Assembly (NCBI GenBank): GCA_965221955.1
Contig: CBDCTA010000002.1
Span: 64,001-128,000, forward strand
Direction: 5' to 3'
DNA from: Gammaproteobacteria bacterium
GTDB lineage: Bacteria; Pseudomonadota; Gammaproteobacteria; UBA4575
Length of the DNA stretch: 64,000 nucleotides
Shown here: positions 1-64,000 of the stretch, one piece after another
Position numbering within the stretch: the stretch's first letter is position 1
Layout of the letters: each line of letters opens with the position of its first letter
The notes under the pieces: generated by a model
Database searches by the model: none
Told to the model about the DNA's origin: nothing
The model's input: the letters and a program-made list of their open reading frames with translations, nothing else
Position numbers and translations under genes: made by a program

Positions 1-62
1 TTGAGGTCATTGATTCTGTTTTTCCATTTTAAATTTATACTTGAAAAAAATAAAAATAACTT

Positions 63-668
63 ATGAGTAGTGAGAATGTTTCGAGTTTAGAAACAGTAAA
101 AGTTGCTGTAGGTAAAATTATATCTAGTGCTAATGAAGATTCAGAGTATGGAAATTTTAAGTACTACGTAAATACTAAGTGGGAAGGTGGTACCCTTTGT
201 AAAAATCAGATACGCCGAGCGCATAAACTTTTAGTAGATGAGCCTCCTGCTTTTGGGGGTGATGATTTAAGTGCTAGTCCAGTTGAACTTGTGCTAGCTG
301 CACTTGGTTCATGCCAAATAATAATGTTTTCAGCATTAGCTGCAACTAGAAGTATTGAGCTCGAAGAGTGCGAAGTAACCTTAAAAGCACGTCTAAATGT
401 AAGAGGTTTGCTTGGAATAAAAGAAAATAACCAGCCTGTATACCCAGGGTTTTCAAGCATAGATTACGAAACAAAGCTTAAAAGTTCTGAGCCAAAAGAT
501 ATTCTTGCAAAACTTATTGAAGATGTCGAAAACCAATGTCCCGTGATGGATATGCTTACACGCTCAATGAGTGTGAATGGAAATGCTTTTGTTAATGAAG
601 AGCCAATAGATATAAATACGAAAAAATCAATATTGTCTAAACTACTGCATATATTTCGTAAAAAATAA
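63..668 (+). CDS. OsmC/Ohr family protein
   Basis: DEPPAFGG..SPVELVLAALGSC and second Cys in CPVMD, the two-Cys OsmC-family pattern. Confidence 0.85.
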   Translation: MSSENVSSLETVKVAVGKIISSANEDSEYGNFKYYVNTKWEGGTLCKNQIRRAHKLLVDEPPAFGGDDLSASPVELVLAALGSCQIIMFSALAATRSIELEECEVTLKARLNVRGLLGIKENNQPVYPGFSSIDYETKLKSSEPKDILAKLIEDVENQCPVMDMLTRSMSVNGNAFVNEEPIDINTKKSILSKLLHIFRKK

Positions 669-681
669 ATTCACTTTTGAT

Positions 682-2580
682 ATGTCCACTTTTTTTACAG
701 AATCTAATTACAAAGCGCTATACCAATGGTCAATGGATGAGCCTGATGCATTTTGGGCTGCACAAGCGAATGAGTTTGTGCATTGGATATCGCCATGGTC
801 GAAGGTTATGGTTCAAGATGAACATAGGGTACATGCAGAATGGTTTGTCGGGGGTAAAATAAACGTTGCATATAATTGTGTCGATCGGCATTTAGAAGCC
901 AATGGCGATAAGACTGCCATTATTTGGGAAGGTGATGATCCTAATGAGGTCAAAACATTAACGTATAAAGAATTGCATAAAGAAGTTTGTAAGTTTTCAA
1001 ATGTGCTGAAAGCTAATGGGGTTAAAAAAGGCGATCGTGTATGTGTTTATATGCCATTGATAATAGAAACGGCAGTTGCCATGCTTGCTTGTGCCAGAAT
1101 AGGTGCGATTCATTCTGTTGTTTTTGGGGGTTTCTCAGCAAAGTCACTCAGTGACAGAATTCAAGATGCAGAATGTAAGCTTCTAGTCACTGCAAACGAA
1201 GGATTGCGTGGCGGCAAAATTATTCCAATAAAGGACATTGCTGACCAAGCTCTTGAAACTTGTCCTAACGTGAAGACAGTAATCGTAGTAAAACGCACGT
1301 TGAATTCAACAAATATGATTGAGGGTCGAGATGTCTGGTATGAAGATGAAGTAAGCAAGGTATCTGATGAATGCCCTGTTGAAGAAATGAATTCAAGTGA
1401 CCCATTGTTTATTTTATACACATCTGGTTCTACTGGTAAGCCAAAAGGAATTTTACATGGTTCTGCAGGCTATCTGCTGCATGTCTGTTTGACGCATAAA
1501 TATATTTTTGATCATAAAGAAAACGATATATATTGGTGTACTGCAGACCTTGGTTGGGTTACAGGGCATTCGTATGTGTTATATGGTCCATTATCAAATG
1601 GCGCGACTACCTTAATGTTTGAAGGAGTGCCTACCTACCCGGATGCAAGTCGTTATTGGCAGATCGTAGATAAATATAACGTTAATATTTTTTACACTGC
1701 GCCAACTATATTGCGGACATTAACTGCATTTGGGGAAGAACCTATAAAAAATTATTCATTAGATAGTTTGCGATTACTCGGAACTGTAGGTGAACCCATC
1801 GATGTTGATACTTGGGATTGGTATTTTGAAAATATTGGGCATAAAAAATGTCCAATTATCGATACTTGGTGGCAAACCGAAACAGGAGGTGTGCTAATTT
1901 CTCAATTGCCAGGAGAAATCTCTGAGCAATGTGGCACAAATGCAAAACCCTTTCTAGGTATTGTGCCAGCACTTGTTGACGACAATGAAAATTTGATGGA
2001 AGAGAATTCTGGAAATCTAGTAATTAAGCAACCATGGCCTGGTCAAATGCTTACAATATATGGCGATCAAAAAAGATTTGAAGAAACCTATTTTACAGAT
2101 AGCAGTAAAGGAGGCTATTACTACCCCAGTGATCGGGCTTTAATTCAAGATGATGGTTCGGTTCGTGTTACTGGGCGTACAGATGACACCTTGAATGTAT
2201 CTGGACACCTTTTTGGTGCAACAGAAATTGAAAGCGCATTAATACTGCATGACTTGGTAGCAGAAGCAGCAGTAGTAGGGTATCCACATCCAGTAAAAGG
2301 AGAAGGGATCTATTCATTCGTTGCATTGAATAAAGGTGTGCATTCAAGTGATCAAATGAATGATGAACTAAACCAAATTGTACGAGAACAAATCAGTGCT
2401 GTCGCAAAACCAGATGTAATCCATTGTGTAACTGAGTTGCCTAAAACCCGTAGCGGAAAAATTATGCGACGTATTCTTAGAAAAATTGCAATTAATGATT
2501 TTTCTGATTTGGGAGATACGTCAACCTTAGTTAATCCAGCCATTGTCAATGAGTTAATTGAAAGCAGGAAAAACGTCTAG
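682..2580 (+). CDS. acs: Acetyl-CoA synthetase (AMP-forming)
   Basis: YTSGSTGKPKG, WVTGHSY, DTWWQTETGG and LPKTRSGKIMRR motifs. Confidence 0.92.
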   Translation: MSTFFTESNYKALYQWSMDEPDAFWAAQANEFVHWISPWSKVMVQDEHRVHAEWFVGGKINVAYNCVDRHLEANGDKTAIIWEGDDPNEVKTLTYKELHKEVCKFSNVLKANGVKKGDRVCVYMPLIIETAVAMLACARIGAIHSVVFGGFSAKSLSDRIQDAECKLLVTANEGLRGGKIIPIKDIADQALETCPNVKTVIVVKRTLNSTNMIEGRDVWYEDEVSKVSDECPVEEMNSSDPLFILYTSGSTGKPKGILHGSAGYLLHVCLTHKYIFDHKENDIYWCTADLGWVTGHSYVLYGPLSNGATTLMFEGVPTYPDASRYWQIVDKYNVNIFYTAPTILRTLTAFGEEPIKNYSLDSLRLLGTVGEPIDVDTWDWYFENIGHKKCPIIDTWWQTETGGVLISQLPGEISEQCGTNAKPFLGIVPALVDDNENLMEENSGNLVIKQPWPGQMLTIYGDQKRFEETYFTDSSKGGYYYPSDRALIQDDGSVRVTGRTDDTLNVSGHLFGATEIESALILHDLVAEAAVVGYPHPVKGEGIYSFVALNKGVHSSDQMNDELNQIVREQISAVAKPDVIHCVTELPKTRSGKIMRRILRKIAINDFSDLGDTSTLVNPAIVNELIESRKNV

Positions 2581-2588
2581 TTCCAGAT

Positions 2589-4283
2589 ATGGGAAATAGA
2601 ATAGAAATTAAAGTTCCTGATTTATCAGGAGTAAGCGATGTTCCTGTTACAGAGTTATTTGTATCTCCAGATCAAGCAGTAGAAGCAGGCGATAATCTCA
2701 TCGCCATCGAAACAGAAAAAACGATAATTGATATTCCTTCACCTGTGAAAGGGATAGTAAAAGAAATATCAGTTTCCGTTGATGAGCGTGTAAAAGAAGA
2801 TCAAGTATTGCTGGTAATTGAATCAGATGAAGAATTGTCTGATTCAGCGGAAAAACCAAAATCAAATAGCATTAATCAAGATCTACATACACAAGTATTA
2901 GTAATCGGGTCAGGGCCAGGCGGTTATTCAGCTGCATTTAGAGCTGCTGACCTTGGAAAAAAAGTTGTTTTAGTCGAGCGTAATCAAACACTGGGAGGGG
3001 TGTGCTTGAATGTAGGTTGTATTCCATCTAAATCTTTACTTCACGCTGCGAAAGTTATAAGTGAGTCAAAGGAAATGTCAAAGTTTGGGGTGAAATTTCC
3101 TTTGCCTGAAATAGACACTCAGATATTACGATCGTGGAAAAACAGTGTTATTAAAAAGTTAACAGGTGGCTTAAACAGTCTTGCAAAAAATCGCAATGTA
3201 AAAATTGTAAATGGACAAGCAAAATTCTTATCTTCAAAGCAAATCTCTTTGCAAACTGGAGATAACAAGGTCTATAAAATTGATTTTGAACAGGCCATCA
3301 TTGCTGTCGGCTCAGAACCAGTAAAATTCTCACAGTTTCCACATGAAGATAGTCGAATGTTAACTTCAACTGAAGCTTTGGAAGTAAACGAGATTCCGGA
3401 AAGATTATTGATTGTTGGTGGAGGGATCATTGGTTTAGAGATGGCTACGGTTTATCACGAGCTTGGATCAAAAGTAACGGTTGTTGAATTTGCCAACTCC
3501 TTGATACCGGGAGCAGATCCTGATTTAGTTAAACCGTTGTATCAACGAATTTCGAAAATGTATGAAGATATATATTTAAATACAAAGGTCAGTAGCGTTG
3601 AATCGACTTTAAATGGAATGTATGTTCGCTATGAAGGCCAGGCAAAAAAGAAGAAAGACGTATTCGATCAAGTGCTTGTGGCAGTTGGAAGAACGCCAAA
3701 TGGAAATATGATTGATGCTGAAAAAGCAGGTATAAACGTTAATGAACAAGGTTTCATCACTGTTAACGAAAAATTACAAACAAATGTTGACAATATATAC
3801 GCAATAGGAGATGTGGTAGGTCAGCCTATGCTTGCACATAAAGCGGCTCATGAAGGTAAAGTTGCGGCAGAAGTGATATCTGGCTTAACTGGATATTTTG
3901 ACAATACACTAATACCATCTGTTGCATATACTGATCCTGAAATTGCATGGGTTGGCATAACAGAGACTGAAGCAAAGCAACAAAATTTAGACTTCGAGAC
4001 TGCAATATTTCCTTGGGCAGCAAGCGGTAGATCCTTAAGTATTGAGAGAAATGAAGGCATGACAAAAACTATTTATAACTTGAAATCAAAAAAAATAATA
4101 GGTGCAGGAATAGTAGGAACAAATGCTGGTGAATTGATTTCTGAAGCAGCTTTAGCTATAAAAATGGGTGCGACTTCAAGCGATATAAGCGAGTTGATTC
4201 ATCCGCATCCAACTCTTAGCGAAACGGTAGGTTTTTCTGCTGAGGTGTTTGATAAAACAATTGTAGAAATGTATTTAAAATAA
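2589..4283 (+). CDS. lpdA: Dihydrolipoamide dehydrogenase with N-terminal lipoyl domain
   Basis: N-terminal lipoyl-like domain (IETEKT), GSGPGG, redox-active CLNVGCIPSK, C-terminal HPHPTLSE. Confidence 0.92.
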   Translation: MGNRIEIKVPDLSGVSDVPVTELFVSPDQAVEAGDNLIAIETEKTIIDIPSPVKGIVKEISVSVDERVKEDQVLLVIESDEELSDSAEKPKSNSINQDLHTQVLVIGSGPGGYSAAFRAADLGKKVVLVERNQTLGGVCLNVGCIPSKSLLHAAKVISESKEMSKFGVKFPLPEIDTQILRSWKNSVIKKLTGGLNSLAKNRNVKIVNGQAKFLSSKQISLQTGDNKVYKIDFEQAIIAVGSEPVKFSQFPHEDSRMLTSTEALEVNEIPERLLIVGGGIIGLEMATVYHELGSKVTVVEFANSLIPGADPDLVKPLYQRISKMYEDIYLNTKVSSVESTLNGMYVRYEGQAKKKKDVFDQVLVAVGRTPNGNMIDAEKAGINVNEQGFITVNEKLQTNVDNIYAIGDVVGQPMLAHKAAHEGKVAAEVISGLTGYFDNTLIPSVAYTDPEIAWVGITETEAKQQNLDFETAIFPWAASGRSLSIERNEGMTKTIYNLKSKKIIGAGIVGTNAGELISEAALAIKMGATSSDISELIHPHPTLSETVGFSAEVFDKTIVEMYLK

Positions 4284-4285
4284 AT

Positions 4286-4576
4286 ATGAATGATGCTCTT
4301 ACAAATGAGCTTGAAAGAAGAGTGGATGAGGTCTTATTTTATTTTTGGGACCCATTTGGATTAAAAGACGAACCTTATGCAAGGACTGAATATCGATCCT
4401 ATGTACAGGAGGTTTATCGTTATTTGCAAAATAATAAGTCAGCAGAAGAAATGGCTAGATTGCTTATCGACATAGTAGAAAATCGAATGGGAATTTCTAT
4501 TAATCATGACCTTGCGGAAAATGTAGGCAAGTTGTTACTTAGACATAAAAAAGCAGTTGAATCAGGAATATCCTAA
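4286..4576 (+). CDS. Small hypothetical protein (WDP.G...EY..Y pattern)
   Basis: ORF 2 bp after lpdA on the same strand. Confidence 0.65.
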   Translation: MNDALTNELERRVDEVLFYFWDPFGLKDEPYARTEYRSYVQEVYRYLQNNKSAEEMARLLIDIVENRMGISINHDLAENVGKLLLRHKKAVESGIS

Positions 4577-4591
4577 CTAGAAAATTCAAAA

Positions 4592-5170
4592 TTAAATAGG
4601 ATTAGCTACTACAGCATACCGTAAAGATCCTCCTGTTAAAGGGGTATCAAATGGATAGCATGTGATTAATGTTAATTGTTCCATGCCAGAGTCATGCATA
4701 ATCTCTACCTGATTTTGGTCAACAATAAATGTGTAATTAACTCTATATCGGACTTTTTTGCTCGGTAGTTCAACAATAATTTCATCATTACGTATTAAAT
4801 CTTTTAACACAGAGAAATGTGTGTCGCGATGTCCAACGATAACACTGTTTCCTCCATTCCCAGGTAAAGGGCTAGCACTTACATGCCCAGGTCCAAAAGC
4901 CATCGTACGACCATTTCCACCTGCAAGTACAATATAGTGTTGTTTTAGTTTGCTAAAAGTAATTTTAGCAACCGGATAAGTATCGGCCCAGTCCCAAGGC
5001 TTAACCTGATTGTCGCCTTGTAAGGTTTTTGCCCAAGCACTATTTAATAGATACTGTGCTAACTGTGCTTTTGCATAAATATAGCTTCCTGTACCGAATT
5101 GCCAACATGCTATTAATATTATTGTAAAAAAAGTAATATTTTTTACAAAAAATAATTTATTTAAACGCAT
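4592..5170 (-). CDS. Marine proteobacterial (class GN) sortase
   Basis: KAQLAQYLL..AW, PWDWADT, GHRDTHF, catalytic LITCYPF and downstream Arg. Confidence 0.92.
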   Translation of the reverse strand: MRLNKLFFVKNITFFTIILIACWQFGTGSYIYAKAQLAQYLLNSAWAKTLQGDNQVKPWDWADTYPVAKITFSKLKQHYIVLAGGNGRTMAFGPGHVSASPLPGNGGNSVIVGHRDTHFSVLKDLIRNDEIIVELPSKKVRYRVNYTFIVDQNQVEIMHDSGMEQLTLITCYPFDTPLTGGSLRYAVVANPI

Positions 5171-7280
5171 ACTTTCGTGTCACAAATCCTATTATCAATA
5201 ATAATACTCCTATGATTAAATTCATTTGTGCTGAAGTGGCTCCTTGAGGGATCTGCATATTCCAACCGTGGGGTTTTTTAATCGGTATTGCTTTATCTTT
5301 ACTTGTTATATGTTTTGGTTTGCTAGGAGTGACATCTACCGCAACTAAACTAGTGTGTTGAGTGACAATATGATGTTCAAGGCCTAGCGCTGTAATTTCT
5401 TGTTTAATCTTTTCAGGATCAGCACCATGGCTAATCTTTTGGCTTAAGCTTTGAATTTTGTTGCGTGCCCATAAAATATTCAGGCCATTTGCCTGGCCGC
5501 CTTTAATGAGAGGTAAAGTTGTTGACCAATCTGTATTAGCTGTTTTACCTGTGAGAGCGAGTTGACTCTGGTTTTTTGGTAGTTTGAGGCTAATGATTAA
5601 AGGTTCACCTATATATAAGTCGTGAATAGGGTTGGGCCAATAATCAACTTTACTACTATCTTTCCATGTCATCTCGATGTCACTTAATACAGGGTGATTT
5701 AATTTTTGAAACAATTGTGTCATCTTTTGCTTTACTTCATCGGTTTTTCCAATATAAGTGAAAGTACCTCGACCTAATGAAGCGGCTTCGCTCATGAAAT
5801 AACTATTTGGGGCAGAGCCAATACCAACCGTGAACAAACGACTATGATTTAATTTACGGTTTATGATTTCAAATAACTGCTGTTCATTGCCAACGCTGCC
5901 ATCGGTTAAAAATATAACCTGACGAATTCGTTCGCTTTGATTAGTTAATGATAGTGCTGCATTGAGAGCAGGCGCAATTTCAGTACCACCATTTGCATAT
6001 AATGAGTGTACGTATTTTTTTGCGCGATCAATGTTATTTTCTCTGGCGGGTAACGCTTGTTCAGAAAAAGATTTTGTATAAGAGTTAAATTGAATAATAT
6101 TGAACCAGTCTTCGCTTTTTAGTTGGTTTAGACCTAATAATAAAGCCTGCTTAGCTTGTTGTATGGACTCGCCAGACATGGATCCTGATGTATCGATAAC
6201 ATAAATCATTTCCTTTGCTAAAGTCTGTTGTTGAGTCCAATCTATTTCAGGTGGCATTAACATAAGTAATGCATAGCGATCATTGTCTTTGTCTTGAGTA
6301 AAGAGAGCTGCTTGAGGCTCATGGGTTACCTGTGGACGCCATACCAATTCAAAATCGCGGTTTGCTGGAGTAATGTAATTGGCCAGCTCGATTAGATAAT
6401 GACCCGATTCGATCAATTGTTTGCTGATAGAGTGATAACTACTTTCCACATTAACGAGAGGAAAACCAGCATCAAGCTCAATATTAATCGAAACTGGGTT
6501 ATCGTGTCCTTGATCTACTTCTGTTATGGGTGGAGTGATAAGACTCGCATCAGGTACTGCATCGGTATTCATCGCCCACCCCGTACCTTTAAAGCCTTCA
6601 ACTTTTTGTGTGCCAGGGATGTAACGAATCCCAACGACCATTGGAAAACGTATTGAAAACTGACCTTGGTCATAGCTTAAGGTTTGTTGATATTGAATGG
6701 AAATGGACACTTTCTCATTCGGTCCTATATTGGCTACAGAATTAGTGAAAATATTTGGGCGTTGTTGTTCAACTAGGCTGGCTTTTTTACCTTCTTGTTT
6801 GGCTTGAGTATAAATTTTTTTCGCTTGTATCCTTTCTTTTATTTCCCCTTCGATCACACGCTCGCCAATGATCATTTTCATATGATCTACAGCGGCATTT
6901 TCTGGTAAAGGAAATACATAAATACCATTCACCCATTCAGATGAAGGATTGGTAAAATGCTGAGTCACGTTTACACGCGCAATAAGGCCATTGATAGTCA
7001 TATCAACGTCAGTATTGACGGTAGGTGCCATTCGATATTGGCCAGATCGGTTAGTTTCAATTAATAAACTTCCACTCTCTGTTTCATTTATGGTGACCAG
7101 AACTTCGTTATTTGCCTGTGCGATTGGTTTAACGATGAATATCGTTAGGCTAAGAAAGAATAAAAAAGAGGTGACCCGAAAGCCACCTAATAGAGGAGGA
7201 GCATACTTTGAAAATGAATTACGTTCGACGTTTTGATTTAGTAAAGATAATTTTTGAATACCTGGGGATTGATAGTTCAT
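5157..7280 (-). CDS. Sortase target protein, VIT + vWA domains
   Basis: VIT (YVFPLPENAAVD), MIDAS DTSGSM and FLTDG; C-terminal IPQGAT + hydrophobic helix + RK tail. Confidence 0.9.
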   Translation of the reverse strand: MNYQSPGIQKLSLLNQNVERNSFSKYAPPLLGGFRVTSFLFFLSLTIFIVKPIAQANNEVLVTINETESGSLLIETNRSGQYRMAPTVNTDVDMTINGLIARVNVTQHFTNPSSEWVNGIYVFPLPENAAVDHMKMIIGERVIEGEIKERIQAKKIYTQAKQEGKKASLVEQQRPNIFTNSVANIGPNEKVSISIQYQQTLSYDQGQFSIRFPMVVGIRYIPGTQKVEGFKGTGWAMNTDAVPDASLITPPITEVDQGHDNPVSINIELDAGFPLVNVESSYHSISKQLIESGHYLIELANYITPANRDFELVWRPQVTHEPQAALFTQDKDNDRYALLMLMPPEIDWTQQQTLAKEMIYVIDTSGSMSGESIQQAKQALLLGLNQLKSEDWFNIIQFNSYTKSFSEQALPARENNIDRAKKYVHSLYANGGTEIAPALNAALSLTNQSERIRQVIFLTDGSVGNEQQLFEIINRKLNHSRLFTVGIGSAPNSYFMSEAASLGRGTFTYIGKTDEVKQKMTQLFQKLNHPVLSDIEMTWKDSSKVDYWPNPIHDLYIGEPLIISLKLPKNQSQLALTGKTANTDWSTTLPLIKGGQANGLNILWARNKIQSLSQKISHGADPEKIKQEITALGLEHHIVTQHTSLVAVDVTPSKPKHITSKDKAIPIKKPHGWNMQIPQGATSAQMNLIIGVLLLIIGFVTRKYAFK

Positions 7281-7306
7281 TAGTATATAGTTATCCGTAA
7301 AAGAAT

Positions 7307-8107
7307 TTATTGCTCATTTTTTGCGACAGAAAGACTTTCTTCAGCTGCTAATATTTTTTCAGCAATATTTTTTGCGCTAATCTCAATAGGTCTTAGATAA
7401 ACTGTCACGCGTCGATCAAAGAAGTTGTTCTCTAAGTTTTCTTCAGGATTTAGTGGTTGGCTTTCGCCATGAGCTAAAGTGATGATGCGATCTTCATTAA
7501 TCCCATGCTGAACTAAAAATTCTTTTACTTGTTGTGCGCGTTTTTTTGACAGCTCCATGTTGTAATTTTCATCACCCATACGATCGGCAAACCCTGCGAC
7601 CTCAAGCTCCATTTGAGGAGTTGTATTCAATGCATGAGCTAAATCAGCTAAATGTTGTTGATATTGTTTCTCGATGAGTGCTGAGTTAGTTCGGAATTGA
7701 ATGTCAAAATTAAGCGTATGGTTTTTGAGTTCTTGGTTTTGAGTGAGTAATTTCTCAATGGTTGTGTGTGCATCATTTAAAATAATGGTTTGCTGTGAAG
7801 AAGTGTCTTCAAGCACTGATATTTTTTCTGATGATTTGTTTAACTTGTCATTTAGCTCATTATTTGCATTCCTTAAATGCTGAGTTTGATTTTCGGCAAC
7901 AACATTTTGGCCAATCAAACTTCCGATAAATGCACCTGTAACGATTCCAACGGGTCCTGCGATGAGACCGCCTACTACAGAACCAGTGCCAAAACCAACG
8001 CCTAGTTCGATATGATTGGCTTGTGTGTTTTCAGTTGAGTTACTTGCGAAAACAGGGGAGAGCAATAAGGAGATTGCAAGAGTAGTTATTAATAAAGTGA
8101 TTTTCAT
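7307..8107 (-). CDS. pdsO: Sortase-associated OmpA-like protein
   Basis: Signal peptide, glycine zipper, coiled coil, OmpA C-domain (NMELSKKRA..V, DRRV); position in pds locus. Confidence 0.88.
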   Translation of the reverse strand: MKITLLITTLAISLLLSPVFASNSTENTQANHIELGVGFGTGSVVGGLIAGPVGIVTGAFIGSLIGQNVVAENQTQHLRNANNELNDKLNKSSEKISVLEDTSSQQTIILNDAHTTIEKLLTQNQELKNHTLNFDIQFRTNSALIEKQYQQHLADLAHALNTTPQMELEVAGFADRMGDENYNMELSKKRAQQVKEFLVQHGINEDRIITLAHGESQPLNPEENLENNFFDRRVTVYLRPIEISAKNIAEKILAAEESLSVAKNEQ

Positions 8108-8178
8108 ACTAGCCTCATGTGTAAGTTACGTCGAGGCTATTAAATAAAACTTATATGACGCTTTTGGGAGCTAAAATG

Positions 8179-8215
8179 GGCGATTTGCTGTTTAAATATG
8201 GCAACAAAAAGGCAA
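8179..8215. promoter_or_regulatory. Direct repeat GGCAA-N6-GGCAA, candidate PdsR site
   Basis: GGCAA at 8200 and 8211 (11-bp period) plus GGCGA at 8179, between divergent pdsO and pdsR. Confidence 0.4.
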
Positions 8216-8294
8216 TCATCCTCGAAACCTGGTTTTAAAGAGATTATTCCGTATAGTTTTAACTACAGATAAATCCAAATAAATAAGAAGTACT

Positions 8295-8987
8295 ATGAGT
8301 CACCGCGTTGCAGTTGTAGAAGATGAATTTGCACTGAGAGAGAATTATGCAGATGTGCTGCGCAAACAGGGTTACGCTGTGCAAACATTTGCTAACCGTA
8401 AAGACGCCATGGTTGTATTTGAACAACGTCTACCGGATTTAGCGATCATTGATATTGGTTTGGAGGATGAAGTTGACGGTGGGTTTACCTTATGCCGTTC
8501 ACTTCGTGCAATGTCTGAGACTTTGCCCATTATATTTTTAACTGCGCGTGATAGCGATGTAGACACGGTTAGCGGTTTGCGTATTGGAGCAGATGATTAT
8601 CTGACCAAAGATATTAGCCTCCCACACTTGCTCGCACGTATTGCCGCATTGTTTCGTCGTCTAGAGGCTATGCAGAATCCTGCAACGAGTGAAGCCGAGT
8701 TACAGCAAGGTGATCTTAGTATGGATGCGCAGCGTATGATTGCAAAGTGGAAGGATAAAAATGTAGATTTAACTGTAACCGAGTTTTGGATGGTGCATGC
8801 ATTGGCTAAATACACAGGTCATGTAAAAAACCGCCAACAACTGATGCAAGAATCACAAATGGTCGTAGATGACAGCACAATCACATCTCATATAAAACGT
8901 ATTCGTAAAAAGTTTATACTAATAGATCCCAAATTTGATTGTATTGATACAGTATATGGTATGGGCTACCGATGGAATGTTAGTTAG
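8295..8987 (+). CDS. pdsR: Sortase-system response regulator, OmpR family
   Basis: Receiver domain (VEDE, IIDIGL) + winged helix (ITSHIKRIRKK, YGMGYRW). Confidence 0.92.
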   Translation: MSHRVAVVEDEFALRENYADVLRKQGYAVQTFANRKDAMVVFEQRLPDLAIIDIGLEDEVDGGFTLCRSLRAMSETLPIIFLTARDSDVDTVSGLRIGADDYLTKDISLPHLLARIAALFRRLEAMQNPATSEAELQQGDLSMDAQRMIAKWKDKNVDLTVTEFWMVHALAKYTGHVKNRQQLMQESQMVVDDSTITSHIKRIRKKFILIDPKFDCIDTVYGMGYRWNVS

Positions 8988-9113
8988 AAACTCTGATTTG
9001 TTTTTATACTTCGTTAAAAAATATCTTAAAATACTCATGTATTATCAAGTACATTCCGTTTTCTTTATATTTTTTGCTTTGTCTAAATACAAATCAGAGC
9101 TTCTTTGACAATC

Positions 9114-11315
9114 ATGAAAATTTTAAAGCCACGCATCGGCTTACGCTTAAAGCTGGTTTTTCTATCTAGTTTTTTATTTGCGATTCCTTGGTTGGGATAC
9201 AAATATGTATGGGAAATGGAAAAATATCTGCGTAAGGGGCAAGAGCAAACATTAGTAGGAACAGTAAGTGCAGCTGCTACAGCTTTGCACGAGAGGCCTA
9301 ACCTATTCAATTCTCAAGCAAGCTTTTTGAGCGATGTGCGTAAAGGCAGAGATTTATATGCTATTGAGGTTTCAACGCCAATTCAATTAGATGGCGATTT
9401 ACAAGAATGGCAAGAGTTTCAATATCAACCTCAATTTTATGGGGACGATTATGTAATTGATGATAAGGAACATTACCAGCCTAAATCACTTAGCTTCAAT
9501 CATATGGTAGTTAAGTTCGAAAATTATTTATATGTAATGTTCGAGGTCATTGATGATTACATTGTATATAGAAATGCAAATTCTTTTAGTGTGCATCGAA
9601 ATGACAATCTACATATAGCATTTCTCGATAAAGAAAATCAATTTCAACGTTACATCATTTCAAATGATTCTCCTGGATGGGTAAATGCATATTTAACCAA
9701 GCCAGAAGAAGGCAGTGTTTACCCTTTGTATCACGAAAGTAAAATTCAAGGTAACTGGAAAGAAACCCCGCATGGTTATAATGTCGAAATCCGTATCCCT
9801 TTAGAGATGATCGGTAACAAATTAGGTTTTGCCATTTATGATGTGGATAATGTGCGTACTCGTAAAGTCAATAATATTGTTGGCACTTCTAATACACAAC
9901 GTTCTGATCAACTAGGGACGGTATTAGTACCTTCTCCTGAAATTGAACAAATTTTAAAAGGCTTAGCCCGTTCAAACTCAAGAATTTGGGTGATTGATAG
10001 TCATCGTCGAGTCTTGGCAAGAATTGGAGACATTCGTTCTGCTTCTGGAGTGATAGAAGGTTCAGAGTCTTATAAAGGTGTGTCAATATCATGGTTGCAA
10101 CAATTCGAAGAAAAGTTCCTACATCCACTTTACTATCAATTACTGACCCGTCCACCACAAGATTTCATTGATGAGTTAGAAGAGGCTACTGAACTTGCAG
10201 GTTCACAAATTGATGCTGCTATACAAGGGCAAGTAGAGTCATCATGGTACTTAACACCTGATAAAAAAGCAGTCGTACTATCTGCTGCACATCCTATTTG
10301 GGTGGATGAAAAAGTGATGGGTGTTGTGATTGCAGAAGAAACGACTAATGGAATTCGTACAATTCGAAATAAAGCGTTGGAAAAGTTATTTACAATAATT
10401 TTAGCAGTGATGTTGCTCAGCACACTTGCTTTATTTTTATTTGCATCTCGAATTTCATTTCGAATACGTAAATTACGCTCACAAGCAGAACAAGCCATTG
10501 ATGAGCATGGCAGAATTCACACGAAGTTTAAGGGTTCAAACGTACAAGATGAAATCGGTGATTTATCGAGAAGTTTTTCCAATATTGTAAGTAGATTAGG
10601 ACAATATAATAACTACTTAGAAAATATGACATCACGTCTTTCGCATGAATTTCGAACTCCTGTAACCGTTGTACGTTCATCACTTGATAACTTATCAATG
10701 CTCGAACATAACGAAGAGGCAAAAGTTTATATGGAGCGTGCGCAAGAGGGGGTCAGGCGTTTAAATACAATTCTGACTAATATGAGTGAAGCAACAAGAT
10801 TGGAGCATTCGTTACAGTCTAGTGATAAGGAAAAATTTAATCTGACAGAACTTGTTAAAGGATGTGTTGAAGGGTACCGAACAGCTTATAGTGAAAATGT
10901 ATTTGAATCGGATATATGCAATATCGATTTACAAGTTAATGGTGTGCCTGAAAATATCGCACAGTTGATTGACAAAGTAGTTGCTAATGCCGTGGAATTT
11001 AGTCGTCAAAGTGATGCAATAAAAATTAAACTTAACAAAGATATGGGGCAAGCGAAGTTAACCATAGAAAACAAGGGCCCTTTGCTAACGGGCGAAATGC
11101 AAGACAGATTGTTTGAGTCTATGGTTTCAGTACGTGAACAAAGCCAGAAAAAACAGACTGGTAAAAAAGAAACTCATTTGGGTATAGGTTTATATATAGC
11201 ACGCCTCATAGCAGAATTTCACCAAGGGCATATCACAATTGAAAACAATATAGACCAATCTGGCGTGATTGCATCTATTTGGTTGCCGGTAGTATCTCTA
11301 GAAAAGAAGGCCTGA
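9114..11315 (+). CDS. pdsS: Sortase-system sensor histidine kinase
   Basis: Two TM helices, large periplasmic domain, HAMP, H-box LSHEFRTP, HLGIGL; ATG 9114 preferred over TTG 9105. Confidence 0.9.
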   Translation: MKILKPRIGLRLKLVFLSSFLFAIPWLGYKYVWEMEKYLRKGQEQTLVGTVSAAATALHERPNLFNSQASFLSDVRKGRDLYAIEVSTPIQLDGDLQEWQEFQYQPQFYGDDYVIDDKEHYQPKSLSFNHMVVKFENYLYVMFEVIDDYIVYRNANSFSVHRNDNLHIAFLDKENQFQRYIISNDSPGWVNAYLTKPEEGSVYPLYHESKIQGNWKETPHGYNVEIRIPLEMIGNKLGFAIYDVDNVRTRKVNNIVGTSNTQRSDQLGTVLVPSPEIEQILKGLARSNSRIWVIDSHRRVLARIGDIRSASGVIEGSESYKGVSISWLQQFEEKFLHPLYYQLLTRPPQDFIDELEEATELAGSQIDAAIQGQVESSWYLTPDKKAVVLSAAHPIWVDEKVMGVVIAEETTNGIRTIRNKALEKLFTIILAVMLLSTLALFLFASRISFRIRKLRSQAEQAIDEHGRIHTKFKGSNVQDEIGDLSRSFSNIVSRLGQYNNYLENMTSRLSHEFRTPVTVVRSSLDNLSMLEHNEEAKVYMERAQEGVRRLNTILTNMSEATRLEHSLQSSDKEKFNLTELVKGCVEGYRTAYSENVFESDICNIDLQVNGVPENIAQLIDKVVANAVEFSRQSDAIKIKLNKDMGQAKLTIENKGPLLTGEMQDRLFESMVSVREQSQKKQTGKKETHLGIGLYIARLIAEFHQGHITIENNIDQSGVIASIWLPVVSLEKKA

Positions 11316-11317
11316 TC

Positions 11318-11710
11318 ATGCGTATTTCAATATTAATAATACTCAGTATAAGTTTACTTTCTTGCACAACATTGGCAGTTAATAAGACTGAAAAACAGGT
11401 TGTTCATGTTGTTTTAATTTGGTTGAAAGCTCCAGGAAACGAACAACATATTGAGAGAATTATAAATACAACTCATCAACTGAAAGAAATTGAAGAGATA
11501 AAGCAACTTCGAATAGGAAAATCAATTTCTAGTAATAGAAAAATTGTAGATGATAGTTTTGATATTGGTTTATATATGATTTTCGATAGTAATGAAGCTA
11601 TGCAAAATTATCTTATACACCCTATACATAAACATGCAGTAAGAACTATTATAAAGCCATTGGCAGTTAAAATAAGAGTGCATGATTTTAATGCTGTAAT
11701 TAAACAGTAA
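11318..11710 (+). CDS. Dabb (stress-responsive A/B barrel) protein, probable lipoprotein
   Basis: Lipobox-like LLSC, HVVLIWLK, Y..HP.H; start moved to ATG 11318 just after the pdsS stop. Confidence 0.75.
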   Translation: MRISILIILSISLLSCTTLAVNKTEKQVVHVVLIWLKAPGNEQHIERIINTTHQLKEIEEIKQLRIGKSISSNRKIVDDSFDIGLYMIFDSNEAMQNYLIHPIHKHAVRTIIKPLAVKIRVHDFNAVIKQ

Positions 11711-11737
11711 TTTATGTGAAAATTTGCATACGAAATT

Positions 11738-12151
11738 ATGTTGTACTTTTTATCTATGTATCTACTGAAGTTTTTCCAAAAACTCTTAATAGTATTGTTG
11801 TTGCTTTTTCTCGGAGGCTATAACTATAGCCATGGGCGCTGGAATACAGGAGAGACTTTAATTAATCATTGCAATGCCACATTAAAACTTCAAGATATCA
11901 ATAATCCAACACCACAAGATCATGCAAAATCGGTTGCCTGCTTAAGTTATTTAGAAGGTGTCAAGCAACTACTATACAAACATGAATCTTTCACTCGAGA
12001 AAGAAATATCTGTTTTCCAGAGGTAGGAATCAGCAATGGCCAGGCTGCCAGGATAGTCGTTAATTATTTAAATGAATATCCTGAAAAACTACAGGAGCAC
12101 AAGTTGGATCTTGTGCTTGAATCATTTACAAATGCGTTCCCTTGTAATTGA
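11738..12151 (+). CDS. Rap1a/Tai-like immunity family protein
   Basis: Signal peptide; TG..L...C, C..YL.GV, IC.P, VV.YL..YPE and AFPC C-terminus. Confidence 0.75.
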   Translation: MLYFLSMYLLKFFQKLLIVLLLLFLGGYNYSHGRWNTGETLINHCNATLKLQDINNPTPQDHAKSVACLSYLEGVKQLLYKHESFTRERNICFPEVGISNGQAARIVVNYLNEYPEKLQEHKLDLVLESFTNAFPCN

Positions 12152-12194
12152 AATAATTATTTTAATTACTTTTTTATTCTCTATAGATGATTAC

Positions 12195-12249
12195 CCGCTT
12201 TGGTCATAAGCGGATATTTTTTTGAAAATATCGCGTCATCCCTGACGCG
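12195..12249. terminator. Three tandem hairpins between convergent genes
   Basis: CCGCTT/AAGCGG followed by a T-run, GATATTTT/AAAATATC, CGCGTCA/TGACGCG. Confidence 0.5.
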
Positions 12250-12319
12250 TCTCATATTAATATGCCGCTCCCAACATCCTGTCCTCAGCTTTTTGCGTGT
12301 CGTCTATATTTAAGCTTGC

Positions 12320-12703
12320 TTAGGTGCGTTTAGGCATTAAAATCCATAAAATAATTGCGACAGCAAACAGGGCAGGAACATCGCCAAATAAGTTTGCATG
12401 TTCATGTCCACCTTCACTGGTAATCGCTTGGTATGCCATGATGCCACCATGCGCAATGCTTGACCAAACTGTAAACCATAATAAACTTCTATGTTCGCTA
12501 GGGTTTTTTGCTGCAAGAATTAAGAAGACGCCAAGTGTCGCATAGATAATAATGATCATCTCTTCATATTCGCTTTGTCTTGGAGTCCATCCCCAACTTT
12601 CAGGTGCAATGATGTTCATCATTGGGTATATTCCAATAATAAAAAATATTCCGGTAATAATTAAAAATATTTTTAGTAATTTAGATTTACTATCTTCTAC
12701 CAT
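12320..12703 (-). CDS. Four-TM membrane protein (DUF6632-like)
   Basis: YATLGVFL..AA..P..HRSL.WFTVWSS..H and GDVPAL pattern. Confidence 0.7.
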   Translation of the reverse strand: MVEDSKSKLLKIFLIITGIFFIIGIYPMMNIIAPESWGWTPRQSEYEEMIIIIYATLGVFLILAAKNPSEHRSLLWFTVWSSIAHGGIMAYQAITSEGGHEHANLFGDVPALFAVAIILWILMPKRT

Positions 12704-12998
12704 GACTTTCTCCTTAACACGTCGTTATAATTATAATTTATTAGATGAGGCTATAAGTTAAATTATAAAAAATATTCACTTATTGGAGCTCACTTCCTTA
12801 TTATAGACCTAAGAAACCTGCTTGTGAAAAATAATGAATACATATCTAATTTATTTGATTCTATGCGAAAATTTGATTAATTAGAGGGTGAAAAGTTAAT
12901 AGATGACGCTATAGTTTCAGGGTTTTTCAGTGATATGAGCATTCATATCGAAATGATAGGATAATTATAACGATAAATTCAAAATATAAGGATTAAGA

Positions 12999-13538
12999 AT
13001 GAAGCCAGCATTGATTCTTGTTGATATACAAAATGATTATTTCCCTGGTGGAAAGATGGAGCTGGTAAATATGGATATCGCTAGTTCAAATGCACGACTG
13101 TTATTAGATAAATTTCGTGACCAAAATTTAAAAACCTACCATATTCAACACACATTTTTAGATTCTAGTGCAGGTTTCTTTATTGAAAATACGGAAGGTA
13201 TTGAGATACACGGAAGTGTGGACCCTTTGAGAGGGGAAACAGTAATCCATAAGAATTACCCAAATAGTTTTCGAGAAACCGACTTGTTAGATCAGCTAAA
13301 AGAAAATGGAATTACCGATTTGGTAATTTGTGGTGCGATGAGTCATATGTGTATAGAAGCAACAACGCGTGCCGCGGCAGATTATGGGTTTAAATGTGTG
13401 GTTGTGCAAGATGCTTGTGCCACGCGTGATGTCGATTTTCAAGGTAAAGAAGTTTCAGCTACTGATGTGCACAATGCATCCATGTCTGCATTAGCATTCG
13501 CATACGCAAGTGTCGTTAATTTAAATGATATAATATAA
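12999..13538 (+). CDS. Isochorismatase-family cysteine hydrolase
   Basis: LVDIQNDYF, K..PNSF, GAMSHMC (Asp-Lys-Cys triad). Confidence 0.9.
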   Translation: MKPALILVDIQNDYFPGGKMELVNMDIASSNARLLLDKFRDQNLKTYHIQHTFLDSSAGFFIENTEGIEIHGSVDPLRGETVIHKNYPNSFRETDLLDQLKENGITDLVICGAMSHMCIEATTRAAADYGFKCVVVQDACATRDVDFQGKEVSATDVHNASMSALAFAYASVVNLNDII

Positions 13539-13612
13539 ATAAAATTACTATTAACTCTTCATCAATTACAACAGCATTATTTAAAATAGTATTTTGGATA
13601 ACTGCAGTATTC

Positions 13613-13954
13613 ATGAGCTTGAGTTTGACCTCACTCGTTGAACTACAAACAGCAACATTTATAGATCGTCTGGATCTATTCCTTTCAATATTCGCCACAT
13701 TGGGTTTATTTGGGATGGCGTACTCTACGAGAATTTTTACCAATGTGTTTTGGCGTTATTTTTTTTATTTTGGAGTGATTGAAACCTTTTTATATTCAAT
13801 TGTTTTGCCTTGGGTAGGGTACGAGCGCTATGGGAAGCCATTTGTTTTTAGTGGTCTTTATGTGTTTGAGATCATATATGCTGTAATATTGCTTTATGTT
13901 ATATATTTATATGCATATCGGACATCATCAATTTGGATAGATGAGAAAATTTAA
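13613..13954 (+). CDS. Hypothetical membrane protein (start may be upstream)
   Basis: Hydrophobic ORF; the frame stays open back to 13529. Confidence 0.6.
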   Translation: MSLSLTSLVELQTATFIDRLDLFLSIFATLGLFGMAYSTRIFTNVFWRYFFYFGVIETFLYSIVLPWVGYERYGKPFVFSGLYVFEIIYAVILLYVIYLYAYRTSSIWIDEKI

Positions 13955-14005
13955 AATTTAGAATTAATATTTTTACATTACTCAATTTGAAAAGGCATAA
14001 ATGAG

Positions 14006-15268
14006 GTGAACCGCGCAGAGCGAAGACGTCTTATAAAAGAAAGCCGCAAACAAAAAGTGGTACCGCCACAACTGCGTGAAAAGTTTTTGACAAATGCAGT
14101 TCAGGAACTTCAGCAAGGCAATCTCGAACAGGCAGATAAATTATTTAAGAAACTGATAACATCTAACCCAGATGATCCAAATGCGCTACATTTTGGCGGC
14201 ATTACGAAATATCAATTAGGTTCATATAATGAGTCGCTTGAACTTCTAAATCATGCAGTGCAAATGGCACCTAACTATGCTGAGGCGCATAACAGTCAAG
14301 GAATAGTATTACTTGAACAACGTGAATTTGAAAAAGCACGTGATAGTTTTGAGAAAGCAGTACATTTAAAGAATGATTATTCGAACGCACACGCAAATCT
14401 TGGTAGTGCGTTAAAAGGTTTAGGTAAGTTGGAAGAAGCATGTACTGCTTATAATATTGCATTACAGATAGATCCAAATAACAGGGAAGCAGCATATAAT
14501 CTTGCAGCAACATTGTTGGCTAATGATGATCCTGTAGCAGCACTAGAAATAGCAAATAACTGTTTAGCGCTTGATCCCTATTGTCAAAATGCGAGTGCGT
14601 ATAAAGCTATTGCACTATCGCAACTTCAACGGTCCGATGACTGGGGTGTTCTATATAACTTTGATGAACTGATTCATAAAGTATATCTCGAAATTCCAAA
14701 AGGATATGATTCATTAGAGTCTTTCAATTTGAAACTTGAAAAAGATGTCCGTAATCATTCAACGTTAACTTGGGAACCATTAGAACGTGTCACTACTGGT
14801 GGTGCAGTTACAAAAGATATATTGCTAAAACCTACAAAAGCTATTCAGGCTTTTGAAAAAATGTTGCGTAATGCAATTGACAGCTATAGAGACAGTCTTC
14901 CATTTGATGATAATCACCCTTTTTATTCTCGTATACCAAAAAAATATCACCTTACTTTAATTGCATCTATCCTAAAAGAAAAAGGCAAGCATCCACCACA
15001 TATACATGAATCATCTTGGTTGAGTGGGTGTTATTATGTGCGCATTCCATCTGCGGTAAATAGTGCATCTGAAAAACGTGAAGGATGGTTGGAGTTTGGG
15101 AGACCAGACTATGAACTGCCAAACGATTTTTCTCCTGATGTTACAGCTGTAAAGCCTGAAGAAGGTGCAGCTCTTTTTTTTCCTTCATACTTTTTTCATG
15201 GAACAATTCCTTTTACAGGAGCTGAGGAAAGAATTGGGATAGCCTTTGACGTTTATCCACTAGAATGA
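14006..15268 (+). CDS. TPR-repeat protein fused to putative 2OG-Fe(II) oxygenase domain
   Basis: About five TPRs, then HPPHIH..WLSGCYY, FFPSYFFHGT and R...AFD. Confidence 0.85.
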   Translation: MNRAERRRLIKESRKQKVVPPQLREKFLTNAVQELQQGNLEQADKLFKKLITSNPDDPNALHFGGITKYQLGSYNESLELLNHAVQMAPNYAEAHNSQGIVLLEQREFEKARDSFEKAVHLKNDYSNAHANLGSALKGLGKLEEACTAYNIALQIDPNNREAAYNLAATLLANDDPVAALEIANNCLALDPYCQNASAYKAIALSQLQRSDDWGVLYNFDELIHKVYLEIPKGYDSLESFNLKLEKDVRNHSTLTWEPLERVTTGGAVTKDILLKPTKAIQAFEKMLRNAIDSYRDSLPFDDNHPFYSRIPKKYHLTLIASILKEKGKHPPHIHESSWLSGCYYVRIPSAVNSASEKREGWLEFGRPDYELPNDFSPDVTAVKPEEGAALFFPSYFFHGTIPFTGAEERIGIAFDVYPLE

Positions 15269-15570
15269 AATCCGTAATTTTAGTAGTCGCAATAGCAACA
15301 CTACATTTTTTTGTTGGGTTATGGTTGTTTACTAAATCTTTTAGTCATGCTTTTTCTGTTTTTGATACAGGTCGAGAGCTTACATTAATAGAGCGAATTA
15401 ACTATTATTTAGTCGAAATATTGTTTTTCCCAATAGTATCCCTTGTTGAAGCAACAAATTATGAAGGAACAAATATTATTGCCCAATATTTACCATTCAT
15501 ATTAAATAGTGTGCTATGGGGGATATTAATTGCATTTTCTTGGAATAAAATTTCTCGTGCATATAAATAA
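15265..15570 (+). CDS. Hypothetical membrane protein
   Basis: ATGA overlap with the upstream gene; three hydrophobic segments. Confidence 0.6.
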   Translation: MKSVILVVAIATLHFFVGLWLFTKSFSHAFSVFDTGRELTLIERINYYLVEILFFPIVSLVEATNYEGTNIIAQYLPFILNSVLWGILIAFSWNKISRAYK

Positions 15571-15584
15571 GTTTGGGGGCTTTT

Positions 15585-16092
15585 ATGAAACTTCAATATA
15601 AGAAAAATAAATTAAATATTGTATTTCCTGTCGTTCTGCTGTTTTCCTGTCTAGGGCTATCGGAACTTTGCATCCAGAGACATTCATGGTTGAGTAAGAA
15701 GCCATTGTCAATGCTCCAGCAAAAGCCGTTTGAGCATTCATTAGAGTTTTTCATGTTTTAGATAGGTGGCATTTAGCTGTGACAGAAACTACTTTAATGG
15801 GGACAGGTAAAAATATAGGTGTTTAACATTAGATAATGGTCAGCATGTTATAGAAAGACTTGAAATCTATGATGAAGCGGCAATGTCATTTCAATATGAA
15901 ATTATGAAATCACCCTTTCCGATTGAAGATTATCATGCGGAGATAACCGTAAAGAGTGTTGAGGGGAATAAAGCAGAAGTAATATGGCGATCAAATTTTA
16001 TGGCTGTCGATGCTAGTGATGAAGAGGTAAAAGATATTATAAGAGGTATATATGTTGCAGGCTTGGATTCATTAGTAGCATTATATAAATAA
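15585..16092 (+). pseudogene. Decayed SRPBCC (MxaD-like) gene
   Basis: Signal-like start in one frame; HPETFMVE*EAIVNAPAKAV*AFIR..WH in a second (TAA 15695, TGA 15731); LTLDNGQHVIERLE..YEIMKSPFP..GIY.AGL in a third. Confidence 0.8.
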
Positions 16093-16117
16093 ATATTAAT
16101 GATTAAGGAGGTGTTCT

Positions 16118-16483
16118 ATGAGCGCATCAGACCATTTGGGATTATATGCACAAGGTTGGGCAACAGGCGATGCTGATCTAGTTTTACAAGCAATTACGAA
16201 TGATTACGTATTAGATGACCCTAATACAGGAAAAATTTCAAAAGATAAATTCCAGGATTATCTAAGCGAAATGAAAGAAACTGTAAAATCACTTCGTGAC
16301 GGAGATTTGCCTGATCCATTTATGGAAATAACGGAAGTACTTACATCAGAAGAAAATGATGTAACAACAGCTTGGTGCGCATGGTCCATACCTGGCACGC
16401 CCGTTAAAGGTGCAGGGCTTATAAAAGTAAATTCATCAGGAGTTTTTTCAGAAATATTAACCTATTATACGTCGCTAGCTTAA
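16118..16483 (+). CDS. SnoaL/NTF2-like protein
   Basis: AAGGAGGT RBS; Y..GW..GD and DDP pattern. Confidence 0.65.
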   Translation: MSASDHLGLYAQGWATGDADLVLQAITNDYVLDDPNTGKISKDKFQDYLSEMKETVKSLRDGDLPDPFMEITEVLTSEENDVTTAWCAWSIPGTPVKGAGLIKVNSSGVFSEILTYYTSLA

Positions 16484-16498
16484 GCGTTATATAAAGTT

Positions 16499-16942
16499 AT
16501 GTTACTGCGTGAAGCTGTATTAGAAGATATTCCAAATTTATGTGAGCTATTAAATTACTTATTTGACCAAGAAGAAGAGTTTAAACCTAATGACAAAATT
16601 CAAAGCGAAGGACTAAAAAGAATAATTTCTCAATCTGATGTTGGTGAAATCATCGTAGCTCAAGAGTCGACTAAAATAGTAGGCATGGTTAATATTTTAT
16701 ACACAATTTCAACTGCACTTGGTGGTCGTGTTGCTATACTCGAAGATATGATCGTAGCTCCAAAAGTACGTGGGAAGGGTGTAGGCTCTAAACTTGTGAA
16801 TTTTTCTCTTGATTTAGCCAAACAAAAAGGCTGTAAGCGTATTACATTACTTACCGATCACGATAATGATGGTGCACATAGATTTTATGAGCGGCATGGT
16901 TTTATTCGTTCTTCTATGGTGGTTTTTCGAAAGTCTATTTGA
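16499..16942 (+). CDS. GNAT acetyltransferase
   Basis: LEDMIV...RGKGVG (motif A) and N..A..FYE..GF. Confidence 0.9.
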   Translation: MLLREAVLEDIPNLCELLNYLFDQEEEFKPNDKIQSEGLKRIISQSDVGEIIVAQESTKIVGMVNILYTISTALGGRVAILEDMIVAPKVRGKGVGSKLVNFSLDLAKQKGCKRITLLTDHDNDGAHRFYERHGFIRSSMVVFRKSI

Positions 16943-17086
16943 AGATTATGGTTGTATCTCGCTATATATCTACTAAATACGCATAGGACCTTGTTTTGCC
17001 AATCTAATTAATTGTTAAATTCAAATTATTTTTAAGTATAATGGCTTTTGTCTCAATAAAATAACTACAATAAATTGGAGGCAAAG

Positions 17087-18451
17087 ATGGATAATGAGCT
17101 GGCTAGCTTAGGTGTCATCTTCACAGAATTTTATTACTGGCTTACAGTAGTGATAATGTTTCTTATACATGTAGGTTTTTGCATGTATGAAGTTGCCGTT
17201 TCAAGGCACAAAAATCATATGCATACTTTAATGAAGAACACCATGGTAATCCCATTGGTGACAATCACTTTTTTCTTTTTTGGGTGGTGGATATATTTCG
17301 CATTTCCAAATGGCCCTGGAATTATTGGCGGATTAATTGATGCCCCACATGCAAAAGGATGGAGTCAATTAATGGGACCACATATGGGAGGAAGTGGTGA
17401 TCCTGATGGTTGGGCACGCATTAATGGAGTGTTTTGGGCAGCTTTTCTTTTGTTTTCGTGGACAGCAGCATCGATAGTATCCGGTTCGGTAATAGAAAGA
17501 ATACGTTCAAATGCATTCTGGTTACTTGCAGTATTAATTGGATCTGTATTTTGGATTATTGATGCCGCTTGGGGTTGGCATGCAGATGGTTGGATGGTAA
17601 AGCTGTTGGGCTATCACGACGCTTATGCATCTGGAGTTATCCATGCTATTGCAGGAGGTTTTGCATTAGGTATTTTATTTGTATTGGGGCCGCGAATTGG
17701 GAAGTTTAGAGAAGATGGCACGCCGCGGGTCATCCATCCACGAAATCCTTGGCTCTATACTATTGGTCTTTTTATTCTGTATACAGGATTTTGGGGCTTT
17801 TATGTGGCATGCAACATTCCAATGTGGGACATTCAAAGTGGTGATGGTGTATTTTATTCAGCAACTAATATTTATTTAGCACCCACAACACTTTCTGCTA
17901 TCACTGTTAATTTTTTAATGTCACTTTCGGGTGGCTTATTGATGGGATACATTGTTTCTAAAGGCGATGCATATTGGACATATTCTGCTGGCCTGGCTGG
18001 AATTATTGCAGCGTCTGCAGGAAATGATTTATATCACCCAATACAAGCACTACTAGTTTCAGCTGCTGGTGTCTTCGTTATCTATAAATTACATTACTGG
18101 GTTGAAAGTAAATTTAAAATTGATGATGCAGTAGGTGCAGTAGCAGTTCATGGCTATGCAGGGTTCTATGGAGTGGTGATTGCAGGATTTATTTTATGGG
18201 GATATCCATCATCCCCAAATCCTGAATATGCGAGTGTTAACCCCCTAGGTCAATTTATAGGAGCACTAATAATGTTTGGACTCCTTGGGTTTCTACCTGG
18301 TTGGATATTTGCCAAAATTTTAAATACGTTTGGAGTCTTACGAATTCCTAGAGAGATTGAGTTAATTGGACTTGATACTGCCGAGAATATTCAACGTTTG
18401 AAGGATGAGCAAGAAATTCTAAAAGCTGAACATGAAGCGATAAACAAATAA
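17087..18451 (+). CDS. amt: Divergent Amt-family (methyl)ammonium transporter
   Basis: GF.MYE, IVSG...ER, HD...SGVIH, LGPRIGKF, DDAVGAVAVHG; GGAGG RBS before ATG 17087. Confidence 0.9.
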   Translation: MDNELASLGVIFTEFYYWLTVVIMFLIHVGFCMYEVAVSRHKNHMHTLMKNTMVIPLVTITFFFFGWWIYFAFPNGPGIIGGLIDAPHAKGWSQLMGPHMGGSGDPDGWARINGVFWAAFLLFSWTAASIVSGSVIERIRSNAFWLLAVLIGSVFWIIDAAWGWHADGWMVKLLGYHDAYASGVIHAIAGGFALGILFVLGPRIGKFREDGTPRVIHPRNPWLYTIGLFILYTGFWGFYVACNIPMWDIQSGDGVFYSATNIYLAPTTLSAITVNFLMSLSGGLLMGYIVSKGDAYWTYSAGLAGIIAASAGNDLYHPIQALLVSAAGVFVIYKLHYWVESKFKIDDAVGAVAVHGYAGFYGVVIAGFILWGYPSSPNPEYASVNPLGQFIGALIMFGLLGFLPGWIFAKILNTFGVLRIPREIELIGLDTAENIQRLKDEQEILKAEHEAINK

Positions 18452-18487
18452 AGTTTTATAATAGATAAAAATCAATAAGGAGACTTT

Positions 18488-18721
18488 ATGTCTACGGGTA
18501 ATTTTGAAAATTGGGCGGGTGAGATCAGTGAAATCGGTGCAATTTATCCATTTGTAGGTTCAGAATTCATTCTTTGGCTTATAGGAATTGGTTTATGGAT
18601 AGTTTGGCATGTTGTTCAATATCGAACTGAAAATAGACAATATGAAGATCAGCACAAAAAGCTTGGCAGCCCGGATACAATAAAACAGCTTCTTGATGTA
18701 GAGAATCCGGAGCAATTCTAG
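18488..18721 (+). CDS. Small single-TM protein downstream of amt
   Basis: AAGGAG RBS; IG.IYPF.GSE followed by a TM helix ending WIVWH. Confidence 0.75.
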   Translation: MSTGNFENWAGEISEIGAIYPFVGSEFILWLIGIGLWIVWHVVQYRTENRQYEDQHKKLGSPDTIKQLLDVENPEQF

Positions 18722-19398
18722 CTACATAATTTTTAATATATTATCTATTCTACTCGTAGTGTATGGTCTAAGTATGTCTTGGATTTCAGCTGCAGTGGTA
18801 TTAATTAAATCTATCGAAATGTCACCATGTCCTTGTAATATAAACAGACAATCATTTGTGTCTGTTGTAGTTTTGGTTTTATCGCATTGTCGACAATCAA
18901 GTCTGCACAGAATTTCGTTATCATCGTCGATGTAACAATATTCACCTTTATTAATACTGTTGTGGTTTATTTCTTCCCTAAGGGGATGAATTGTTCGTCA
19001 CCGTTTGTAAAACAAAGTCTCACATTTCCACTGATATGCTTTATATCATGAGCACCGATAGAGATTCTGTTCTTAATTGCAACGTAATTATAAATATCTA
19101 CTAGAAAATTAATGGGTCTCAAAGATTTATGTTTATATAGAATCCTTATTAAACTTTCTGGTGAAGCTAATAATGTTTTATCAGTAATACCAATAGTTTC
19201 ATGTAACTTTCTATATCCTGATATTTTCGGATCACATTCTAAGTTTTCAAGTGTATGATCGTATAATAATTGTGCGTAGAAGCTTTCAATCTTGTTCCGT
19301 ATGTTTTCATCGTGAGTATCGTTTTCAATTCCATGGATTAGTAGAAATGCAACCTTTATCCCTAATGCAGAAACATCATCACATATTTTAAAATTCAT
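18722..19398 (-). pseudogene. B3/4 (PheRS-beta editing-like) domain gene split by a frameshift
   Basis: ORF 19398-18967 (SPESL, INFLVDIYN, GAHD, F.PLG) continues in another frame as GEYCYIDDDNEILCRLDCRQCDKTK..QG to TAG at 18722. Confidence 0.8.
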
Positions 19399-19424
19399 AG
19401 AATAAATACGTGTTTAAGTTAAGC

Positions 19425-20081
19425 CTAAATTGGGAACATATTTAATAGAGTAGTTGATGAATAAAGCATTTTCATTCCTACTAAAATGGCTAGAGCACCT
19501 GTAAAAACTTTAAAATATTTAAAAGGTATAAATTTAATTTTACGATGCAAAGGCATCGTCATAAGAATAGAAAGGAAAGACATGCAGATAATCAAGCCAA
19601 TACTAAATAAAACAATATAAGTAAACTTTAAATAAATTGAATCAATCGTTGTGGTAAGAAGCGCAACTATTAAACCAGAACCTGCTGCGCCGTGTAATAA
19701 ACCAATACTTAGAGACTTTAAGGTGAGCCGCGTTTTATTGTTATCTTCTATAACCGTGTTTGTCGAATATTTATTTTCTTTTGTAGAAAAAAGGATTTTG
19801 GCTTTTTTAATCACATCGATTCCCATCCAGACAAGTACAGCACCTACTAAAAGCTCAAAAAAGACGAAGACACTTTTATCAATTTCAATCTGTAAACCCA
19901 TCAAAATCATACTGAAGAGTAATAATGTAATTGTATGACCAATTCCCCATATGGCGCCTTGCTTAGCAGTGGCAGATACCGAATTAGATTCTGTAGAAAC
20001 CATTAATACAGCTGCAATATGATCTGGTTCGAAGGCATGACGGATGCCTAAGGTAATGGCTAAGAGTAGTAAGACAGTCAT
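19425..20081 (-). CDS. Nickel transporter-like urease accessory protein (UreH/NiCoT-like)
   Basis: RHAFEPDH, WGIGHT and GLLHGAAGSG motifs; last gene of the urease cluster. Confidence 0.82.
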   Translation of the reverse strand: MTVLLLLAITLGIRHAFEPDHIAAVLMVSTESNSVSATAKQGAIWGIGHTITLLLFSMILMGLQIEIDKSVFVFFELLVGAVLVWMGIDVIKKAKILFSTKENKYSTNTVIEDNNKTRLTLKSLSIGLLHGAAGSGLIVALLTTTIDSIYLKFTYIVLFSIGLIICMSFLSILMTMPLHRKIKFIPFKYFKVFTGALAILVGMKMLYSSTTLLNMFPI

Positions 20082-20088
20082 ATGCTTT

Positions 20089-20898
20089 TTATTTTTTTCT
20101 AATATTGGGTTTGATTCCAACCAATGATTCTCTAATGATCAGCCATGCTTGAAGCATTGTTTTCTTAATTGCATCACCATCAGTTGCTAAAAATTTAATT
20201 ATAATCCCGCAATTATTCGGAAATTCAGAAACACCCCCATAAATTTCTGGATTGGTGCTAATGTATTTTTGCAGTGGTTCAAACAATTCATTATAAGTGC
20301 CTGACCGATTTACAATAGAGATCGTACCCATGCCAATATAATGTTGATTTGCTTGCAAAAAGTTTTTTGGATTAATTAAATAAACATCTTTTGCCAATAA
20401 TTTGTTATTTTCAGAATAAATTTGTAAATAGCTATTTAATTTGTTGAATAAATGATCTTTACCTTTAAGGAAATGAAGTAAGAACGCATCAGAAACGACT
20501 GCGGTACTTGTTTCATCTGCATATACATTAATCGTCGAGCTTAAAGTAGATTTTGGGAATAGAATCAAAGGGTCTGACACGTATTCCGTGTAAGCATAAT
20601 CTTTTGCATTTACATTTACAGTTTGATGAGCAATGCCATTTGTCATTCCATGAACGATGGTTGAAGCCTGTGTTGTTACATGGCTAAATGAATTGGGGTT
20701 TGCTACAACATTCGTAGTTAGATTTTCATTTTCATAGATTCCTCCAGATGCAGATTGAATATAAATATTAGCCATTCCAGGTGGATCATTTTCAAAGTAT
20801 TGCGTTCTGCAAACATGAAAAGGGTAGGAGGCAAATTGATTCTCAAGATAGGTTTTACCATCTACACTCTTGGAGAATTCAAGTGATAAATTACTCAT
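20089..20898 (-). CDS. ureD: Urease accessory protein UreD
   Basis: SGG and TTQAST motifs; operon context. Confidence 0.85.
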   Translation of the reverse strand: MSNLSLEFSKSVDGKTYLENQFASYPFHVCRTQYFENDPPGMANIYIQSASGGIYENENLTTNVVANPNSFSHVTTQASTIVHGMTNGIAHQTVNVNAKDYAYTEYVSDPLILFPKSTLSSTINVYADETSTAVVSDAFLLHFLKGKDHLFNKLNSYLQIYSENNKLLAKDVYLINPKNFLQANQHYIGMGTISIVNRSGTYNELFEPLQKYISTNPEIYGGVSEFPNNCGIIIKFLATDGDAIKKTMLQAWLIIRESLVGIKPNIRKK

Positions 20899-20922
20899 TC
20901 TTATTTTTTTGTATGTTATAAG

Positions 20923-21549
20923 TTACTTGAACAATACGTTTTCAATAATATGTTCAGCGACCTCTTTAATCCCATCACCCGTTTTACAATTGGTTAGTAC
21001 CAAAGGTTTATTGCCTCTTACTTGTTGACCTTCTTTAACCATTAAGTCCACATCTGCACCGACATATTTAGCGATATCTATTTTATTAATCACTAGCAAA
21101 TCAGATTGCACAATCCCTGGGCCTCTTTTACGTGGAATGTCATCACCTTCCGAGGTGTCAATAACAAACATCCAATAGTCAACAAGATCTAATGAAAATG
21201 TTGATGCAAGATTATCTCCACCACTTTCTATTAAAATTAAATCAAGGTCTGCAAATTCTTGATCCAAGCGGTCGGCGGCTTGAATATTTAAAGTTGGATC
21301 TTCACGGATAACCGTATGAGGGCATGCGCCTGCTTCTACTGCAACGACACGTTCAGGTGCAAGCAAACCGGATTGCTGCAACCGTTTAGCATCTTCTCTA
21401 GTTACTAAATCATTGGTAACAATTGCAAGCTCATTTCCTCTTTCTTTAAAATATGGAATTAACTGCTCAATTAAAGCCGTTTTGCCTGAACCAACAGGTC
21501 CGCCAATACCTACTCGTGCAGGCCCGTTTGTTTTTGGTACTGCGTTCAT
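20923..21549 (-). CDS. ureG: Urease accessory GTPase UreG
   Basis: [23 protein letters not shown]. Confidence 0.95.
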
Positions 21550-23258
21550 CGGAGCATGTAACGTTGTGTGAGTGGAAGCGTTTTAGCAGGCTCACAAGTT
21601 GCTAACTCACCATCTACAAATACATCAAAGGTTTCAGGATTAACGGTTACCTTAGGACAACAATCATTATGTAGCATATGGCTTTTATTCAGTTTGCGTG
21701 TACCGTGTGCAGGTAAATTCACTTTTTGAAGTTGTAATTTTTCTCCAATATTTGCATCAACTGCTGATTGGTTAACAAAATTTGCACTTAAATGCTGTTT
21801 GGCGTTTCCAAAAGCGCCCCATTGAGGTCGCATTGCAAGTGGTTCGCATGTCATTAATGATGCCGCACTGTCTCCCATTGCTGACCAAACAATAAATCCG
21901 CCTTTAATGATCAATTCTGGTTTAATACCAAAAAACTCCGGCCTCCATAAAACGACATCACCGATTTTTCCTTTCTCTAACGAACCGATATAGTCATCAA
22001 TGCCAAAAGTACGTGCAGCATTAATCGTATACTTTGCGATAAATCGCTTAATTCGTTCATTGTCACCACGTTTGGTAGTTTCTTCCGCAAGTCTTCCACG
22101 TTGGTCTTTCATTTTGCTTGCAAGTTGCCATGTTCGACAAATGACTTCATTAATACGACCCATGCCTTGGCTATCGGATCCCAACATTGAGATTGCACCA
22201 AGATCATGCATTACATCTTCTGCGGCAATGGTTTGTGCACGAATTCGACTTTCTGCAAAGGCAACATCTTCAGGAATAGCAGGATTTAAATGATGACACA
22301 CCATGGTCATATCTAAATGTTCGTCAAACGTGTTAACGGTATATGGATTTGTAGGATTGGTAGAAGAGGGGAGACAATTATATTCGCCTGCTACACGAAT
22401 AATATCGGGAGCATGTCCACCACCTGCACCTTCAGTGTGATACATATGTATGGTTCGACCATTAATGGCAGCTAAAGTGTTTTCCACAAAACCACTTTCA
22501 TTCAATGTATCAGTATGAAGTTGTACTTGATAATCTAAATCATCGGCAACGGATAGGCAGGTATCGATGACCGCAGGCATTGCGCCCCAGTCCTCATGAA
22601 TTTTAAGTCCTATGCAGCCTCCCGCGAGTTGGTCAATGATAGATCGAGGTTTGGATGTATTGCCGCGCCCTAAAAATCCAAAATTAATGGGCCATTGTTC
22701 CGAGGCCTGTAACATCTTGCCTACATTCCAAGCACCGCCACAATCAATACCAACTGTGATGGGACCAAGTGATCCACCAATCATAGTAGTGATGCCCGAA
22801 CTTAATGCGTGTTCGCATAACTGAGCACTATCAAAGTGAACGTGTACATCAATTCCTCCAGGAGTAGCAATTAATCCTTCGGCATCGCGAACCGTTGTTG
22901 CAGCTGCGCAAACTAACTCAGGATGAACGTTGTCCATCGTGGCTGGGTTACCAGCTTTACCTACGCCAACAATTTTTCCTTCTTTAATTCCAATGTCTGC
23001 TTTGACAATCCCTAAAACAGGGTCAATTACTAATGCATTACTAACCAACATATCGAGTGACCCTGCTGCACTGTCATAACCTGGTGTTAAACCTAAGCCG
23101 TCACGTAAAGTTTTGCCGCCACCGTGTAAGCATTCATCTCCAGGCACTGCATAGTCATGTTCTACTTCCGCGAGTAATGATGTATCTCCTAATCGAACAG
23201 CATCTCCCTTTGTAGGTCCATACATTACGGCATATTCTTTTCTAGAAATCTTAATCAT
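21546..23258 (-). CDS. ureC: Urease alpha subunit homologue (divergent)
   Basis: [47 protein letters not shown]. Confidence 0.93.
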
Positions 23259-23260
23259 GG

Positions 23261-23959
23261 TTATGCCCCTTTAAATCCGCGAGTTTTGGCTAAATGTAAA
23301 GCTTCTTGTTTTTTCACTTCACTCGATGTTGAACCATTAGTTAAGCTGTTTAATCCGTAAATTTCTCCAGCGCCTCCAAAATCAACCAATGCGACTTCTT
23401 TGCTTTCTCCTGGTTCAAATCTAACCGCCGTTCCAGCAGGAATATCTAAATGCTTTCCAAATGCATCTTCACGTTTGAAATCTAATCCAGGGTTCACTTC
23501 AAAAAAGTGGAAATGACTTCCTATTTGTACAGGGCGGTCACCTGTATTTAATACTTTCACTTTAATTGATTTTTTACCTTCATTAATTTTTACATCACCT
23601 TCACCAGGTATAATCTCTCCTGGGATAACATCATCCTTTTTAGATTTTTTCTTGCCTGCACGTATAGGTTCATGCACAGTCACCAACTTTGTTCCATCTG
23701 GGAAAGTTGCTTCAACTTGAAGCATATGCATCATATCGCCTACACCTGGCATGACGTCATCCGTGCTGAGTAAGGTTGAACCATAACTAATCAATTCTGC
23801 TACAGAACGTCCTTCACGTGCGCCTTCTAATATTTCATCTGCGATGATAGCTGTAGCTTCAGGATGATTTAGTGCTAAGCCTTTTGCTTTTCGTTTTCTG
23901 GCTAGCTCTGCGGCAGTGTAAATTGTTAATCGTTCTAATTCAGTTGGTGTTAACAGCAT
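23261..23959 (-). CDS. ureAB: Fused urease gamma/beta subunit
   Basis: [21 protein letters not shown], then [17 protein letters not shown] and GTAVRFEPG. Confidence 0.95.
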
Positions 23960-23980
23960 GGTTTTCCTCCGAATTCATTC

Positions 23981-24661
23981 TCAATTAGCAAACAATCTAG
24001 AATCTGCATGTTCATGACGCATCGATGCAATGTCAGCGAACGGTGTAAAAGCATGTATCTCTTCAATTGCAGGAATGGGCCATTGTGTAATTTCTAGTAT
24101 CAGCGATCGAAATGTAGTTAAACTATTTTGGCAATCAATATGTCCAATTAAACCAAGTCGTAAAGCAGCGCCTAAAACTGAAACACAAAAGTTATAAGCG
24201 GACAGGATCAAAATAGATTTTTTAGATAAGCCAAGAGAACTCCAAATCAAACCTTGTGATATGGACAAATGTCCAAGTGCATTATTTTTGTAAATAAGGC
24301 TTAGGTATTTCTGTGCGGCTGCGTTGTCTAATTTACTATATGTAGTTAGTAAGGCATTCCCTAATCTTTTTGAACCTTCTCGTAATTCACTCGCAAGCGT
24401 CATGCATTCAATCAGACGATCCATTTCAATTACTTTTTCTAAATCATTACCATTTTCAATGGTGTGTGCTAAAACGACTCGTTCAAACGGACCCCATCTT
24501 TCTACGAGTTGATTTTCAATGAAATCATTTACGCCCGTAATAGAAGTAACAATTTCATCTTCTTTTAACATTTCCAAACCCCAAGAAAATGACACAGCAC
24601 CTGATGGGAAAAAGCTGTCCCCATGCTGCAAAAGCGTGAGTAATTGTTCTTCTTCAGTCAT
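23981..24661 (-). CDS. ureF: Urease accessory protein UreF
   Basis: DSFFPSG...SWGLE and C-terminal RHE....RLFAN; ATG 24661 overlaps the ureE stop. Confidence 0.9.
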   Translation of the reverse strand: MTEEEQLLTLLQHGDSFFPSGAVSFSWGLEMLKEDEIVTSITGVNDFIENQLVERWGPFERVVLAHTIENGNDLEKVIEMDRLIECMTLASELREGSKRLGNALLTTYSKLDNAAAQKYLSLIYKNNALGHLSISQGLIWSSLGLSKKSILILSAYNFCVSVLGAALRLGLIGHIDCQNSLTTFRSLILEITQWPIPAIEEIHAFTPFADIASMRHEHADSRLFAN

Positions 24662-25103
24662 GGTCTGCAATAGTAATTTTATTTTGGTCAAAGAAATCTT
24701 TTAATCGATCAAGATAAATTTCTTTTGGGCTATCTAATGCAATATCAAGATGTTTGTTTTCAAATTTAACACGCCAGTGCATATTGCCAGCGAAATAGCC
24801 AAGTTCGATTGCAGTTGAAATATCTTTAGGCTGTAGTGATAACCATTGATCTTCAGCCATTTTTACAACAATAGCGCGATCAGTTTCTAATAATAATACT
24901 GCGCCATTTGATAATTTATTTTCGCGTGAAATAACTACAGCACAATCTGTACCTTGATCCGTTTGAGCGCGGAAACGTCTACGCTGTAAATTAGCGTGAT
25001 CTAAAACAATATATTCGACTTTATTTTGATGTGATAAATCGTGAAGTTGACCTGATAGATTCGAATCATGTGAATGACCAAGGACTTGATTAAGTTGAAT
25101 CAT
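24654..25103 (-). CDS. ureE: Urease accessory protein UreE, no His-rich tail
   Basis: R.RAQTD.G and LGY..GNMHW (Ni-binding GNxH). Confidence 0.85.
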   Translation of the reverse strand: MIQLNQVLGHSHDSNLSGQLHDLSHQNKVEYIVLDHANLQRRRFRAQTDQGTDCAVVISRENKLSNGAVLLLETDRAIVVKMAEDQWLSLQPKDISTAIELGYFAGNMHWRVKFENKHLDIALDSPKEIYLDRLKDFFDQNKITIADHD

Positions 25104-25231
25104 TTTTGTTTTTTATACTATCCAATATTAAGGCTGAGCAATTAATACTGATGATTAATTAACCATGATTTAATAGCGGTATTACTAGCTTTATCAAACT
25201 ACGTGTAGCTAATATACCTATTATTAAAAAT

Positions 25232-25264
25232 TAATTCATAGTAAAATAAGTTTATTGATAGAAA
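25232..25264. promoter_or_regulatory. Tandem candidate operator pair (20-bp period)
   Basis: Minus-strand TTTCTATCAATAA (25252-64) and TTACTATGAATTA (25232-44) resemble the pair at 58116-58148. Confidence 0.5.
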
Positions 25265-25422
25265 CTATAATATTTTTTAATAATTTGAGTTGTTATAGAT
25301 TGATTTGGATAAAAAACGATCAAATTATGATCTTCCTGAGAAGTTATTTAACTTCAAAAATTTGAAAATGTAAGTGTTACTTAAACAATAAAATATAAAT
25401 ATAAGGAAGGGGCCTGATTCAA

Positions 25423-25824
25423 ATGAGTAAAAACATTAAAGAACTAACAGAACGTTTTTATGAGCTCGTAAATAATGGTGGAGAATTATCGGAAGTGTTA
25501 TCTGATGACTTTATATTTGGGATTATGCCTGGTTTTCCTTATGGTGGAGATCAAAATGGATTGCAAGCATCGTTAGAATTTTTTGATAAGCTAGGTGGCC
25601 ACTTTGAGTTTTGGGAAGTAGTCCCACTAAAATATATAGAAGTGGATGACAGTAACATTGTTGTACAAGCATTATATCGAACCAAAGCGACTGAATCAGG
25701 CCAAGATGTTGAACTAGAAACGGTCCATCTTTGGACATCAAAAGATGGAAAGTTAAATACTTATAAACATTACTGTGATACAGCGTTGTTATGTTCAGCG
25801 CTTGGGCATTCAATACCTCATTAA
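25423..25824 (+). CDS. SnoaL/NTF2-like protein
   Basis: GFPYGG...G, VHLWT..DGK and Y.DT motifs. Confidence 0.8.
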   Translation: MSKNIKELTERFYELVNNGGELSEVLSDDFIFGIMPGFPYGGDQNGLQASLEFFDKLGGHFEFWEVVPLKYIEVDDSNIVVQALYRTKATESGQDVELETVHLWTSKDGKLNTYKHYCDTALLCSALGHSIPH

Positions 25825-25849
25825 TTATTTTGTATTTAAGGAAAAATTT

Positions 25850-26758
25850 ATGTGCGGCATAGCAGGCATCATGCTTAAGGACTCATCAGACTATAAAACC
25901 GGTGAGGCTTTAGTGAGTATGTTAAATGGTTGTCAACATCGTGGCCCAGATTCTACGGGCTTTGCTTTATATGGTAGCTCACAAGAAAACACATTGAAAT
26001 TAAGACTATTAGTGGGTCAAGGTGAAATTGGAATAGCAGCAATTACTCGAATTAAACAGTTATTGAAAGAAAATGATGCATCGATAATTGAGGATGAACA
26101 TATTGGAGAAACCTATCGTGCAACGATCAATTACTCTGGCGATATTCAAAAATTTTCCTATGCACTAGAGAATGCAGCAAAAGTTGTTTCAATAGGAAAT
26201 AGTTTAGACATTATTAAAGATGTAGGAAGTGCGGAAGATGTAGATGCTAGTTATGACATCCGAAAATATAAAGGTTCCCATGGTTTGGGGCATGTACGAC
26301 TAGCAACGGAATCTGACGTTAAGCCAGAAGCTGCACATCCTTTTTGGGCCACTGGATTTGCAGATGTTGCTATCGTACACAATGGACAAATCACAAATTA
26401 CTGGAAAATGCGTCGTAGATTAGAACAGCGCGATTATGAATTTCGTACTGATAACGATAGCGAGCTTATTGCAGTTTATCTTGCAGATAAATTATCACAA
26501 GGAATTAAGTTAAAAGATGCACTTAAAACATCAATTGAAGATCTTGACGGAACATTTTCATTTTTAGTTTCTACCAAAGATGAAATTGGATATGCAAAAG
26601 ACCACTTAGCCGTAAAACCTATGGTGATGTATGAAACTGAAGACATGGTGGCGATTGCTTCCGAAGAGGTTTCGCTGAATAAACTATTTCCAGGGCAGGC
26701 CCTTAATACAAAAGAACCACCACCAGGAACCTATAACACATGGTCACGATCGATCTAG
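25850..26758 (+). CDS. Class II glutamine amidotransferase (MgsA/GlxB paralogue)
   Basis: N-terminal MCGIAG, HRGPDSTG, GHVRLATES, HNGQITN, DSE. Confidence 0.9.
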   Translation: MCGIAGIMLKDSSDYKTGEALVSMLNGCQHRGPDSTGFALYGSSQENTLKLRLLVGQGEIGIAAITRIKQLLKENDASIIEDEHIGETYRATINYSGDIQKFSYALENAAKVVSIGNSLDIIKDVGSAEDVDASYDIRKYKGSHGLGHVRLATESDVKPEAAHPFWATGFADVAIVHNGQITNYWKMRRRLEQRDYEFRTDNDSELIAVYLADKLSQGIKLKDALKTSIEDLDGTFSFLVSTKDEIGYAKDHLAVKPMVMYETEDMVAIASEEVSLNKLFPGQALNTKEPPPGTYNTWSRSI

Positions 26759-28701
26759 GAAAAACTTCCGTAAGAGAAGGCAATGAAATAATTCGACAAT
26801 GCGGTAAAGACGGAGAAGATGTCGAAGTAATCAATCCGGATGCACGCCATCACATTGGCGTAGGTTTAATTCATCCCATTACAGTAAAAGTAAAAGGTTC
26901 TGCAGGTTATTTCTGTGCAGGATTAAGTGATGCTGCGCACTTTGAAGTGGAGAGTAATGTAGGTTGGGGTGTGGGTGACAACATGTACTCAGGTTCAGTA
27001 ATAGTTGGTGGGAATGCAGGTGCTATTCCTGGAGTTGCCATACGTGGAGCCGATATAGTAATTCGTGGAAACATGGGTTCTCGTGCAGGTCAAGTTATGA
27101 AGGCCGGAACTTTATGTTGTGAAGGTAACGCAAACTTTATGGCTGGTTATATGATGTATGGAGGGCGCATCATTATATTGGGGGATTCAGGCGAAAAAGT
27201 TGGCGAGGATATGTCTGCAGGTGAAATATTCGTAGGTGGGAAAGTTGAAGATTTAGGTTCTGACGCAGAGCTTACAGATATCGATAGTGCAGAAATAGAT
27301 GAAGTAAAGGAATTTTTGGAACGTTATAAAATTCCATTCAAAGGAAGTTTTCAAAAAGTCGTTAATGCAGGAAAGAAACTACGTTACGCAACATCTGAGC
27401 AACAAATGCGTAGCATTCCGTTTTTCTCATTTTCAGGCGCATCTGATTATTGGAATCCAAAAATCCAAGAAGATTTATATATTAAGTCTCAAATTGGACG
27501 TTATCGTATTCGTGGTTATGGTGGTGCACGACCATTACCTCATTTTTCAGACATAGCATTTAAAAAAGATTTATCTATGGCGGGTGGCGATGTAGATGTT
27601 GTTTCTAAAGTAAAAATGCGCACGGAAATCGGCGGCATTAATGGCGCAGAACCTCTTAAATTAAGTATGCCAGTCATGATTGCGCCAATGAGTTATGGTG
27701 CTCTAAGTGCATCAACGAAAAGAGCAATTGGACTCGCTTCTACGTTATCCGATATTGCAGAAAATACAGGTGAAGGGGGTATGAGTGATGCGCAACGTGG
27801 AGCGGCAAAGCAGCTAATCTTTCAAATGCTTGGAGGGAGGCTGGGTTGGAATATTCATGATATGAATCGTGCTGATGGTTTAGAAATTTATATTTCACAA
27901 GGGGCTAAGCCTGGTTTAGGTGGGCAGCTAATGGCTAAAAAAGTAACGCCAGAACTCGCAAAGATAAGAGGAATTCCTGCAGGTATTGATTTACGTTCAC
28001 CTTCTCGTCATCCAGATATTTTAGGTGCTGATGATTTAGTTATTAAAGTAGAAGAATTACGTGAAGCAACAGGTTATCGTTTACCTGTTAGTATCAAGCT
28101 TGGTGCAGGACGTGTCCGTGACGATATAAAAATTGCAGTAAAGGATGGATTTGATTTTGTAGAACTAGATGGTATGCAAGGTTCCACTGGTGCGGGAAGT
28201 GCAGAAGTAATCGACTATGTAGGTATACCGACTTTACCTGCCATTATCGAAGCATTAAATGCATTAGATGAGATTGGAAGGCGTGATGATATACAAATTG
28301 TTCTCATGGGCGGCATACGCGATGGTGTAGATGCGGCTAAAGCATTATGTTTAGGTGCAGATGCTGTAGCGTTAGGGACTTCTACTATTATTGCAGGTGG
28401 ATGTATTGCATGTATGCAGTGTCATGTTGGTCAATGTGTTACTGGTATTGCAACGCAAGATCCTGAACATGAAAAACGTTATGAGCCTGAAGTTGAAGCA
28501 CAAAACATTCATCGTTTCTTAGAAAGTGTTCGTTGGCAGATTGCTACTATTGCAAATGAACTTGGCTATAACGATGTAACACAGTTAAGTCGGGACGATT
28601 TGGTGGCGTTAACGCCCGAAGTTGCAGAGATGACGGGCTTGCCATATGAGCCCCAATATGGAGATGCAGACCTTGATATTAAAGTGAGGGCAGCAGGATG
28701 A
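26740..28701 (+). CDS. Fusion of GXGXG (GltB C-terminal) domain and FMN-binding glutamate synthase domain with Fe-S motif
   Basis: G-rich beta-helix repeats, then APMSYGALS, NTGEGG, SQGAKPGLGG and CIACMQCHVGQCVTGIATQDP. Confidence 0.88.
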   Translation: MVTIDLGKTSVREGNEIIRQCGKDGEDVEVINPDARHHIGVGLIHPITVKVKGSAGYFCAGLSDAAHFEVESNVGWGVGDNMYSGSVIVGGNAGAIPGVAIRGADIVIRGNMGSRAGQVMKAGTLCCEGNANFMAGYMMYGGRIIILGDSGEKVGEDMSAGEIFVGGKVEDLGSDAELTDIDSAEIDEVKEFLERYKIPFKGSFQKVVNAGKKLRYATSEQQMRSIPFFSFSGASDYWNPKIQEDLYIKSQIGRYRIRGYGGARPLPHFSDIAFKKDLSMAGGDVDVVSKVKMRTEIGGINGAEPLKLSMPVMIAPMSYGALSASTKRAIGLASTLSDIAENTGEGGMSDAQRGAAKQLIFQMLGGRLGWNIHDMNRADGLEIYISQGAKPGLGGQLMAKKVTPELAKIRGIPAGIDLRSPSRHPDILGADDLVIKVEELREATGYRLPVSIKLGAGRVRDDIKIAVKDGFDFVELDGMQGSTGAGSAEVIDYVGIPTLPAIIEALNALDEIGRRDDIQIVLMGGIRDGVDAAKALCLGADAVALGTSTIIAGGCIACMQCHVGQCVTGIATQDPEHEKRYEPEVEAQNIHRFLESVRWQIATIANELGYNDVTQLSRDDLVALTPEVAEMTGLPYEPQYGDADLDIKVRAAG

Positions 28702-31226
28702 GCACAGTTTATGACATTAATCGAATTTTAATGCCTGAGGTGCCGCCTGATTATGAAGATCACACGGCAGATGTAAATTATGTTCCCGCTCCATGTCAGG
28801 TGGCGTGTCCAATCGGCACCGATGCACCTTCTTATATTGGTTATATTTGGGAAGGGAAGTTTGAAGAAGCATTTGAAGCCATAACGGCAACCAATCCTTT
28901 TAGTTCTATTTGTGGTCGTGTGTGCGATGCGCCTTGTGAACCTGCATGTAGGCGAACCGATAGTGATGGACCGTTGCAAATCCGTAATTTAAAACGCTTT
29001 ATCATGGATGAGCTTGGTGCTACCTATGTGCCCAAACCAGTAGAAGTTAAGCAGTCTAAAACTGTAGCCATAGTGGGTTCTGGTCCTGCTGGTCTGACTG
29101 CAGCGAATGATTTGTGTGCTGCTGGGTTTGAAGTACATGTATATGAAATGACAGATCGTTTGGGTGGGATGATGATTTGGGGTATACCTGCATTTAGATT
29201 ACCACCAGATATCATTGAGGAAGATATCAAACGTTTGCTGAAACGTTTCCCAGGTTTACATATTCATTTAAATACAGGGTTAGGTAAAGAAATTACATTA
29301 AATGAGCTTAAAGAAAAGCATGATGCCGTTTTATTAACCATTGGCTCGTGGTGGGGAAAACCAATGGGGATTCCCGGCGAAGAAGGGAATAAAAATGTTG
29401 TTGATGGAGTAAGTTTTTTACGACATGTAAATGCTGGAGAGCGCCCTTCATTACCAGAAACAGTTGTTGTAGTGGGTGGGGGAGATGTTGCTATGGATGC
29501 TTGTCGAGCAGCATTACGATTACCAGGTTGCAAAAATGTAAAAGTTATTTATCGGCGTGGTCCACATGAAATTCCTGCTAGAAAAATTGAGCTTGAAGGA
29601 GCAATTGAGGAAGGGATTGAGTTTATATATTTTACTCAACAAACTGCTGTTGAAGAACAAAACGGAAAATTAATTCTCAAATGTGTTAAGACAAAATTAG
29701 GCGAAAAAGGTGAAGATGAACGACTTCAGCCTGAAATTGAAGAAGGAAGTGAACACGAAATTGAATGTGGAATGGTGATTGCTGCGGTTGGTCAAAAAGG
29801 TGAGTCTGAAGAATTAGCAAAACATAATCTAATGGATGTCGATCGAGTGCAAACAGATTGGGAAACGATGCGCACAAAAGACGCAAAAGTTTTTGCAGCA
29901 GGAGATGGTGCATTTGGAGGTTCTACAATTGTTATGGCTATGCAACATGGGCAACGTGCTGCGTACTATGTGAAATCATTTTTATATGGCATTGAAAACC
30001 CAATCCCCTATCGGACACCTTATCGAACACGGCGAGTACCTGTTGCACAAGATATAAAATGGGAAAAATTTAATCCACACCATCCTGAATTTTTTGGAGT
30101 AGGTGATGATCCTGTAAGTTTTCCTGAAATTGAAGCAACCTACGATTGGGACACTGCGCGCAATGAAGCATCACGGTGCTATCGTTGTGATGCGGAAACG
30201 GGTTCGCCAGACTATTCCGTCGCACATCGTGAAGATATTTTTTCTATGGCACGTACAAATCCAGCAGATCATATGAAGTTGAAATCTATGTTGCGAAAAC
30301 GATTACGTACTCGCACGAATCCTTTTCCTGAAAATCGTGCACCTAATTTAGATGACATTGTATTTTTACCGGCTAACTTATCACGTCTTGTAATTGATCC
30401 GTATCGAGAAGCGTGTAATGTCACTATGAATCTTGCCAATAAGCTAGATATGCAACATCCATTTCTAGTAACGGGTTTTGACAATGAAGCGCAAGAAATA
30501 TTTAAAGCAATGAGTCAAGGATGTGCTATATCGCATACACCTTATTTAGGTAATAAGAACCCTGGTAATGAAACGAGTTGGTTACAACTCAGTTCTAATT
30601 TGTCGGATCAAAACAAAGATACAGCAGGGTATATCTATTATCTAGACAAAGATGAAGAACCTGTACCATTAACACCAAATACAGATCATCAAATAGTTGG
30701 TTTAGCAATTTCTACGCGCATTAACCTTGAACAAGTCATTGCTAGTTCAATTGATAATAAGCATGATATTTTGGTTTTAGATGGAAGCGGTGATCTTTAT
30801 CGTAATTGGTCTGAATTAGAATCTGCACCAGATTTTAGTATATTGCGAGATACTATCCGTATTTTGCGCAAAATGAAAAAAGAAGAGATGATTGACATTG
30901 TTTATTTTGGGGGCGTGCGTTCTGGCACAGATGCAGCAAAATTAATTGGGTTAGGTGTAAATGCAGTGGTGATGGGAGTTTGTGCTGGACTTGCCATGGG
31001 TGGTGAAGTTATTAATAATAATCTTGTGTTTAGCTCAAATTATTCTGACACTGATCGCATTCAAGGATTAGCTAATATTGTTAAAGCAAATTTAGGCGAA
31101 GCATCCATGATGGCGCGTTGTACTGGAAAAACTAATTTATATAATGTAGAGCCGGAAGATTTGAGTGCTGTTACCAAGGAAACATCTAAGGTCACAGGGA
31201 TTCCGCTTTCTGGAGGATGTGTATAA
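28698..31226 (+). CDS. GltD-like FAD/Fe-S oxidoreductase fused to a degenerate glutamate-synthase barrel
   Basis: PCQVACP, CGRVCDAPCEPAC, GSGPAG, GGGDVAMD, YRRG, RCYRC; C-terminal LDDIVFLPA, GGVRSGTDAAK..LG, MARCTGK..EPEDL. Confidence 0.85.
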   Translation: MSTVYDINRILMPEVPPDYEDHTADVNYVPAPCQVACPIGTDAPSYIGYIWEGKFEEAFEAITATNPFSSICGRVCDAPCEPACRRTDSDGPLQIRNLKRFIMDELGATYVPKPVEVKQSKTVAIVGSGPAGLTAANDLCAAGFEVHVYEMTDRLGGMMIWGIPAFRLPPDIIEEDIKRLLKRFPGLHIHLNTGLGKEITLNELKEKHDAVLLTIGSWWGKPMGIPGEEGNKNVVDGVSFLRHVNAGERPSLPETVVVVGGGDVAMDACRAALRLPGCKNVKVIYRRGPHEIPARKIELEGAIEEGIEFIYFTQQTAVEEQNGKLILKCVKTKLGEKGEDERLQPEIEEGSEHEIECGMVIAAVGQKGESEELAKHNLMDVDRVQTDWETMRTKDAKVFAAGDGAFGGSTIVMAMQHGQRAAYYVKSFLYGIENPIPYRTPYRTRRVPVAQDIKWEKFNPHHPEFFGVGDDPVSFPEIEATYDWDTARNEASRCYRCDAETGSPDYSVAHREDIFSMARTNPADHMKLKSMLRKRLRTRTNPFPENRAPNLDDIVFLPANLSRLVIDPYREACNVTMNLANKLDMQHPFLVTGFDNEAQEIFKAMSQGCAISHTPYLGNKNPGNETSWLQLSSNLSDQNKDTAGYIYYLDKDEEPVPLTPNTDHQIVGLAISTRINLEQVIASSIDNKHDILVLDGSGDLYRNWSELESAPDFSILRDTIRILRKMKKEEMIDIVYFGGVRSGTDAAKLIGLGVNAVVMGVCAGLAMGGEVINNNLVFSSNYSDTDRIQGLANIVKANLGEASMMARCTGKTNLYNVEPEDLSAVTKETSKVTGIPLSGGCV

Positions 31227-31264
31227 AAACTTTATAGATTTAAATATTCTCCTACAGATATACT

Positions 31265-32635
31265 TCACTGAATGGTAGTTAAATTCGGCGACTTAAACGC
31301 ACCATCCATGCTAAATTTTTGCATCGAATCACTATTTTTTAATAAACTATTTATAGGTAAACGACTGATATCATTATCAGCTAGTTTTTTATCTAAACAT
31401 GTTACATTTCCTAAAGCATTTATCTGATGTTGCTTTAAGTCATACACGCCTTCGATAGTTAATAGTGATTGTTTATATTGATTTGATGAAGATCTGCTAA
31501 TGCAATCTAAGTTTTCTTTTTCTAGATAAGCAAACCACCTAGGCAATAATGTTGAAATTGATGTTCCAGAAATTAAAGCATTTATTTTAATATCTAGATT
31601 TTCATTATTATTTAGAAAAAGGGCATTTCCTTCAGCATGCGCTTCTTCTAAGTTTATTATCGCTTTATCTAATTCTATATGTGAAAAATTATTTAATGCA
31701 TTCCCAACTATCTGGAGGGAAAATATTTCTAAATTTTTTCCAAAATAGTCAATTAATTCTAACGAACCTTTTTCGCTAACCAAATCAAATTCTGCTTTAT
31801 TGATGATTAGAAGCTTATCTATCTCAATTTCTACTTTTCCAGTTAATTGTACTTCTAGGGGTGTAAGGTAAGTGAAATGTGGTGCAATTTCTGTTAATAG
31901 GGCAGGCCTTATTTTATCTAAATTAACTATTAAATTGAGTTTTTCATTACGTGTTTTATAGATACATTTCCCAGAAATATGTAAATTTTCATTCCTTGCT
32001 AAAACATTAAAATCATATACACACCCAACACCCTCTTTATTTGGTGTTAATACAATATTAGCATCAGGCACACGTAATAATGAACCTGAAACATCATCAC
32101 TTAGCGTTAAATCAGAATTGTTAATTCTAATTTCAGTGAGTGATTCATGATTTGGAAAATCATTTATTGCGCTTGTAGCAATATACATAAGTATTGTTTC
32201 AAGTATTTTCCCAGATGCCCCGTCATGTGTATTACCTATGTCAAATTTTAATGCGCCACCTGTAGTGCGAATAAAGCTGATTTTTGGGTTTTGAAATTCT
32301 ATACCTTGAATCCATATATGATCATTAAAGAATGAGTTAATTTTTACTTCAGCTAAAATATTCGGAGCTGTAGCAAGAATGTTATCCCCATAATCTAGTG
32401 CATTAATGGAGCTAAAATGAAATTCTAAAACCCCTTTTATTGGACGTAAACGAGATTTAACAGTATCAAAATCTATGTAATAAGTATGAAATCGATTTTC
32501 CAACCCATTTTTCATTAAATGTGATATGAAGGGCAGAGGGACAGGTTTTATAATGCTTACGATTAAGTATGTGATGATTGATAGCATCATCACGGAGAGG
32601 AGTGTGATAACAGTCCTTTTAGCCGTAACTAACAT
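31265..32635 (-). CDS. Membrane-anchored AsmA/YhdP-like beta-rich protein (short)
   Basis: N-terminal TM + PLPF, amphipathic beta-strand pattern; family call is weak. Confidence 0.5.
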   Translation of the reverse strand: MLVTAKRTVITLLSVMMLSIITYLIVSIIKPVPLPFISHLMKNGLENRFHTYYIDFDTVKSRLRPIKGVLEFHFSSINALDYGDNILATAPNILAEVKINSFFNDHIWIQGIEFQNPKISFIRTTGGALKFDIGNTHDGASGKILETILMYIATSAINDFPNHESLTEIRINNSDLTLSDDVSGSLLRVPDANIVLTPNKEGVGCVYDFNVLARNENLHISGKCIYKTRNEKLNLIVNLDKIRPALLTEIAPHFTYLTPLEVQLTGKVEIEIDKLLIINKAEFDLVSEKGSLELIDYFGKNLEIFSLQIVGNALNNFSHIELDKAIINLEEAHAEGNALFLNNNENLDIKINALISGTSISTLLPRWFAYLEKENLDCISRSSSNQYKQSLLTIEGVYDLKQHQINALGNVTCLDKKLADNDISRLPINSLLKNSDSMQKFSMDGAFKSPNLTTIQ

Positions 32636-32724
32636 GTCATGTTATTTGTTATTCTTGATCATCACTCCATAAGGATCAAGGTTATTTAGTTTAATCATAT
32701 TCATAAAATACTGTTTTATTTATT

Positions 32725-33030
32725 TCATGGGCTTGTTCGATCGCTTTTCTTATATAGATAAACACAGTCTGTATCTTCATTTCCATCAAGAATAGCTTTG
32801 CCATCTGTTTTAAGGGTTTCTAAAAAATATGTCTGAACGGTTTTGCAGGCCGCAAACGTTAATGCTTGTTTGTAAAGCCAAATATCATCTTCTTCATCAA
32901 CACTATGTGTTTTAAACATAGTATCTTTAGGGTCCGAGGCTATGCCTACATACCAATCATGAAAGTCACCGCCAAACTCTTTCATATAGGCGAGAATTTC
33001 ATATTTAATTTGTTGTACGCTATAAATCAT
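32725..33030 (-). CDS. Hypothetical protein
   Basis: WYVGIA.DP....F..H pattern; ATG 33030 avoids overlap with the Sel1 gene. Confidence 0.65.
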   Translation of the reverse strand: MIYSVQQIKYEILAYMKEFGGDFHDWYVGIASDPKDTMFKTHSVDEEDDIWLYKQALTFAACKTVQTYFLETLKTDGKAILDGNEDTDCVYLYKKSDRTSP

Positions 33031-33058
33031 AAGTTTAGAAAAAACTATTAGCAATCGC

Positions 33059-33739
33059 TTAAGATGGCGAAGGGTACATAGCGACTTGCATATCGTCTGT
33101 CCCTGTTTTATTACGCCATTGTTCAAATAAAGTTACACCCATTGCTTTTTCTTCTGCTGACATGCTTTTTACAACAGACTCTAATGCATTAAGTGCAGTG
33201 CCAATTCCATGTTGTGAAGCTAATGTCAACCACAAATATGCTTTAACTCGGTCTTTTTCCACGCCATCGCCATGTGCGTACATATACCCAAGTCGTGACT
33301 GTGAAGGGTAATGACCTTGCTTTGCAGCTTTTTCATATAACTCTGCTGCATATTCTGTATTTTCATCTACACCTTCACCTTTTGCATACAATACAGCTAA
33401 ATTAAATAAGCCATTAACGTCATTGTTATCCGCTGCTGCTGTTAACCATTGAATAGCTTTATCAATGTTCTTTTCCGTACCTTGCCCCATAAAGTACATT
33501 GCGCCTACATTTGCTTGTGCCATAGCATGCCCTTGTTCTGCGGCTTTTTTATACCAAGCCAACGCATTTGCATCGTCAACTTCTACACCATCACCATTAG
33601 CATAAAGAGAACCTAACCATGATTGTGCTTCAGGATTTCCTTCATCAGCTTGAATTTTCCAAATTTCTCGTGCTTTTTGATAATCACCTTGGCTATAGGC
33701 TTGGCGTGCCATGTCCATAGTATTCTCCTTATTATTCAT
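33059..33739 (-). CDS. Sel1-like repeat protein
   Basis: Four AQ..LG..Y..G.GV..D...A..W..AA repeats; no signal peptide. Confidence 0.9.
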   Translation of the reverse strand: MNNKENTMDMARQAYSQGDYQKAREIWKIQADEGNPEAQSWLGSLYANGDGVEVDDANALAWYKKAAEQGHAMAQANVGAMYFMGQGTEKNIDKAIQWLTAAADNNDVNGLFNLAVLYAKGEGVDENTEYAAELYEKAAKQGHYPSQSRLGYMYAHGDGVEKDRVKAYLWLTLASQHGIGTALNALESVVKSMSAEEKAMGVTLFEQWRNKTGTDDMQVAMYPSPS

Positions 33740-33752
33740 ACTGATTTAAATG

Positions 33753-34940
33753 CTAACGTCTAATATTGTTACTGTATAAAGGTGCATTCCAATAATATTC
33801 ATATTCAGTTTCTATTTGTTTGAATATGTATTGATGAAATGTATAAGCTGCCATACTAGTTTCAACAGGAACCATATCCTGTGTAAGCTCTGGTGCTCCT
33901 GGTGCCGTTAGTTCATCGGTTTGTTTTTGCATAGAATGCGCGTTATCACAAATCATGCGTATATAGTCTTGCCATTCAGAAGGTAACGGTGAATGTTCAA
34001 GCTCTGAGCTTTGTTTATTTTTTCTAAACATCAAAGTTCGCAAAGTAGATTCACCCATGCTAGTGGGTTGTAGGATCACGCTTACAACAAAAGTGGGGTG
34101 TGTAATTAAGATTAAATTAGGAAACAGCCAACTTAGCTCAATGTTTTCAATATTTTCTTTTGTAATTGCACCAATTTCATGGGTCGATAACTTTGGTGCA
34201 GTATAGCTAGTAACATCAATTACGCTTTCAGTGTTATTAGTACAATGTTTACGAATTCCTTGTGAATCAAAAAATGCACGACCTGCAAATTTCCAATTTG
34301 ATGCACAATCAAACCATTCGCTATTTTCTAATACAAATTCATCCGATAAACATGAGAGTATTGCATTAGGTAATTGCTCTAAATCTTCAGTTAGATCGTT
34401 GCATTGTTGGTCTAAATTTATAAAAACAAATGAACCTAAGGTTTTTACTTTGACAGGTAATAGTCGTTCGGGAATTAACCCTAAATATTGGTGCATGGTT
34501 GGTGTGTTTTCACCAATTTCTTTCACACGTATGACTTGGCGGTCTCGACTGTAACCACAAGATGTGAAGGAACATTTAGTTTTCTTTCCTGTTTGGCATT
34601 GTGCAGGTACTGCACGACACCCTCCATGTTGTGCTTTATTGAAACGCCCAATTAAGTTACCGTCATTTTCTCTTTGTACATGTATACCATGCTGCCCCAC
34701 TGTATAAGGCAGCATGTCTCCAGGGTTTGGTATTTCTTTTGTTGAACCAATTGCAATCCAGTTGCGTGTCCACAGTTTTTCATCTTCTAAATCATTGAAA
34801 ATTTTAGACTGATATGAAAAAAGCGGCAGTACTGTAGCTTGCCCAAAAGGTTGATTTGTAGTTTTATATAAATCTACGTCAGTTAGATCTATATCATTTT
34901 CTACATAGCCCATGTCTGGATGAAATTCCATATGCACCAT
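33753..34940 (-). CDS. Rieske oxygenase alpha-subunit-like protein with non-canonical ligands
   Basis: E..KLW.RNW......IP.PGD, L..V.V....FVFINLD, NWK and LFPNL scaffold; CxH/CxxH motif altered. Confidence 0.75.
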   Translation of the reverse strand: MVHMEFHPDMGYVENDIDLTDVDLYKTTNQPFGQATVLPLFSYQSKIFNDLEDEKLWTRNWIAIGSTKEIPNPGDMLPYTVGQHGIHVQRENDGNLIGRFNKAQHGGCRAVPAQCQTGKKTKCSFTSCGYSRDRQVIRVKEIGENTPTMHQYLGLIPERLLPVKVKTLGSFVFINLDQQCNDLTEDLEQLPNAILSCLSDEFVLENSEWFDCASNWKFAGRAFFDSQGIRKHCTNNTESVIDVTSYTAPKLSTHEIGAITKENIENIELSWLFPNLILITHPTFVVSVILQPTSMGESTLRTLMFRKNKQSSELEHSPLPSEWQDYIRMICDNAHSMQKQTDELTAPGAPELTQDMVPVETSMAAYTFHQYIFKQIETEYEYYWNAPLYSNNIRR

Positions 34941-34968
34941 CCAACTAAATTTGAATTTTAAGATCTGG

Positions 34969-34999
34969 GTATCATTGACACTATATGTGTCAATGATAC
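34969..34999. other. Perfect 13-bp hairpin downstream of the DMFase-like gene
   Basis: GTATCATTGACAC-TATAT-GTGTCAATGATAC, with no clear U-tract. Confidence 0.65.
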
Positions 35000-35069
35000 T
35001 TACAGATTTATACTCTTAATACATTTTGGTATATCAAAAAACTACCAAATGTTGATTTACATTAGATCC

Positions 35070-37469
35070 TTATTTGCTCTTCTTATTCATCGCTGGATCA
35101 TGGTCAGCACGACCACGATGGACAATGGCATCCTTAGGAGGTTCTGGTAATGGACCATCTTTAGAGAATCGGTCAAGAACATTACCTACTAAAGTAGAAA
35201 TGTTATTTTTACCGTTATTCCAAGGTAATGATCCACAGAAAGCGATAGAACTAAATGCAAAACATCCGCCACCATTAGGTGTTTCGTGGAATGCGATATC
35301 AGAACGCACACGTGGATGTTGAGTTCCGTCGATACCTTGTTGGCTGAAGCCGTAGTCTTCCATAACCAGTAGATAGGCTTCGGTATGACGACCGGCTGAG
35401 GTAGCACCCACTAATGTATGAGGTGGAGAACCTAACATGGTGTCTACGATATCCAACTCGGTACCTGCAGCACCGCCGCCCACCAAACCAAAGTTACCAA
35501 TTTTCTCATCGTAATCGATACCTTCAAATGCCCAGGAGATTCGAGGATCGTTACTTTCATAAGTACGAGAGTAGTAAGATGAAATATCAAATCCTTCTGA
35601 AGACATACCTGTTCCCGCAACAGAGTGTAGATATCTACCACGGTAACGCCACATACCACCGAGTTCACCGGTGCCTTGGTGATAGTATTCACCAGGGTCT
35701 GCACGCCAAGTACGAATACCTGACTCACAACGACGCATTTCGGTGATAACCCCTCGGCCTAAATCATCATAGGCTGGATGGAATGAGTGTATCCAATACC
35801 ATGCGTCTGCACCCATATACATGAGACGCCCACCCTGTTGCGTGTAGTTATGTAACGCATCTAATTGTGGACCACTGTTATGCTCAGGGTGAGAGCCAGT
35901 AATGATGACGTTATAGTTTTCAAGTCTTGCGAGACCATCATAGTTAACATCTTCATCAGTAATACAATCATATTCATAGCCCATTTCTTCTAACCAGTAA
36001 ATCAAATGAAGATCTGCTGGATATTGCCATGGGGCTTGCATTAAAAAGTGGTCGTACTTCGGACGAATACTTAAAATGGGCCGTAAGCGTGATGATAAGC
36101 ATAGTCCGCTACCATCAGTATGAGTGTCGTAAATGGAGCCACCATACTCACGATGTTCACTTAAGAACATGTTTTGGTCTTGCATGATGGGTACACGGTA
36201 GACTAATAGCTCAGCTCCGCCTGCATTATTTGCTAAATGCTCATTCGCATAAGCCATGTAACTTATAGTCGGTACCATGAAAGCAATTTTGGACTGCTCT
36301 TTACCAACCTCAGGTACTACCCAAAATGTTACGTACTCTTCATCTCCTTCATCAGTGGTAAGCTTTGCTGCATAAAATTTACTGCTCGTGCCTTCTGGTA
36401 CATTCCATTCGAAATCAACATCCCAACGTGCGTCATCTACATCATCATCATGAAAATGTATTGCTCCATATTCTTTTGGTGCATGTTTCCAATCAAAGTT
36501 GTGTCCAGTGAAATTATGCCCTGTCATAGCGCGAGTAGGGCAGTTAATGATATCTAAGTGATATAGGTAAGGCCCATGATCTGTGCCCTTTCTTGTACTA
36601 ATGCAATCAGAGAAATCCCAAGATCCCACAATGGCTTCAGATAAAGGACCCGTAGGACCACAATGTCGTCGTTCCGTTAAGCCCGGTTGTGCTCCTAACT
36701 TCATGGTCTCAATTTCTTCACGACTTAATGCTCTTCGACATAAGCGTGGGCTATCAATTTTACCGTTGTAATGTCCTGCCATCACCATGCCTGCGGGGCG
36801 TGAAGCTTGAGCTTGAGGATCAGAGTCAGCGCCGCCAGCATAAGCGGCAACTGCAAAAGGAACACCTGAAGTGTGTTCAATTTTTCCACTTACTTTTTGT
36901 GTTACAGGAGGTATTTCTGGATCTAAGGCATAAACAATTTGTGGTTCATGATAAAGAGTTGCTTGACCTGTAGAGGCATCAAATGTAGCCGCAACAAAAT
37001 GCCAAGCATGATCACGAATTGGAGCATCTGTTGTAATACTTGTTCCATTAATTCGTAATTCTAAACATCCGTTTTCATTTATAAAGAGTCCATAGCCTTT
37101 CCCGTTGCACCATTTTGTCATTAAGCCTTGTGCACCATGTCGCCAGTACTTTGGGTGTGTTTTTGGAGTGGTTGGCCAGATCCAACATTGCATGGTAAAT
37201 GATTCAACTTGTAGATGAACATTGTCCTCTACATATCCATATGAACCACTATAAATGGTTTGTGGTCGACCATTATGTTCACCATTACAATTTGCATCTA
37301 CATTTTCTTCAATAAATCCTGGTCCACGTGGGTTAGTATCTCCATGGATCATTTTTACAATTTGACAATTATATTTTTTAGGACCATCGCAATTCACATG
37401 GAATTTGATGGTTTTACCTGGGTTGACACCAAATCGATCAGCGTAACCCGTTAATCTCATTGCACACAT
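35070..37469 (-). CDS. dmfA2: N,N-dimethylformamidase large subunit-like protein
   Basis: GY.DR..V..G..I.F.V, IHGD.NP.GPG, LamG-like insert, PT.SY.AYANE, S.YD.H.DG.G, GSHPE. Confidence 0.88.
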   Translation of the reverse strand: MCAMRLTGYADRFGVNPGKTIKFHVNCDGPKKYNCQIVKMIHGDTNPRGPGFIEENVDANCNGEHNGRPQTIYSGSYGYVEDNVHLQVESFTMQCWIWPTTPKTHPKYWRHGAQGLMTKWCNGKGYGLFINENGCLELRINGTSITTDAPIRDHAWHFVAATFDASTGQATLYHEPQIVYALDPEIPPVTQKVSGKIEHTSGVPFAVAAYAGGADSDPQAQASRPAGMVMAGHYNGKIDSPRLCRRALSREEIETMKLGAQPGLTERRHCGPTGPLSEAIVGSWDFSDCISTRKGTDHGPYLYHLDIINCPTRAMTGHNFTGHNFDWKHAPKEYGAIHFHDDDVDDARWDVDFEWNVPEGTSSKFYAAKLTTDEGDEEYVTFWVVPEVGKEQSKIAFMVPTISYMAYANEHLANNAGGAELLVYRVPIMQDQNMFLSEHREYGGSIYDTHTDGSGLCLSSRLRPILSIRPKYDHFLMQAPWQYPADLHLIYWLEEMGYEYDCITDEDVNYDGLARLENYNVIITGSHPEHNSGPQLDALHNYTQQGGRLMYMGADAWYWIHSFHPAYDDLGRGVITEMRRCESGIRTWRADPGEYYHQGTGELGGMWRYRGRYLHSVAGTGMSSEGFDISSYYSRTYESNDPRISWAFEGIDYDEKIGNFGLVGGGAAGTELDIVDTMLGSPPHTLVGATSAGRHTEAYLLVMEDYGFSQQGIDGTQHPRVRSDIAFHETPNGGGCFAFSSIAFCGSLPWNNGKNNISTLVGNVLDRFSKDGPLPEPPKDAIVHRGRADHDPAMNKKSK

Positions 37470-37535
37470 ATCTTTTCTCCTCTCTTATTCTTATCGTATA
37501 GAATTATTTTTTAATTAATAATGTGTAAGCCTTAA

Positions 37536-37985
37536 TTAGGTTACGGTCCAATTATCATTGCGTCGTTTCCAACCTTCATTGAAGTGCTCGGGATATCCAT
37601 CTTCTTCATCCAATTCATCCAAGCGCATTAGGAAAATATCGTGTTGTGGATCTTGTTCATTGTCATATACTTTATCGTTGACAAATTCTGGAGGCACACC
37701 TCGAATTCCTGAAAGTCGTCCGATACGCCATTCTTTTTCAACCTTTGTGCAAATCACTACTAATTTTCCACCAAAATTACCTGGCATAGCTGCGCGCATG
37801 CGTATTAGCACTTTATTTAGCAAAGGATCATCTGTGAATCCGTCAGTAACAACAGTAGTATCTCCTGGAGTCTCGCATTTCATGATGGTGCAACCAGCCA
37901 CACCTTTCATAGATTCGATACACTCCTTGTGGGTTTTGATGAGTCTTTCGCGTTCAGGCGTCCCTTTTTTTGGTATTGATATCAT
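37536..37985 (-). CDS. dmfA1: N,N-dimethylformamidase small subunit-like protein
   Basis: Directly upstream of the large subunit; L..VL..MR, WRIG.L...RG.PP and H.IFL.R pattern. Confidence 0.7.
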   Translation of the reverse strand: MISIPKKGTPERERLIKTHKECIESMKGVAGCTIMKCETPGDTTVVTDGFTDDPLLNKVLIRMRAAMPGNFGGKLVVICTKVEKEWRIGRLSGIRGVPPEFVNDKVYDNEQDPQHDIFLMRLDELDEEDGYPEHFNEGWKRRNDNWTVT

Positions 37986-38112
37986 GGTTTATCCTCCGCA
38001 ATTGTTAGAAAAAACAGTAGTAGTAGACAATCACAACCGAACAAAATGGATTTTGATGGTGTGGATAAATTTCTGATCTAGACGATCTTTATATTATTTT
38101 ATTAGGCAGTAC

Positions 38113-38215
38113 TAGCCAAAAGTCTACTGTCTTATGGCCATAAGTGAATCATATATACACATTTTGGTCAATACATTGAGCTTAATTTATCGACTGAAAT
38201 GAATAGAGCTCTAGT
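38113..38215 (-). promoter_or_regulatory. dmf promoter block with palindrome CTTATGGCCATAAG
   Basis: Perfect palindrome at 38131-38144; flanking sequence homologous to 43700-43784. Confidence 0.7.
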
Positions 38216-38498
38216 CAATCAAAGAGACAAATATCAATTTTAATATTTTCAGCAAGCATGAAATATGAGGATAATTAATTTAGATTAATCAAAAGGATAA
38301 GTGATTAATATAGAATAAAAATGAAATAAATATGCAATAAATTTATTTAGTTCAGGCGCAAAGAAGGCGCATGTACAATAATTGTAGAGAGAGTGATCAC
38401 GTAAGGTTACAAAAGTAGAATTTCTTATGAAAAAATTCTTATATAAAGGCTTATGTATTAGAAACGATTAATATAATCACAAATACCAATTTAGCCAG

Positions 38499-39194
38499 CT
38501 AGATTGTTAGATGTTGCTCTACTAATTCTTCGGTTAATTCACTTATTGGCCCTTGTGCAACAGATCGTCCGATATCCATGATGACAAACATATCTGCCAG
38601 TTGTTTTGCTATCTTTATGTGTTGCTCGGTCAGAACTAATGTCATTCCCATCTCTTTATTCAAGTGGTGTAGAGTGTTTTGAATTTCTTCTACTATATTT
38701 GGCTGAATACCTTCTGTAGGTTCGTCAAGTAATAATACTTTAGGGTCAGTAGCTAGAGCACGCGCAACCGCTAGTTGTTGTTGTTGACCACCTGATAGTA
38801 ATCCGGCGCGCTTATCTAGATTATCAGCAAGATAGGGAAATAATTTTAAACATGAATCGGGTAGTTTATTCTCATTATCATTTCTTGCAAATGTACCAAG
38901 TACAATATTTTCGCGTACACTAAATTTACCTAGTATCCTTCGACCTTGAGGGACATAGCCTAGCCCTGCATGTGATCGTAGATGTGTTGCTTTTTTAGAA
39001 AAATCTTCTCCATTAATTTTCAGTGTTCCCTCCATGCTAGTAGTAAGACCCATTATAGTTTGAAGTAAGGTTGTTTTACCTACTCCATTTCTACCCAATA
39101 CACATAGACATTGACCTTCTTGTAAAGAAATACTTACGTCTTGGATAATGGGTGTTTTTCCATAATAGGAAGTAACATTTTCAAGTTCTAACAT
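38499..39194 (-). CDS. ABC ATPase, UrtE/LivF-like
   Basis: GRNGVGKT, LSGGQQQQL, LDEPTEGIQP. Confidence 0.92.
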   Translation of the reverse strand: MLELENVTSYYGKTPIIQDVSISLQEGQCLCVLGRNGVGKTTLLQTIMGLTTSMEGTLKINGEDFSKKATHLRSHAGLGYVPQGRRILGKFSVRENIVLGTFARNDNENKLPDSCLKLFPYLADNLDKRAGLLSGGQQQQLAVARALATDPKVLLLDEPTEGIQPNIVEEIQNTLHHLNKEMGMTLVLTEQHIKIAKQLADMFVIMDIGRSVAQGPISELTEELVEQHLTI

Positions 39195-39195
39195 G

Positions 39196-39939
39196 TTAGT
39201 TAATTCCTTCCGTGCCTAGATACACTTCTTTGACTTTTGGATGCTGCTCAATTTCTGATAAGGTTCCTTCAGCAAGCATTTTTCCTTGGTGCATTACTGA
39301 AATTACATCTGCAATGCTTTTTACAAAGGACATATCGTGCTCAACTACAACTAGAGTGTGATCACCTTTTAATTCTTTAAAAATCTTAGATGTTTTTTCT
39401 GTTTCTTGTTCTGTCATTCCTGCCGTTGGCTCATCCATTAACAACAATCTTGGTTTTTGCATCAACACCATGCCTATTTCTAGCCATTGTGTTTCACCAT
39501 GTGAGAGCAAGCCTGCAATATCATCTAAGCGATTTCCTAAGCCAGCTAATTCAATAATTTCATTAAAATGTTTTTTTCCTTTTTTATTAGAAAAAGGATT
39601 CATGTTTTGAAAAGGGCCACGCTTTTCTGTGAGCGCAACTTGAAAATTTTCACGTACAGTGAGTTCTTTAAAAACAGCTGGAATTTGAAACTTACGCCCA
39701 ACTCCTAAGCCTACAATTTGTCTTTCAAGTAGTTTAGTGATGTTTTTACCATCAAAATGTACAGTCCCTGAGGTAAGCTTTTGTCGACCAGTTATTAAAT
39801 CTAAAGAAGTAGTTTTACCTGCACCATTAGGACCAATTAAACAACGTAACTCACCTTCATTTACACTGAAATCAAATCCATTAACGACTGAATAATCATT
39901 ATAAGTTTTTGTAACTTCTTTTAATTCTAGTATTGCCAT
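39196..39939 (-). CDS. ABC ATPase, UrtD/LivG-like
   Basis: GPNGAGKT, RKFQ.P, LSHGE.QWLEIGM, VVEHDM. Confidence 0.92.
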   Translation of the reverse strand: MAILELKEVTKTYNDYSVVNGFDFSVNEGELRCLIGPNGAGKTTSLDLITGRQKLTSGTVHFDGKNITKLLERQIVGLGVGRKFQIPAVFKELTVRENFQVALTEKRGPFQNMNPFSNKKGKKHFNEIIELAGLGNRLDDIAGLLSHGETQWLEIGMVLMQKPRLLLMDEPTAGMTEQETEKTSKIFKELKGDHTLVVVEHDMSFVKSIADVISVMHQGKMLAEGTLSEIEQHPKVKEVYLGTEGIN

Positions 39940-41018
39940 TATGCTGCCTGCTTGATTCCGTTGTTGTTACTAGAAAACTTACCTAAAATTGTTTCAAATA
40001 GGCCAGTAAGACCTTTTGGAAGAAATAAAACAACAGCAATGAAAACTGCGCCAAGAATTATAAGCCATAGTTGTTGAAATTCATCGCCAGCATAGCTTTG
40101 GCCTAAATTAATTAAGAACGCTCCTAAAATTGCGCCAAGTAATGAAGTACGTCCACCTACTGCAGCCCAGATTACCATTGAAATACTTAGTGTAATTTCC
40201 ATTGATGTCGGCGAAACATATTGGACTATCATCACATACAAAATACCAGCGCAAGCAGCAATAAAGCCAGAAAGAGTGAATAATACAGTTTGATAATATG
40301 CAACGTTGTAACCTAAAAATCGTGCACGCTCAGGATCATCTCGCATCGCTTGCACAATGAGGCCAAATTTTGTATGTAGCAAAAATTTTGTGCCTAAAGT
40401 TAGAAAAGCTAAGAAACCTAAACAAATCCAATAAGCGGTACTGCTATATGGATCTATTTGTGTACCAAATATTTCAAAAGGAGAGGGAGGTGAAATGCCA
40501 TTAAAACCAGCCGTAAAAGGTTGCATATCGTATACAACTGCATACCAGGCAGCTAACATGGCTAAAGTCATAATGGCGACAAACACGCCAACGACTCTTG
40601 CTTGAAACATCATATATCCAAAAAATAAAAAGAATAAAGTAGGGATGCCGAGTGCTAAAGTTAATCCCATTGGGGTTGACCAGAACGGTTCCCAAACTAA
40701 AGGTAATGTTTCTAGCTCATTCGTCAACATAAAGGTTGGGATTGGGTCGGACTCAGGATCTTGAAACTGCATTTGCATAGTGGCACCCATTCCGTATGCA
40801 CCCATGCCAAAAGCAATGCCTTGCCCCAAACTTAATATTCCGCCATACCCCCAGACTAGTGACACTGAAACGGCAGTGATGGCAAAGACCAGGTAACGTG
40901 CATATTGGTTTAGCGAAAAAGGGTTATCAAATATAAAGGGTAAAAGTCCTAACAATACAAATATTGCTATATAAACTGCCCATTGTGCTTTGCGGTTGTG
41001 ATAAAGGTTCCCATTCAT
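39939..41018 (-). CDS. ABC permease, UrtC-like
   Basis: WGYGGILSLGQG..FG.GAY, A.RD...R..FLGY, VIW.AVGGR. Confidence 0.9.
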   Translation of the reverse strand: MNGNLYHNRKAQWAVYIAIFVLLGLLPFIFDNPFSLNQYARYLVFAITAVSVSLVWGYGGILSLGQGIAFGMGAYGMGATMQMQFQDPESDPIPTFMLTNELETLPLVWEPFWSTPMGLTLALGIPTLFFLFFGYMMFQARVVGVFVAIMTLAMLAAWYAVVYDMQPFTAGFNGISPPSPFEIFGTQIDPYSSTAYWICLGFLAFLTLGTKFLLHTKFGLIVQAMRDDPERARFLGYNVAYYQTVLFTLSGFIAACAGILYVMIVQYVSPTSMEITLSISMVIWAAVGGRTSLLGAILGAFLINLGQSYAGDEFQQLWLIILGAVFIAVVLFLPKGLTGLFETILGKFSSNNNGIKQAA

Positions 41019-41060
41019 GTTGCTAATTCTCCATCTGCTATTGTTATTTTCATTTAATGC

Positions 41061-41963
41061 TTAGCGTCTTGTAGCTCCTTCTGAAATGAGTCCTTGAGGA
41101 CGAAACCTGAGAAACACAACAATTAAAGTGAATAATATGAAACGCGCAAATGTTTCATTGGTAAAGTATGAAAAGATTGAGCTTAGCTCGCCAAGAATGC
41201 CTGAGCTGAACATGCTGCCAACAAGTCCAATTCCACCCACCACAACAACAAGAAAGGCTTCGACAATATATCCCATTCCCATATCAGGAAATAATGTTTT
41301 TAGTGCACCAAACAATGCTCCGGCTACACCTGCTAATCCTGCTCCATAAGCAAAGGTTAAACTGTAAATTTTATTCGCATCAATGCCAAATGATGCTGCC
41401 ATTTCTTTGTCTTGCATTACGGCGCGTACTCTGATCCCTAAAGTAGTTTTATACATTAGGTACCATGTCACGGCTCCGATCGCTATTGCAAATATAATAA
41501 TGAAAAGCCGTACACCCGATAAGTGAATGAAATTAGCTTCTATTTGGAAATCAAGCCATTTAGGGACACCAACATATTTAGGTTCGCCGCCAAAAATTAA
41601 ACGAATCCCTTGTATTAAAATTAGAGACAACCCCCATGTTGCTAAAAGTGTATCTAGCGGGCGCTGATACAGTGTCCGGATTATCCCTCGTTCTATTGCC
41701 CATCCAATTAATGCCATCACAATAAACGCCAGAGGTAAGCAAAGAAGAAATGGAACACCTAAAAAATGTTGAAAAACATAGGTTGTATATGCGCCTAGCA
41801 TTATGAATTCGCCATGCGCCATATTGATGACTCCCATGGCACCATAAATGATGGTCAAGCCTAGAGCTGCAATGAAAAATATACTGGCGAGGCTAACACC
41901 TATAAATAATGAATTAAGAAATGGATAGAGAGAAAAGGGAGTCCAAAAATCATGTACGCTCAT
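41061..41963 (-). CDS. ABC permease, UrtB-like
   Basis: GVINMAHGEF.MLGAY, RPLDTLLATWG.SL, RPQGL. Confidence 0.9.
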   Translation of the reverse strand: MSVHDFWTPFSLYPFLNSLFIGVSLASIFFIAALGLTIIYGAMGVINMAHGEFIMLGAYTTYVFQHFLGVPFLLCLPLAFIVMALIGWAIERGIIRTLYQRPLDTLLATWGLSLILIQGIRLIFGGEPKYVGVPKWLDFQIEANFIHLSGVRLFIIIFAIAIGAVTWYLMYKTTLGIRVRAVMQDKEMAASFGIDANKIYSLTFAYGAGLAGVAGALFGALKTLFPDMGMGYIVEAFLVVVVGGIGLVGSMFSSGILGELSSIFSYFTNETFARFILFTLIVVFLRFRPQGLISEGATRR

Positions 41964-42087
41964 TACCTATATTCCTCCTGAAAATAACTTGAGTACTGAA
42001 AGAGCCAAGGCTATAGCTCTTATTTAGTTATCCAGTTTTATGTTTTTATTTGAACGAGCACGTAATAATTATTATTTTGTGCTCTAA

Positions 42088-42180
42088 TATTTTTTCCATC
42101 ACAGCTCAAATAAAGAAGCGATGGAAAAAATAACTAAGCCCACATGATACGGCGACTTATTCACAGTCGCCGTATATGTG
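42088..42180. other. Two hairpins between the binding-protein and permease genes
   Basis: ATACGGCGACT/AGTCGCCGTAT within 42141-42180; TATTTTTTCCATC/GATGGAAAAAATA at 42088-42132. Confidence 0.65.
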
Positions 42181-42197
42181 ATCAAAAAAACACCTTC

Positions 42198-43529
42198 TTA
42201 AAGTACGTTCTTCTTAATTTTTCCATCAGGAGTATGTAGGCCATCTGCTTTACATACACCGCGTTCTGGGTAGATAGACATCGGATCGGGTGGTACATGC
42301 TCATCCGCAGCTTTCACAATTGTAAACTGACCGTCAGCACCACATTGACCAATTTTTGGTTTCAACCAAATGTTGAAGTTATCTGGATCAATCCAAACTT
42401 TACCTTCTGGTGAAACATCATCTTCAACTGTAATGTTGCCTGAAACATCGCGAATCATACGTGGGGTAATTTCTTCAATGTTACCAGTCTCTTTTAATGC
42501 CTTCTCTAAGCCATATTTAAATACATAGAACGACAGATAAGTCTCTTCCATATTATAGTGGGTTACACCGCCACCGCCGTATTTACTAGATAAATAACCG
42601 TCTACAAACTTGTGGTTAGTCGGGTTATCTAATGTTTGGAAATAAGGGGCTGATAAGAAGTGACCTGCACCTGCTTCAGCGCCCATTGCACGGATTTCGA
42701 TTTCACCCGTAGTTAATGCAGCAATTGGCAATTTGTCTGACTTAAAACCTTCTTGTAAGAACTGTTTATGCATAGCGATATCCGAATCACCCACAACAGT
42801 TGAGAAGATAAAGTCTGGCTTTTGTTGGCGAACCTTATTGAAAATTGGAGTGAATTCAGAGCCACCTAGAGGCACGTAGTCTTCACCAACAATTTCGCCG
42901 CCTGCACGTTCTAACCAAACTTTAGCGTTTTTATTTGATTCTTTTGGCCAAATATAGTTTGAGCCAATCAAGTAACACTTCGGTCCAAATTCTTTTGCCA
43001 TGAATGGAATTAAGTCAAACGAGTGTTGATTCGCTAATGGGCCAGTATTAATGATATTTTGCGTGCACTCACGACCTTCATAACAGGTTGGGTAGTAGAA
43101 AAGATGGTCACGTGCCATCACAATTGGCGCTACCGCTCTACGGCTAGCAGAGGTATATCCACCAAATGTTGCAATTACACGATCTTTTAAGATTAGTTGA
43201 CTAATTTTTTCTGAATACACTTTAATATCAGACTTGGCATCAATCACAACGGGCTCAAGCATTTTGCCTGCAACACCACCCGCAGCATTAATTTCGTCAA
43301 TTGCATACAATCCTACTTGCGTAGAATCATTTTCAATTACGGCTAAGTTGCCTGTTTGTGACCAGAGCAATCCAACTTTTATTGTTTTATCACCTTTTTT
43401 AATCCATGGAGCTGCAGCAGTTGCTTTAGGAATGTATAGGGATGGAAATCCCACAGCAGCTGCAGTTGCGCCAACTGCGGATCCTTTTAAGATCGCACGT
43501 CGCTTCTGACTGATAGGCTTATCTTTCAT
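42198..43529 (-). CDS. Tat-exported amide/urea-type ABC substrate-binding protein (UrtA/AmiC fold)
   Basis: RRAILK Tat signal; GGYTSASRRAV, YPTCYEG, GSNYIWPKESN. Confidence 0.9.
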   Translation of the reverse strand: MKDKPISQKRRAILKGSAVGATAAAVGFPSLYIPKATAAAPWIKKGDKTIKVGLLWSQTGNLAVIENDSTQVGLYAIDEINAAGGVAGKMLEPVVIDAKSDIKVYSEKISQLILKDRVIATFGGYTSASRRAVAPIVMARDHLFYYPTCYEGRECTQNIINTGPLANQHSFDLIPFMAKEFGPKCYLIGSNYIWPKESNKNAKVWLERAGGEIVGEDYVPLGGSEFTPIFNKVRQQKPDFIFSTVVGDSDIAMHKQFLQEGFKSDKLPIAALTTGEIEIRAMGAEAGAGHFLSAPYFQTLDNPTNHKFVDGYLSSKYGGGGVTHYNMEETYLSFYVFKYGLEKALKETGNIEEITPRMIRDVSGNITVEDDVSPEGKVWIDPDNFNIWLKPKIGQCGADGQFTIVKAADEHVPPDPMSIYPERGVCKADGLHTPDGKIKKNVL

Positions 43530-43677
43530 AAATCCTCCTTACATTGAGACGGTTGAGCTGTGCAGCGAGCCAAGTTTTTCTGGTAGATTCAATGGTTTTG
43601 ACATAGCCTTTGCCAATCTCAAGATTGCATAATGTAGATTATTAAATTATTTTTGGCGTTGTAGTTACTATTTACTA

Positions 43678-43784
43678 CATATGGCCATAAGTATATATAC
43701 TTATGGGCTATAGTGAATCATATGCAGGTCATTAGGTCAATAAATACTAGCTTAAGTATCGAATATAATGGCTAGAAACTCTGT
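43678..43784 (-). promoter_or_regulatory. ABC operon promoter block with tandem palindromes
   Basis: CATATGGCCATAAG (43678-91) and CTTATGGGCTATAG (43700-13); homologous to 38131-38215. Confidence 0.7.
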
Positions 43785-44033
43785 TATATAGATTTAAGGT
43801 TAAACCTTGGAAATACAGCATTCATTTAAATGGCAAAAAGCATCTTAATTTTGATTGATAAAGCTGACAAAAAATATTAATTTTTCAATTACTTGAGAAA
43901 TTTATTGCATTCTAATTCTTTGCTCTTTATCTTGGTCAATATCGTGTATTTAGCAGATTGTAATAGTTTAGAAGTACAAGTAAGTCTATTGATTGAAGGT
44001 TAATAAATGAACAAAACGTTGGCACACATATAG

Positions 44034-44726
44034 ATGAATATAGATTCTTCAATTTTTAGAATTGTAATTGCAGATGATCATGCATTGGTTCGTGGAGGTC
44101 TCGTTCAGCTCGTGAAGTTAGTTGAAGAGAATGTAGAAATCATTGAAACCAATGATTTTGAGCAAACATTAGAATATCTAAGTAAAGGGGATGCGGTTGA
44201 CTTGTTACTGATGGATCTTTTAATGCCGGGGATGAATGGGATGGATGGTATTAAACAAATTTGTAAAGACTGGCCAGATGTGCCTGTCATAGTTGTATCG
44301 GTACGAGAGAATATTGCAGCCATTCGCAATGCATTAGCAGCAGGTGCAATGGGTTATATTCCTAAAACTTCATCTCCAGACGTAATGATGAGTGCCATTA
44401 AATTAGTTTTATCTGGTGGTGTGTATGTTCCTCCACATGTTTTGGGTGCGAACTCGTTACAAGAGGAGCAAAATCTAGTGCAAGGTGGATTGAAAGATTC
44501 TTCTAAAACTTCTTCACATGGGCAAGGTGTTGCACAGCTTACACAACGGCAGTTAGAAGTATTAGATCTTATGGCATTAGGTAAACAGAATAGAGATATT
44601 GCAAATGATCTTGGATTAAATGTTGGTACAGTAAAAATGCATTCATCAAGAATTTTTAAAACCTTAAACGTGCAAAACCGTACAGAAGCTGTCGCAATGT
44701 ACACACAATCAAAAAGGGATAGTTAA
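44034..44726 (+). CDS. NarL/LuxR-family response regulator
   Basis: ADDH..VR.G, MDLLMPG, LT.RQ.EVL..MA.G..N..IA..L....TVK.H. Confidence 0.93.
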   Translation: MNIDSSIFRIVIADDHALVRGGLVQLVKLVEENVEIIETNDFEQTLEYLSKGDAVDLLLMDLLMPGMNGMDGIKQICKDWPDVPVIVVSVRENIAAIRNALAAGAMGYIPKTSSPDVMMSAIKLVLSGGVYVPPHVLGANSLQEEQNLVQGGLKDSSKTSSHGQGVAQLTQRQLEVLDLMALGKQNRDIANDLGLNVGTVKMHSSRIFKTLNVQNRTEAVAMYTQSKRDS

Positions 44727-44786
44727 AATCAATAAATCTAAGCTAGATGTAGTCTGATTTTATATAATTTTTGATTTTACCTATAT

Positions 44787-46862
44787 TTATGAGACCGAAA
44801 CTTTTAGTTGATTTGTAAACTGTGAATTTTCTTCAGACTCTATTATCAAGTGAGAGATTAATGCTCTTAATTTAGCAGGATGGACTGGTTTAGATAATAC
44901 ACGGTATCCATGATCCGCAATTTTTCGCACTTCACTTGTATCAGCTTCTCCGGTGATAATAAACGCAGGAACGAGATAGCCGAGTTTTTTAATTACATTG
45001 CTTATCGCTTGTACACCATTGACGCTTCCTGGCAAACGATAATCTGCAATTATTAGGTCGGGTATATTATATGGATCAAACATTAAGTACTCGGCTTCTT
45101 GAGCTGATTTTGCACAAGTTACCTTGCATTCCCAAGATTCAAGAAGATGTGTAGTTGCATCCAAAACCATAGCATCATCTTCGATAAGTAATATGGATGT
45201 ATTACTTAAATCAAAAAAACTAGTTTCAAATGGTCGTGATTCGACATTATCTGCAGGTTTTTCACCCAATTCTACGATTACAGCAAATCGTGATCCCTTA
45301 TTTACTTTTGAAGAATGTTCTATTTGATGGTCTAAACAAATTGAAAGTCTTCGTACAATAGCTAAACCAAGACCTAACCCTTTACCTCGATCTCGCTCTT
45401 TATTATCAAGCTGATGGAAATCATCAAAGATTGCTTCCCGTTGATGTTTTGGAATACCAGGGCCTGTGTCTAAAATCTCTATTGAGAGTTTTCCTATTCT
45501 TCGTCTGCATCCTAATAACACACGTCCAGAATTGGTATAACGGATAGCGTTTGCTACAAAATTACCAATGATTTGTTCTAATAAAACTGGGTCACTTCGC
45601 ACATAAGCAGAAGAGGGAATGATATGTAAAGCAATTCCCTTGCGGTATGACATTGGTCGAAAGCCACGTGCTACTCTGTGTAAAATTTCTTGAACTGGAA
45701 AGTCTTCGATTTGAGGTTGCACTGCTCCTGCTTCAAGCTGAGATACATCGAGAATTGCATTTAATAACCGACCCGTTGAAATCGAGACTGCATCAATATC
45801 AGATACAATTTTAAGGGTATCTTTGTCTTTGACTTTTTGTTGTAGTGCTGTGATATACATTTGCATAGCATGCAATGGTTGTCGTAAATCGTGACTTGCT
45901 GCTGCTAAGAATTGTGACTTTGCACGGTTTGCTTTTTCGGCATCTTCTTTTGCATCCCGAAGATCTCTATCTTGAGCACTTAAATCGTGCTTTAACTTAT
46001 TAAAACTCCTACTCACCATACCAAGCTCGTCCCCGCGAGACATTAATTCTTTTTCCATTGCGGAATCTTCAACGTTGTGAAGAGCACTAATAGAGTTAAT
46101 GGTGTCAGTTAAGGCATGCAATGGATTAGAAATATTTCTTTTCACCACATAGTAAAAAATGGTAATTACAATACATATAGTTATTATTGAGGCAAGCACG
46201 GTGAAGCTTGAGGCAGTGCTTTCAACACGATCTGCATAATTGACTGATGCATCGTTAAGATTACTTAGTTCGCCAACAAGCGTATCCAATTCAGTGATGA
46301 GTGTTTTTTCACTGGCTTCGACATCGGATACCATTTCCATGCCCATTAAAAAAGAGCCATCTTCTACATGACGGAATATTTTTTCAGCACGAACATTATG
46401 AATACGACTTGCATGTCTAAGGCTAGAGAGTTGGCGTAATAAGTTTTGACTATATTCTTTGATTAAATTATTTTCAGCATTATTAAGAGAAACTGCTTTA
46501 GTAATTAGTTTGTCGGCCCAAGCAATCTCTTCATTGATACTGCTATAATCTTCTTGGTATCGTCCTCGTGCGGCAATATAAGCTTCTTCAGCTTCTTTGT
46601 CGTAAACCACTCGATCACCAACAAATATAATATCTTTTAAATTTAATCTACTGTCTTGTATTTGATGACGTATTGATTCTGATGAATTAAATAATGGTAA
46701 ATATAGATCAGACATTTGCTTAACTACATTACCTACAGAGCTAATTTGTGATAGAGCTATTGTAGTAACAACAGAGTACGAAATAATCTCAAGAAAAATA
46801 ATGGATAGAATTTTTTGTCCAACAGACATTCTATTTATTATGTTTTTTAGATTATTTTTCAT
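44787..46862 (-). CDS. Hybrid sensor histidine kinase
   Basis: Two TM helices, helical periplasmic domain, HAMP, ASHDLRQP, GLGLGL, C-terminal receiver. Confidence 0.92.
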   Translation of the reverse strand: MKNNLKNIINRMSVGQKILSIIFLEIISYSVVTTIALSQISSVGNVVKQMSDLYLPLFNSSESIRHQIQDSRLNLKDIIFVGDRVVYDKEAEEAYIAARGRYQEDYSSINEEIAWADKLITKAVSLNNAENNLIKEYSQNLLRQLSSLRHASRIHNVRAEKIFRHVEDGSFLMGMEMVSDVEASEKTLITELDTLVGELSNLNDASVNYADRVESTASSFTVLASIITICIVITIFYYVVKRNISNPLHALTDTINSISALHNVEDSAMEKELMSRGDELGMVSRSFNKLKHDLSAQDRDLRDAKEDAEKANRAKSQFLAAASHDLRQPLHAMQMYITALQQKVKDKDTLKIVSDIDAVSISTGRLLNAILDVSQLEAGAVQPQIEDFPVQEILHRVARGFRPMSYRKGIALHIIPSSAYVRSDPVLLEQIIGNFVANAIRYTNSGRVLLGCRRRIGKLSIEILDTGPGIPKHQREAIFDDFHQLDNKERDRGKGLGLGLAIVRRLSICLDHQIEHSSKVNKGSRFAVIVELGEKPADNVESRPFETSFFDLSNTSILLIEDDAMVLDATTHLLESWECKVTCAKSAQEAEYLMFDPYNIPDLIIADYRLPGSVNGVQAISNVIKKLGYLVPAFIITGEADTSEVRKIADHGYRVLSKPVHPAKLRALISHLIIESEENSQFTNQLKVSVS

Positions 46863-46908
46863 GCGCCAGTCAAATTAATAAAAGTTATAAATGATTTTGA
46901 AAAGTTAA

Positions 46909-48216
46909 TTAGGATGCTGCTTTAACCAATTTGCCACTTGGTAAATGTAAACCTATACTCGTGCATTCGCCTCGTTGAGGATAGAGTATGTACGGATTGG
47001 GCGGTATTGCTTGATCTTGTTGGAATAATAACTCTACTTGTCCTTGTGCATTAAACATTCCAATTTTAGGGGTTAGCCAGCTATTAAAATTACTTGGGTC
47101 AATTCTAACAGCGCCTTCAGGAGACTCTTGCGCTGTTAATGATAAGCCTGCTGAGTATTGTCGTACCATAGTAGGATTAATTGCTGATTCGCCTTCGTTA
47201 GCAACAATGTTCTCGATGGCTTTCTTGAAATATAGAAATGTTAAGTATGTTTCTTCCATGTTGTAATGCGTAACACCACTTTCTCCATAAAAACTTCCAA
47301 GAAATTCTTCTACAAATTTACGATTAGTTTCATTCTCTAAGCTTTGAAAATAAGGTGCCGAAAGTATATGGCCTTCTCCATATTCCAAACCCATGAGTTT
47401 TACTTCCATTTCTGATGTTGTTAAGGATGCGGTGGGCAACTTATCAGGACTGAATCCTTCTTTAAAATATTCTTTTCTAAAATAAATATCGGAGTCACCA
47501 ACTACAGTAGAAAAAATCCAATCAGGCTGTAGTTGTTTTATTTTCTTAAATATGTGATCAAATTTACCATGACCAAGCGGTACGTATGATTCGCCCACTA
47601 TTTTACCACCAGTGTTATTAAGCCAACGTTGAGCATTACGATTTGATTCTTTTGGCCAAACATAGTTGGAGCCGATAAAATATGCTCTAGGACCAAAATT
47701 ATTTACCATAAATGGAATTAGATCATAAGAGTGTTGATTAGCTATGGGGCCAGTACAGATAATATGTTGCCAACATTCTCTACCTTCATAACAAGTTGGA
47801 TAATAAAATAATCCATTATTCAAAGTGACTAATGGCATCACGGCACGTCGACTTGCAGATGTATATCCACCAAATGTTGCCAATACATTTTCATTTAACA
47901 TTAAGTGTTGAATGCCTTCACGGTAGGTTTTCATGTCAGATTTTGCGTCAATTACGATTGGTTCGATTTGAAAACCAGCAACGCCACCATTTTTATTAAC
48001 TTTATCAACCCAGTACAAACCAACATCTCGGGAAGGTTTTTCAATGACACTAAGATGACCGCTTAAAGACCAAAGTAAACCAATTTTTATGGTGCCTTGT
48101 TTTGTAATCCAAGGTGAGAGTGGCTTTGCGCTAGTTAATTTTGATATAGGTGTTAATGCTGATAGCGAAGCCACAGCACATGATCCTTTTAGTAGGTTTC
48201 GACGGTTTATAGCCAT
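46909..48216 (-). CDS. Second Tat-exported AmiC/UrtA-fold binding protein, probably sensory
   Basis: NRRNLLK signal; close paralogue of 42198-43529; sits directly upstream of the kinase. Confidence 0.88.
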   Translation of the reverse strand: MAINRRNLLKGSCAVASLSALTPISKLTSAKPLSPWITKQGTIKIGLLWSLSGHLSVIEKPSRDVGLYWVDKVNKNGGVAGFQIEPIVIDAKSDMKTYREGIQHLMLNENVLATFGGYTSASRRAVMPLVTLNNGLFYYPTCYEGRECWQHIICTGPIANQHSYDLIPFMVNNFGPRAYFIGSNYVWPKESNRNAQRWLNNTGGKIVGESYVPLGHGKFDHIFKKIKQLQPDWIFSTVVGDSDIYFRKEYFKEGFSPDKLPTASLTTSEMEVKLMGLEYGEGHILSAPYFQSLENETNRKFVEEFLGSFYGESGVTHYNMEETYLTFLYFKKAIENIVANEGESAINPTMVRQYSAGLSLTAQESPEGAVRIDPSNFNSWLTPKIGMFNAQGQVELLFQQDQAIPPNPYILYPQRGECTSIGLHLPSGKLVKAAS

Positions 48217-48359
48217 AGATTAAAACTACCAGGCAAGTTTATGAATAACAAAATATTAATTCATTAATTGCAAGGATGTATACCTATAAAATAAATGGTT
48301 AATTAAATGGTGTAGCCTACTATATATAGGTCGTTATAGACTGCATTAATTCATGGAAT

Positions 48360-49088
48360 TTAGACTTCTGGGGCAAATGCGGCTAATGCAGAGTGTCCTA
48401 TAATTTGACCATTAAATTCTTGCATGGCTTCAAGCACGCAATCCCAACAATATTCTGCTGAAGCACTTTCAACTAGTACTAAATAATTAGTTAATGCATT
48501 GAGATCATTGCGAATAATTATTGCACTGATGCGTGCCAGAGAAGTTTGTGCGACCATATTATTTCCAAACTTATTAGTGCGTAAATCAATTGCGCATAGT
48601 TTTGAAAACATATCTGGTGTGAAAATTCCGGAAATCGAAAAACACGCATGACTTTCTTGGCGTGGCATGATAAACCCGCATGCTTCAGTACTTTGCGTGA
48701 AATCCTGATGCCATGTGTCTTCAAGTGTACTCGGTACATTTGTTTCATGTTTAATGTTGTCTAAAATCAAAATATCGTTACTTCCAAGTCTTGCGATTAC
48801 ACAGCCATTCGAATCATTAAAGGAAGTATTTATGTTTGCTGGAATTTGGATATTATTTTTTATTAGCCAGTCGCACGTACCAAAGCCTTTGAAGCCAATT
48901 CTTTGTATATAGCTTAAATCACTTAGAGCTAAATTATTTGCAAAGTTAATCTCTTCCTTTGGGTCTGTTATGGAAGAAACGACAGCATAATTGTTCCTTT
49001 CTGACCAAGTGATTTCTGGCTCGTCAAACTTTCGATATTGAAAACTACGTCGTGGATATTGAGTAGGACTTATTACAGAATCATTCAT
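48360..49088 (-). CDS. mgdD: N-methylglutamate dehydrogenase subunit D (SoxG-like)
   Basis: DLS...R.GFKG, KLCAIDLR, AQT..AR; last gene of a soxBDAG-like set. Confidence 0.8.
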   Translation of the reverse strand: MNDSVISPTQYPRRSFQYRKFDEPEITWSERNNYAVVSSITDPKEEINFANNLALSDLSYIQRIGFKGFGTCDWLIKNNIQIPANINTSFNDSNGCVIARLGSNDILILDNIKHETNVPSTLEDTWHQDFTQSTEACGFIMPRQESHACFSISGIFTPDMFSKLCAIDLRTNKFGNNMVAQTSLARISAIIIRNDLNALTNYLVLVESASAEYCWDCVLEAMQEFNGQIIGHSALAAFAPEV

Positions 49089-49093
49089 AGTTG

Positions 49094-52000
49094 CTACATT
49101 TCTTGGCGTTTATTCTCAGGGTCGTAAAAAGGAACACTGCATACTGTTGCAGTTATAATTTCACCATTAGTAAGTTTAATATCAATTTTAGAATTTTCTT
49201 CTGATTCATCTGGCAAGACAAATGCCAAGCCAATAATCTTGTTCAGGCTAGGTGAGTGCGAAACAGATGTAACACGACCTGCAATTTCATTGTTTTTTAT
49301 CACCAAATTACACTCTTGCGGCATTGGTGAATCGGATGAAAGAGTAAATCCCACTAATTGGCGACTAAGAGGTCGATTATTTATTACTTCAATTGCACGT
49401 TTCCCTTGGAAGAAAATTTTTTTCTTAGCAATGGCCCAACCCATATTGGCTTCTTGTGGGATGGTTAGGCCATCTGTATCTTGGCCAACAATTATATGGC
49501 CTTTTTCAAGACGTAGAAGTCGCTGTGCTTCTACACCGAAAGGACAGATATCAAATTTTTCGCCTGCCTTCATAAGTGAATCCCATAATGCCTCTCCTTG
49601 ACTGGTTGGTACATGAATTTCATAACCTAATTCACCGACGAATCCGACTCGCAGTAAACGTGCCGGAATATTAGCAATACGTCCAGTTCGAACTTCCATA
49701 TACGGAAACTGTTGCGCACCCAGCTGAATATCATCCGTTAAGCTGGCCAAAACTTCACGAGAATTGGGTCCTGCCAAATTTACTGCAGCATATGCTGAAG
49801 TTACATTAGCAATGTCAACATTCAGATTCCATTCGCAATTCCAACGCAACATATTACGATAAACACCATCTACACCTCCGGTAGTTGCGGTTACATAAAA
49901 CTGCTGCTCATCCATGCGGCATGCAACACCATCATCGATAATTGCTCCAGTAGAATCAGTCATTAATACATAACGTGAACGATTGATAGGTTGCTTTGTA
50001 TAGGCAAAGGTATACATACGGTTCAAAAACTCTGCAGCATCAGGGCCGCGAATTTCTAATTTTCCTAAGGTCGAAACATCTACAATCCCTACGTTATTTC
50101 TTACTGCTAAATTTTCATTTTTTATACTTCCCGCTTTATTTTCTTGAACTCCATAATATGCTGGTCGCAACCATAAACCTGCAGGCATCATTTGAGCATT
50201 ACATTCTAAGTGACGGTGATGTAACGCTGTATGTTTAACAGGTTGATAAGCTTTTCCTGCAAGGTGTTGAACGTATTCTGGTGAAAAAGGTGGTCTTTGT
50301 GTTGTAAGGGTCACACTTTTTAATGAACGTTTTGCTTGTTTTGTTACTAAACGCATATTATTAAGTGCAGAAAATTTTCCTTGTGATGGCCCCATTACTA
50401 CAGTGGAGTAACGTTTCACTAATTCTAAATCATCGTAACCATCTTTAACGGCGTTAATGATGTCTTTAATTTGTAAGTCTTCATCATAGTCGATGAATTC
50501 TTTACCTTTTGGGTGAGGAAATATAGGCCAAGGGTAGTTTTGCTCGCTTACAAGAGTATCTTTAGTTACTTTAGGTGGCTCTTTGCTAGACAATCCAGCT
50601 TTTTTTGCAGCACTCCATCCAGCATATTTGCCATCAGTTAAAACTGCATCCAGATCAAATACAGAATTTAAAGAACCTGTGATTACAGATTGTCCATGAG
50701 TGGGAAGTTGTTTGACTTTTAATATTGCATCAGTCTCATCATATTCTAATAGACCTCCAGAGTGACAAAGTATTTGTGCTGCTGGAGAATATCCGGTACA
50801 CATGCAAACGACATCACAATCGAATGTTCTTGGCTTTCCTGATGTAGTACCTTCGCTTGTAATTTTGTCAACGATTGCGTGTGTAATGCTGCGTTTTCCT
50901 GCTCCTGGAATTACTTCATAAACAGTAGACCCATATAGTATTTGAACTTTATTGTTTTTAATAGCTGCGGCAAGCGGAGATAGTTTTGGTTCTGTGCGCA
51001 TTTCTACTAGAGCCGATACACTAATGCCATTTTCTATTAAATCAAGTGCTACACCATAGCCATCGTCATTTGCTGTGAGTACAATCGCACGTGAGCCAGG
51101 AGCAACCCCATATAAATTAATTAAACGTTGTGCAGCAGAACCAAGCATTACACCTGGTAAGTCGTTATTTCGAAATACTGCAGGTTGTTCAATTGAACCC
51201 ATTGCGGCTATAACAGTATTTGCACGGATTTTTAACATTCGATTTTCACACATTACGGCAAGCCAATTATCTGCAAACCAACCGGTGCACTGAGAGTTTA
51301 TGTGTGTAGTTATTAGGGAATGTTTGGATGCAGCAGAAACAAGTTTTTCTCTTAAAGATATGGTTAAACTTTTGTCAACATTAAATCTCGCATAATTTAA
51401 TGACCCACCTAACAGAGGATTTTCATCAATCAGAATTACTTCAGCCCCAGCATCTGCAGCTTGCAATGCAGCGGTCAATCCTGCAGGCCCAGCCCCTATA
51501 ACAGCAACATCGCAAAACCGATATGCTTTATCACTTTTGTAAGGTTTGGCGTTTACATCTACTTTTCCTAATCCAGCAAAATTACGAATTACTGAATCCC
51601 AATATTTCCAAACACCTTTAGGTTTATAAAAAGCTTTGTAATAAAACCCAACAGGTAAAAAACGGCTAAAGAGTTCTACAACTCTACCCCAATCATTTCT
51701 TAGAGTTCCAAATACATTTTGAGCTTGTACGGTTAATCCTTTCGATAGGGGAGTGGTATCTGCTCGCACACTGGGTTCATCATTAATTTGAACTAATGTA
51801 TTGGCATCACGACCTGCCATACTTAAAATCCCACGTGGACGATGGTATTTAAATGAACGAGAGAGTAATAGTGTGTTGTGCGCTGCTAATGCGCTCGCTA
51901 TAGTATCTCCCTGGAAACCTTTATAGGTTTTACCATTAAATGTAAAAGATATCGTTTTGCTACGATCAAGATATAAGCCTTTTGGTTCAAGTAAGCGCAT
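49094..52000 (-). CDS. mgdC: N-methylglutamate dehydrogenase subunit C (SoxA-like)
   Basis: GDTIASAL, RSFKYHRPRG, GAGPAG and GcvT-like C-terminus (DVSTLGK, GELGYE, LRLEKG). Confidence 0.88.
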   Translation of the reverse strand: MRLLEPKGLYLDRSKTISFTFNGKTYKGFQGDTIASALAAHNTLLLSRSFKYHRPRGILSMAGRDANTLVQINDEPSVRADTTPLSKGLTVQAQNVFGTLRNDWGRVVELFSRFLPVGFYYKAFYKPKGVWKYWDSVIRNFAGLGKVDVNAKPYKSDKAYRFCDVAVIGAGPAGLTAALQAADAGAEVILIDENPLLGGSLNYARFNVDKSLTISLREKLVSAASKHSLITTHINSQCTGWFADNWLAVMCENRMLKIRANTVIAAMGSIEQPAVFRNNDLPGVMLGSAAQRLINLYGVAPGSRAIVLTANDDGYGVALDLIENGISVSALVEMRTEPKLSPLAAAIKNNKVQILYGSTVYEVIPGAGKRSITHAIVDKITSEGTTSGKPRTFDCDVVCMCTGYSPAAQILCHSGGLLEYDETDAILKVKQLPTHGQSVITGSLNSVFDLDAVLTDGKYAGWSAAKKAGLSSKEPPKVTKDTLVSEQNYPWPIFPHPKGKEFIDYDEDLQIKDIINAVKDGYDDLELVKRYSTVVMGPSQGKFSALNNMRLVTKQAKRSLKSVTLTTQRPPFSPEYVQHLAGKAYQPVKHTALHHRHLECNAQMMPAGLWLRPAYYGVQENKAGSIKNENLAVRNNVGIVDVSTLGKLEIRGPDAAEFLNRMYTFAYTKQPINRSRYVLMTDSTGAIIDDGVACRMDEQQFYVTATTGGVDGVYRNMLRWNCEWNLNVDIANVTSAYAAVNLAGPNSREVLASLTDDIQLGAQQFPYMEVRTGRIANIPARLLRVGFVGELGYEIHVPTSQGEALWDSLMKAGEKFDICPFGVEAQRLLRLEKGHIIVGQDTDGLTIPQEANMGWAIAKKKIFFQGKRAIEVINNRPLSRQLVGFTLSSDSPMPQECNLVIKNNEIAGRVTSVSHSPSLNKIIGLAFVLPDESEENSKIDIKLTNGEIITATVCSVPFYDPENKRQEM

Positions 52001-52023
52001 AATAAGATTGTTAATAAATTCGA

Positions 52024-52311
52024 CTACTCAGTTTTTTTAAACGCAACTCTCTGCATATATAATTCATGTGCAGGATAGGTTTTAATAATTTCTTCGGTCA
52101 CTGTATTACGTTCAGCGATGAACCAATAAGATGTGGGAACATGCATCCACCATTCACGTACAACACCTTTAGTATTATTTTCCATGAACAAATATTCAGC
52201 CCATTCGCGATCTGTTCCATTAACTGGATCTGGTATTGATTTTACTTCTCCACCACAAATAAATTCGGAGATGTTACGTAAACCATTCAATGGACAGGGC
52301 ATTAATTTCAT
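52024..52311 (-). CDS. mgdB: N-methylglutamate dehydrogenase subunit B (SoxD-like)
   Basis: CPLNG.RNISEF..GGE, EWW.H, RNT.T.EI. Confidence 0.88.
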   Translation of the reverse strand: MKLMPCPLNGLRNISEFICGGEVKSIPDPVNGTDREWAEYLFMENNTKGVVREWWMHVPTSYWFIAERNTVTEEIIKTYPAHELYMQRVAFKKTE

Positions 52312-52333
52312 CGTAATAGAATTTTTTTAAATA

Positions 52334-53575
52334 TTAATGACCAACAGAAGCAGCACCACGTTCACCTACTTGTTCGAAACGATAGAAGCGTTCTAATTCA
52401 AATGGCTTTAGCAAATCAGGAAGTTTGTCTGTAGCTAAAGTTTCTGCCATGCGCTTACCACATACGGGTGTAGCTTTAAATCCCCAGGTGCCCCATCCGG
52501 CATCAATATAGTAATTTTGTATTGGTGTGAAACCCATAACGGGACTAAAATCAGGAGTCATATCAGTAATACCTGCCCATTGTCGTAATATTTTCAATTT
52601 TCCAACAAATGGGAAAAGTTCCAATAGATGCATCATTAGCTCTTCTTTGAACTCCAAAGTAGAACGTGTGGAATAGAGAGAATAAGGGTCGCTAGAAGCG
52701 CCCATTACTAACTCGCCACGAGAAGATTGGGAAACATATACATGTAATGAACCAGAAACGACAATAATGTTTAAAAATGGTTTAACAGGTTCTGTAACAC
52801 ACGCTTGTAAGGGAATAGATTTTATAGGTAGTTTGAATCCAGCAAGTTTCGAAACTTCTGAACTTAAACCGGCTACTGCTTGTAATACTTTTCCACAACG
52901 AATATCACCACGATCTGTTTGAACACCAACAACGCGATCATTTTCAAACTTAAAACCTGTTACTTCCGTATGTGTATGAATTTCTATACCGCGATCTGAA
53001 GCACCGCGAGCATAACCCCATGCTACTGCATCATGTCTAGCGATAGCACCTGGAGGATGGTGCAATGCCCCCATGATTGGGTAACGTACATCTTGGCTTA
53101 AGTTTAAGTGTGGACATAGCTTTGCTAGTTCGTCTGGATAAACTAACTCAGAATTAATGCCAAGATGCTTGTTTACTTCTGCTCGCCAACGAGATGTACG
53201 TATTGCTGCATCAGTGTGTGCAAGTGTTAAATGACCTCTTTCAGAGTAGAGAATATTGTAATCAAGTTCATTGCTTAAATTTTGAAATAGTTTTACTGAT
53301 TCATCATAAAAACGTACACCTTCGGGTGTTAAATAATTTGATCGTACGATTGCTGTATTACGAGCAGTATTACCACCTGCAAGATAGCCTTTTTCTAATA
53401 CCGCAACATTAGTGATTCCCCATTGCTTAGCCAGGTAGTACGCGGTGGCTAGACCATGACCACCACCACCTATAATCACAATGTCATAACTAGGCTTAAG
53501 CGAGGCAGGTTTTTTGAAATGCCGTTCTGAAGGGTGGGCTTTACTTAAGCCATATTTTAATAGCCCAAAAGGCAT
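52334..53575 (-). CDS. mgdA: N-methylglutamate dehydrogenase subunit A (SoxB-like)
   Basis: GGGGHG, GNTARNT, ARHDAVAWG, GWGTWGFK; adjacent to gmaS. Confidence 0.88.
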   Translation of the reverse strand: MPFGLLKYGLSKAHPSERHFKKPASLKPSYDIVIIGGGGHGLATAYYLAKQWGITNVAVLEKGYLAGGNTARNTAIVRSNYLTPEGVRFYDESVKLFQNLSNELDYNILYSERGHLTLAHTDAAIRTSRWRAEVNKHLGINSELVYPDELAKLCPHLNLSQDVRYPIMGALHHPPGAIARHDAVAWGYARGASDRGIEIHTHTEVTGFKFENDRVVGVQTDRGDIRCGKVLQAVAGLSSEVSKLAGFKLPIKSIPLQACVTEPVKPFLNIIVVSGSLHVYVSQSSRGELVMGASSDPYSLYSTRSTLEFKEELMMHLLELFPFVGKLKILRQWAGITDMTPDFSPVMGFTPIQNYYIDAGWGTWGFKATPVCGKRMAETLATDKLPDLLKPFELERFYRFEQVGERGAASVGH

Positions 53576-53687
53576 TCTTAATTACAACTATAATTCTAAA
53601 ATATTCATTCTATAAATGTACTTACATAAAAAGAATTTTAAAAATATTGTGAAGTACATTTTAATATAATTGCTAATTACTATAGAT

Positions 53688-54995
53688 TTAACAGTCAAGA
53701 GTATTTTGTCTTTCCCACTGACTAAGATGGCTTGTGTATTCACGCCATTCCGTCATTTTCAATTTGATATAAGCATCGATAACTTCTTCACCAAGTTCTG
53801 CTCTAAGTATTTTATTTTTCTCTAACAGACGAAGCGCATCTAAAAGAGTAGAAGGAAGTAGTTTTGCAGACCGTACTTTATTGCCTTCTTCATACATATT
53901 TACGAAGCTTGGTTCGCCTGGGTCACGTTTATGGTTAATTCCATCGAGACCTGCTGCAATAATTGCTGCTTGAGCAAGATAAGGATTCATTGCGCCATCC
54001 ATTAAGCGTAATTCAAATCTGCCATCATCAGGTACGCGAATCATGTGAGTACGATTATTTCCCGAATAGGTAACTGCACTTGGTGACCAAGTTGCGCCAG
54101 AAGTTGTGCGTGGTGCATCTATTCTCTTATAACTATTAACTGTTGGATTAAATATTGCGCACATTGAAACAGCATGCTGCATAATACCGCCAAGAAATTG
54201 ATAAGCTATTTTAGATAAACCTAGCTCATCTGTTTTGCTTAAAAATAAATTTTTCTTACCTGTCTTATCCCAGATAGAAATATGGGAATGACATCCATTC
54301 CCAGTTAAATTTGAAAATGGCTTGGGCATAAACGTTGCGCGCATGCCATGATTTTCTGCAATAGTTTTTGTCATATATTTAAAAAATACATGACGATCTG
54401 CAGTGAGTAATACATCGTTATAATCCCAATTCATTTCAAACTGACCATTAGCATCTTCATGGTCATTTTGATAAGGACCCCAACCCAGTTTTAGCATGCA
54501 ATCGCAAATTTCTTTTACAACCGGATAGCGACGCATCAAAGCTTGTTGATCATAACAAGGCTTTGTTTGAGTATCGTATGGGTCTGATAATTCCGTACCA
54601 TCTTCATTTACTAAAAAGTACTCACATTCCACACCCGTTTTAACGCGATAGCCTTTTTTCTGAGCTTTGGCAATTTGTCTTTTAAGCGCTACTCGCGGTG
54701 ATGCTTCAACTTCTTTGCCATCCATCCAAAGATCTGATGCCAACCAACCAATTTCAGGATTCCAAGGTAATTGAATTAAGCTATCTGGATCAGGTACTCC
54801 GAACATATCTGAATCTGCAGGCGTCATATCAAGCCACGCTGCAAATCCTGCAAATCCTGCACCATCTTTTTGCATATCTTTAATTGCACGAGCTGGAACA
54901 AGTTTTGCTCGCAGTACACCAAAAAGATCTACAAAGCTTACAAGAAAATATTTGATGCCTTTTGTTTTTGCAATTTGAGCTAAATCTTTTGCCAT
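53688..54995 (-). CDS. gmaS: Gamma-glutamylmethylamide synthetase (GlnT-like)
   Basis: DLFG..RAKLVP, GAGFAGFA, YQNDHEDANGQFE, GNNRTHM; lies between mgs and mgd genes. Confidence 0.9.
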   Translation of the reverse strand: MAKDLAQIAKTKGIKYFLVSFVDLFGVLRAKLVPARAIKDMQKDGAGFAGFAAWLDMTPADSDMFGVPDPDSLIQLPWNPEIGWLASDLWMDGKEVEASPRVALKRQIAKAQKKGYRVKTGVECEYFLVNEDGTELSDPYDTQTKPCYDQQALMRRYPVVKEICDCMLKLGWGPYQNDHEDANGQFEMNWDYNDVLLTADRHVFFKYMTKTIAENHGMRATFMPKPFSNLTGNGCHSHISIWDKTGKKNLFLSKTDELGLSKIAYQFLGGIMQHAVSMCAIFNPTVNSYKRIDAPRTTSGATWSPSAVTYSGNNRTHMIRVPDDGRFELRLMDGAMNPYLAQAAIIAAGLDGINHKRDPGEPSFVNMYEEGNKVRSAKLLPSTLLDALRLLEKNKILRAELGEEVIDAYIKLKMTEWREYTSHLSQWERQNTLDC

Positions 54996-55099
54996 GTTGA
55001 CTCTCCGTTATTTTGTTCTTATTTGCTTAGCGCTAAGTATGTTAGAGCTACTTGCATATGAAACACATTATTTTACTTGCATGCAATTATTCTACTATC

Positions 55100-56431
55100 T
55101 CATAAATTATTACTACCTGGAATCCAATTTGTGCCTGCTAGTGGCACTTTCGCCATGGCAGCTGACTCTAACGTTAAAGCGACCATGTCCTCAGGTTCTA
55201 AATTATGCACATGGCTTTTGCCACATGCCCGCGCAAGCGTTTGGGTTTCAAGAGTCAGCACACGCAAGTAATTGGCAAGCTTACGTCCACCTAGTATGGG
55301 GTCAAAACGTTGTGCAAGTTTTTCACTTTGTGTACTAATACCAGCAGGATCTTTTCCGTCTTGATAATCATCATAATATCCTGCGGATGTCCCAAGTTTG
55401 CGATACTCTTCTTCAAATTCAGGACTATTGTCACCCAAGGCTATTAGCGCAGCTACTCCAATCGAAACTGCATCGGCTCCTAATGCTAATGCTTTTGCTA
55501 CATCTGCTCCACTGCGTATACCACCTGAAACAATGAGTTGAACTTTACGGTGCATATTCATTTCCGTAAGCGCTTCGACCGCTAAACGCACGGCTGGTAA
55601 AATTGGGATACCAACATGTTCAATGAATACATCTTGGGTTGCTGCTGTTCCACCTTGCATGCCATCTACAACGATTGCATCTGCACCTGCTTTCACCGCC
55701 AACATAGTGTCGTAGTAAGTACGCGTTGCGCCTACTTTTATATATATAGGAACTTGCCAATCAGTTATTTCACGTAATTCTAAAATTTTAATTTCTAAAT
55801 CGTCAGGACCTGTCCAATCTGGATGTCGACAAGCACTGCGTTGATCAATTTCTTGAGGAAGGTCACGCATTTCTGCTACGCGTTTACTTATTTTTTGTCC
55901 AAGTAACATTCCACCACCGCCAGGTTTTGCACCTTGACCAATAACAACTTCAATTGCATCAGCCTTTCGAAGGTCATCAGGATTCATGCCATAACGGGAA
56001 GGGAGGAGTTGATAGACAAGTATAGAAGAGTGACCACGTTCTTCTTGTGTCATCCCGCCATCACCCGTTGTTGTACTTGTGCCTACTTCGCTTGCACCAC
56101 GTCCCAAAGCTTCTTTTGCAGGAGCAGATAAGGCTCCAAAGCTCATACCTGCTATTGTGATAGGAATCTTAAGCTCAATAGGTTTCTTAGCAAAACGGGT
56201 TCCAATCGTAACATTGGTATCACATTTTTCCCGATAACCTTCGAGCGGATATCGCGACATGCTCGCGCCTAAGAAAAGTAAATCATCAAACGATGGTACG
56301 TGACGCTTCGCACCATACCCACGTATGTCATATAAACCTGTTGCTGCCGCACGCTGAATTTCAGCAATAACATGCCTCGGAAAGGTCGCTGATTCTTTTA
56401 GCCATGTATTGAGATCTTCATTTTGTCCCAT
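55100..56431 (-). CDS. mgsC: N-methylglutamate synthase subunit C (FMN-binding)
   Basis: SRYPLEGYRE.C, AGMSFGALS, GQGAKPGGGG, RHPDWTGPDDL; no Fe-S Cys cluster; ATG 56431. Confidence 0.9.
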   Translation of the reverse strand: MGQNEDLNTWLKESATFPRHVIAEIQRAAATGLYDIRGYGAKRHVPSFDDLLFLGASMSRYPLEGYREKCDTNVTIGTRFAKKPIELKIPITIAGMSFGALSAPAKEALGRGASEVGTSTTTGDGGMTQEERGHSSILVYQLLPSRYGMNPDDLRKADAIEVVIGQGAKPGGGGMLLGQKISKRVAEMRDLPQEIDQRSACRHPDWTGPDDLEIKILELREITDWQVPIYIKVGATRTYYDTMLAVKAGADAIVVDGMQGGTAATQDVFIEHVGIPILPAVRLAVEALTEMNMHRKVQLIVSGGIRSGADVAKALALGADAVSIGVAALIALGDNSPEFEEEYRKLGTSAGYYDDYQDGKDPAGISTQSEKLAQRFDPILGGRKLANYLRVLTLETQTLARACGKSHVHNLEPEDMVALTLESAAMAKVPLAGTNWIPGSNNL

Positions 56432-56447
56432 AGCAAAACACCCTTGT

Positions 56448-57134
56448 TTAGTAGGCTCCGATATTATCAATATTAAAGTTATATAATTTTCTTGCAGAAC
56501 CATAGCGACGGAACTCTTCAGCATCGATATCTGAAAGATTTGCTTGTTTGAGTAGCTCCTTTAACTCAGCTTTATGCTCTGCTTTCATTGGTTTTTCGAT
56601 GCAGTCTGCACCAAGGCTTGAGACATTCCCTCGAACATATATTCGAGCTTCATAAAGGGAATCTCCAAGAGCATCACCAGCATTGCCGCACACAACTAAG
56701 CATCCTTTTTGTGCCATGAATGCGCTCATATGACCAACACTTCCTTTTACTACGATGTTTACACCTTTCATGGAGATTCCGCATCGTGAGCTTGCATCAC
56801 CTTCAATTACAAGTAGACCTCCATGCGCAGTAGCCCCTGCATATTGAGAAGCGTTGCCTTTAATTCTTACCATTCCTGACATCATGTTTTCGGCGACACC
56901 AGGACCGCAATGACCATTTACTACTATGTTTGCTTGCTTATTCATGCCAGCACAGTAATATCCAACATGTCCGTCAATTTGGATATCTAAACCTTCATCA
57001 ATGCCAACAGCAATGGCATGACGACCTTTAGTGTTGCTTACTTTCCATTTGCTTTGATTTTTAGCAATATCTGAATTATGTAAAGCTGCATTTAGCTCTC
57101 TTACATCAGACTGATCTAGATCAAATTCAATCAT
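56448..57134 (-). CDS. mgsB: N-methylglutamate synthase subunit B (GXGXG)
   Basis: GYYCAGMN, ENMMSG, RCGISMKG, SARKLY.F. Confidence 0.9.
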   Translation of the reverse strand: MIEFDLDQSDVRELNAALHNSDIAKNQSKWKVSNTKGRHAIAVGIDEGLDIQIDGHVGYYCAGMNKQANIVVNGHCGPGVAENMMSGMVRIKGNASQYAGATAHGGLLVIEGDASSRCGISMKGVNIVVKGSVGHMSAFMAQKGCLVVCGNAGDALGDSLYEARIYVRGNVSSLGADCIEKPMKAEHKAELKELLKQANLSDIDAEEFRRYGSARKLYNFNIDNIGAY

Positions 57135-57186
57135 GTTAGTTTATAAATTTTTAAATTTATTTTGCAGTGATACGTTCATTTGTTTG

Positions 57187-58083
57187 TTAATGCTTCCAGC
57201 TATAAATCTGTGCTGGAACAGGTTCCCAGCAATGCGCATCTTTCGCTCCTGGCAATACAGCAAGTGCACGATATTCTGATGCCATTGCAACCCAGTCATC
57301 TGTTTCAGCTATCACAGCTGGCTTACATGCGATAGGGTCGCGCATTACTGCAAAACCATCTTTAGTGCCTACTGCAAATGTATAAAACCCATCTAAGTCA
57401 TGAATGGCAGCTGCTAGCGCTTCGTCCAAATCATCACCTTGCTGTAAGCGAGATGCGATATAGCCTGCTGCTACTTCGCTGTCATTGTCGGTATGAAAAA
57501 TGATGCCTTTTTTACGTAATATTCTGCGCAAATGGTTATGATTTGATAGCGATCCGTTATGAACCAAACATAAGTCTTCGCCTGTAGAAAAAGGGTGCGA
57601 GTGATGCGTGGTAACGGCGCTTTCTGTAGCCATACGCGTATGACCAAGAGCATGCGTTCCTGTTAATTCTTGGATGTTAAATTTCTCAATAACACAAGAT
57701 GGTAGCCCCATTGCTTTATATATTTCTATTGAACTGCCTGAACTGATTAATTTAAGCTCAGGGTGATGTTGGTGTAACCAAGCTGTAATACCTTCTTCTG
57801 TACCAGGAACAATATAAGTTGCTTGATTGCTCCTAATTTCAAATCTTACTGGGCCATCATAATGTTGACTTAAATCGTTGGCGACATTTTTCCAGTTATA
57901 GTCCTGTGCAGGGGATAACACAGTTAATTTAGTGTGCTTTTCATCGGTTGGGGTTCTGTAAACTGCTATGCCCGCGCTATCTGGTCCACGTTCGGTCATT
58001 TCGATAAGCATCTGAGATAAATACATACCGAGATGAGATTCGATGTTTTCAGATTTTGAAAATAACCCAACAATTCCGCACAT
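57187..58083 (-). CDS. mgsA: N-methylglutamate synthase subunit A (class II amidotransferase)
   Basis: MCGIVG, RGPDSAG, GHTRMATES, HNGSLSNH. Confidence 0.9.
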   Translation of the reverse strand: MCGIVGLFSKSENIESHLGMYLSQMLIEMTERGPDSAGIAVYRTPTDEKHTKLTVLSPAQDYNWKNVANDLSQHYDGPVRFEIRSNQATYIVPGTEEGITAWLHQHHPELKLISSGSSIEIYKAMGLPSCVIEKFNIQELTGTHALGHTRMATESAVTTHHSHPFSTGEDLCLVHNGSLSNHNHLRRILRKKGIIFHTDNDSEVAAGYIASRLQQGDDLDEALAAAIHDLDGFYTFAVGTKDGFAVMRDPIACKPAVIAETDDWVAMASEYRALAVLPGAKDAHCWEPVPAQIYSWKH

Positions 58084-58115
58084 GGATTATGCCCTGATAG
58101 TTTAAGAACTAAATG

Positions 58116-58148
58116 TTACTATACGTAAAAAAATATTACTGTCAATAA
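58116..58148 (-). promoter_or_regulatory. mgsA sigma70-type promoter overlapped by tandem operators
   Basis: Minus-strand TTGACA-N16-TATAGT lies within TTACTATACGTAA (58116-28) and TTACTGTCAATAA (58136-48). Confidence 0.6.
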
Positions 58149-58239
58149 ACAAATTAAATGAGTCTAAATCTGTTCGACTAGCAATAAGTTCAGGTGGCTT
58201 AATGGAGTGTCTTATGGATTACTTCTGCATTGAGGGTGT

Positions 58240-58911
58240 TTAAATTTCAGAGGAGTAGTTAATAATAGCTAATATCTCAATTGGGACTTTCATAAGTTTT
58301 TCAGGGCCATGGGGAACTTCACCCGAAAACATTAAAGAGTCTCCAGGCTGCAATATATAAGTGTCGCTGCCGTGTCGATATTCTATCTTGCCTTTTAGCA
58401 CATATATAAATTCGGTACCTAGATGTTGAAAGCTAGGAAATTCTTCGCTTGCATCATCCATCGTTATTAAGAATGGTTCAAAAGACTTTGCTGGGCCTTG
58501 CTCATAAGCAAGTAACTGATAGGCATGTCCTTTTTTGGTTCCTCTTCGAACCACTTGCATACCTTTACCTTTTTTAACGTGTTGAGCGCTTCCCTCAGGT
58601 ACATCATAGTCTCTAAAGAATAATGACATGGGCATGCCTAACGCAGTTGCTAATTTCTCTAAAGTTTCCAAGCTAGCTGAAACGTCTCCACGCTCAATTC
58701 GACTTAACATTCCAGAGCTAATATTGGCGAGTTCCGCAACTTCATTGATGGTTAAGTGGTTTGTGTTCCGCTGTTGGCGAATGACATTACCGATATGATG
58801 TTCGATAGCGAAAGAGGAGTTTCTAGTGGAATTAGCTATGGACTTTGGTTTAGTGGCTCGCTTTGATTTCGAGCTAGCGGTAGATTTCTTTTTATTAGAT
58901 TTTTTAGGCAT
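58240..58911 (-). CDS. XRE-family HTH regulator with cupin domain
   Basis: IS.GMLSRIE.G..S.SL, F.H.G.EFIY and F....PHGP; just upstream of mgsA. Confidence 0.9.
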   Translation of the reverse strand: MPKKSNKKKSTASSKSKRATKPKSIANSTRNSSFAIEHHIGNVIRQQRNTNHLTINEVAELANISSGMLSRIERGDVSASLETLEKLATALGMPMSLFFRDYDVPEGSAQHVKKGKGMQVVRRGTKKGHAYQLLAYEQGPAKSFEPFLITMDDASEEFPSFQHLGTEFIYVLKGKIEYRHGSDTYILQPGDSLMFSGEVPHGPEKLMKVPIEILAIINYSSEI

Positions 58912-58962
58912 TAGTTAGCTAACAGATATTTAAAATAAGTGTGTATATTCGGGCTATTCTTT

Positions 58963-59634
58963 TTACTTTAGATGGGCTGCAAACTCAATTAAATCTTTTG
59001 CCGTGATATCCGGCGCATACTCCCAAGGATCATATACATTAGTCGGATCTCGTTGTATCCATGCAGCCTTTATTCCTGAGGCTTTGCCTCCAATTACATC
59101 AAAGGGGTTACTAGATATAACCCAGCAGTTGCTAGGAATTACTCCAGTCTTTGTGGCTAAGTAGCTATAAACTGCTGGATTTGGTTTAAAAGTCTTCAAT
59201 TCATCAACACTTACAATATTCTCTAAGTAATCCAATAAGTTTGAATTAGACAGCAATGTTTTTAAAGTTGATGAGGTTCCGTTAGAAAAAGCAACTAGTG
59301 TGTGGTTACTTTGCTTTAGCACTTCGAGTGCAGGCACCACATCTGGGAATAATTTAAGGTTTGAATACAAACCAAGAAGATTATCTTTTTCATTACTTGA
59401 AAAGCTAACATCTAAACAATCTATTGCATACTGCATAGCTTGCTGTATACAAGTATCAAAATTTTGATATTGGTTCATCAATCCGCGACGGAAAGTATAT
59501 TCGAGTTGCTTTTGTCTCCAAATTTTTGCGAATGGCTTAGCTTTTTTACCAATTAGTTTCTGTAAATATACGCTTATTTCTAGCGGGTCAACTAAAGTTC
59601 CATATACATCGAAACCAATAGTTAATTTTTTCAC
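58963..59634 (-). CDS. Haloacid dehalogenase, type II
   Basis: FDVYGTL, WR.KQLEY, FSNG, FKP.P.VY, SSN.FDV.G. Confidence 0.88.
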   Translation of the reverse strand: MKKLTIGFDVYGTLVDPLEISVYLQKLIGKKAKPFAKIWRQKQLEYTFRRGLMNQYQNFDTCIQQAMQYAIDCLDVSFSSNEKDNLLGLYSNLKLFPDVVPALEVLKQSNHTLVAFSNGTSSTLKTLLSNSNLLDYLENIVSVDELKTFKPNPAVYSYLATKTGVIPSNCWVISSNPFDVIGGKASGIKAAWIQRDPTNVYDPWEYAPDITAKDLIEFAAHLK

Positions 59635-59888
59635 ATTTAAACTCTGCTAATTTCTTATTCTATAACTATATTATTTTTAACAATGAAATATAGAGAATCG
59701 CTTGATGTAAACCCATATGTTTGCGATGAGACTAACCGGGAAGATATTCCCGTAAGTGAATCAAAGTCAAATTATGGAGTGAAAAACTACCGTTAATATC
59801 ATTAAAACAGCATATTAAGCATAAAAGACTGATTTATAAAGGAAAACACCTATAGCATATAAGCCACCATTCAATTAATGGAGCTCTT

Positions 59889-60212
59889 GTGCGTTTAAAG
59901 CTAGGGACAGCAGTCTTATTATTTTTAATGTTCTCGACGACTTCTGCTGACGAGATTGTTACTTACCTAATTCACACCCGAACTGATACGGGTGAATTTA
60001 TACAAGGTGCTGCATTTACCGATAGTGATCGCTGGGAAGTCGCTGGCTTTGTCATTCTTGAGCAGAATAAAAGAGTTAGATTCACAGGAAGTTGGAATCG
60101 ACAAGGTTCAATTGAAGCAGTTGATAGCCATGGCAAGATGTATATGTTTGATGTTGTTGCGGTAATAGATAGCACACAAGCATTTTATTTAACTGGCATT
60201 TTTTTGATTTAG
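59889..60212 (+). CDS. Hypothetical exported protein
   Basis: GGAG RBS, GTG start, signal peptide-like N-terminus. Confidence 0.55.
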   Translation: MRLKLGTAVLLFLMFSTTSADEIVTYLIHTRTDTGEFIQGAAFTDSDRWEVAGFVILEQNKRVRFTGSWNRQGSIEAVDSHGKMYMFDVVAVIDSTQAFYLTGIFLI

Positions 60213-60266
60213 ACCAAATACTAGGCGTTTCTGGCTATTTCTCTTTCTATAATTTCATCCATAGTA

Positions 60267-61124
60267 TCAATCTAGTGTTGCAGATTGCTTAGTGTATTTT
60301 CCGTAGCCTAAATGGACGATCGTAATTAACCAAGATACAAATACAAATGGTGCTGTTAAAGATGGCCATCCTGAAATAATAAAAGCTTGGGTAACAAAAA
60401 CAGTTAATACGATGCCAATTAATGGGAATATGATCGGTTTCATGTTTTGTAATGCGATAGCTGTTAACACGGCACTGAACCCATAGAGACCGTTTTGAAT
60501 ATTTACATCAGGATAGTTGAGGGCATGGGCCAATAACCAAGTTAGTGTTGTTGCAACTAGGGCCCAAACGAAGCTTGACTTTGAACAAAGTAAAATAGCG
60601 AATAACATTATTGCGCCGGTAATTCCGTTTCCCTGTATATATACCTGACCTACTGCTTCCCCCAGACCCGCAGTATGGATGTTATCGGCAAAATTAAGGA
60701 TATCATTTGCCGGTGTTAGTTTAATAAAATCTCCAATGAGAATTATAAACCAAGTAATAAAAACAAATGGTGCAGTAAACGCTGGGAGTTTTAAATACTT
60801 TGGAATCCATTTGGTAACAAAAATAGATAATACACAGCTCAAGATAAAAACAATGACAGAGGCAATTGCAGTTTGAAAAAAATAAATATTTGCGATACCT
60901 ATTAATGTAGCGTTATAACCAAAGATTCCTAAAGTAATTTCCTTACCGTCAAATTTGAGAAATTTTGCGGTCGCGGTGCCAATGGCTGCACCGAAAAAAG
61001 CTCCTAGCGCCATTTTCCACGAATGAACAGCGATGCTCGCCAAAATAATCAAACCAGATAAAGAACATGGTTGAACAATTACTTGCGCGATGCCAGACAT
61101 CGTATGTTTAAAAAAATTAATCAC
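60267..61124 (-). CDS. Urea transporter (UT/Yut family)
   Basis: Internal duplication G.AQV/GQVY, G.FGYN/GLYGFS and FTAPFV/LTAPFV. Confidence 0.9.
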   Translation of the reverse strand: MINFFKHTMSGIAQVIVQPCSLSGLIILASIAVHSWKMALGAFFGAAIGTATAKFLKFDGKEITLGIFGYNATLIGIANIYFFQTAIASVIVFILSCVLSIFVTKWIPKYLKLPAFTAPFVFITWFIILIGDFIKLTPANDILNFADNIHTAGLGEAVGQVYIQGNGITGAIMLFAILLCSKSSFVWALVATTLTWLLAHALNYPDVNIQNGLYGFSAVLTAIALQNMKPIIFPLIGIVLTVFVTQAFIISGWPSLTAPFVFVSWLITIVHLGYGKYTKQSATLD

Positions 61125-61292
61125 TTTAGGCTTTGTGTTTTTCTTAATTAAAAGTAATTTAGTAGTGATGGTTTCAACCTTGCTTGCATTTAGCTATTGA
61201 ATATTCCTTATCACTAAAATTAATAAAATTTATTAACAAGTTGACCACCAATGTTTTAAGATTTCTTGAAGGGCGTTACCTATGGCTAATTT

Positions 61293-62450
61293 ATGATTAA
61301 GTCTTCATGGAAAGTGGGTGTATTATTTTCTAAAACAGGTGTTACATCTGTAATAGAAAAAACTCAATTAAATGCTACTTTACTCGCGATTCGAGAAATC
61401 AATACTCGTGGTGGCGTGAATGGCAGGTGTATTGAACCGATTGTTTACGATCCAGAATCTAATCCGGAAAAGTTTCGACAACTTGCTAAGCGTTTAATTA
61501 CAAAAGACTCCGCCAACATCATCTTTGGATGTTACATGTCAAGTGCTCGCAAAGCTGTTATTCCTATCGTAGAAGATTATGAAGGATTGTTATGGTACCC
61601 AACGTTATATGAAGGATTTGAATATTCGAAAAACGTCATTTACACCGGTGCGACACCAAATCAAAATAGTATGTTCTTAGCGCGCTATTTACTCAGTCAA
61701 TATGGCAATCGTTTTTATTTTGTCGGTTCAAATTATATTTATCCATATGAATCAAATCGAATTATGAAGGATATTTTGCAATCTACGGGAGGAAAGGTAG
61801 TTGCAGAAAAATATCTACCATTGAATGCAAGCGTTGAAGATATTGATCCCATTTTAGTAGATATTCTCGAAAAACGTCCGAATGTTATTTTTAGTACCAT
61901 AGTTGGAGCCGCGACTAGTAAGTTCTATAAAAGTTATTGGAGAGCAGGTTTGCAACCTAGGCAAATGCCTATAGCAAGCCTTACCACAAGTGAGGCAGAA
62001 GTTAGTGCCATGGGCTCTGAGGTAGGCGCTGGTCATATAACTGCGGCACCTTATTTTGAAACTGTAAATACAGCTACCAATCAACAATTTGTAAGCAGTT
62101 ATAAATCCATGTTTGGTGCATCAGAATGCACTAACGCTTGCGCCGAGGCAGCTTATTTCCAGGTTAATCTTTTTGCAGAAGTATTACGTCGTGTAGGTAC
62201 CTTGGATACGGACATTGTTCGTACTGCGACACTTGGAACTATTTTTGATGCGCCTGAAGGCACGATACAAATAGATCCTGACAATCATCATACATATTTA
62301 TGGCCTAAAATTGGTCGTGTTGATGGTGATGGTAAATTTCAAATCGTTGCGGAAACAGATGGCCCGGTAAAGCCTGATCCTTACCTAGTTGATCTTGGTT
62401 CGGATAAAAATCTAAACCGTATGCAGTACTTTGAAAGCGAGCTTCGTTAG
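61293..62450 (+). CDS. amiC: Cytoplasmic amide sensor AmiC
   Basis: No signal peptide; VGVLFS.TG.T, GCYMSS.RKAV, YPTLYEGFE, GA.PNQNS, YIYP.ESN. Confidence 0.9.
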   Translation: MIKSSWKVGVLFSKTGVTSVIEKTQLNATLLAIREINTRGGVNGRCIEPIVYDPESNPEKFRQLAKRLITKDSANIIFGCYMSSARKAVIPIVEDYEGLLWYPTLYEGFEYSKNVIYTGATPNQNSMFLARYLLSQYGNRFYFVGSNYIYPYESNRIMKDILQSTGGKVVAEKYLPLNASVEDIDPILVDILEKRPNVIFSTIVGAATSKFYKSYWRAGLQPRQMPIASLTTSEAEVSAMGSEVGAGHITAAPYFETVNTATNQQFVSSYKSMFGASECTNACAEAAYFQVNLFAEVLRRVGTLDTDIVRTATLGTIFDAPEGTIQIDPDNHHTYLWPKIGRVDGDGKFQIVAETDGPVKPDPYLVDLGSDKNLNRMQYFESELR

Positions 62451-62452
62451 TT

Positions 62453-63055
62453 ATGGCCATTGAAATATTAAAAGATCTACGTAAATTACGTGTGCTTGTA
62501 GTGCATCCTAATGATGAGCAAGGCAGTGATATATGTCAGCACATTGAACGAATTGGCTGCAAGGTGCGAATGGTATGGCCATGTCCAAAAGACATTAATC
62601 CCGATACCGATGTAGTTCTTTTGCAATCTTTACATGAGCATCCGTTTACTGAAAAACCATTATGGTTAACTGAAGAAAAAAACAGCCCTACCATAATTGC
62701 GATTGTTGACTATGAAAATCCAACCGTACTGCAAACCGTATATGAATTGGGAGCCCACGGAATTATCAATAAGCCTGTACGTCCATTTGGTTTATTAGCA
62801 AACTTAGTTATTGCAAGAACTCGTTGGCGTAAAGAGTTGGCGTTGAATTCCAGAGTGGAAAAACTTGAAACAAAATTAAGAAAGATACATGCAGTCGAAC
62901 ATGCGGTCGCAATACTTGAGCGAGCCAATGATATTAGTCATGAACAAGCCTATGAGTTTATTAGAAGTAGAGCGATGGAGCGCCGTCTAACTACTGAAGA
63001 TATTGCTCAAGAAATAGTTGCTGCGGATAAAATCTTAGAGGTCAATGTTAAATAA
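62453..63055 (+). CDS. amiR: ANTAR antiterminator AmiR
   Basis: Pseudo-receiver (YENPT.L) + ANTAR domain (AY..IR..AM.RR). Confidence 0.9.
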   Translation: MAIEILKDLRKLRVLVVHPNDEQGSDICQHIERIGCKVRMVWPCPKDINPDTDVVLLQSLHEHPFTEKPLWLTEEKNSPTIIAIVDYENPTVLQTVYELGAHGIINKPVRPFGLLANLVIARTRWRKELALNSRVEKLETKLRKIHAVEHAVAILERANDISHEQAYEFIRSRAMERRLTTEDIAQEIVAADKILEVNVK

Positions 63056-63111
63056 TACCTGTAATTTCAGGTTGTTATAAGAGTGCAAATACTATACAGG
63101 AGAATGACTTC

Positions 63112-63140
63112 TTGACGTATTCAATAAATTAGTCTAAAAA
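63112..63140 (+). promoter_or_regulatory. Candidate sigma70 promoter for the amiE leader
   Basis: TTGACG-N17-TAAAAA upstream of the hairpins. Confidence 0.45.
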
Positions 63141-63177
63141 GTTATGTAACACATAGCATTCTAGCTAGGTAGAGTTT

Positions 63178-63227
63178 AGCAGAACCAATAATGCTTCTGT
63201 TATAAATGAGAATGGGCAAAAAAGCCC
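63178..63227 (+). promoter_or_regulatory. ANTAR-type dual hexaloop RNA element
   Basis: AGCAGAACC-AATAAT-GCTTCTGTT and GGGC-AAAAAA-GCCC; the second overlaps the terminator 5' arm. Confidence 0.7.
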
Positions 63228-63259
63228 TCACGGATTTATATGTCCGTGAGGGCTTTTTT
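63218..63259 (+). terminator. Intrinsic terminator/attenuator in the amiE leader
   Basis: AAAAAAGCCCTCACGGA-TTTATATG-TCCGTGAGGGCTTTTTT. Confidence 0.92.
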
Positions 63260-63394
63260 GTGCGTGTGACAAAAACAATTATTAGTAGTTGACCGAAAAC
63301 CAAACTAGTTTGAAGTTATATTTTTTGTTCATAAAAAAATGTCGTTTTATGTCTGATCTTAAAAAAAGATATGAAGTGACGAGGAGGATAAAAT

Positions 63395-64000
63395 ATGTAT
63401 CACGGTGATATATCAAGTAGTAAAGATGCAGTAGGCGTTGCAGTAGTAAATTACAAAATGCCTCGGATGCATACTAAAGCAGAAGTTCTCGATAATGCAC
63501 GCAATATTGCGGAAATGATCGAGGGTATGAAAGTTGGATTACCTGGAATGGATCTCGTCATATTTCCTGAGTACAGTACTCATGGAATTATGTATGACGA
63601 GACAGAGATGTATGAAACTGCATCCAGTTGTCCAGGTGAAGAAACTGAAATTTTTGCAGAGGCGTGCCGCAATGCAAAAGTATGGGGTGTGTTTTCACTC
63701 ACAGGAGAGCGTCATGAGGAACACCCAAATAAAGCTCCCTATAACACATTAATTTTGATGAATGATCAGGGTGAAATTGTACAAAAGTATCGAAAGATTA
63801 TGCCTTGGGTGCCTATTGAAGGTTGGTATCCTGGAAATTGCACTTACGTTTCAGAAGGGCCAAAAGGGTTAAAGATAAGTTTAATCATTTGTGATGATGG
63901 AAACTATCCAGAAATTTGGCGAGATTGCGCAATGAAAGGTGCTGAACTTATCGTACGTTGTCAAGGATATATGTATCCGTCAAAAGATCAGCAGATCATG
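63395..64000 (+). CDS. amiE: Aliphatic amidase (partial, runs off the window; absent from the ORF track)
   Basis: GAGGAGG RBS; [41 protein letters not shown], catalytic ICDDGNYPE. Confidence 0.95.

Follow-up and report, generated by a model that had tools for sequence, protein, structure and literature searches.

A short-loop lineage of nickel urease with one wall of the active site rebuilt

Introduction

Urease is a textbook enzyme whose active site is thought to be almost uniform. The closest described systems to the enzyme considered here are UreABC of Klebsiella aerogenes (PDB 2KAU/1FWJ) and the urease of Sporosarcina pasteurii, with which it shares the fold, the nickel ligands, the carbamyl-lysine position, the equivalents of His219, Asp221, and Arg336, the Cys-His-His flap, and the UreDEFG accessory set. 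In the accessible text of the source, the K. aerogenes substrate pocket is enclosed by A167, H219, E220, D221, G277, C319, H320, R336, A363, and M364 (PMC7433671). Compared with canonical ureases, the variant has an Ala167 loop shortened by three residues, Gly in place of Ala363, DSAQ for ICPQ, GRGN for GKGN, and a replacement of the segment GDPNASIPTPQP. Its gamma and beta subunits are fused, its genes run in the order ureE-F-AB-C-G-D instead of the canonical ureD-A-B-C-E-F-G, and it usually has no adjoining UrtA above the curated cut-off.

A fused gamma-beta chain is shared with the two-chain urease of Helicobacter pylori, in which UreA corresponds to gamma-beta and UreB to alpha. However, the variant alpha subunit falls below the cut-off of the Helicobacter-type large-subunit equivalog NF010591 (753.7 against 1083 bits), and operon and context differ. 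The solved Helicobacter ureases are 53-54% identical to the variant UreC (Foldseek), and their loop is taken as canonical because the variant clade is at least 75% identical within itself.

UreA2B2 of Helicobacter mustelae (PDB 3QGA) is, like the variant, a second urease paralogue, and it is not known to need accessory genes. Its title describes it as iron-containing, whereas the variant cluster keeps UreDEFG and a nickel permease. Brucella ure-2 is likewise a second urease, and the accessible part of its description relates ureC2 more closely to ureC of distant species (PMC2492869). Paracoccus yeei carries a plasmid cluster, URE type 2, with fused gamma-beta subunits, another accessory-gene order, fewer transporter genes, and a separate origin, alongside an active type 1 urease; when type 1 ureC was knocked out, type 2 gave no ureolysis on Christensen urea medium (PMC11578231). 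The architecture of URE type 2 resembles the variant cluster, a likeness drawn from the published description and not from sequence. The variant type is present in the genus (P. limosus), and in a tblastn search of the fused subunit against plasmids the P. yeei records listed carry separate ureA and ureB, not a fused gene.

Outside the urease family, the variant loci have AmiC/AmiR-like regulators, an aliphatic amidase, and a Urt-like transporter with a sub-cut-off binding protein in common with amiEBCRS of Pseudomonas aeruginosa and fmdCABDEF of Methylophilus. To our knowledge, neither of these systems, as described, has a urease of its own with a rebuilt pocket. The related Fmd transporter of Methylophilus carries urea and short-chain amides according to the accessible text (PMC10781810), and a second Urt-like transporter with amidases as its neighbours is argued, in the portion of the source available, to carry amides and not urea (PMC3098086).

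The urease cluster and its surroundings

The window, that is, the whole 64,000-nucleotide stretch analysed, contains the following genes of interest.

24654..25103, minus strand: ureE (Pfam)
23981..24691, minus strand: ureF (Pfam)
23261..23959, minus strand: ureAB, fused gamma-beta subunit, 232 aa (Pfam Urease_gamma and Urease_beta)
21546..23258, minus strand: ureC, V-type ("short-loop") urease alpha subunit, 570 aa (open reading frame, profile, and K. aerogenes comparison)
20923..21549, minus strand: ureG, GTPase (Pfam)
20089..20898, minus strand: ureD (Pfam)
19425..20120, minus strand: NicO-like nickel permease (Pfam NicO), kept 3' of ureD in relatives
18967..19398, minus strand: B3_4-domain gene, truncated (143 aa against 221 aa in the relative L002)
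17075..18451, plus strand: Amt ammonium (and methylammonium) transporter adjoining the cluster
38499..43529, minus strand: Urt-like ABC transporter (UrtB-E above NCBIfam cut-offs)
48360..58083, minus strand: methylamine (gamma-glutamylmethylamide / N-methylglutamate, NMG) pathway genes
60267..61124, minus strand: UT-family urea/amide channel (Pfam UT, 186 bits)
61293..64000, plus strand: amiC-like sensor, amiR (ANTAR) antiterminator, and 5' part of an aliphatic amidase at the window end

The 570-aa product of ureC matches K. aerogenes UreC with an E value of 4e-205 and is 55-56% identical to the K. aerogenes chains (Foldseek). It scores above the curated cut-off of the urease alpha equivalog TIGR01792, EC 3.5.1.5 (821.1 against 680 bits), and 866.6 bits against a cut-off of 354 in the subfamily NF009686. 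UreAB likewise exceeds the cut-off of NF009671, "bifunctional urease subunit gamma/beta" (348.9 against 243 bits). The gene order ureE-F-(AB fused)-C-G-D is fixed in the clade, together with its own nickel permease; a HupE/UreJ protein takes the position of the NicO-like permease on the Aminobacter plasmid, and the B3_4-domain gene is conserved after the permease in relatives. Fused ureAB was found in 72, ureD in 71, ureF in 69, and ureE in 58 of the 80 variant loci, counts affected by the many loci that are cut by contig ends. Use of a different metal was considered and is unlikely, since a nickel permease and all of UreDEFG are encoded.

Other parts of the window concern transport and methylamine. 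The region at 48360..58083 holds sarcosine-oxidase-like dehydrogenase subunits, a GS-III/GmaS-like ligase (53688-54995), and three glutamate-synthase-domain genes. The UT channel scores 150.7 bits in TIGR03441, below the cut-off of 274.6, and the binding protein of the Urt-like transporter lies below the UrtA cut-off (320 against 492.75 bits).

A rebuilt wall on the amide-nitrogen side of the pocket

The catalytic machinery of UreC is conserved. Alignments retain all the nickel ligands (H139, H141, K219, H248, H274, and D362); K219, the equivalent of the carbamyl-lysine, stands within KIHEDWG together with H221 and D223. The catalytic and flap residues H221, D223, C321, H322, and R338 correspond to His219, Asp221, Cys319, His320, and Arg336 of K. 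aerogenes. The original prediction had stated that all metal and catalytic motifs are present, and the alignments bear this out for the nickel ligands, the lysine of KIHEDWG, and the flap Cys-His-His. Carbamylation of K219 and a dinickel content are predicted from these retained residues. Eight of the ten residues that enclose the K. aerogenes pocket are the same in UreC, and the two alanines are those affected. The segments that bear on the pocket are listed below.

22818..22844, minus strand: HVHFDSAQL (canonical HIHFICPQQ), nickel ligands H139/H141 followed by clade-specific DSAQ for ICPQ
22734..22778, minus strand: shortened loop after barrel strand 2, residues 161-175, replacing the Ala167-carrying loop of K. 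aerogenes
22290..22298, minus strand: flap Cys321-His322-His323, as in canonical ureases
22155..22178, minus strand: SDSQGMGR, with nickel ligand D362 and Gly365 in place of K. aerogenes Ala363
21840..21875, minus strand: second clade-specific 12-residue segment, where canonical ureases have GDPNASIPTPQP

The shorter replacement loop had been placed at about 22735-22780 and was recovered at 22734-22778, and the predicted change of SDSQAMGR to SDSQGMGR was found as well. The canonical loop had been called near-invariant; its length is indeed constant, but some of its positions vary, so that the wording was slightly strong. That A167 and A363 line the site of the urea NH2 group, as the prediction held, agrees with the accessible literature (PMC7433671). 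With its residues I-T-V-G-I-D, the new loop has a more hydrophobic character than the threonine-rich canonical one, and it contains no assignable alanine: three alignments place G170, D172, or V169 opposite Ala167, and what replaces this residue cannot be read from sequence. The exchange of Ala for Gly at position 363 retains the backbone carbonyl that binds urea. Further clade-fixed changes include GAM for GTT after HEDW, in addition to GRGN. In total, 55 columns of the alignment tell the 89 variant sequences apart from the 24 canonical ones, which were drawn mostly from one order with some Alphaproteobacteria.

Taken by position, these changes show that the rebuilt wall is the Ni(2)/amide-nitrogen side, formed by the loops after barrel strands 1, 2, 3, and 8 and by residues 462-473. 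The flap side of the pocket is untouched. The remodelled substrate pocket that had been predicted is real, lies on the Ni(2)/amide-nitrogen side, and is fixed across a large clade.

An AlphaFold2 model built on a 38-sequence alignment reached a pLDDT of 85.6 and a pTM of 0.91 overall and superposed on solved ureases with a TM score of 0.94 and an rmsd of 2.7 Å (Foldseek). The pLDDT fell below 50 at residues 165-172 and 461-482, which are the two clade-specific segments. As a check on the proposed pocket, the model thus supports the overall fold but is unreliable in the short loop and says nothing on pocket size. The original prediction is borne out in part: the remodelling is seen, whereas an enlargement of the pocket for a substituted urea or another amide is a conjecture. 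A Foldseek search against the PDB matched canonical ureases alone, at 56% identity or less, and returned no solved structure of the variant clade.

A conserved and horizontally spread clade

Of the 120 nearest database proteins, 119 have the pair of motifs formed by the short loop and SDSQGMGR, as do 79 of 80 related genome loci; the pair is therefore a clade signature and not a chance feature. The 80th locus (L061) carries one variant and one canonical ureC in clusters about 4 kb apart. Members of the variant lineage come from Alpha- and Gammaproteobacteria, Burkholderiales, Chloroflexota, Actinomycetota, and Bacillota. Some are plasmid-borne, in Aminobacter, Methylobacterium, Shinella, and Acinetobacter. 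Across these phyla the rebuilt segments are almost invariant, at 75-99% overall identity and with the 55 columns fixed, which argues for selection and against drift. The ureC frame is open in every copy seen. The lineage is horizontally spread and strongly conserved. An archaeal (ammonia-oxidiser) origin of the window, prompted by low G+C and split glutamate-synthase genes, was dismissed, the relatives being Gammaproteobacteria MAGs.

The variant clade is a widespread, conserved branch of nickel urease and is apparently uncharacterised: searches of the openly accessible literature turned up neither a description of the loop variant nor an assay of any clade member. Many carriers use methylated amines, for example Methylobacterium/Methylorubrum, Methylophaga, Aminobacter, Paracoccus, and Ancylobacter. 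Related clades that share the short loop go on to lose the Cys-His-His motif of the flap, which suggests that the loop is a specificity element of a diversifying family.

Coexistence with canonical ureases

The variant is found both alone and beside a canonical urease. It is the sole UreC in 7 of the 17 carriers of the order to which the source genome belongs, in 4 of the 11 carriers of an alphaproteobacterial sample, and in several complete genomes. Both types occur in the remaining 10 carriers of the order, and 6 of the 11 alphaproteobacterial carriers have a copy whose identity falls within the canonical range. All ten cultured carriers examined have a further UreC homologue, with identities of 50-57%. 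Canonical motifs are present in nine of these second copies, and that of Pontibaca is divergent.

Mutual exclusion, which would be a sign of redundancy, is weak in the window's genus, where six species have only the variant, five only the canonical type, one both, and three none, and it is absent in the order and in the alphaproteobacterial sample. In the order, the presence of one type does not depend on that of the other (Fisher p 0.77), and in the alphaproteobacterial sample the two show a positive association (p 0.008), which is not what redundant enzymes would be expected to show. With its own operon type and its frequent coexistence with a canonical urease, the variant clade behaves as a separate system, not as a drifted copy.

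Association with methylamine and amide genes

A GS-III/GmaS-type gene is present in 28 of 28 variant-carrying genomes and in 38 of 329 without the variant. Within the order, the corresponding figures are 17 of 17 carriers and 3 of 39 non-carriers. In an independent sample of 301 Alphaproteobacteria, the gene was present in all 11 carriers and in 35 of 290 non-carriers. Among urease-bearing genomes that lack the variant, it occurs in 12 of 70 (Fisher p 1e-7, kinship ignored). A sarcosine-oxidase-like dehydrogenase subunit shows the same pattern in the order (17/17 against 2/39). All p-values for co-occurrence are overstated, since the genomes are related to each other.

Some loci show physical linkage. 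In two of them (L006 and L007), the GS-III gene immediately precedes ureE and shares its strand, and an Acinetobacter plasmid has the order glnT-glxBCD-urtA-ureE. The GS-III/GmaS-like gene and the variant ureC are unlinked in the five alphaproteobacterial carriers compared by coordinates. GmaS without the variant is common (35 of 46 in the alphaproteobacterial sample), and the variant without GmaS was never found; such a one-way dependency is what one would expect of an enzyme at the periphery that supplies a central pathway. Hydrolysis of urea alone does not account for this tie. The association with methylamine-pathway and amidase genes fits the release of an amine.

In the 99%-identical relative L002, the gene immediately upstream of ureE encodes a UT-family channel, and across the order such a channel accompanies 11 of 17 variant carriers and none of 39 non-carriers. 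Canonical clusters adjoin a bona fide UrtA in eight of eight cases (526-576 bits), whereas the binding protein beside variant clusters falls below the UrtA cut-off in five of six (332-446 bits); the Acinetobacter plasmid has a binding protein next to ureE that exceeds it (519.7 against 492.75 bits). In the alphaproteobacterial sample, an aliphatic amidase occurs in 8 of 11 carriers and 2 of 290 non-carriers. This gene had been intended as a control for toolkit confounding and, being itself strongly linked, is not neutral. The variant urease accordingly sits in short-chain-amide loci, with AmiE/AmiC/AmiR, a Urt-like transporter, and a UT channel.

Function of the variant enzyme

The reading favoured here, with a probability of roughly one half, is that the product of ureC is the catalytic subunit of a second nickel-urease lineage, set apart since ancient times, that still acts on urea. 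In its favour stand the score above the urease cut-off, the intact catalytic residues and maturation set, the genomes in which the variant is the only urease, and the links to a UT channel and, on one plasmid, to a UrtA above the cut-off. The frequent presence of a canonical urease, the mostly sub-cut-off binding proteins, and the tie to GS-III/GmaS speak against it, as would the missing ureolysis of P. yeei URE type 2 if that cluster belongs to the clade. Judging from the conserved residues, the enzyme would consist of the fused gamma-beta chain and the alpha chain. UreD, UreF, UreG, and UreE, fed by the NicO-type permease, would load two nickel ions onto carbamylated K219, with Ni(1) held by H248 and H274 and Ni(2) by H139, H141, and D362. 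The substrate carbonyl would bind Ni(1) and H221, the bridging hydroxide would attack, and the flap His322 would assist departure of the leaving nitrogen. Urea would probably remain the main substrate, with kinetics possibly shifted and a range possibly widened to small substituted ureas. Its genomic context shows the enzyme to be the hydrolytic member of a module that scavenges nitrogen from urea and short-chain amides in bacteria that also use methylamine, a module that includes AmiE/AmiC/AmiR, the Urt-like ABC transporter, and the UT channel. Because the source genome has the variant as its sole UreC and contains neither a UrtA above the cut-off nor a urea carboxylase, the variant would be this organism's only urea route.

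The label "urease" may nevertheless be wrong. A serious rival reading, held to be somewhat less likely, is that the rebuilt wall shifts specificity and that the physiological substrate is an N-methylated compound of the urea type, either N-methylurea and perhaps dimethylurea or a small amide with an N-methyl group (N-methylformamide, for instance), from which methylamine is released. The unchanged nickel, hydroxide, and flap machinery would then yield methylamine together with ammonia and CO2, or with formate; urea would perhaps be a side substrate, and the methylamine would be taken up by GmaS and the N-methylglutamate pathway. A methylamine leaving group would explain the restriction of the gene to genomes with that pathway, and the strict co-occurrence with GS-III/GmaS, the linkage in two loci and on the Acinetobacter plasmid, the one-way dependency, and the many carriers that use methylated amines all point in this direction, as do the more hydrophobic loop, the changes at both alanines that line the amide-nitrogen site, and the flap loss in related short-loop clades. 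Jack bean urease has reportedly been studied with N-methylurea, formamide, and acetamide, to go by the title of work by Dixon et al. from 1980. Yet the exchange of Ala for Gly leaves the urea-binding backbone carbonyls in place, and N-methylurea is not known as a common natural compound; among the results listed in searches of the openly accessible literature, nothing on bacterial catabolism of N-methylurea appeared. The co-occurrence, its p-values inflated by kinship, could also reflect a shared nitrogen-scavenging toolkit, since the amidase is tied to the variant in a similar way and much of the methylamine and amidase gene set of the order lies in one region. Moreover, variant-only genomes have a UT channel beside the variant, and one locus has the binding protein above the UrtA cut-off. 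The more sweeping form of the idea, that the short-loop lineage as a whole is a nickel-dependent N-methylurea (alkylurea / small N-methyl-amide) amidohydrolase and physiologically no urease, appears a shade more doubtful.

Two further accounts retain a conventional chemistry or none. The GS-III gene and the three glutamate-synthase-domain proteins might assimilate the ammonia of a true urease within a shared nitrogen-limitation regulon, the altered wall being early-fixed neutral drift. The Acinetobacter plasmid, a nitrogen-assimilation island with Amt, glnT-glxBCD, urtA, ure, and nirBD, is in keeping with this, as are the NCBIfam name of the window's ligase, "type III glutamate--ammonia ligase", and the Amt gene adjoining the window's cluster; but the gene for that ligase is grouped with sarcosine-oxidase-like dehydrogenase genes, which are characteristic of the N-methylglutamate pathway, and the near-invariance of the rebuilt segments favours selection, which together make the account unlikely. 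That the locus makes no active enzyme and is a decaying or purely regulatory paralogue has precedents in Brucella ure-2, a second cluster without measurable activity in the accessible text (PMC2492869), and in the inactive URE type 2 of P. yeei, likened by description only (PMC11578231). Here, however, catalytic residues and maturation genes are intact, frames are open, identity across phyla is very high, and the variant is the only urease of several complete genomes, so that inactivity is very improbable.

Implications for annotation and nitrogen metabolism

A large conserved lineage has one wall of the urease active site rebuilt and is annotated everywhere as "urease subunit alpha". The usual ureC primers sit in the conserved IGKAGNP and HEDWG motifs. 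These motifs flank the rebuilt loop, and amplicon surveys would therefore count the variant as urea use. If the favoured reading holds and the enzyme is a kinetically or regulatorily distinct urease, it would explain why many bacteria keep two ureases. Activity on methylated ureas or amides would instead provide a new entry point into methylamine metabolism. Should the N-methylurea reading prove true, ureases would have their first natural change of substrate; a different reaction would then lie behind hundreds of genome annotations and part of what environmental ureC surveys count, and the related short-loop clades without the flap motif would add further nickel amidohydrolases. The strict co-occurrence with GmaS makes the question of the substrate directly testable in tractable strains.

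Active site of the variant urease

The urease homologue in the window is an alpha subunit (UreC) that departs from canonical enzymes in two segments lining the substrate pocket.

21546..23258 (-): ureC, variant urease alpha subunit, 570 aa (ORF and profile match)
22734-22778 (-): shortened loop replacing the Ala167-bearing loop, 3 residues shorter than its K. aerogenes counterpart
22155-22178 (-): SDSQGMGR, with Gly365 in place of K. aerogenes Ala363

The protein matches K. aerogenes UreC over its full length (E 4e-205), is 55-56% identical to K. aerogenes chains (Foldseek), and passes the NCBI urease-alpha equivalog model (821 bits; cut-off 680). As the original prediction held, its metal and catalytic motifs are intact. 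Alignments identify the nickel ligands as H139, H141, H248, H274, and D362 and the bridging lysine as K219, inside KIHEDWG, while H221, D223, R338, and the flap C321-H322-H323 are retained. The shorter loop and SDSQGMGR, singled out by the same prediction, are likewise confirmed, the loop at the place stated there. The active-site passages of PMC7433671 list Ala167, His219, Glu220, Asp221, Gly277, Cys319, His320, Arg336, Ala363, and Met364 as K. aerogenes pocket residues; they describe the Ala167 and Ala363 backbone carbonyls as accepting hydrogen bonds from urea nitrogens, in agreement with the predicted role of both alanines at the urea NH2 site, and the C-beta of Ala366 as contacting the Ni(2)-bound water. 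Eight of the ten pocket residues are unchanged in the window UreC, the altered pair being the two alanines. Gly365 is the clear counterpart of Ala363; the stand-in for Ala167 varies with the alignment (G170 in HMMER, D172 in MAFFT, V169 in L-INS-i).

An AlphaFold2 model (pLDDT 85.6, pTM 0.91) superposes on solved ureases with a TM of 0.94. Its pLDDT drops below 50 precisely in the two segments specific to the clade (residues 165-172 and 461-482), and the model therefore says nothing on the pocket enlargement originally proposed. By sequence, the closest PDB entry is the canonical UreC of K. aerogenes, and Foldseek against the PDB found no solved structure more than 56% identical. Because clade members are at least 75% mutually identical, none of them is among the solved structures.

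A second lineage of urease homologues

The variant is a conserved, horizontally spread second lineage in which urease chemistry is intact and the wall on the Ni(2) side has been rebuilt. Its two signatures, the loop and SDSQGMGR, occur jointly in 119 of the best 120 matches from a 5.8-billion-protein collection (84-98% identical to the query). Among 80 loci taken from genomes representing species, 79 have both; the 80th, L061, holds one variant and one canonical gene. At 75-80% identity, the variant is found in, among others, Methylobacterium and Methylorubrum species, Methylophaga, Paracoccus limosus, Amorphus coralli, Pontibaca salina, Marinibaculum, Propylenella, Pelagibius, Beijerinckia, an Oceanobacillus, and Nakamurella and Chloroflexota MAGs. 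It is also plasmid-borne, in Aminobacter (6 records), Methylobacterium (4), Shinella (2), Ancylobacter, and an Acinetobacter.

The phylogeny proposed as a check on the original prediction separates the two types: in a FastTree tree of 133 distinct sequences, midpoint-rooted and with an insecure root, all 89 sequences of the variant type group together and the canonical ones make up another clade. An alignment of these 89 with a small canonical set (24 sequences, mostly from one order) has 55 columns fixed differently. Fixed changes follow barrel strand 1 (HVHFDSAQL for HIHFICPQQ) and strand 3 (GRGN for GKGN), and also fall in the loop after strand 2, after HEDWG, and at Gly365; the strands were assigned from the secondary structure of the AlphaFold2 model and textbook urease topology. 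A clade-specific segment of 12 residues stands where canonical ureases have GDPNASIPTPQP. The flap side of the active site is unaltered.

Closer subclades (64-69% identity) carry other short loops, GGGSGPHALPIDGGS and GGTMGPLFAIDCGG, and deeper clades (40-52%) keep a short loop, the glycine, and all metal ligands but have lost the flap cysteine and second histidine. For this reason, the loop looks like a variable element of a diversifying superclade, in which the type seen in the window is both the largest and the most conservative. Two subclades in the 64-69% range, with loops differing from the window's, are found at loci L141 and L142 (8001-9710) and at L143 and L144 (8001-9707); L141 and L142 have ureAB and ureC only, tblastn mapping having found no accessory genes nearby. 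Flap-less homologues comprise proteins P0123, P0126, P0127, P0129, P0130, P0134, P0147, and P0148 and locus L088. Most pass the broad subfamily model "urease subunit alpha" and fall short of the equivalog cut-off, and these clades may be nickel amidohydrolases.

Operon and maturation genes

The window cluster comprises ureE, ureF, ureC, ureG, ureD, and, between ureF and ureC, a single gene for the fused gamma and beta subunits; a NicO-like permease and a B3_4-domain gene follow. Its order, ureE-F-(AB)-C-G-D, is usual for the clade and differs from the urtABCDE-ureD-A-B-C-E-F-G of canonical clusters in the same bacterial order. Fused ureAB is present in 72 of the 80 variant loci, ureD in 71, ureF in 69, and ureE in 58, counts affected by the many loci cut by contig ends. 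Given the accessory genes and the permease, the predicted nickel dependence of the variant enzyme is well supported by inference.

The B3_4 gene is kept 3' of the variant cluster at L002 (a relative at 99% identity), L003, L135, and L137. At L002, the order is amidase, amiR, amiC, UT channel, ureE-F-AB-C-G-D, permease, B3_4 gene, and Urt-like transporter. In the window, the B3_4 product is truncated (143 aa vs 221 aa in L002), and the transporter behind it is absent, its place being taken by an Amt gene and by an ORF for a 77-aa membrane protein. The truncation and the displaced UT-amiC-amiR-amidase block indicate that the region is rearranged.

18488-19398 and 17075-18451: truncated B3_4 gene, 77-aa membrane ORF, and Amt region; rearrangement breakpoint
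60267-64000: UT-amiC-amiR-amidase block

Directly beside ureE (25423-31226, (+)) lie a SnoaL-like gene and another glutamate-synthase-like set, the second in the window and also split, made up of an amidotransferase, a fused GXGXG and FMN protein (653 aa), and a GltD-like flavoprotein (842 aa); this arrangement is conserved in L135, of the same genus.

Coexistence with canonical ureases

The variant is the only UreC of the source genome (2.69 Mb, 96.6% complete).

Variant and other UreC copies in genome scans. Matches are classed by identity (at least 78% variant, 50-61% canonical) rather than by inspection of every loop.
Sample; variant carriers; variant only; with another UreC
Window's order, 56 genomes of one family (20 canonical only, 19 no urease); 17; 7; 10
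Outside the order, carriers checked; 16; 3; 13
Alphaproteobacteria, 301 genomes (81 with UreC); 11; 4; 7

Within the window's genus, six species have the variant only, five a canonical urease only, one both, and three none. The 13 two-UreC carriers outside the order include all 10 cultured strains; canonical motifs occur in 9 of 10 second copies inspected, and 6 of 7 further copies in the Alphaproteobacteria sample have identities typical of canonical ureases. By statistical test, the two types occur independently of each other in the order and show a positive association in the Alphaproteobacteria sample, with p-values overstated by the relatedness of the genomes. This co-presence argues against simple redundancy; by itself, it does not show a different substrate. 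Locus L061, from a Burkholderiales MAG, holds both types within one 17-kb stretch (303-17399), where the variant operon, accompanied by genes for a Urt-like transporter and an aliphatic amidase, has canonical ureAB-ureC ~4 kb downstream.

Methylamine and amide genes

In both genome samples, occurrence of the variant is strictly dependent on the presence of methylamine-pathway genes, of which the window holds a full set.

48360-59634 (-): methylamine (gamma-glutamylmethylamide / N-methylglutamate) gene set, with sarcosine-oxidase-like dehydrogenase subunits, GS-III/GmaS-like ligase (53688-54995), FMN, GXGXG, and amidotransferase domain genes, XRE/cupin regulator, and HAD hydrolase

Genes associated with the variant.
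Gene; sample; variant carriers; non-carriers
GS-III/GmaS-like ligase; order, 56 genomes; 17/17; 3/39
Sarcosine-oxidase-like dehydrogenase subunit; order; 17/17; 2/39
UT channel; order; 11/17; 0/39
GS-III/GmaS-like ligase; Alphaproteobacteria, 301 genomes; 11/11; 35/290
Aliphatic amidase; Alphaproteobacteria; 8/11; 2/290

In two genera of the order, variant and ligase occupy identical species sets (2/16 and 4/13); among urease-bearing Alphaproteobacteria without the variant, 12 of 70 have the ligase. The two genes are often close neighbours in the order (~2 kb apart in 4 genomes). L006 and L007 have the ligase gene immediately 5' of ureE, in the same orientation, and 6 genomes of the order have the UT channel at a distance of 5-6 kb from the ligase. 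In the five Alphaproteobacteria carriers compared by coordinates, variant ureC and the ligase gene are widely separated or fall on separate contigs. The Acinetobacter plasmid carries a co-directional run of Amt, XRE regulator, glnT, three genes with glutamate-synthase domains, urtA, and the variant operon. The aliphatic amidase is a second strong associate, usually 2-14 kb from variant ureC, so that a common small-amide/organic-nitrogen toolkit accounts for some of the association.

The variant resides in amide/urea loci with its own operon type. Neighbours in the 80 loci include a UrtA/AmiC-family protein (43), ABC ATPases (41), UrtB (29), UrtC (29), AmiR (20), and aliphatic amidase (18). Binding proteins beside canonical clusters exceed the NCBI UrtA cut-off (492.75 bits) in 8 of 8 cases (526-576 bits), compared with 1 of 6 beside variant clusters (519.7 bits, on the Acinetobacter plasmid; others 332-446). 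Four complete genomes with both types have UrtA above the cut-off (526-576 bits) adjoining their canonical genes, and two of these genomes also have, adjoining the variant cluster, a UrtA-like protein that scores below it (332-398 bits).

Candidate substrates

From these data we infer, with a probability of roughly one half, that the variant is a true urease with altered properties. A serious but less probable alternative is that it acts in reality on an N-methylated urea or another small amide, with methylamine as a product. The originally proposed change of substrate is thus partly supported, and better by genomic context than by the pocket argument itself. For a second Urt-like transporter beside amidases, amides have been argued to be the cargo in place of urea (PMC3098086); both are given as cargo of the Fmd transporter of Methylophilus (PMC10781810). 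About three urease copies are reported for Methylobacterium strains that have the N-methylglutamate pathway, and all strains tested in that study grew on urea, whichever enzyme is responsible (PMC5017803).

Coupling to ammonia assimilation and an inactive paralogue jointly take up the small remaining probability. Literature searches limited to main texts found neither a description of the variant nor an assay of a clade member. The closest published case is the "URE type 2" cluster of two Paracoccus yeei plasmids, likened to the variant by description only: its gamma and beta subunits are fused in one gene, its accessory genes are ordered differently, and its origin is separate; in a strain also carrying type 2, knockout of type 1 ureC alone abolished ureolysis (PMC11578231). 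Type 2 is a lead as a candidate clade member.

Elsewhere in the window, an N,N-dimethylformamidase large-subunit homologue (799 aa; Pfam DMFA2_C, 290 bits) with a 149-aa ORF upstream (35070-37985, (-)) adjoins a Urt-like ABC transporter (38499-43529, (-)) whose binding protein fails the UrtA cut-off; a two-component system and second UrtA-like protein (44034-48216) lie beside this transporter. Together, the genes at 35070-48216 look like a unit that takes up and hydrolyses some small substituted amide. At 4592-7280 (-), a sortase gene lies beside a VIT/VWA-domain protein in this Gram-negative genome.

Follow-up and report, generated by a model that had tools for sequence, protein, structure and literature searches.

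What does a run of three overlapping genes encode when, taken together, it resembles a glutamate synthase that has been split and reassembled in a new order? The genes, here called the triad, lie in a 64,000-nucleotide stretch of gammaproteobacterial contig CBDCTA010000002.1 (the window). The original prediction, made from that stretch alone, was of a permuted glutamate-synthase-like complex related to MgsABC, with its own NADPH-type reductase, that might act as an N-methylglutamate synthase. The reductant and the stoichiometry of N-methylglutamate synthase have been described as unknown (PMC6237917), and a built-in NADPH reductase would open both points to direct test. If the prediction is right, methylamine nitrogen would be assimilated without ammonium and GS-GOGAT, sparing ATP. 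All of the genes, domains and motifs that it described were found between 25850 and 31226 on the forward strand (Table 1).

Table 1. Features of the triad locus and of the window's gmaS and mgsC genes, in window coordinates.
Feature	Position	Strand	Remarks
SnoaL-like small protein, 133 aa	25423..25824	+	PF12680, 8.9e-07
Class-II (Ntn, Cys1) amidotransferase subunit, GlxB/MgsA type	25850..26758	+	gene 1, 302 aa, N-terminus MCGIAG
GXGXG beta-helix fused N-terminally to FMN / 2-oxoglutarate barrel	26740..28701	+	gene 2, 653 aa
Fe-S cluster motif C555-x2-C558-x2-C561-x4-C566	28402..28437	+	aa 555-566 of gene 2, CIACMQCHVGQC
GltD-like reductase with C-terminal degenerate barrel	28698..31226	+	gene 3, 842 aa
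GltD/NfnB-like reductase module	28698..30188	+	gene 3; PF14691, 4.5e-22; PF07992, 8.2e-31
Conserved linker, aa 498-550	30189..30347	+	gene 3; low pLDDT in monomer; many invariant columns
Degenerate FMN-type (beta/alpha)8 barrel, aa 551-842	30348..31226	+	gene 3; BLASTP to MgsC, E 2e-16
gmaS	53688-54995		adjoins mgsABC
MgsC	55100-56524	-	without Cys motif

The gene 1 product matches the Pfam profiles PF13522 (3.6e-20) and PF13537 (4.2e-20). It gives no PF00310 (GATase_2) match at E ≤ 1e-3, even though the Cys1 residue is present, and in this it may differ from the amidotransferase of GltB. Gene 2 encodes a GXGXG domain (PF01493, aa 35-181, 1.9e-14) followed by a Glu_synthase domain (PF01645, aa 303-611, 1.6e-92) with a QGAKPGLGG loop at aa 387-395; we propose this subunit as the candidate synthase site. 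Genes 1 and 2 overlap by 19 nt, and genes 2 and 3 by 4 nt (ATGA). The SnoaL-like reading frame stops 26 nt short of the amidotransferase gene, and the operon may begin with it; an ortholog (87% identity) takes the same position only in the most closely related locus (L010).

Gene 3 opens with the reductase, matched by NF009410 and NF009454 over aa 21-500, while its matches to TIGR01317 and TIGR01318 fall under the cut-offs of those models. A Fer4_20 domain (aa 31-105) holds two Cys clusters (C33, C37, C72, C76, C80, C84), and the Pyr_redox_2 domain (aa 122-418) has an FAD site (GSGPAG, aa 127-132) and an NADPH-type site (GGGDVA, aa 260-265, with YRR at aa 285-287). We take the YRR to mark binding of the 2'-phosphate, and NADPH is the probable electron donor. 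A conserved CYRC at aa 494-497 ends this half. The best Foldseek matches of the full-length model are NfnB, GltD and DPD; these were dominated by the reductase half, so the C-terminal barrel was modelled separately. Folded alone (AF2 domain model, pLDDT 88.7), it is matched best by FMN TIM barrels, among them flavocytochrome b2 and glycolate oxidase (TM ~0.6). This extension of about 300 aa also aligns to the FMN barrel of gene 2. By alignment it lacks the MSYGALS, NTGEGG, QGAKPGxGG and DGxxGGTGA loops, and it retains GGVRSGTDAAK (738-748), an invariant loop of the FMN-phosphate type, because of which the barrel may bind a second flavin in the electron path.

The prediction that the triad rebuilds the four domains of GltB plus GltD stands for the amidotransferase, the FMN barrel, the GXGXG domain and GltD. 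It needs revision for the fourth: none of the three triad proteins matches PF04898, the GltB central domain, which the genome's real GltB matches at 1.2e-119, and a stripped FMN-type barrel on the reductase is found in its place. We infer that this barrel is the equivalent of the central domain. DPD / PreTA likewise combines a GltD-like NADPH/FAD/2x[4Fe-4S] module and an FMN-type TIM barrel in one chain, and Foldseek matches gene 3 to it over both parts. The likeness is an architectural analogy only, as the barrel of the triad is of the Glu_synthase type without substrate loops and a different subunit carries the catalytic FMN barrel.

Modelling of the complex, one of the checks suggested with the prediction, predicted that subunits 2 and 3 share an interface (ipSAE 0.84, against 0.00 for the best control); of solved complexes 58 of 80 attained the mark used, and of mismatched pairs 2 of 110. 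The runs have at least 84% of contacts in common, with partner pLDDT of at least 84. Residues 503-563 of gene 3 contact gene 2 in the model, and the linker, most of which has pLDDT <50 in the monomer model (aa 499-528 and 534-543), lies, in the prediction, wrapped against the FMN domain. In one relative (P0124, 1486 aa), proteins like subunits 2 and 3 are naturally joined end to end in a single chain. Apparent fusions of the amidotransferase to subunit 2 at three loci (L045, L080, L083; ORFs of 939-963 aa) were rejected, since their N-terminal extensions of about 297 aa do not align to the amidotransferase and are read-through in ORF calling. The best explanation is that the three gene products make up a single heteromeric flavo-iron-sulfur enzyme, a member of the glutamate-synthase (GltS) family with catalytic parts of the MgsABC/GlxBCD lineage and an NADPH reductase of its own.

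The Fe-S motif of gene 2 covers, in the alignment with GltB, the three [3Fe-4S] ligand positions and adds a fourth Cys; all four are invariant in 60/60 aligned family members, and the type of the cluster we infer. At the same site the genome's own GltB, with three Cys rather than four, reads C-x5-C-x4-C. The window's MgsC has an insertion there and no Cys, and no GltD-like gene adjoins mgsABC in the window, both as predicted. The motif is not unique to the triad, an idea we discarded on finding C-x2-C-x2-C-x4-C in 29 of the 89 listed relatives (≥360 aa), two of them GltB-like proteins of about 1500 aa. Others (P0134, P0137, P0141 and more, at about 41-47% identity) we presume to be split glutamate synthases of archaeal type; the matches themselves are nameless. 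Like the triad these have separate small subunits, and the GXGXG domain may precede the FMN barrel (P0141). They differ in that P0134 and P0141 have a ferredoxin (Fer4, 2x[4Fe-4S]) domain fused to the FMN barrel; the barrel subunit of the triad gives no Fer4 match, and its electrons would come instead from the dedicated GltD-like NADPH module.

Which of the known enzymes is the triad nearest to? MgsABC (GlxBCD type; EC 2.1.1.21) has the same three domain types and supplies the closest paralogs in this genome, with identities in the window of 36% to MgsA (E 8e-52), 31% to MgsB and 39% to MgsC; for the FMN domain the bit score is 233 against MgsC and 137 against the genome's GltB. Even so, the two systems are not orthologs: among true MgsC orthologs identity is 74-95%, between classes too, while the triad barrel reaches 40-45%. 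The triad joins the B and C parts in one chain, GXGXG first and FMN second, its barrel has the invariant Cys4 motif, and a third subunit is added with the GltD-like NADPH/FAD/Fe-S reductase and the degenerate barrel. GltBD (EC 1.4.1.13) shares the Ntn amidotransferase, an FMN barrel with 2-oxoglutarate loops, Fe-S Cys in the same place, GXGXG, and a GltD small subunit with Fer4_20 and FAD/NADPH domains. Its arrangement differs: the triad is three genes, with GXGXG ahead of the barrel in a chain of 653 aa, rather than C-terminal to it in one of about 1500 aa.

The triad retains all the cofactors and loops of a true GOGAT (Cys1 amidotransferase, QGAKPGxGG barrel, Fe-S Cys, GXGXG and NADPH-type GltD), and glutamine as the substrate is compatible with the sequence. 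A replacement for ordinary GOGAT was rejected, and a housekeeping GOGAT role is unlikely, since canonical gltBD is present in this genome and canonical gltB in 46/50 triad genomes. A serious rival, to which we give a minor but real chance, is a second glutamine-dependent NADPH-GOGAT isozyme, with a split alpha part of archaeal type and a fused beta part, that, under nitrogen starvation, would reassimilate the ammonium set free from urea, amides and the breakdown of methylamine. GXGXG before FMN, together with the four Cys, in the ferredoxin-domain relatives P0141 and P0134 would fit such an isozyme, as would the neighbours in the window, where the triad has a urease cluster with Amt to one side of it and urt with a DMFase-like gene to the other. 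Against it stand its redundancy with canonical gltBD and the greater closeness of the amidotransferase and barrel to MgsA/MgsC than to GltB; gene neighbourhoods elsewhere bear on it from both sides, as follows.

A pattern scan found 323 triad loci, and 80 were fetched and kept, with identities of 58-87%, from Gamma- and Alphaproteobacteria, Planctomycetota, Latescibacterota and Gemmatimonadaceae. Gene 2 is in place in 78 of these, gene 3 in 76, and gene 1 in 63, a count limited by contig ends; the three-gene arrangement is far beyond chance. With only 6/400 sampled Gammaproteobacteria bearing it, the family is rare yet widely spread. The genomes are mostly MAGs related to one another, so absences and counts here and below are soft.

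The DNA reaches at least 1500 nt past the triad at 69 loci, and 20 of these have a GmaS ortholog directly downstream on the same strand (2-310 nt gap; 68-79% identity to the GmaS of the window). The other 49 have no adjacent gmaS, which weakens the case for a methylamine enzyme and suits a GOGAT isozyme. The 20 loci with gmaS tell against such an isozyme, as does type-I glnA, which adjoins the triad at none of the 80 loci. MgdA (≥55% identity) was found at 9/76 loci and MgdC at 7/76; a regulator of the HTH-cupin type that stands next to mgsA in the window flanks the triad at 11 loci, and Amt does so at 10. At two Burkholderiales loci (L051, L063), and in one MAG each of Gemmatimonadaceae (G044) and Latescibacterota (G027), the triad lies among or next to mgd and a GS-like gene, the whole spanning no more than 7-13 kb. 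Genome-wide, gmaS (E ≤ 1e-150) occurs in 35/50 triad genomes vs 25/400 sampled Gammaproteobacteria, and inside that sample in 4/6 triad genomes vs 21/394 others, so that the co-occurrence with gmaS proposed as a check was borne out. True MgsC (≥74% identity) is present in 8/37 gmaS-positive triad genomes vs 16/20 gmaS-positive genomes without the triad, a complementary occurrence that also speaks against the GOGAT isozyme. Seven gmaS-positive triad genomes have no MgsC-like match at E ≤ 1e-50 apart from the triad. A further paralog of MgsC type (49-56% identity), grouped with GS-like, GlxB and GlxC genes of its own, is present in about 31/50 triad genomes and could be the N-methylglutamate synthase there. 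Since methylamine-assimilation genes adjoin the triad in many other bacteria, it may be an undescribed enzyme of methylamine assimilation.

Three triad genomes (G008, G020, G037) lack any GmaS-like match above 42% identity, and in ten others the sole candidate is a GS-like protein at 43-48%, sometimes clustered with the triad (G032, G039, G044, G027). Perhaps the substrate is a different gamma-glutamyl-alkylamide or amine (ethylamine or some other small amine, or methylamine or ammonia in free form, with no amide donor), and gmaS is only one of several partner ligases. Such a reductive aminotransferase, which we consider rather improbable, would accord with those ten genomes, with the TMADH-like, MttB-like and amidohydrolase genes upstream of the triad in Alphaproteobacteria (L058, L073, L077, L089), and with the class-I GATase/peptidase C26 and arginase-family genes downstream of gmaS at four loci (L031, L032, L037, L069). 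The commonest and tightest neighbour is nonetheless the bona fide GmaS ortholog, then mgdABCD and folD, and no other ligase type recurs as often.

The window itself also holds a canonical mgsABC-gmaS-mgd cluster, with gmaS 22 kb from the triad and an HTH-cupin regulator flanking mgsA. There is thus no obvious need here for another N-methylglutamate synthase, and that this genome already has mgsABC for gamma-glutamylmethylamide (GMA) again favours another amine. The grouping of the triad elsewhere with gmaS, mgd and an HTH-cupin regulator, often operon-like, is a further likeness to MgsABC. Sigma-54 promoters follow the consensus TGGCAC-N5-TTGC; a scan of the window allowing up to two mismatches gave 56 matches vs 52.9 expected, none of them in the intergenic region at 25104-25422.

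The reading we favour, while holding it just short of an even chance, is that the triad is an NADPH-dependent N-methylglutamate synthase using gamma-glutamylmethylamide and 2-oxoglutarate; the choice of gamma-glutamylmethylamide over glutamine, and the reaction as a whole, are deduced from sequence and gene context. The Cys1 amidotransferase would hydrolyse gamma-glutamylmethylamide, the GmaS product, to glutamate and methylamine. The methylamine would pass to the FMN barrel of the GXGXG-FMN subunit and condense there with 2-oxoglutarate to N-methyl-2-iminoglutarate, which reduced FMN would convert to N-methylglutamate. Electrons to re-reduce the FMN would run from NADPH to the FAD of the GltD-like module, across its two [4Fe-4S] clusters and on to the Cys4 cluster beside the FMN, with the degenerate barrel and linker docking the reductase onto the FMN subunit, as the central domain does in GltB. 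GmaS, the triad and N-methylglutamate dehydrogenase would then form a GS-GOGAT-like cycle bringing methylamine nitrogen into glutamate with no release of ammonium. More tentatively still, and with a probability nearer one in three than one in two, the triad may be the missing reductase-equipped synthase of that cycle (gamma-glutamylmethylamide:2-oxoglutarate methylaminotransferase, NADPH-oxidising), replacing MgsABC in many marine and soil bacteria, possibly with a second flavin in the degenerate barrel.

The reductase need not feed the reaction if the triad is, like MgsABC, a redox-neutral N-methylglutamate synthase. Pollock and Hersh reportedly had glutamate and methylamine giving N-methylglutamate and ammonia with no external reductant, and, on that scheme, the reductase might set or repair the redox state of the FMN, or the reaction might run in reverse, oxidising N-methylglutamate or glutamate and reducing NADP+. 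We regard this as highly improbable: different phyla share the 842-aa reductase subunit at 58-87% identity, its translation is coupled, and one lineage has it joined to the synthase subunit in a single protein, all of which suggests a stoichiometric rather than an accessory electron path.

The triad sits in nitrogen-scavenging contexts and so bears on the use of methylated amines by marine and soil bacteria. In the literature searched (N-methylglutamate synthase, glxBCD, and glutamate synthase with methylamine) its architecture is not described, and the papers found concern canonical MgsABC. Database records label the genes just 'FAD-dependent oxidoreductase' or 'glutamate synthase', and with such generic names surveys that score the pathway by mgsABC miss the triad.

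The triad belongs to the family of glutamate synthase (GltS) and N-methylglutamate synthase (NMGS); what is new in it is the subunit arrangement and, within this family, probably also the electron supply. Its three plus-strand genes overlap by 19 nt (26740-26758) and 4 nt (ATGA, 28698-28701), and the architecture of the original prediction, an amidotransferase, a GXGXG-FMN fusion and a GltD-like reductase joined to a degenerate barrel, is correct, with domains, motifs and gene overlaps all present in the sequence (Table). In the Pfam profile search GATase_2 had no match in gene 1, and none of the three proteins reached the cut-off of an NCBIfam model. The claimed resemblance of the parts to the window's MgsABC also holds: identity is 36% between gene 1 and MgsA, 31% between gene 2 and MgsB and 39% between gene 2 and MgsC, and the FMN barrel of gene 2 scores 233 bits to MgsC vs 137 to GltB of the same genome. 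The triad has a reductase and an Fe-S site, whereas MgsABC has neither; where gene 2 carries its Cys motif (CIACMQCHVGQC, aa 555-566), MgsC has an insertion, in agreement with the prediction that MgsC lacks the Fe-S cysteines and a reductase partner.

Triad, nitrogen genes and stand-alone paralogs of this genome; positions are those of the window unless a contig (C) is named
Feature	Position	Strand	Length	Remarks
Amt	17075-18451			
Nickel transporter and urease genes, ureDGC(AB)FE	19425-25103	-		
SnoaL-like gene	between urease genes and triad			
Triad, genes 1-3	25850-31226	+		
Gene 1		+	302 aa	N-terminus MCGIAG; class-II amidotransferase models PF13522, PF13537 (~4e-20)
Gene 2	26740-28701	+	653 aa	GXGXG (aa 35-181) ahead of Glu_synthase FMN barrel (aa 303-611, E 1.6e-92)
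Gene 3	28698-31226	+	842 aa	GltD architecture: Fer4_20 (aa 31-105), Pyr_redox_2 (aa 122-418); GSGPAG, GGGDVA, YRR; then ~300 further aa
GGVRSGTDAAK in gene 3	30909-30941			aa 738-748; invariant
DMFase-like amidase	35070-37469	-	799 aa	PF20254
urtABCDE	38499-43529	-		
mgdABCD-like genes, gmaS, mgsABC	48360-58083	-		
HTH-cupin regulator	58240-58911	-		with the mgd-gmaS-mgsABC cluster
Urea transporter (PF03253); AmiC/AmiR; CN_hydrolase amidase				complete the list of the window's nitrogen genes
Nitrogen-island stretches other than triad and mgd-gmaS-mgsABC	17075-25103, 35070-43529, 60267-64000			
Three stand-alone Glu_synthase proteins (L003-L005)	C29:336112-337077, C2:5794-6780, C20:2646-3602		503-558 aa	

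Gene 3 ends in ~300 aa that form a stripped FMN-type barrel. This extension aligns to the window's MgsC at aa 711-839 (E 2e-16) and aa 545-594 (E 2e-06), and also to the gene 2 barrel; in a joint alignment it retains GGVRSGTDAAK and is without the MSYGALS, NTGEGG, QGAKPGxGG and DGxxGGTGA segments common to gene 2, MgsC and GltB. Folded by itself it gives a confident model (pLDDT 88.7), with FMN-dependent TIM barrels (flavocytochrome b2, glycolate oxidase) as top PDB matches (TM ~0.6). In such barrels, loops like GGVRSGTDAAK bind the phosphate of FMN, and the rest of the domain has further invariant residues (D, W, Q, E and R); a flavin or other phosphorylated ligand may still be bound. The prediction that all four GltB domains are rebuilt thus stands in part: the fourth is present as a degenerate FMN-type barrel, for which we infer a central-domain-like role, because a profile search found no Pfam central domain in the triad proteins.

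Overlapping genes, a natural fusion, a predicted interface and the complex score together indicate that the triad products form one complex. The fusion, the protein representative P0124 (1486 aa), joins subunit 2-like and subunit 3-like parts end to end in the order GXGXG, Glu_synthase, Fer4_20, Pyr_redox_2, degenerate barrel, with 53% identity to the gene 2 barrel region and 42% to gene 3 over aa 25-840. Residues 499-573 and 807-842 of gene 3 are its most conserved parts yet those of lowest confidence in the monomer model; in the complex model they make the predicted interface with the gene 2 FMN domain, which takes in residues 551-557, adjoining the Cys motif. Modelling, one of the checks proposed with the original prediction, thus yielded a predicted subunit 2-3 interface, with a score of 0.84 vs 0.00 for the best control, at least 84% of contacts in common between runs and partner pLDDT of at least 84. 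Of 80 solved complexes 58 attain the score mark, and of 110 mismatched pairs 2 do, a calibration that holds only roughly here, with alignments of our own; part of the pass may reflect likeness to GltS alpha-beta, because those structures are solved. At the nicotinamide site of P0124, FFLETRE replaces YRR, so its cofactor preference may differ.

The best 120 matches to the gene 3 protein are nearly all 837-860 aa and cover at least 98% of the query at 62-100% identity; the names they carry, if any, are 'FAD-dependent oxidoreductase', 'glutamate synthase' or 'beta subunit-like oxidoreductase'. In a locus scan with each species represented by one genome, 323 of the 400 matching stretches encode a relative; the best 80 of these 323 loci were taken further. 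Their sources are Gamma- and Alphaproteobacteria, Burkholderiales, Planctomycetota, Latescibacterota and Gemmatimonadaceae, almost exclusively as MAGs, plus Aestuariivirga litoralis KCTC 52945 (L084). Relatives of gene 2 occur in 78, of the gene 3 ORF in 76 and of gene 1 in 63 of the 80, many loci stopping at contig ends. None of the four motif Cys varies across the 60 aligned gene 2 proteins. Few genomes carry the full-length gene 3 type: 6 of the 400 in a class-wide sample, this one included; within that sample, two complete genomes, one of the same genus (G200) and one of the same family (G367), are without the triad. These two, the sample's nearest complete genomes to this one, also lack gmaS, so the triad and gmaS are apparently part of this lineage's accessory gene pool.

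Gene order ties the triad to gmaS. Of the best 80 of 323 loci, 69 extend at least 1500 nt beyond the end of gene 3; in 20 of these 69, a gene for a GmaS ortholog, with 68-79% identity to that of the window, starts 2-310 nt after gene 3 in the same orientation. Other features of the neighbourhood are: (i) in L020, L021, L024 and L043, gmaS leads into folD, a DAO-family gene and mgdABCD; (ii) in the Burkholderiales loci L051 and L063, the triad separates mgdA from mgdBCD, and a 45% GS-like gene follows them; (iii) in two MAGs, one of Gemmatimonadaceae (G044) and one of Latescibacterota (G027), the triad lies within 13 kb together with a 47-48% GS-like gene and a 59-60% MgdA; (iv) 11 triad loci have the HTH-cupin regulator type and 10 have Amt. 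Co-occurrence was followed in 50 triad genomes and the one 400-genome class sample, and bore out the expected association: gmaS (E<=1e-150, 57-94% identity) is in 35/50 triad genomes vs 25/400 of the sample (24/399 leaving out genome G346, which is flagged as unpublished) and, within the sample, in 4/6 triad genomes vs 21/394 others, figures that are contrasts and not tests, because related genomes are not independent. In three of the sample's triad genomes (G182, G354, G369) gmaS abuts the triad. As for the other triad genomes among the 50, two have high-identity gmaS fragments at contig ends, ten have a 43-48% GS-like protein only and three have neither; MgdA (at least 59% identity) is in 21/50.

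True MgsC orthologs keep 74-95% identity even across classes and abut gmaS. They are present in 16 of the 20 queried gmaS+ genomes without triad (G346 left out) vs only 8 of 37 gmaS+ triad genomes, and in none of the five other triad genomes of the class sample. This complementary occurrence suggests that the triad often replaces MgsABC. In seven gmaS+ triad genomes (G006, G016, G029, G030, G031, G041, G045) the triad barrel is the sole MgsC-like match at E<=1e-50. A third, widespread GlxBCD-like family has an MgsC-like barrel 49-56% identical to MgsC (L043:25-3435; also L035); its cluster has its own 498-aa GS-like ligase (27% identity to GmaS), a GlxB-like amidotransferase and a GlxC-like GXGXG protein, often accompanied by a GntR/FCD regulator and Amt. 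Because it occurs not only in about 31/50 triad genomes but also in 16/20 gmaS+ genomes without triad, there usually alongside true MgsC, it looks like a separate system and not the alternative synthase.

The triad is not the housekeeping GOGAT, because canonical gltB (PF04898) is in 46/50 triad genomes. Here (2.69 Mb, 29 contigs) another contig encodes a canonical 1522-aa GltB with central domain, with a 496-aa GltD directly downstream. That the triad is a glutamine-dependent GOGAT isozyme would fit its retention of all GOGAT elements and its place in the window, where it adjoins urease, not gmaS, and where mgsABC is present; we regard this as rather unlikely. Gene order and co-occurrence favour a role in the methylamine pathway, a reading we adopt tentatively and rate a little below an even chance. 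This genome also has four additional stand-alone Glu_synthase paralogs; L003-L005 have a three-Cys motif and ~30% identity to gene 2, and the fourth, on C5, is partial.

For a role in the methylamine pathway, an NADPH path is proposed, because reductive transfer to 2-oxoglutarate takes two electrons and the triad has a reductase and an Fe-S site. Gamma-glutamylmethylamide would be hydrolysed at the Cys1 site and methylamine handed to the FMN site, there to form an imine with 2-oxoglutarate; electrons would run from NADPH through FAD, two [4Fe-4S] clusters and the Cys4 cluster to FMN. Motifs of 3Fe and 4Fe ferredoxins provide an analogy for the cluster type, by which the added Cys in C-x2-C-x2-C-x4-C could make it a [4Fe-4S] cluster. 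The motif is not unique to the triad, occurring in 29 of 89 listed relatives of at least 360 aa, ferredoxin-domain archaeal-type proteins included. Use of another amide or amine donor is improbable, and a reductase with a non-stoichiometric role very much more so. NMGS is described as using glutamate and methylamine (PMC5023235) and its redox cofactors are stated to be unknown (PMC6237917). A search of literature mostly outside the subscription journals found no description of the triad architecture or of a GltD-like reductase tied to the N-methylglutamate pathway.

The window is a dense nitrogen-scavenging region (Table), and some related loci have conserved neighbours of their own. In Aestuariivirga-like Alphaproteobacteria (L058, L073, L077, L089) three genes just upstream of the triad encode a trimethylamine-dehydrogenase-like protein (Oxidored_FMN + Pyr_redox_2, ~680-735 aa), an MttB-family methyltransferase and Amidohydro_3, a further link to methylated amines. 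In Acidiferrobacteraceae-like MAGs (L031, L032, L037, L069) a conserved block downstream of triad-gmaS encodes arginase-family, class-I GATase/peptidase C26 (gamma-glutamyl hydrolase-like), IlvD/Edd, MobA-like, enoyl-CoA hydratase and PhyH proteins.

Follow-up and report, generated by a model that had tools for sequence, protein, structure and literature searches.

Two iron sites are the hallmark of Rieske oxygenases. The stretch of gammaproteobacterial DNA analyzed here (the window, 64,000 nucleotides) carries a minus-strand gene for a protein that resembles the alpha subunit of such an oxygenase and appears to have neither site, which raises the question of what this protein does. A sequence-only reading had described it as a full-length, non-catalytic or repurposed protein with a rewired Cys4/His metal site, without a reductase gene beside it and perhaps serving the iron-dependent dimethylformamidase (DMFase)-like enzyme, here called the amidase, that is encoded just upstream.

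Reading frame, predicted fold and metal site

The features of the gene and its product are as follows.

33753..34940, minus strand: Rieske-oxygenase-alpha-like protein with a rewired Cys4 site, 395-aa ORF (the Rieske-like protein)
34407..34769, minus strand: Rieske-like domain, approximately residues 58-178, from secondary structure and conservation the most conserved part of the protein
34542..34640, minus strand: metal-site segment N101-D133, with A103, H105, C108, P112, C115, C123, T126 and C128
34290..34298, minus strand: N215-W216-K217, an oxygenase motif kept without the subsequent iron ligands, invariant in alignment A2

The closest homologues measure 387-396 aa, so the ORF is indeed full length. 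These homologues begin at its second ATG at 34931 (MEFHPD...), the probable true start, which gives a protein of 392 aa; residue numbering throughout follows the 395-aa ORF. A sequence search yielded 549 relatives. The Pfam matches to Rieske (17.0 versus 20.3 bits) and Ring_hydroxyl_A (20.6 versus 24.9 bits) were both below the curated thresholds. PF00355 has five matches in the genome of the window, and this gene is not one of them. The best NCBIfam match, GbcA (7.1e-14), scored 51 bits against a cut-off of 670. Profile-profile comparison with canonical relatives using hhalign gave a probability of 100 (E 1.6e-51, 357 columns), and residues 60-178 matched only Rieske-domain clusters in the Atlas (scores 0.88-0.89). 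The AlphaFold model (pLDDT 92.2, pTM 0.92) has the two-domain architecture of alpha subunits, in which a START-like catalytic domain carries the Rieske domain as an insertion; residues 103-131 were below pLDDT 50 in the first model and reached 82-91 with a more diverse alignment. In a VIA-align comparison, the model matched stachydrine demethylase (4qur) at Z 26.6 (rmsd 3.7 A, 314 residues) and about 40 further oxygenase entries at Z 23-26, and the Foldseek match to the oxygenase fold had an E value of 5.9e-17. As judged from the predicted structure, the whole two-domain Rieske-oxygenase alpha-subunit fold is kept, which agrees with the original fold assignment.

Residues 101-133, read from the DNA (nt 34542-34640), are NKAQHGGCRAVPAQCQTGKKTKCSFTSCGYSRD. 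The register was fixed by alignment to solved Rieske oxygenases and by profile-profile alignment to 25 canonical relatives. Canonical Cys1 falls on Ala103, His1 on His105, Cys2 on Cys123 and His2 on Thr126, the His1-to-Cys2 spacing of 18 is that of canonical enzymes, and Cys108, Cys115 and Cys128 are extra to the canonical ligands. The register alignments agree on these two replacements and three additional cysteines, as first read from the sequence. The Rieske ligand motif C-x-H-x(15-17)-C-x-x-H is absent from the protein; canonical relatives retain C100, H102, C121 and H124. At the second site, hhalign places the canonical H236, H241 and D364 opposite G228, C233 (a variable column) and I330, so that the 2-His-1-carboxylate site is missing and the mononuclear-iron segment expected after NWK is gone, as had been claimed. 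No conserved His, Asp or Glu was found within residues 222-271 in alignment A2 (n=116). Because both ligand sets are missing across the family, the protein cannot be a Rieske oxygenase, and the earlier description as non-catalytic holds in this sense.

Conservation of the new cysteines

In alignment A5 (n=117, down to 21% identity), C108, C115, C123, C128, H87, G106 and P112 were the sole invariant columns. Conservation is concentrated in the N-terminal domain, and none of the C-terminal residues is invariant family-wide. In alignment A2, C115, C123, C128 and H105 were found in all 116 sequences and C108 in 115, the exception being P0007 with Gly; the replacements A103 and T126 each occurred in 115 of the 116. 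Among the ORFs of the surveyed loci, 81 of 82 contained the motif H-x2-C-x6-C-x7-C-x4-C, the one miss being a 149-aa fragment. The paired CxxC/CPxC knuckles that mark rubredoxin and zinc-ribbon Cys4 sites are absent, the spacing being C-x6-C-x7-C-x4-C in the same 81 of 82. The four cysteines proposed earlier are thus conserved across homologues, but His105 does not belong to the core, since it is replaced by Q, Y, F or E in remote branches; according to the alignments, the conserved core is Cys4 with His87 rather than Cys4 with His105. These alignments also indicate strong purifying selection on the protein, with the rewired cysteines as its most conserved residues.

The four cysteines and His87 lie on and beside the old cluster-binding loops. 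We take the position His1+3 of bc1-type Rieske proteins to be that of the disulfide Cys, and Cys2+5 to be that of the cluster-hydrogen-bonding Ser, in which case C108 and C128 would adjoin the old cluster position. To our knowledge, the 6/7/4 spacing of the cysteines fits no textbook Fe-S or zinc-knuckle motif.

All 28 canonical sequences were on one side of a branch with an SH-aLRT of 100, and 85 others were on the opposite side, of which 69 have the His and four Cys, 15 the four Cys only, and 1 another combination. This topology indicates that the rewired family has a single origin from canonical oxygenases. A search of proteins of 693-2000 aa gave no fused forms at E <= 1e-20, which is weak evidence. 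Plasmid searches gave no match with the remote-branch sequence P0205 and only pAMI5 again with P0195. Of 400 same-class genomes scored, with one left unscored, only the window's own matched, and same-genus and same-family genomes were without a match.

Gene order and the amidase partner

The Rieske-like gene lies in a minus-strand cluster with the following further features.

38499..43529, minus strand: Urt/Fmd-type ABC importer at the head of the cluster (Pfam, synteny)
37536..37985, minus strand: DmfA1-like small subunit, 149 aa, 61% identical to the small-subunit paralogue of Paracoccus pAMI5
35070..37469, minus strand: DMFase-like large subunit (Fe amidohydrolase), 799 aa (Pfam DMFA2_C 5.5e-86; PDB 6lvb, E 4.6e-152)
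34970..35000, minus strand: intercistronic stem-loop with a 13-bp perfect stem, between the amidase and Rieske-like genes
33059..33739, minus strand: cytoplasmic Sel1-repeat protein, second accessory gene (Pfam Sel1 2.1e-41)
32725..33030, minus strand: conserved 101-aa protein, third accessory gene, start set by homologues

Two other observations concern the surroundings of this cluster. A gene for a GltD-like NAD(P)H Fe-S flavoprotein lies 2.5 kb off (28698-31226, plus strand) and is adjacent only in gammaproteobacterial loci. Methylamine-pathway genes are present within the window, and also beside the loci L080, L133 and L146.

The match to 6lvb marks the product of the upstream gene as a true DMFase large-subunit homologue, and its iron ligands are conserved. 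The amidase residues Y407, Y447, E529 and H527 align to Y399, Y440, E521 and H519 of the Paracoccus enzyme and are invariant in alignment A3. With regard to the amidase as an electron acceptor, no family-wide Cys cluster or Cys4 set emerged; C27 and C310 do not vary in A3, but the pAMI5 paralogue has Ala at both positions. The small-subunit gene precedes the large-subunit gene in the surveyed loci, and its product has a weak direct PDB match to 6lvb_B (E 0.73). The pAMI5 small-subunit paralogue is given as a DmfA1 relative at 34% in the available text of PMC4543880.

When loci were found with the Rieske-like protein, the amidase gene was directly upstream in 79 of 80, and the 80th has only 318 nt of upstream sequence. 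When loci were found with the amidase, the Rieske-like gene was directly downstream in all 74 with 600 nt or more of sequence available there (6 more lack this space). With pAMI5 in addition, these counts bear out the suspected linkage to a dmfA2-type gene, and they amount to the strict co-occurrence and adjacency by which an accessory factor of the amidase would be recognized. The synteny spans Alpha-, Beta- and Gammaproteobacteria, and the cluster is present in many methylotrophs and marine lineages. Across loci, the amidase is 72-96% identical, versus 32-75% for the Rieske-like protein.

The other genes of the cluster are largely constant as well. The 80 loci contain 77 Sel1-type ORFs, of which the pAMI5 cluster has no counterpart, and 76 ORFs for the 101-aa protein, whose pAMI5 homologue is 36% identical. 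In the Atlas, the latter matched unnamed clusters (0.97-0.99), and GIY-YIG and T5orf172 were weak leads only. The importer consists of a UrtA-like binding protein, two permeases and two ATPases, with a UrtA model score of 319.8 bits that is below the cut-off of 492.75; pAMI5 has an AmiS/UreI channel in its place. A set of binding protein, histidine kinase and LuxR-type regulator is also carried by the cluster. An FNR-type reductase or ferredoxin gene was found neither in the window operon nor among the conserved neighbors of 160 loci, in line with the adjacent reductase gene reported as missing. A complex prediction for the full amidase large subunit and residues 36-182 of the Rieske-like protein scored 0.00 and was counted neither way. 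A literature search, with subscription journals and supplements outside its scope, found no publication linking dimethylformamidase to a Rieske-like or ring-hydroxylating partner, and the words Rieske, urea, operon and dioxygenase do not occur in preprint 10.1101/2021.03.18.435917.

The stem-loop sets the two enzyme genes apart from the three accessory genes. Its fold z-score is -4.25, and in 11 gammaproteobacterial copies compensatory changes were found at 8 of the 13 stem pairs. Stems of 9 bp or longer occurred no more than 120 nt from the stop codon of the amidase gene in 104 of 153 loci, versus 12 of 153 shuffles; after other genes of the cluster such stems were found in 26 of 144 (small subunit), 22 of 126 (urtE) and 14 of 149 cases (Rieske-like gene). 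Because a T-rich tail accompanies only 31 of the 104 hairpins, the structure may, rather than must, attenuate the downstream genes. A consensus scan of 31000-38600 gave nothing beyond shuffles (16 promoter-like sites versus 29.5 expected, and 4 terminator-like sites versus 4.3), and detected no promoter- or terminator-like site on the minus strand of the gap between the amidase and Rieske-like genes.

Comparison with known systems

The alpha3-type Rieske non-heme iron monooxygenases of quaternary amines, Stc2, CntA and GbcA, have the same two-domain fold along nearly the full length (Z 25-26.6). The Rieske-like protein still has their NWK, FPN and Q-x-G motifs, as well as His1 and Cys2 at the canonical positions and spacing. 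Unlike these enzymes, the Rieske-like protein lacks Cys1, His2 and the His/His/Asp of the catalytic iron and has three new invariant cysteines, and its gene module is without a reductase and tied to an amidase instead of an amine-catabolic operon.

According to the available sections of PMC2946596, the loops of Rieske domains are similar to those of rubredoxins and zinc ribbons, and exchanging ligands in ARF, an archaeal Rieske-type ferredoxin, produced either a rubredoxin-like Fe(Cys)4/Zn site or a [2Fe-2S] cluster with 3Cys-1His ligation. Measured against these descriptions, our family looks like a natural counterpart of the engineered ARF variants, with a different placement of the ligands: the engineered site has CxxC...CxxC at the original ligand positions, whereas the cysteines here are at His1+3, mid-loop, Cys2 and Cys2+5 (6/7/4). 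The Rieske-like domain also differs from ARF in belonging to a 395-aa oxygenase-like protein. The engineered variants reportedly go back to Kounosu et al. 2004 and Iwasaki et al. 2005.

A parallel in function may be TEF5/PSB33 (LIL8) of green-lineage thylakoids, which in the accessible part of PMC12164590 is an assembly factor with a Rieske-like domain that has no cluster or mononuclear-iron residues. It acts on another metalloprotein complex, and the likeness is functional only, with no homology shown beyond the fold class; it is unlike our protein in being eukaryotic and membrane-anchored and in having no replacement cysteines.

Paracoccus DmfA1A2 (PDB 6lvb) is a clear homologue of the neighboring enzyme with the same Fe ligands. 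The paralogous cluster on Paracoccus aminophilus pAMI5 has the same order of small subunit, large subunit, Rieske-like protein and 101-aa protein, with a different importer, and is not tied to DMF use in what is available of PMC4543880. Descriptions of the DMF-degrading operon dmfR-dmfA1-dmfA2 include no accessory genes of this kind. In the available portions of PMC7686228 and PMC4543880, the Paracoccus DMFase that breaks down the solvent is active with its two subunits alone, so that the helper would not be a general requirement of the enzyme family.

Possible roles of the Rieske-like protein

With both iron sites lost, four conserved cysteines, and the amidase gene directly upstream, the protein is probably a dedicated metal-binding helper. 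To the full form of this reading, namely that a former Rieske oxygenase alpha subunit has become a non-oxygenase metal-binding accessory protein for maturation or redox upkeep of the amidase, we give an even chance. In this scheme, C108, C115, C123 and C128 would bind a metal center at the old Rieske position, the candidates being an Fe-S cluster held by Cys alone ([2Fe-2S] or [4Fe-4S]) and a mononuclear Fe or Zn site. The conserved tip would act on the amidase as a low-abundance factor, either by delivery and insertion of iron into the buried 2-Tyr-1-Glu site or by its redox upkeep, and the fast-evolving C-terminal domain would be mainly scaffold. A sub-stoichiometric role is suggested by the hairpin that follows the amidase gene in 104 of 153 loci and by its compensatory changes. 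The faster evolution of the protein relative to the amidase and the ARF and TEF5/PSB33 precedents also speak for the scheme. Against it stand the unusual 6/7/4 cysteine spacing, the low pLDDT of the metal loops in the first model, the conserved module's lack of a reductase gene, the amidase's lack of a shared Cys cluster, and the activity of the Paracoccus DMFase with two subunits alone. More specifically, Cys4 and His87 might form a new redox-active Fe-S or iron center and, with the 101-aa and Sel1 proteins, constitute the first system dedicated to maturing a 2-Tyr-1-carboxylate Fe(III) hydrolase or to maintaining its redox state, but this version is tentative and we rather doubt it.

Obligate gene order, and a very conserved N-terminal domain surface beside a very conserved enzyme, would also be expected if the protein were a stoichiometric third amidase subunit that only shapes or stabilizes the complex, with Cys4 as a structural zinc site; the small subunit of the known DMFase is likewise stabilizing in the available text of PMC7686228. 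We regard this as unlikely, as the conserved stem-loop parts the gene from the two enzyme genes, the protein evolves faster than the enzyme, and many family members have a shorter or diverged C-terminal domain (326 aa in pAMI5, 270-350 aa in remote branches).

Less likely again is an independent enzyme that uses the Cys4 center or the START-like pocket on a substrate or product of the amidase, such as a carbamate or methylated amine. Among solved structures, the fold comes closest to N-demethylating Rieske monooxygenases (Stc2 and CntA, with GbcA by NCBIfam), the methylamine-pathway genes in the window and beside the three loci named above would fit, and several polar residues do not vary within the main branch (Q291, R301, E360 and, nearly, E211). 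However, no oxygen-activating iron site is left, NWK, FPN and Q338 are common to oxygenases in general and also present in canonical relatives, and conservation is lowest in the C-terminal domain, where no residue is invariant family-wide.

Cys-rich Fe-S sites often sense iron or oxidants, the Cys4 site is on exposed loops, and the START-like domain could bind a small ligand, so a redox-, iron- or ligand-sensitive center that tunes the amidase or the operon is conceivable; we consider it slightly more improbable still, since the protein has no DNA-binding or signaling domain and no longer fused forms at 693-2000 aa, and the cluster already has its own set of regulators. A decaying oxygenase gene without function, which the loss of both canonical ligand sets might suggest, can be dismissed: every relative has an uninterrupted reading frame, the motif does not vary among 116-117 sequences and is kept by 81 of 82 locus ORFs, the protein has matches at E <= 1e-30 in 110 clusters (50% identity), synteny extends over three proteobacterial classes, and close homologues lack the canonical ligands and conserve the cysteines, the reverse of what simple decay had been predicted to leave.

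The family has thus replaced or lost both iron sites, yet its strictest conservation falls on the new cysteines. If the metal-binding accessory protein is real, it would be a natural case of a ligand rewiring that, going by the available sections of PMC2946596, has so far only been engineered in the laboratory. The four-cysteine signature together with the strict gene order provides a simple marker to tell the 'natural' amidase system from the solvent-degrading DMFase. DmfA-type proteins of Alpha- and Gammaproteobacteria are, in the accessible part of PMC9477243, abundant ammonia-releasing hydrolases in a Pacific metaproteome. The amidase that the protein would serve is widespread in marine and soil Proteobacteria, and if the maturation-system reading is true, its accessory proteins would correspond, for iron, to the accessory proteins of urease.

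A Rieske oxygenase fold without its iron sites

33753..34940, minus strand: Rieske-like gene, 395 residues, containing the stretch quoted in the sequence-only reading

Homologues of the Rieske-like protein begin at the second methionine of this ORF (MEFHPD...), and in related loci a conserved GGATGGTG-type ribosome-binding stretch lies ahead of that codon, so the true start is probably at 34931; residue numbers follow the 395-residue ORF throughout. A first AlphaFold model, based on 116 close relatives, was confident throughout save for residues 103-131, and a second, for which a more diverse set of 117 sequences was aligned, gave a pLDDT of 92.2 and a pTM of 0.92, with the 103-131 loops now at pLDDT 82-91. 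The best structural match of the model was stachydrine demethylase (Z 26.6, rmsd 3.7 Å, 314 residues), about forty further Rieske oxygenase alpha subunits matched at Z 23-26, and Foldseek matched it to such subunits with an E value of 5.9e-17. Profile-profile alignment against 25 canonical relatives covered 357 columns with a probability of 100. Homology to oxygenase alpha subunits extends over the entire length of the protein.

The register of the canonical Rieske ligands was taken from alignments. Cys1 is replaced by Ala103 and His2 by Thr126, His1 and Cys2 are kept as His105 and Cys123 at the canonical spacing of 18, and three cysteines have no canonical counterpart, namely Cys108 (His1+3), Cys115, and Cys128 (Cys2+5). 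Behind a kept NWK motif, the mononuclear-iron ligands H236, H241, and D364 (numbering of the alignment of canonical relatives) face G228, C233, and I330, the C233 column being variable. Thus, everything the sequence-only reading had observed about the ligands, i.e., the lost Cys1 and His2, the three extra cysteines, and the missing iron segment after NWK, was confirmed. With the canonical ligands replaced at both sites, both metal sites that define a Rieske oxygenase are absent, and the proposal that the protein is non-catalytic as an oxygenase was borne out to that extent. Pfam matches were below threshold (Rieske, 17.0 bits against a cut-off of 20.3; Ring_hydroxyl_A, 20.6 against 24.9), and NCBIfam gave weak partial matches to oxygenase subunits, of which the top one, GbcA, scored 51 bits where the cut-off is 670. 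Its ancestry places the protein in the Rieske oxygenase alpha-subunit superfamily, closest to the alpha3 N-demethylating group, but unlike these enzymes it has neither defining ligand set. Since both ligand sets are missing and the curated thresholds are not reached, it should not be classed as an oxygenase, and database annotations as "ring-hydroxylating oxygenase subunit alpha" or "biphenyl 2,3-dioxygenase" (the latter on a 326-aa gene of the Paracoccus aminophilus chromid pAMI5) are misleading.

Four conserved cysteines and a putative metal centre

A word-indexed search gave 549 relatives, and a full HMM search 3952 at E <= 1e-3, with 110 representatives at E <= 1e-30. Among 116 close relatives, H105, C115, C123, and C128 were each present in 116 and C108 in 115, the sole exception (P0007) having Gly. 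The pattern H-x2-C-x6-C-x7-C-x4-C was found in 81 of 82 ORFs, drawn from 80 genomic loci and the window itself, the remaining one being a 149-aa fragment. When the 150 best representatives were ranked, the rewired motif extended down to about rank 103 and canonical CxH...CxxH began at rank 105; sequences between the two groups mostly kept the four cysteines, with Q, Y, F, or E at the His105 position. This conservation rules out simple decay with non-conserved extra cysteines in close homologues, and the chance that the gene is a decaying oxygenase gene is negligible.

Only seven columns were invariant across 117 sequences down to 21% identity: H87, G106, C108, P112, C115, C123, and C128. For an unrooted tree, 113 of 151 candidates were kept and 38 were dropped (< 290 or > 480 aa). 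A single branch (SH-aLRT 100) set the 28 canonical sequences apart from all others, and His105 was lost several times within the four-cysteine side; a single origin of the four-cysteine family is what these sequences show. Because the four cysteines and His87 are invariant while His105 is replaced in several branches, the former make up the conserved core, and the latter is an accessory feature that belongs to the main branch. The proposed Cys4/His site therefore stood for its cysteines and not for His105 as a core ligand.

Of the old ligands, an inner one survives as Cys123 and an outer one as His105, and Cys108 and Cys128 flank them on the two loops that carry these ligands. The bc1-type Rieske proteins have, at His1+3, a disulfide cysteine next to the cluster and, at Cys2+5, a serine that hydrogen bonds to the bridging sulfide; by this comparison, both thiols, C108 and C128, would presumably sit at the old cluster position. 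The cysteine spacing of 6/7/4 matches no standard motif. An archaeal Rieske-type ferredoxin, as treated in a review (PMC2946596), has loops like those of rubredoxin and zinc-ribbon, and ligand swaps in it gave either a [2Fe-2S] cluster with 3Cys-1His ligation or a mononuclear Fe(Cys)4/Zn site. Given this precedent and the thiols flanking the old ligands, a metal centre on the four-cysteine loops would be the natural reading.

The gene accompanies a DMFase-like amidase

38499..43529, minus strand: Urt/Fmd-type ABC importer
37536..37985, minus strand: DmfA1-like small subunit, 149 aa
35070..37469, minus strand: DMFase-like large subunit (amidase), 799 aa, matching the Paracoccus enzyme at E 4.6e-152
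34970..35000: perfect 13-bp stem in the 129-nt gap between the amidase and Rieske-like genes (fold z -4.25)
33059..33739, minus strand: cytoplasmic Sel1-repeat protein, four repeats, without visible signal peptide
32725..33030, minus strand: 101-aa protein, homologues of which start at MIYSVQQIK

The large subunit has Y407, Y447, E529, and H527 as counterparts of Paracoccus Y399, Y440, E521, and H519, of which the first three are reported in PMC7686228 as iron ligands and H519 as essential. The Rieske-like protein led to 94 relatives, of which 80 loci were kept, from Gamma- and Alphaproteobacteria and one Betaproteobacterium, with genera including Hyphomicrobium, Methylobacterium, Methylopila, Hansschlegelia, Ancylobacter, Xanthobacter, Methyloligella, Bosea, and Afipia. 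In 79 of the 80, the gene directly upstream was that of the amidase, and the remaining locus had only 318 nt upstream. An independent search of metagenomes with the amidase (best 80 of 308 relatives) found the Rieske-like gene directly downstream in all 74 loci with at least 600 nt of room, the other six having no downstream room. The suspected linkage to dmfA2 thus held in both search directions, and the adjacency is obligate. The family is patchy: of 400 same-class genomes that were scored, only the window's own had it.

On pAMI5 the small-subunit gene comes first, followed by the large-subunit gene, the Rieske-like gene (326 aa), and the 101-aa homologue, with an AmiS/UreI channel replacing the ABC importer and no Sel1 gene. 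The minimal conserved module is therefore these four genes with a small-amide or urea-type importer. The genome authors noted this dmfA1-dmfA2 paralogue and, in their account of it, found no link to DMF use (PMC4543880).

The Sel1-repeat gene travels with the Rieske-like gene save on pAMI5, and lineages differ in whether it stands before or after the 101-aa gene. The latter, retained even in the minimal pAMI5 cluster, was mechanically called as a 133-aa TTG-start ORF overlapping the Sel1 gene; its product has no assigned family, with weak GIY-YIG and T5orf172 leads only (Atlas). One contig (L003), labelled as an uncultured Mycobacterium bin, yet carrying a gammaproteobacterial cluster version (amidase 89%, Rieske-like protein 64% identity to the window), is probably mis-binned.

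An uninterrupted stem of 9 bp or more, no further than 120 nt from the stop codon, followed the amidase gene in 104 of 153 loci (11 bp or more in 88), and shuffles of the same windows gave 12 of 153. The counts were 26/144 after the small-subunit gene, 22/126 after urtE, and 14/149 after the Rieske-like gene. The post-amidase structure is kept while its sequence is wholly different between lineages, with compensatory changes at 8 of 13 pairs in 11 gammaproteobacterial copies. Since only 31 of the 104 hairpins have at least four T within the next 8 nt, most are not classical terminators. The hairpin may be a stability or attenuation element dividing the enzyme genes from the three downstream genes, a boundary that fits downstream helpers made in smaller amounts.

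Neighbouring genes

48360..58083, minus strand: N-methylglutamate-pathway-like set (sarcosine-oxidase-like subunits, glutamine-synthetase-like GmaS candidate, MgsABC-like genes)
44034..48216: second UrtA-like binding protein, hybrid histidine kinase, LuxR-type response regulator
31265..32635, minus strand: 456-aa protein after the accessory genes, weak DUF748 match, N-terminal hydrophobic stretch
25775..31226, plus strand: second glutamate-synthase-like set (amidotransferase, fused GXGXG+FMN protein of 653 aa, GltD-like Fe-S flavoprotein of 842 aa)
19425..25103, minus strand: urease cluster in which the gamma and beta subunits are fused in one gene (232 aa), also encoding a NicO-type nickel transporter

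Genes of the N-methylglutamate pathway for methylamine are found near the cluster in the window and three other loci (L080, L133, L146), a hint that the amidase reaction may liberate a methylated amine. In about ten loci urease genes directly follow the amidase cluster. The UrtA-like, kinase, and regulator trio, which adjoins the cluster in several Alphaproteobacteria and on pAMI5, probably serves the operon as its substrate sensor. The glutamate-synthase-like set adjoins it in gammaproteobacterial loci (L002, L004, L082, and others) and in L036; Pfam and NCBIfam matches of its flavoprotein stop by about residue 500, leaving the final ~350-400 residues without a family match. The 456-aa protein recurs in place, at 19-60% identity, in gammaproteobacterial loci and in some alphaproteobacterial ones.

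Possible roles of the Rieske-like protein

We give about an even chance to an accessory role, in which the four cysteines would hold a metal centre at the Rieske-like domain's tip, and the protein would act through this very conserved domain on the amidase, either loading iron into the buried tyrosinate site or maintaining the correct redox state there. Across loci, identity was 72-96% for the amidase versus 32-75% for the Rieske-like protein, whose variable part is the C-terminal domain. TEF5/PSB33, a ligand-less Rieske-like domain described as an assembly factor in PMC12164590, offers a precedent. Against an accessory role counts that the DMF-degrading Paracoccus enzyme, as presented in PMC7686228 and PMC4543880, is active without such a partner, and that neither a reductase gene in the window cluster nor an acceptor site in the amidase was visible. 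That the protein is instead a stoichiometric, zinc-stabilised third subunit of the amidase seems unlikely. Less probable again is a separate enzyme, and a sensor is slightly less probable still.

Literature searches of open-access papers and preprints yielded no description of the Rieske-like protein. What is new here is the conserved set of putative metal ligands on a known fold, together with the partnership with the amidase.
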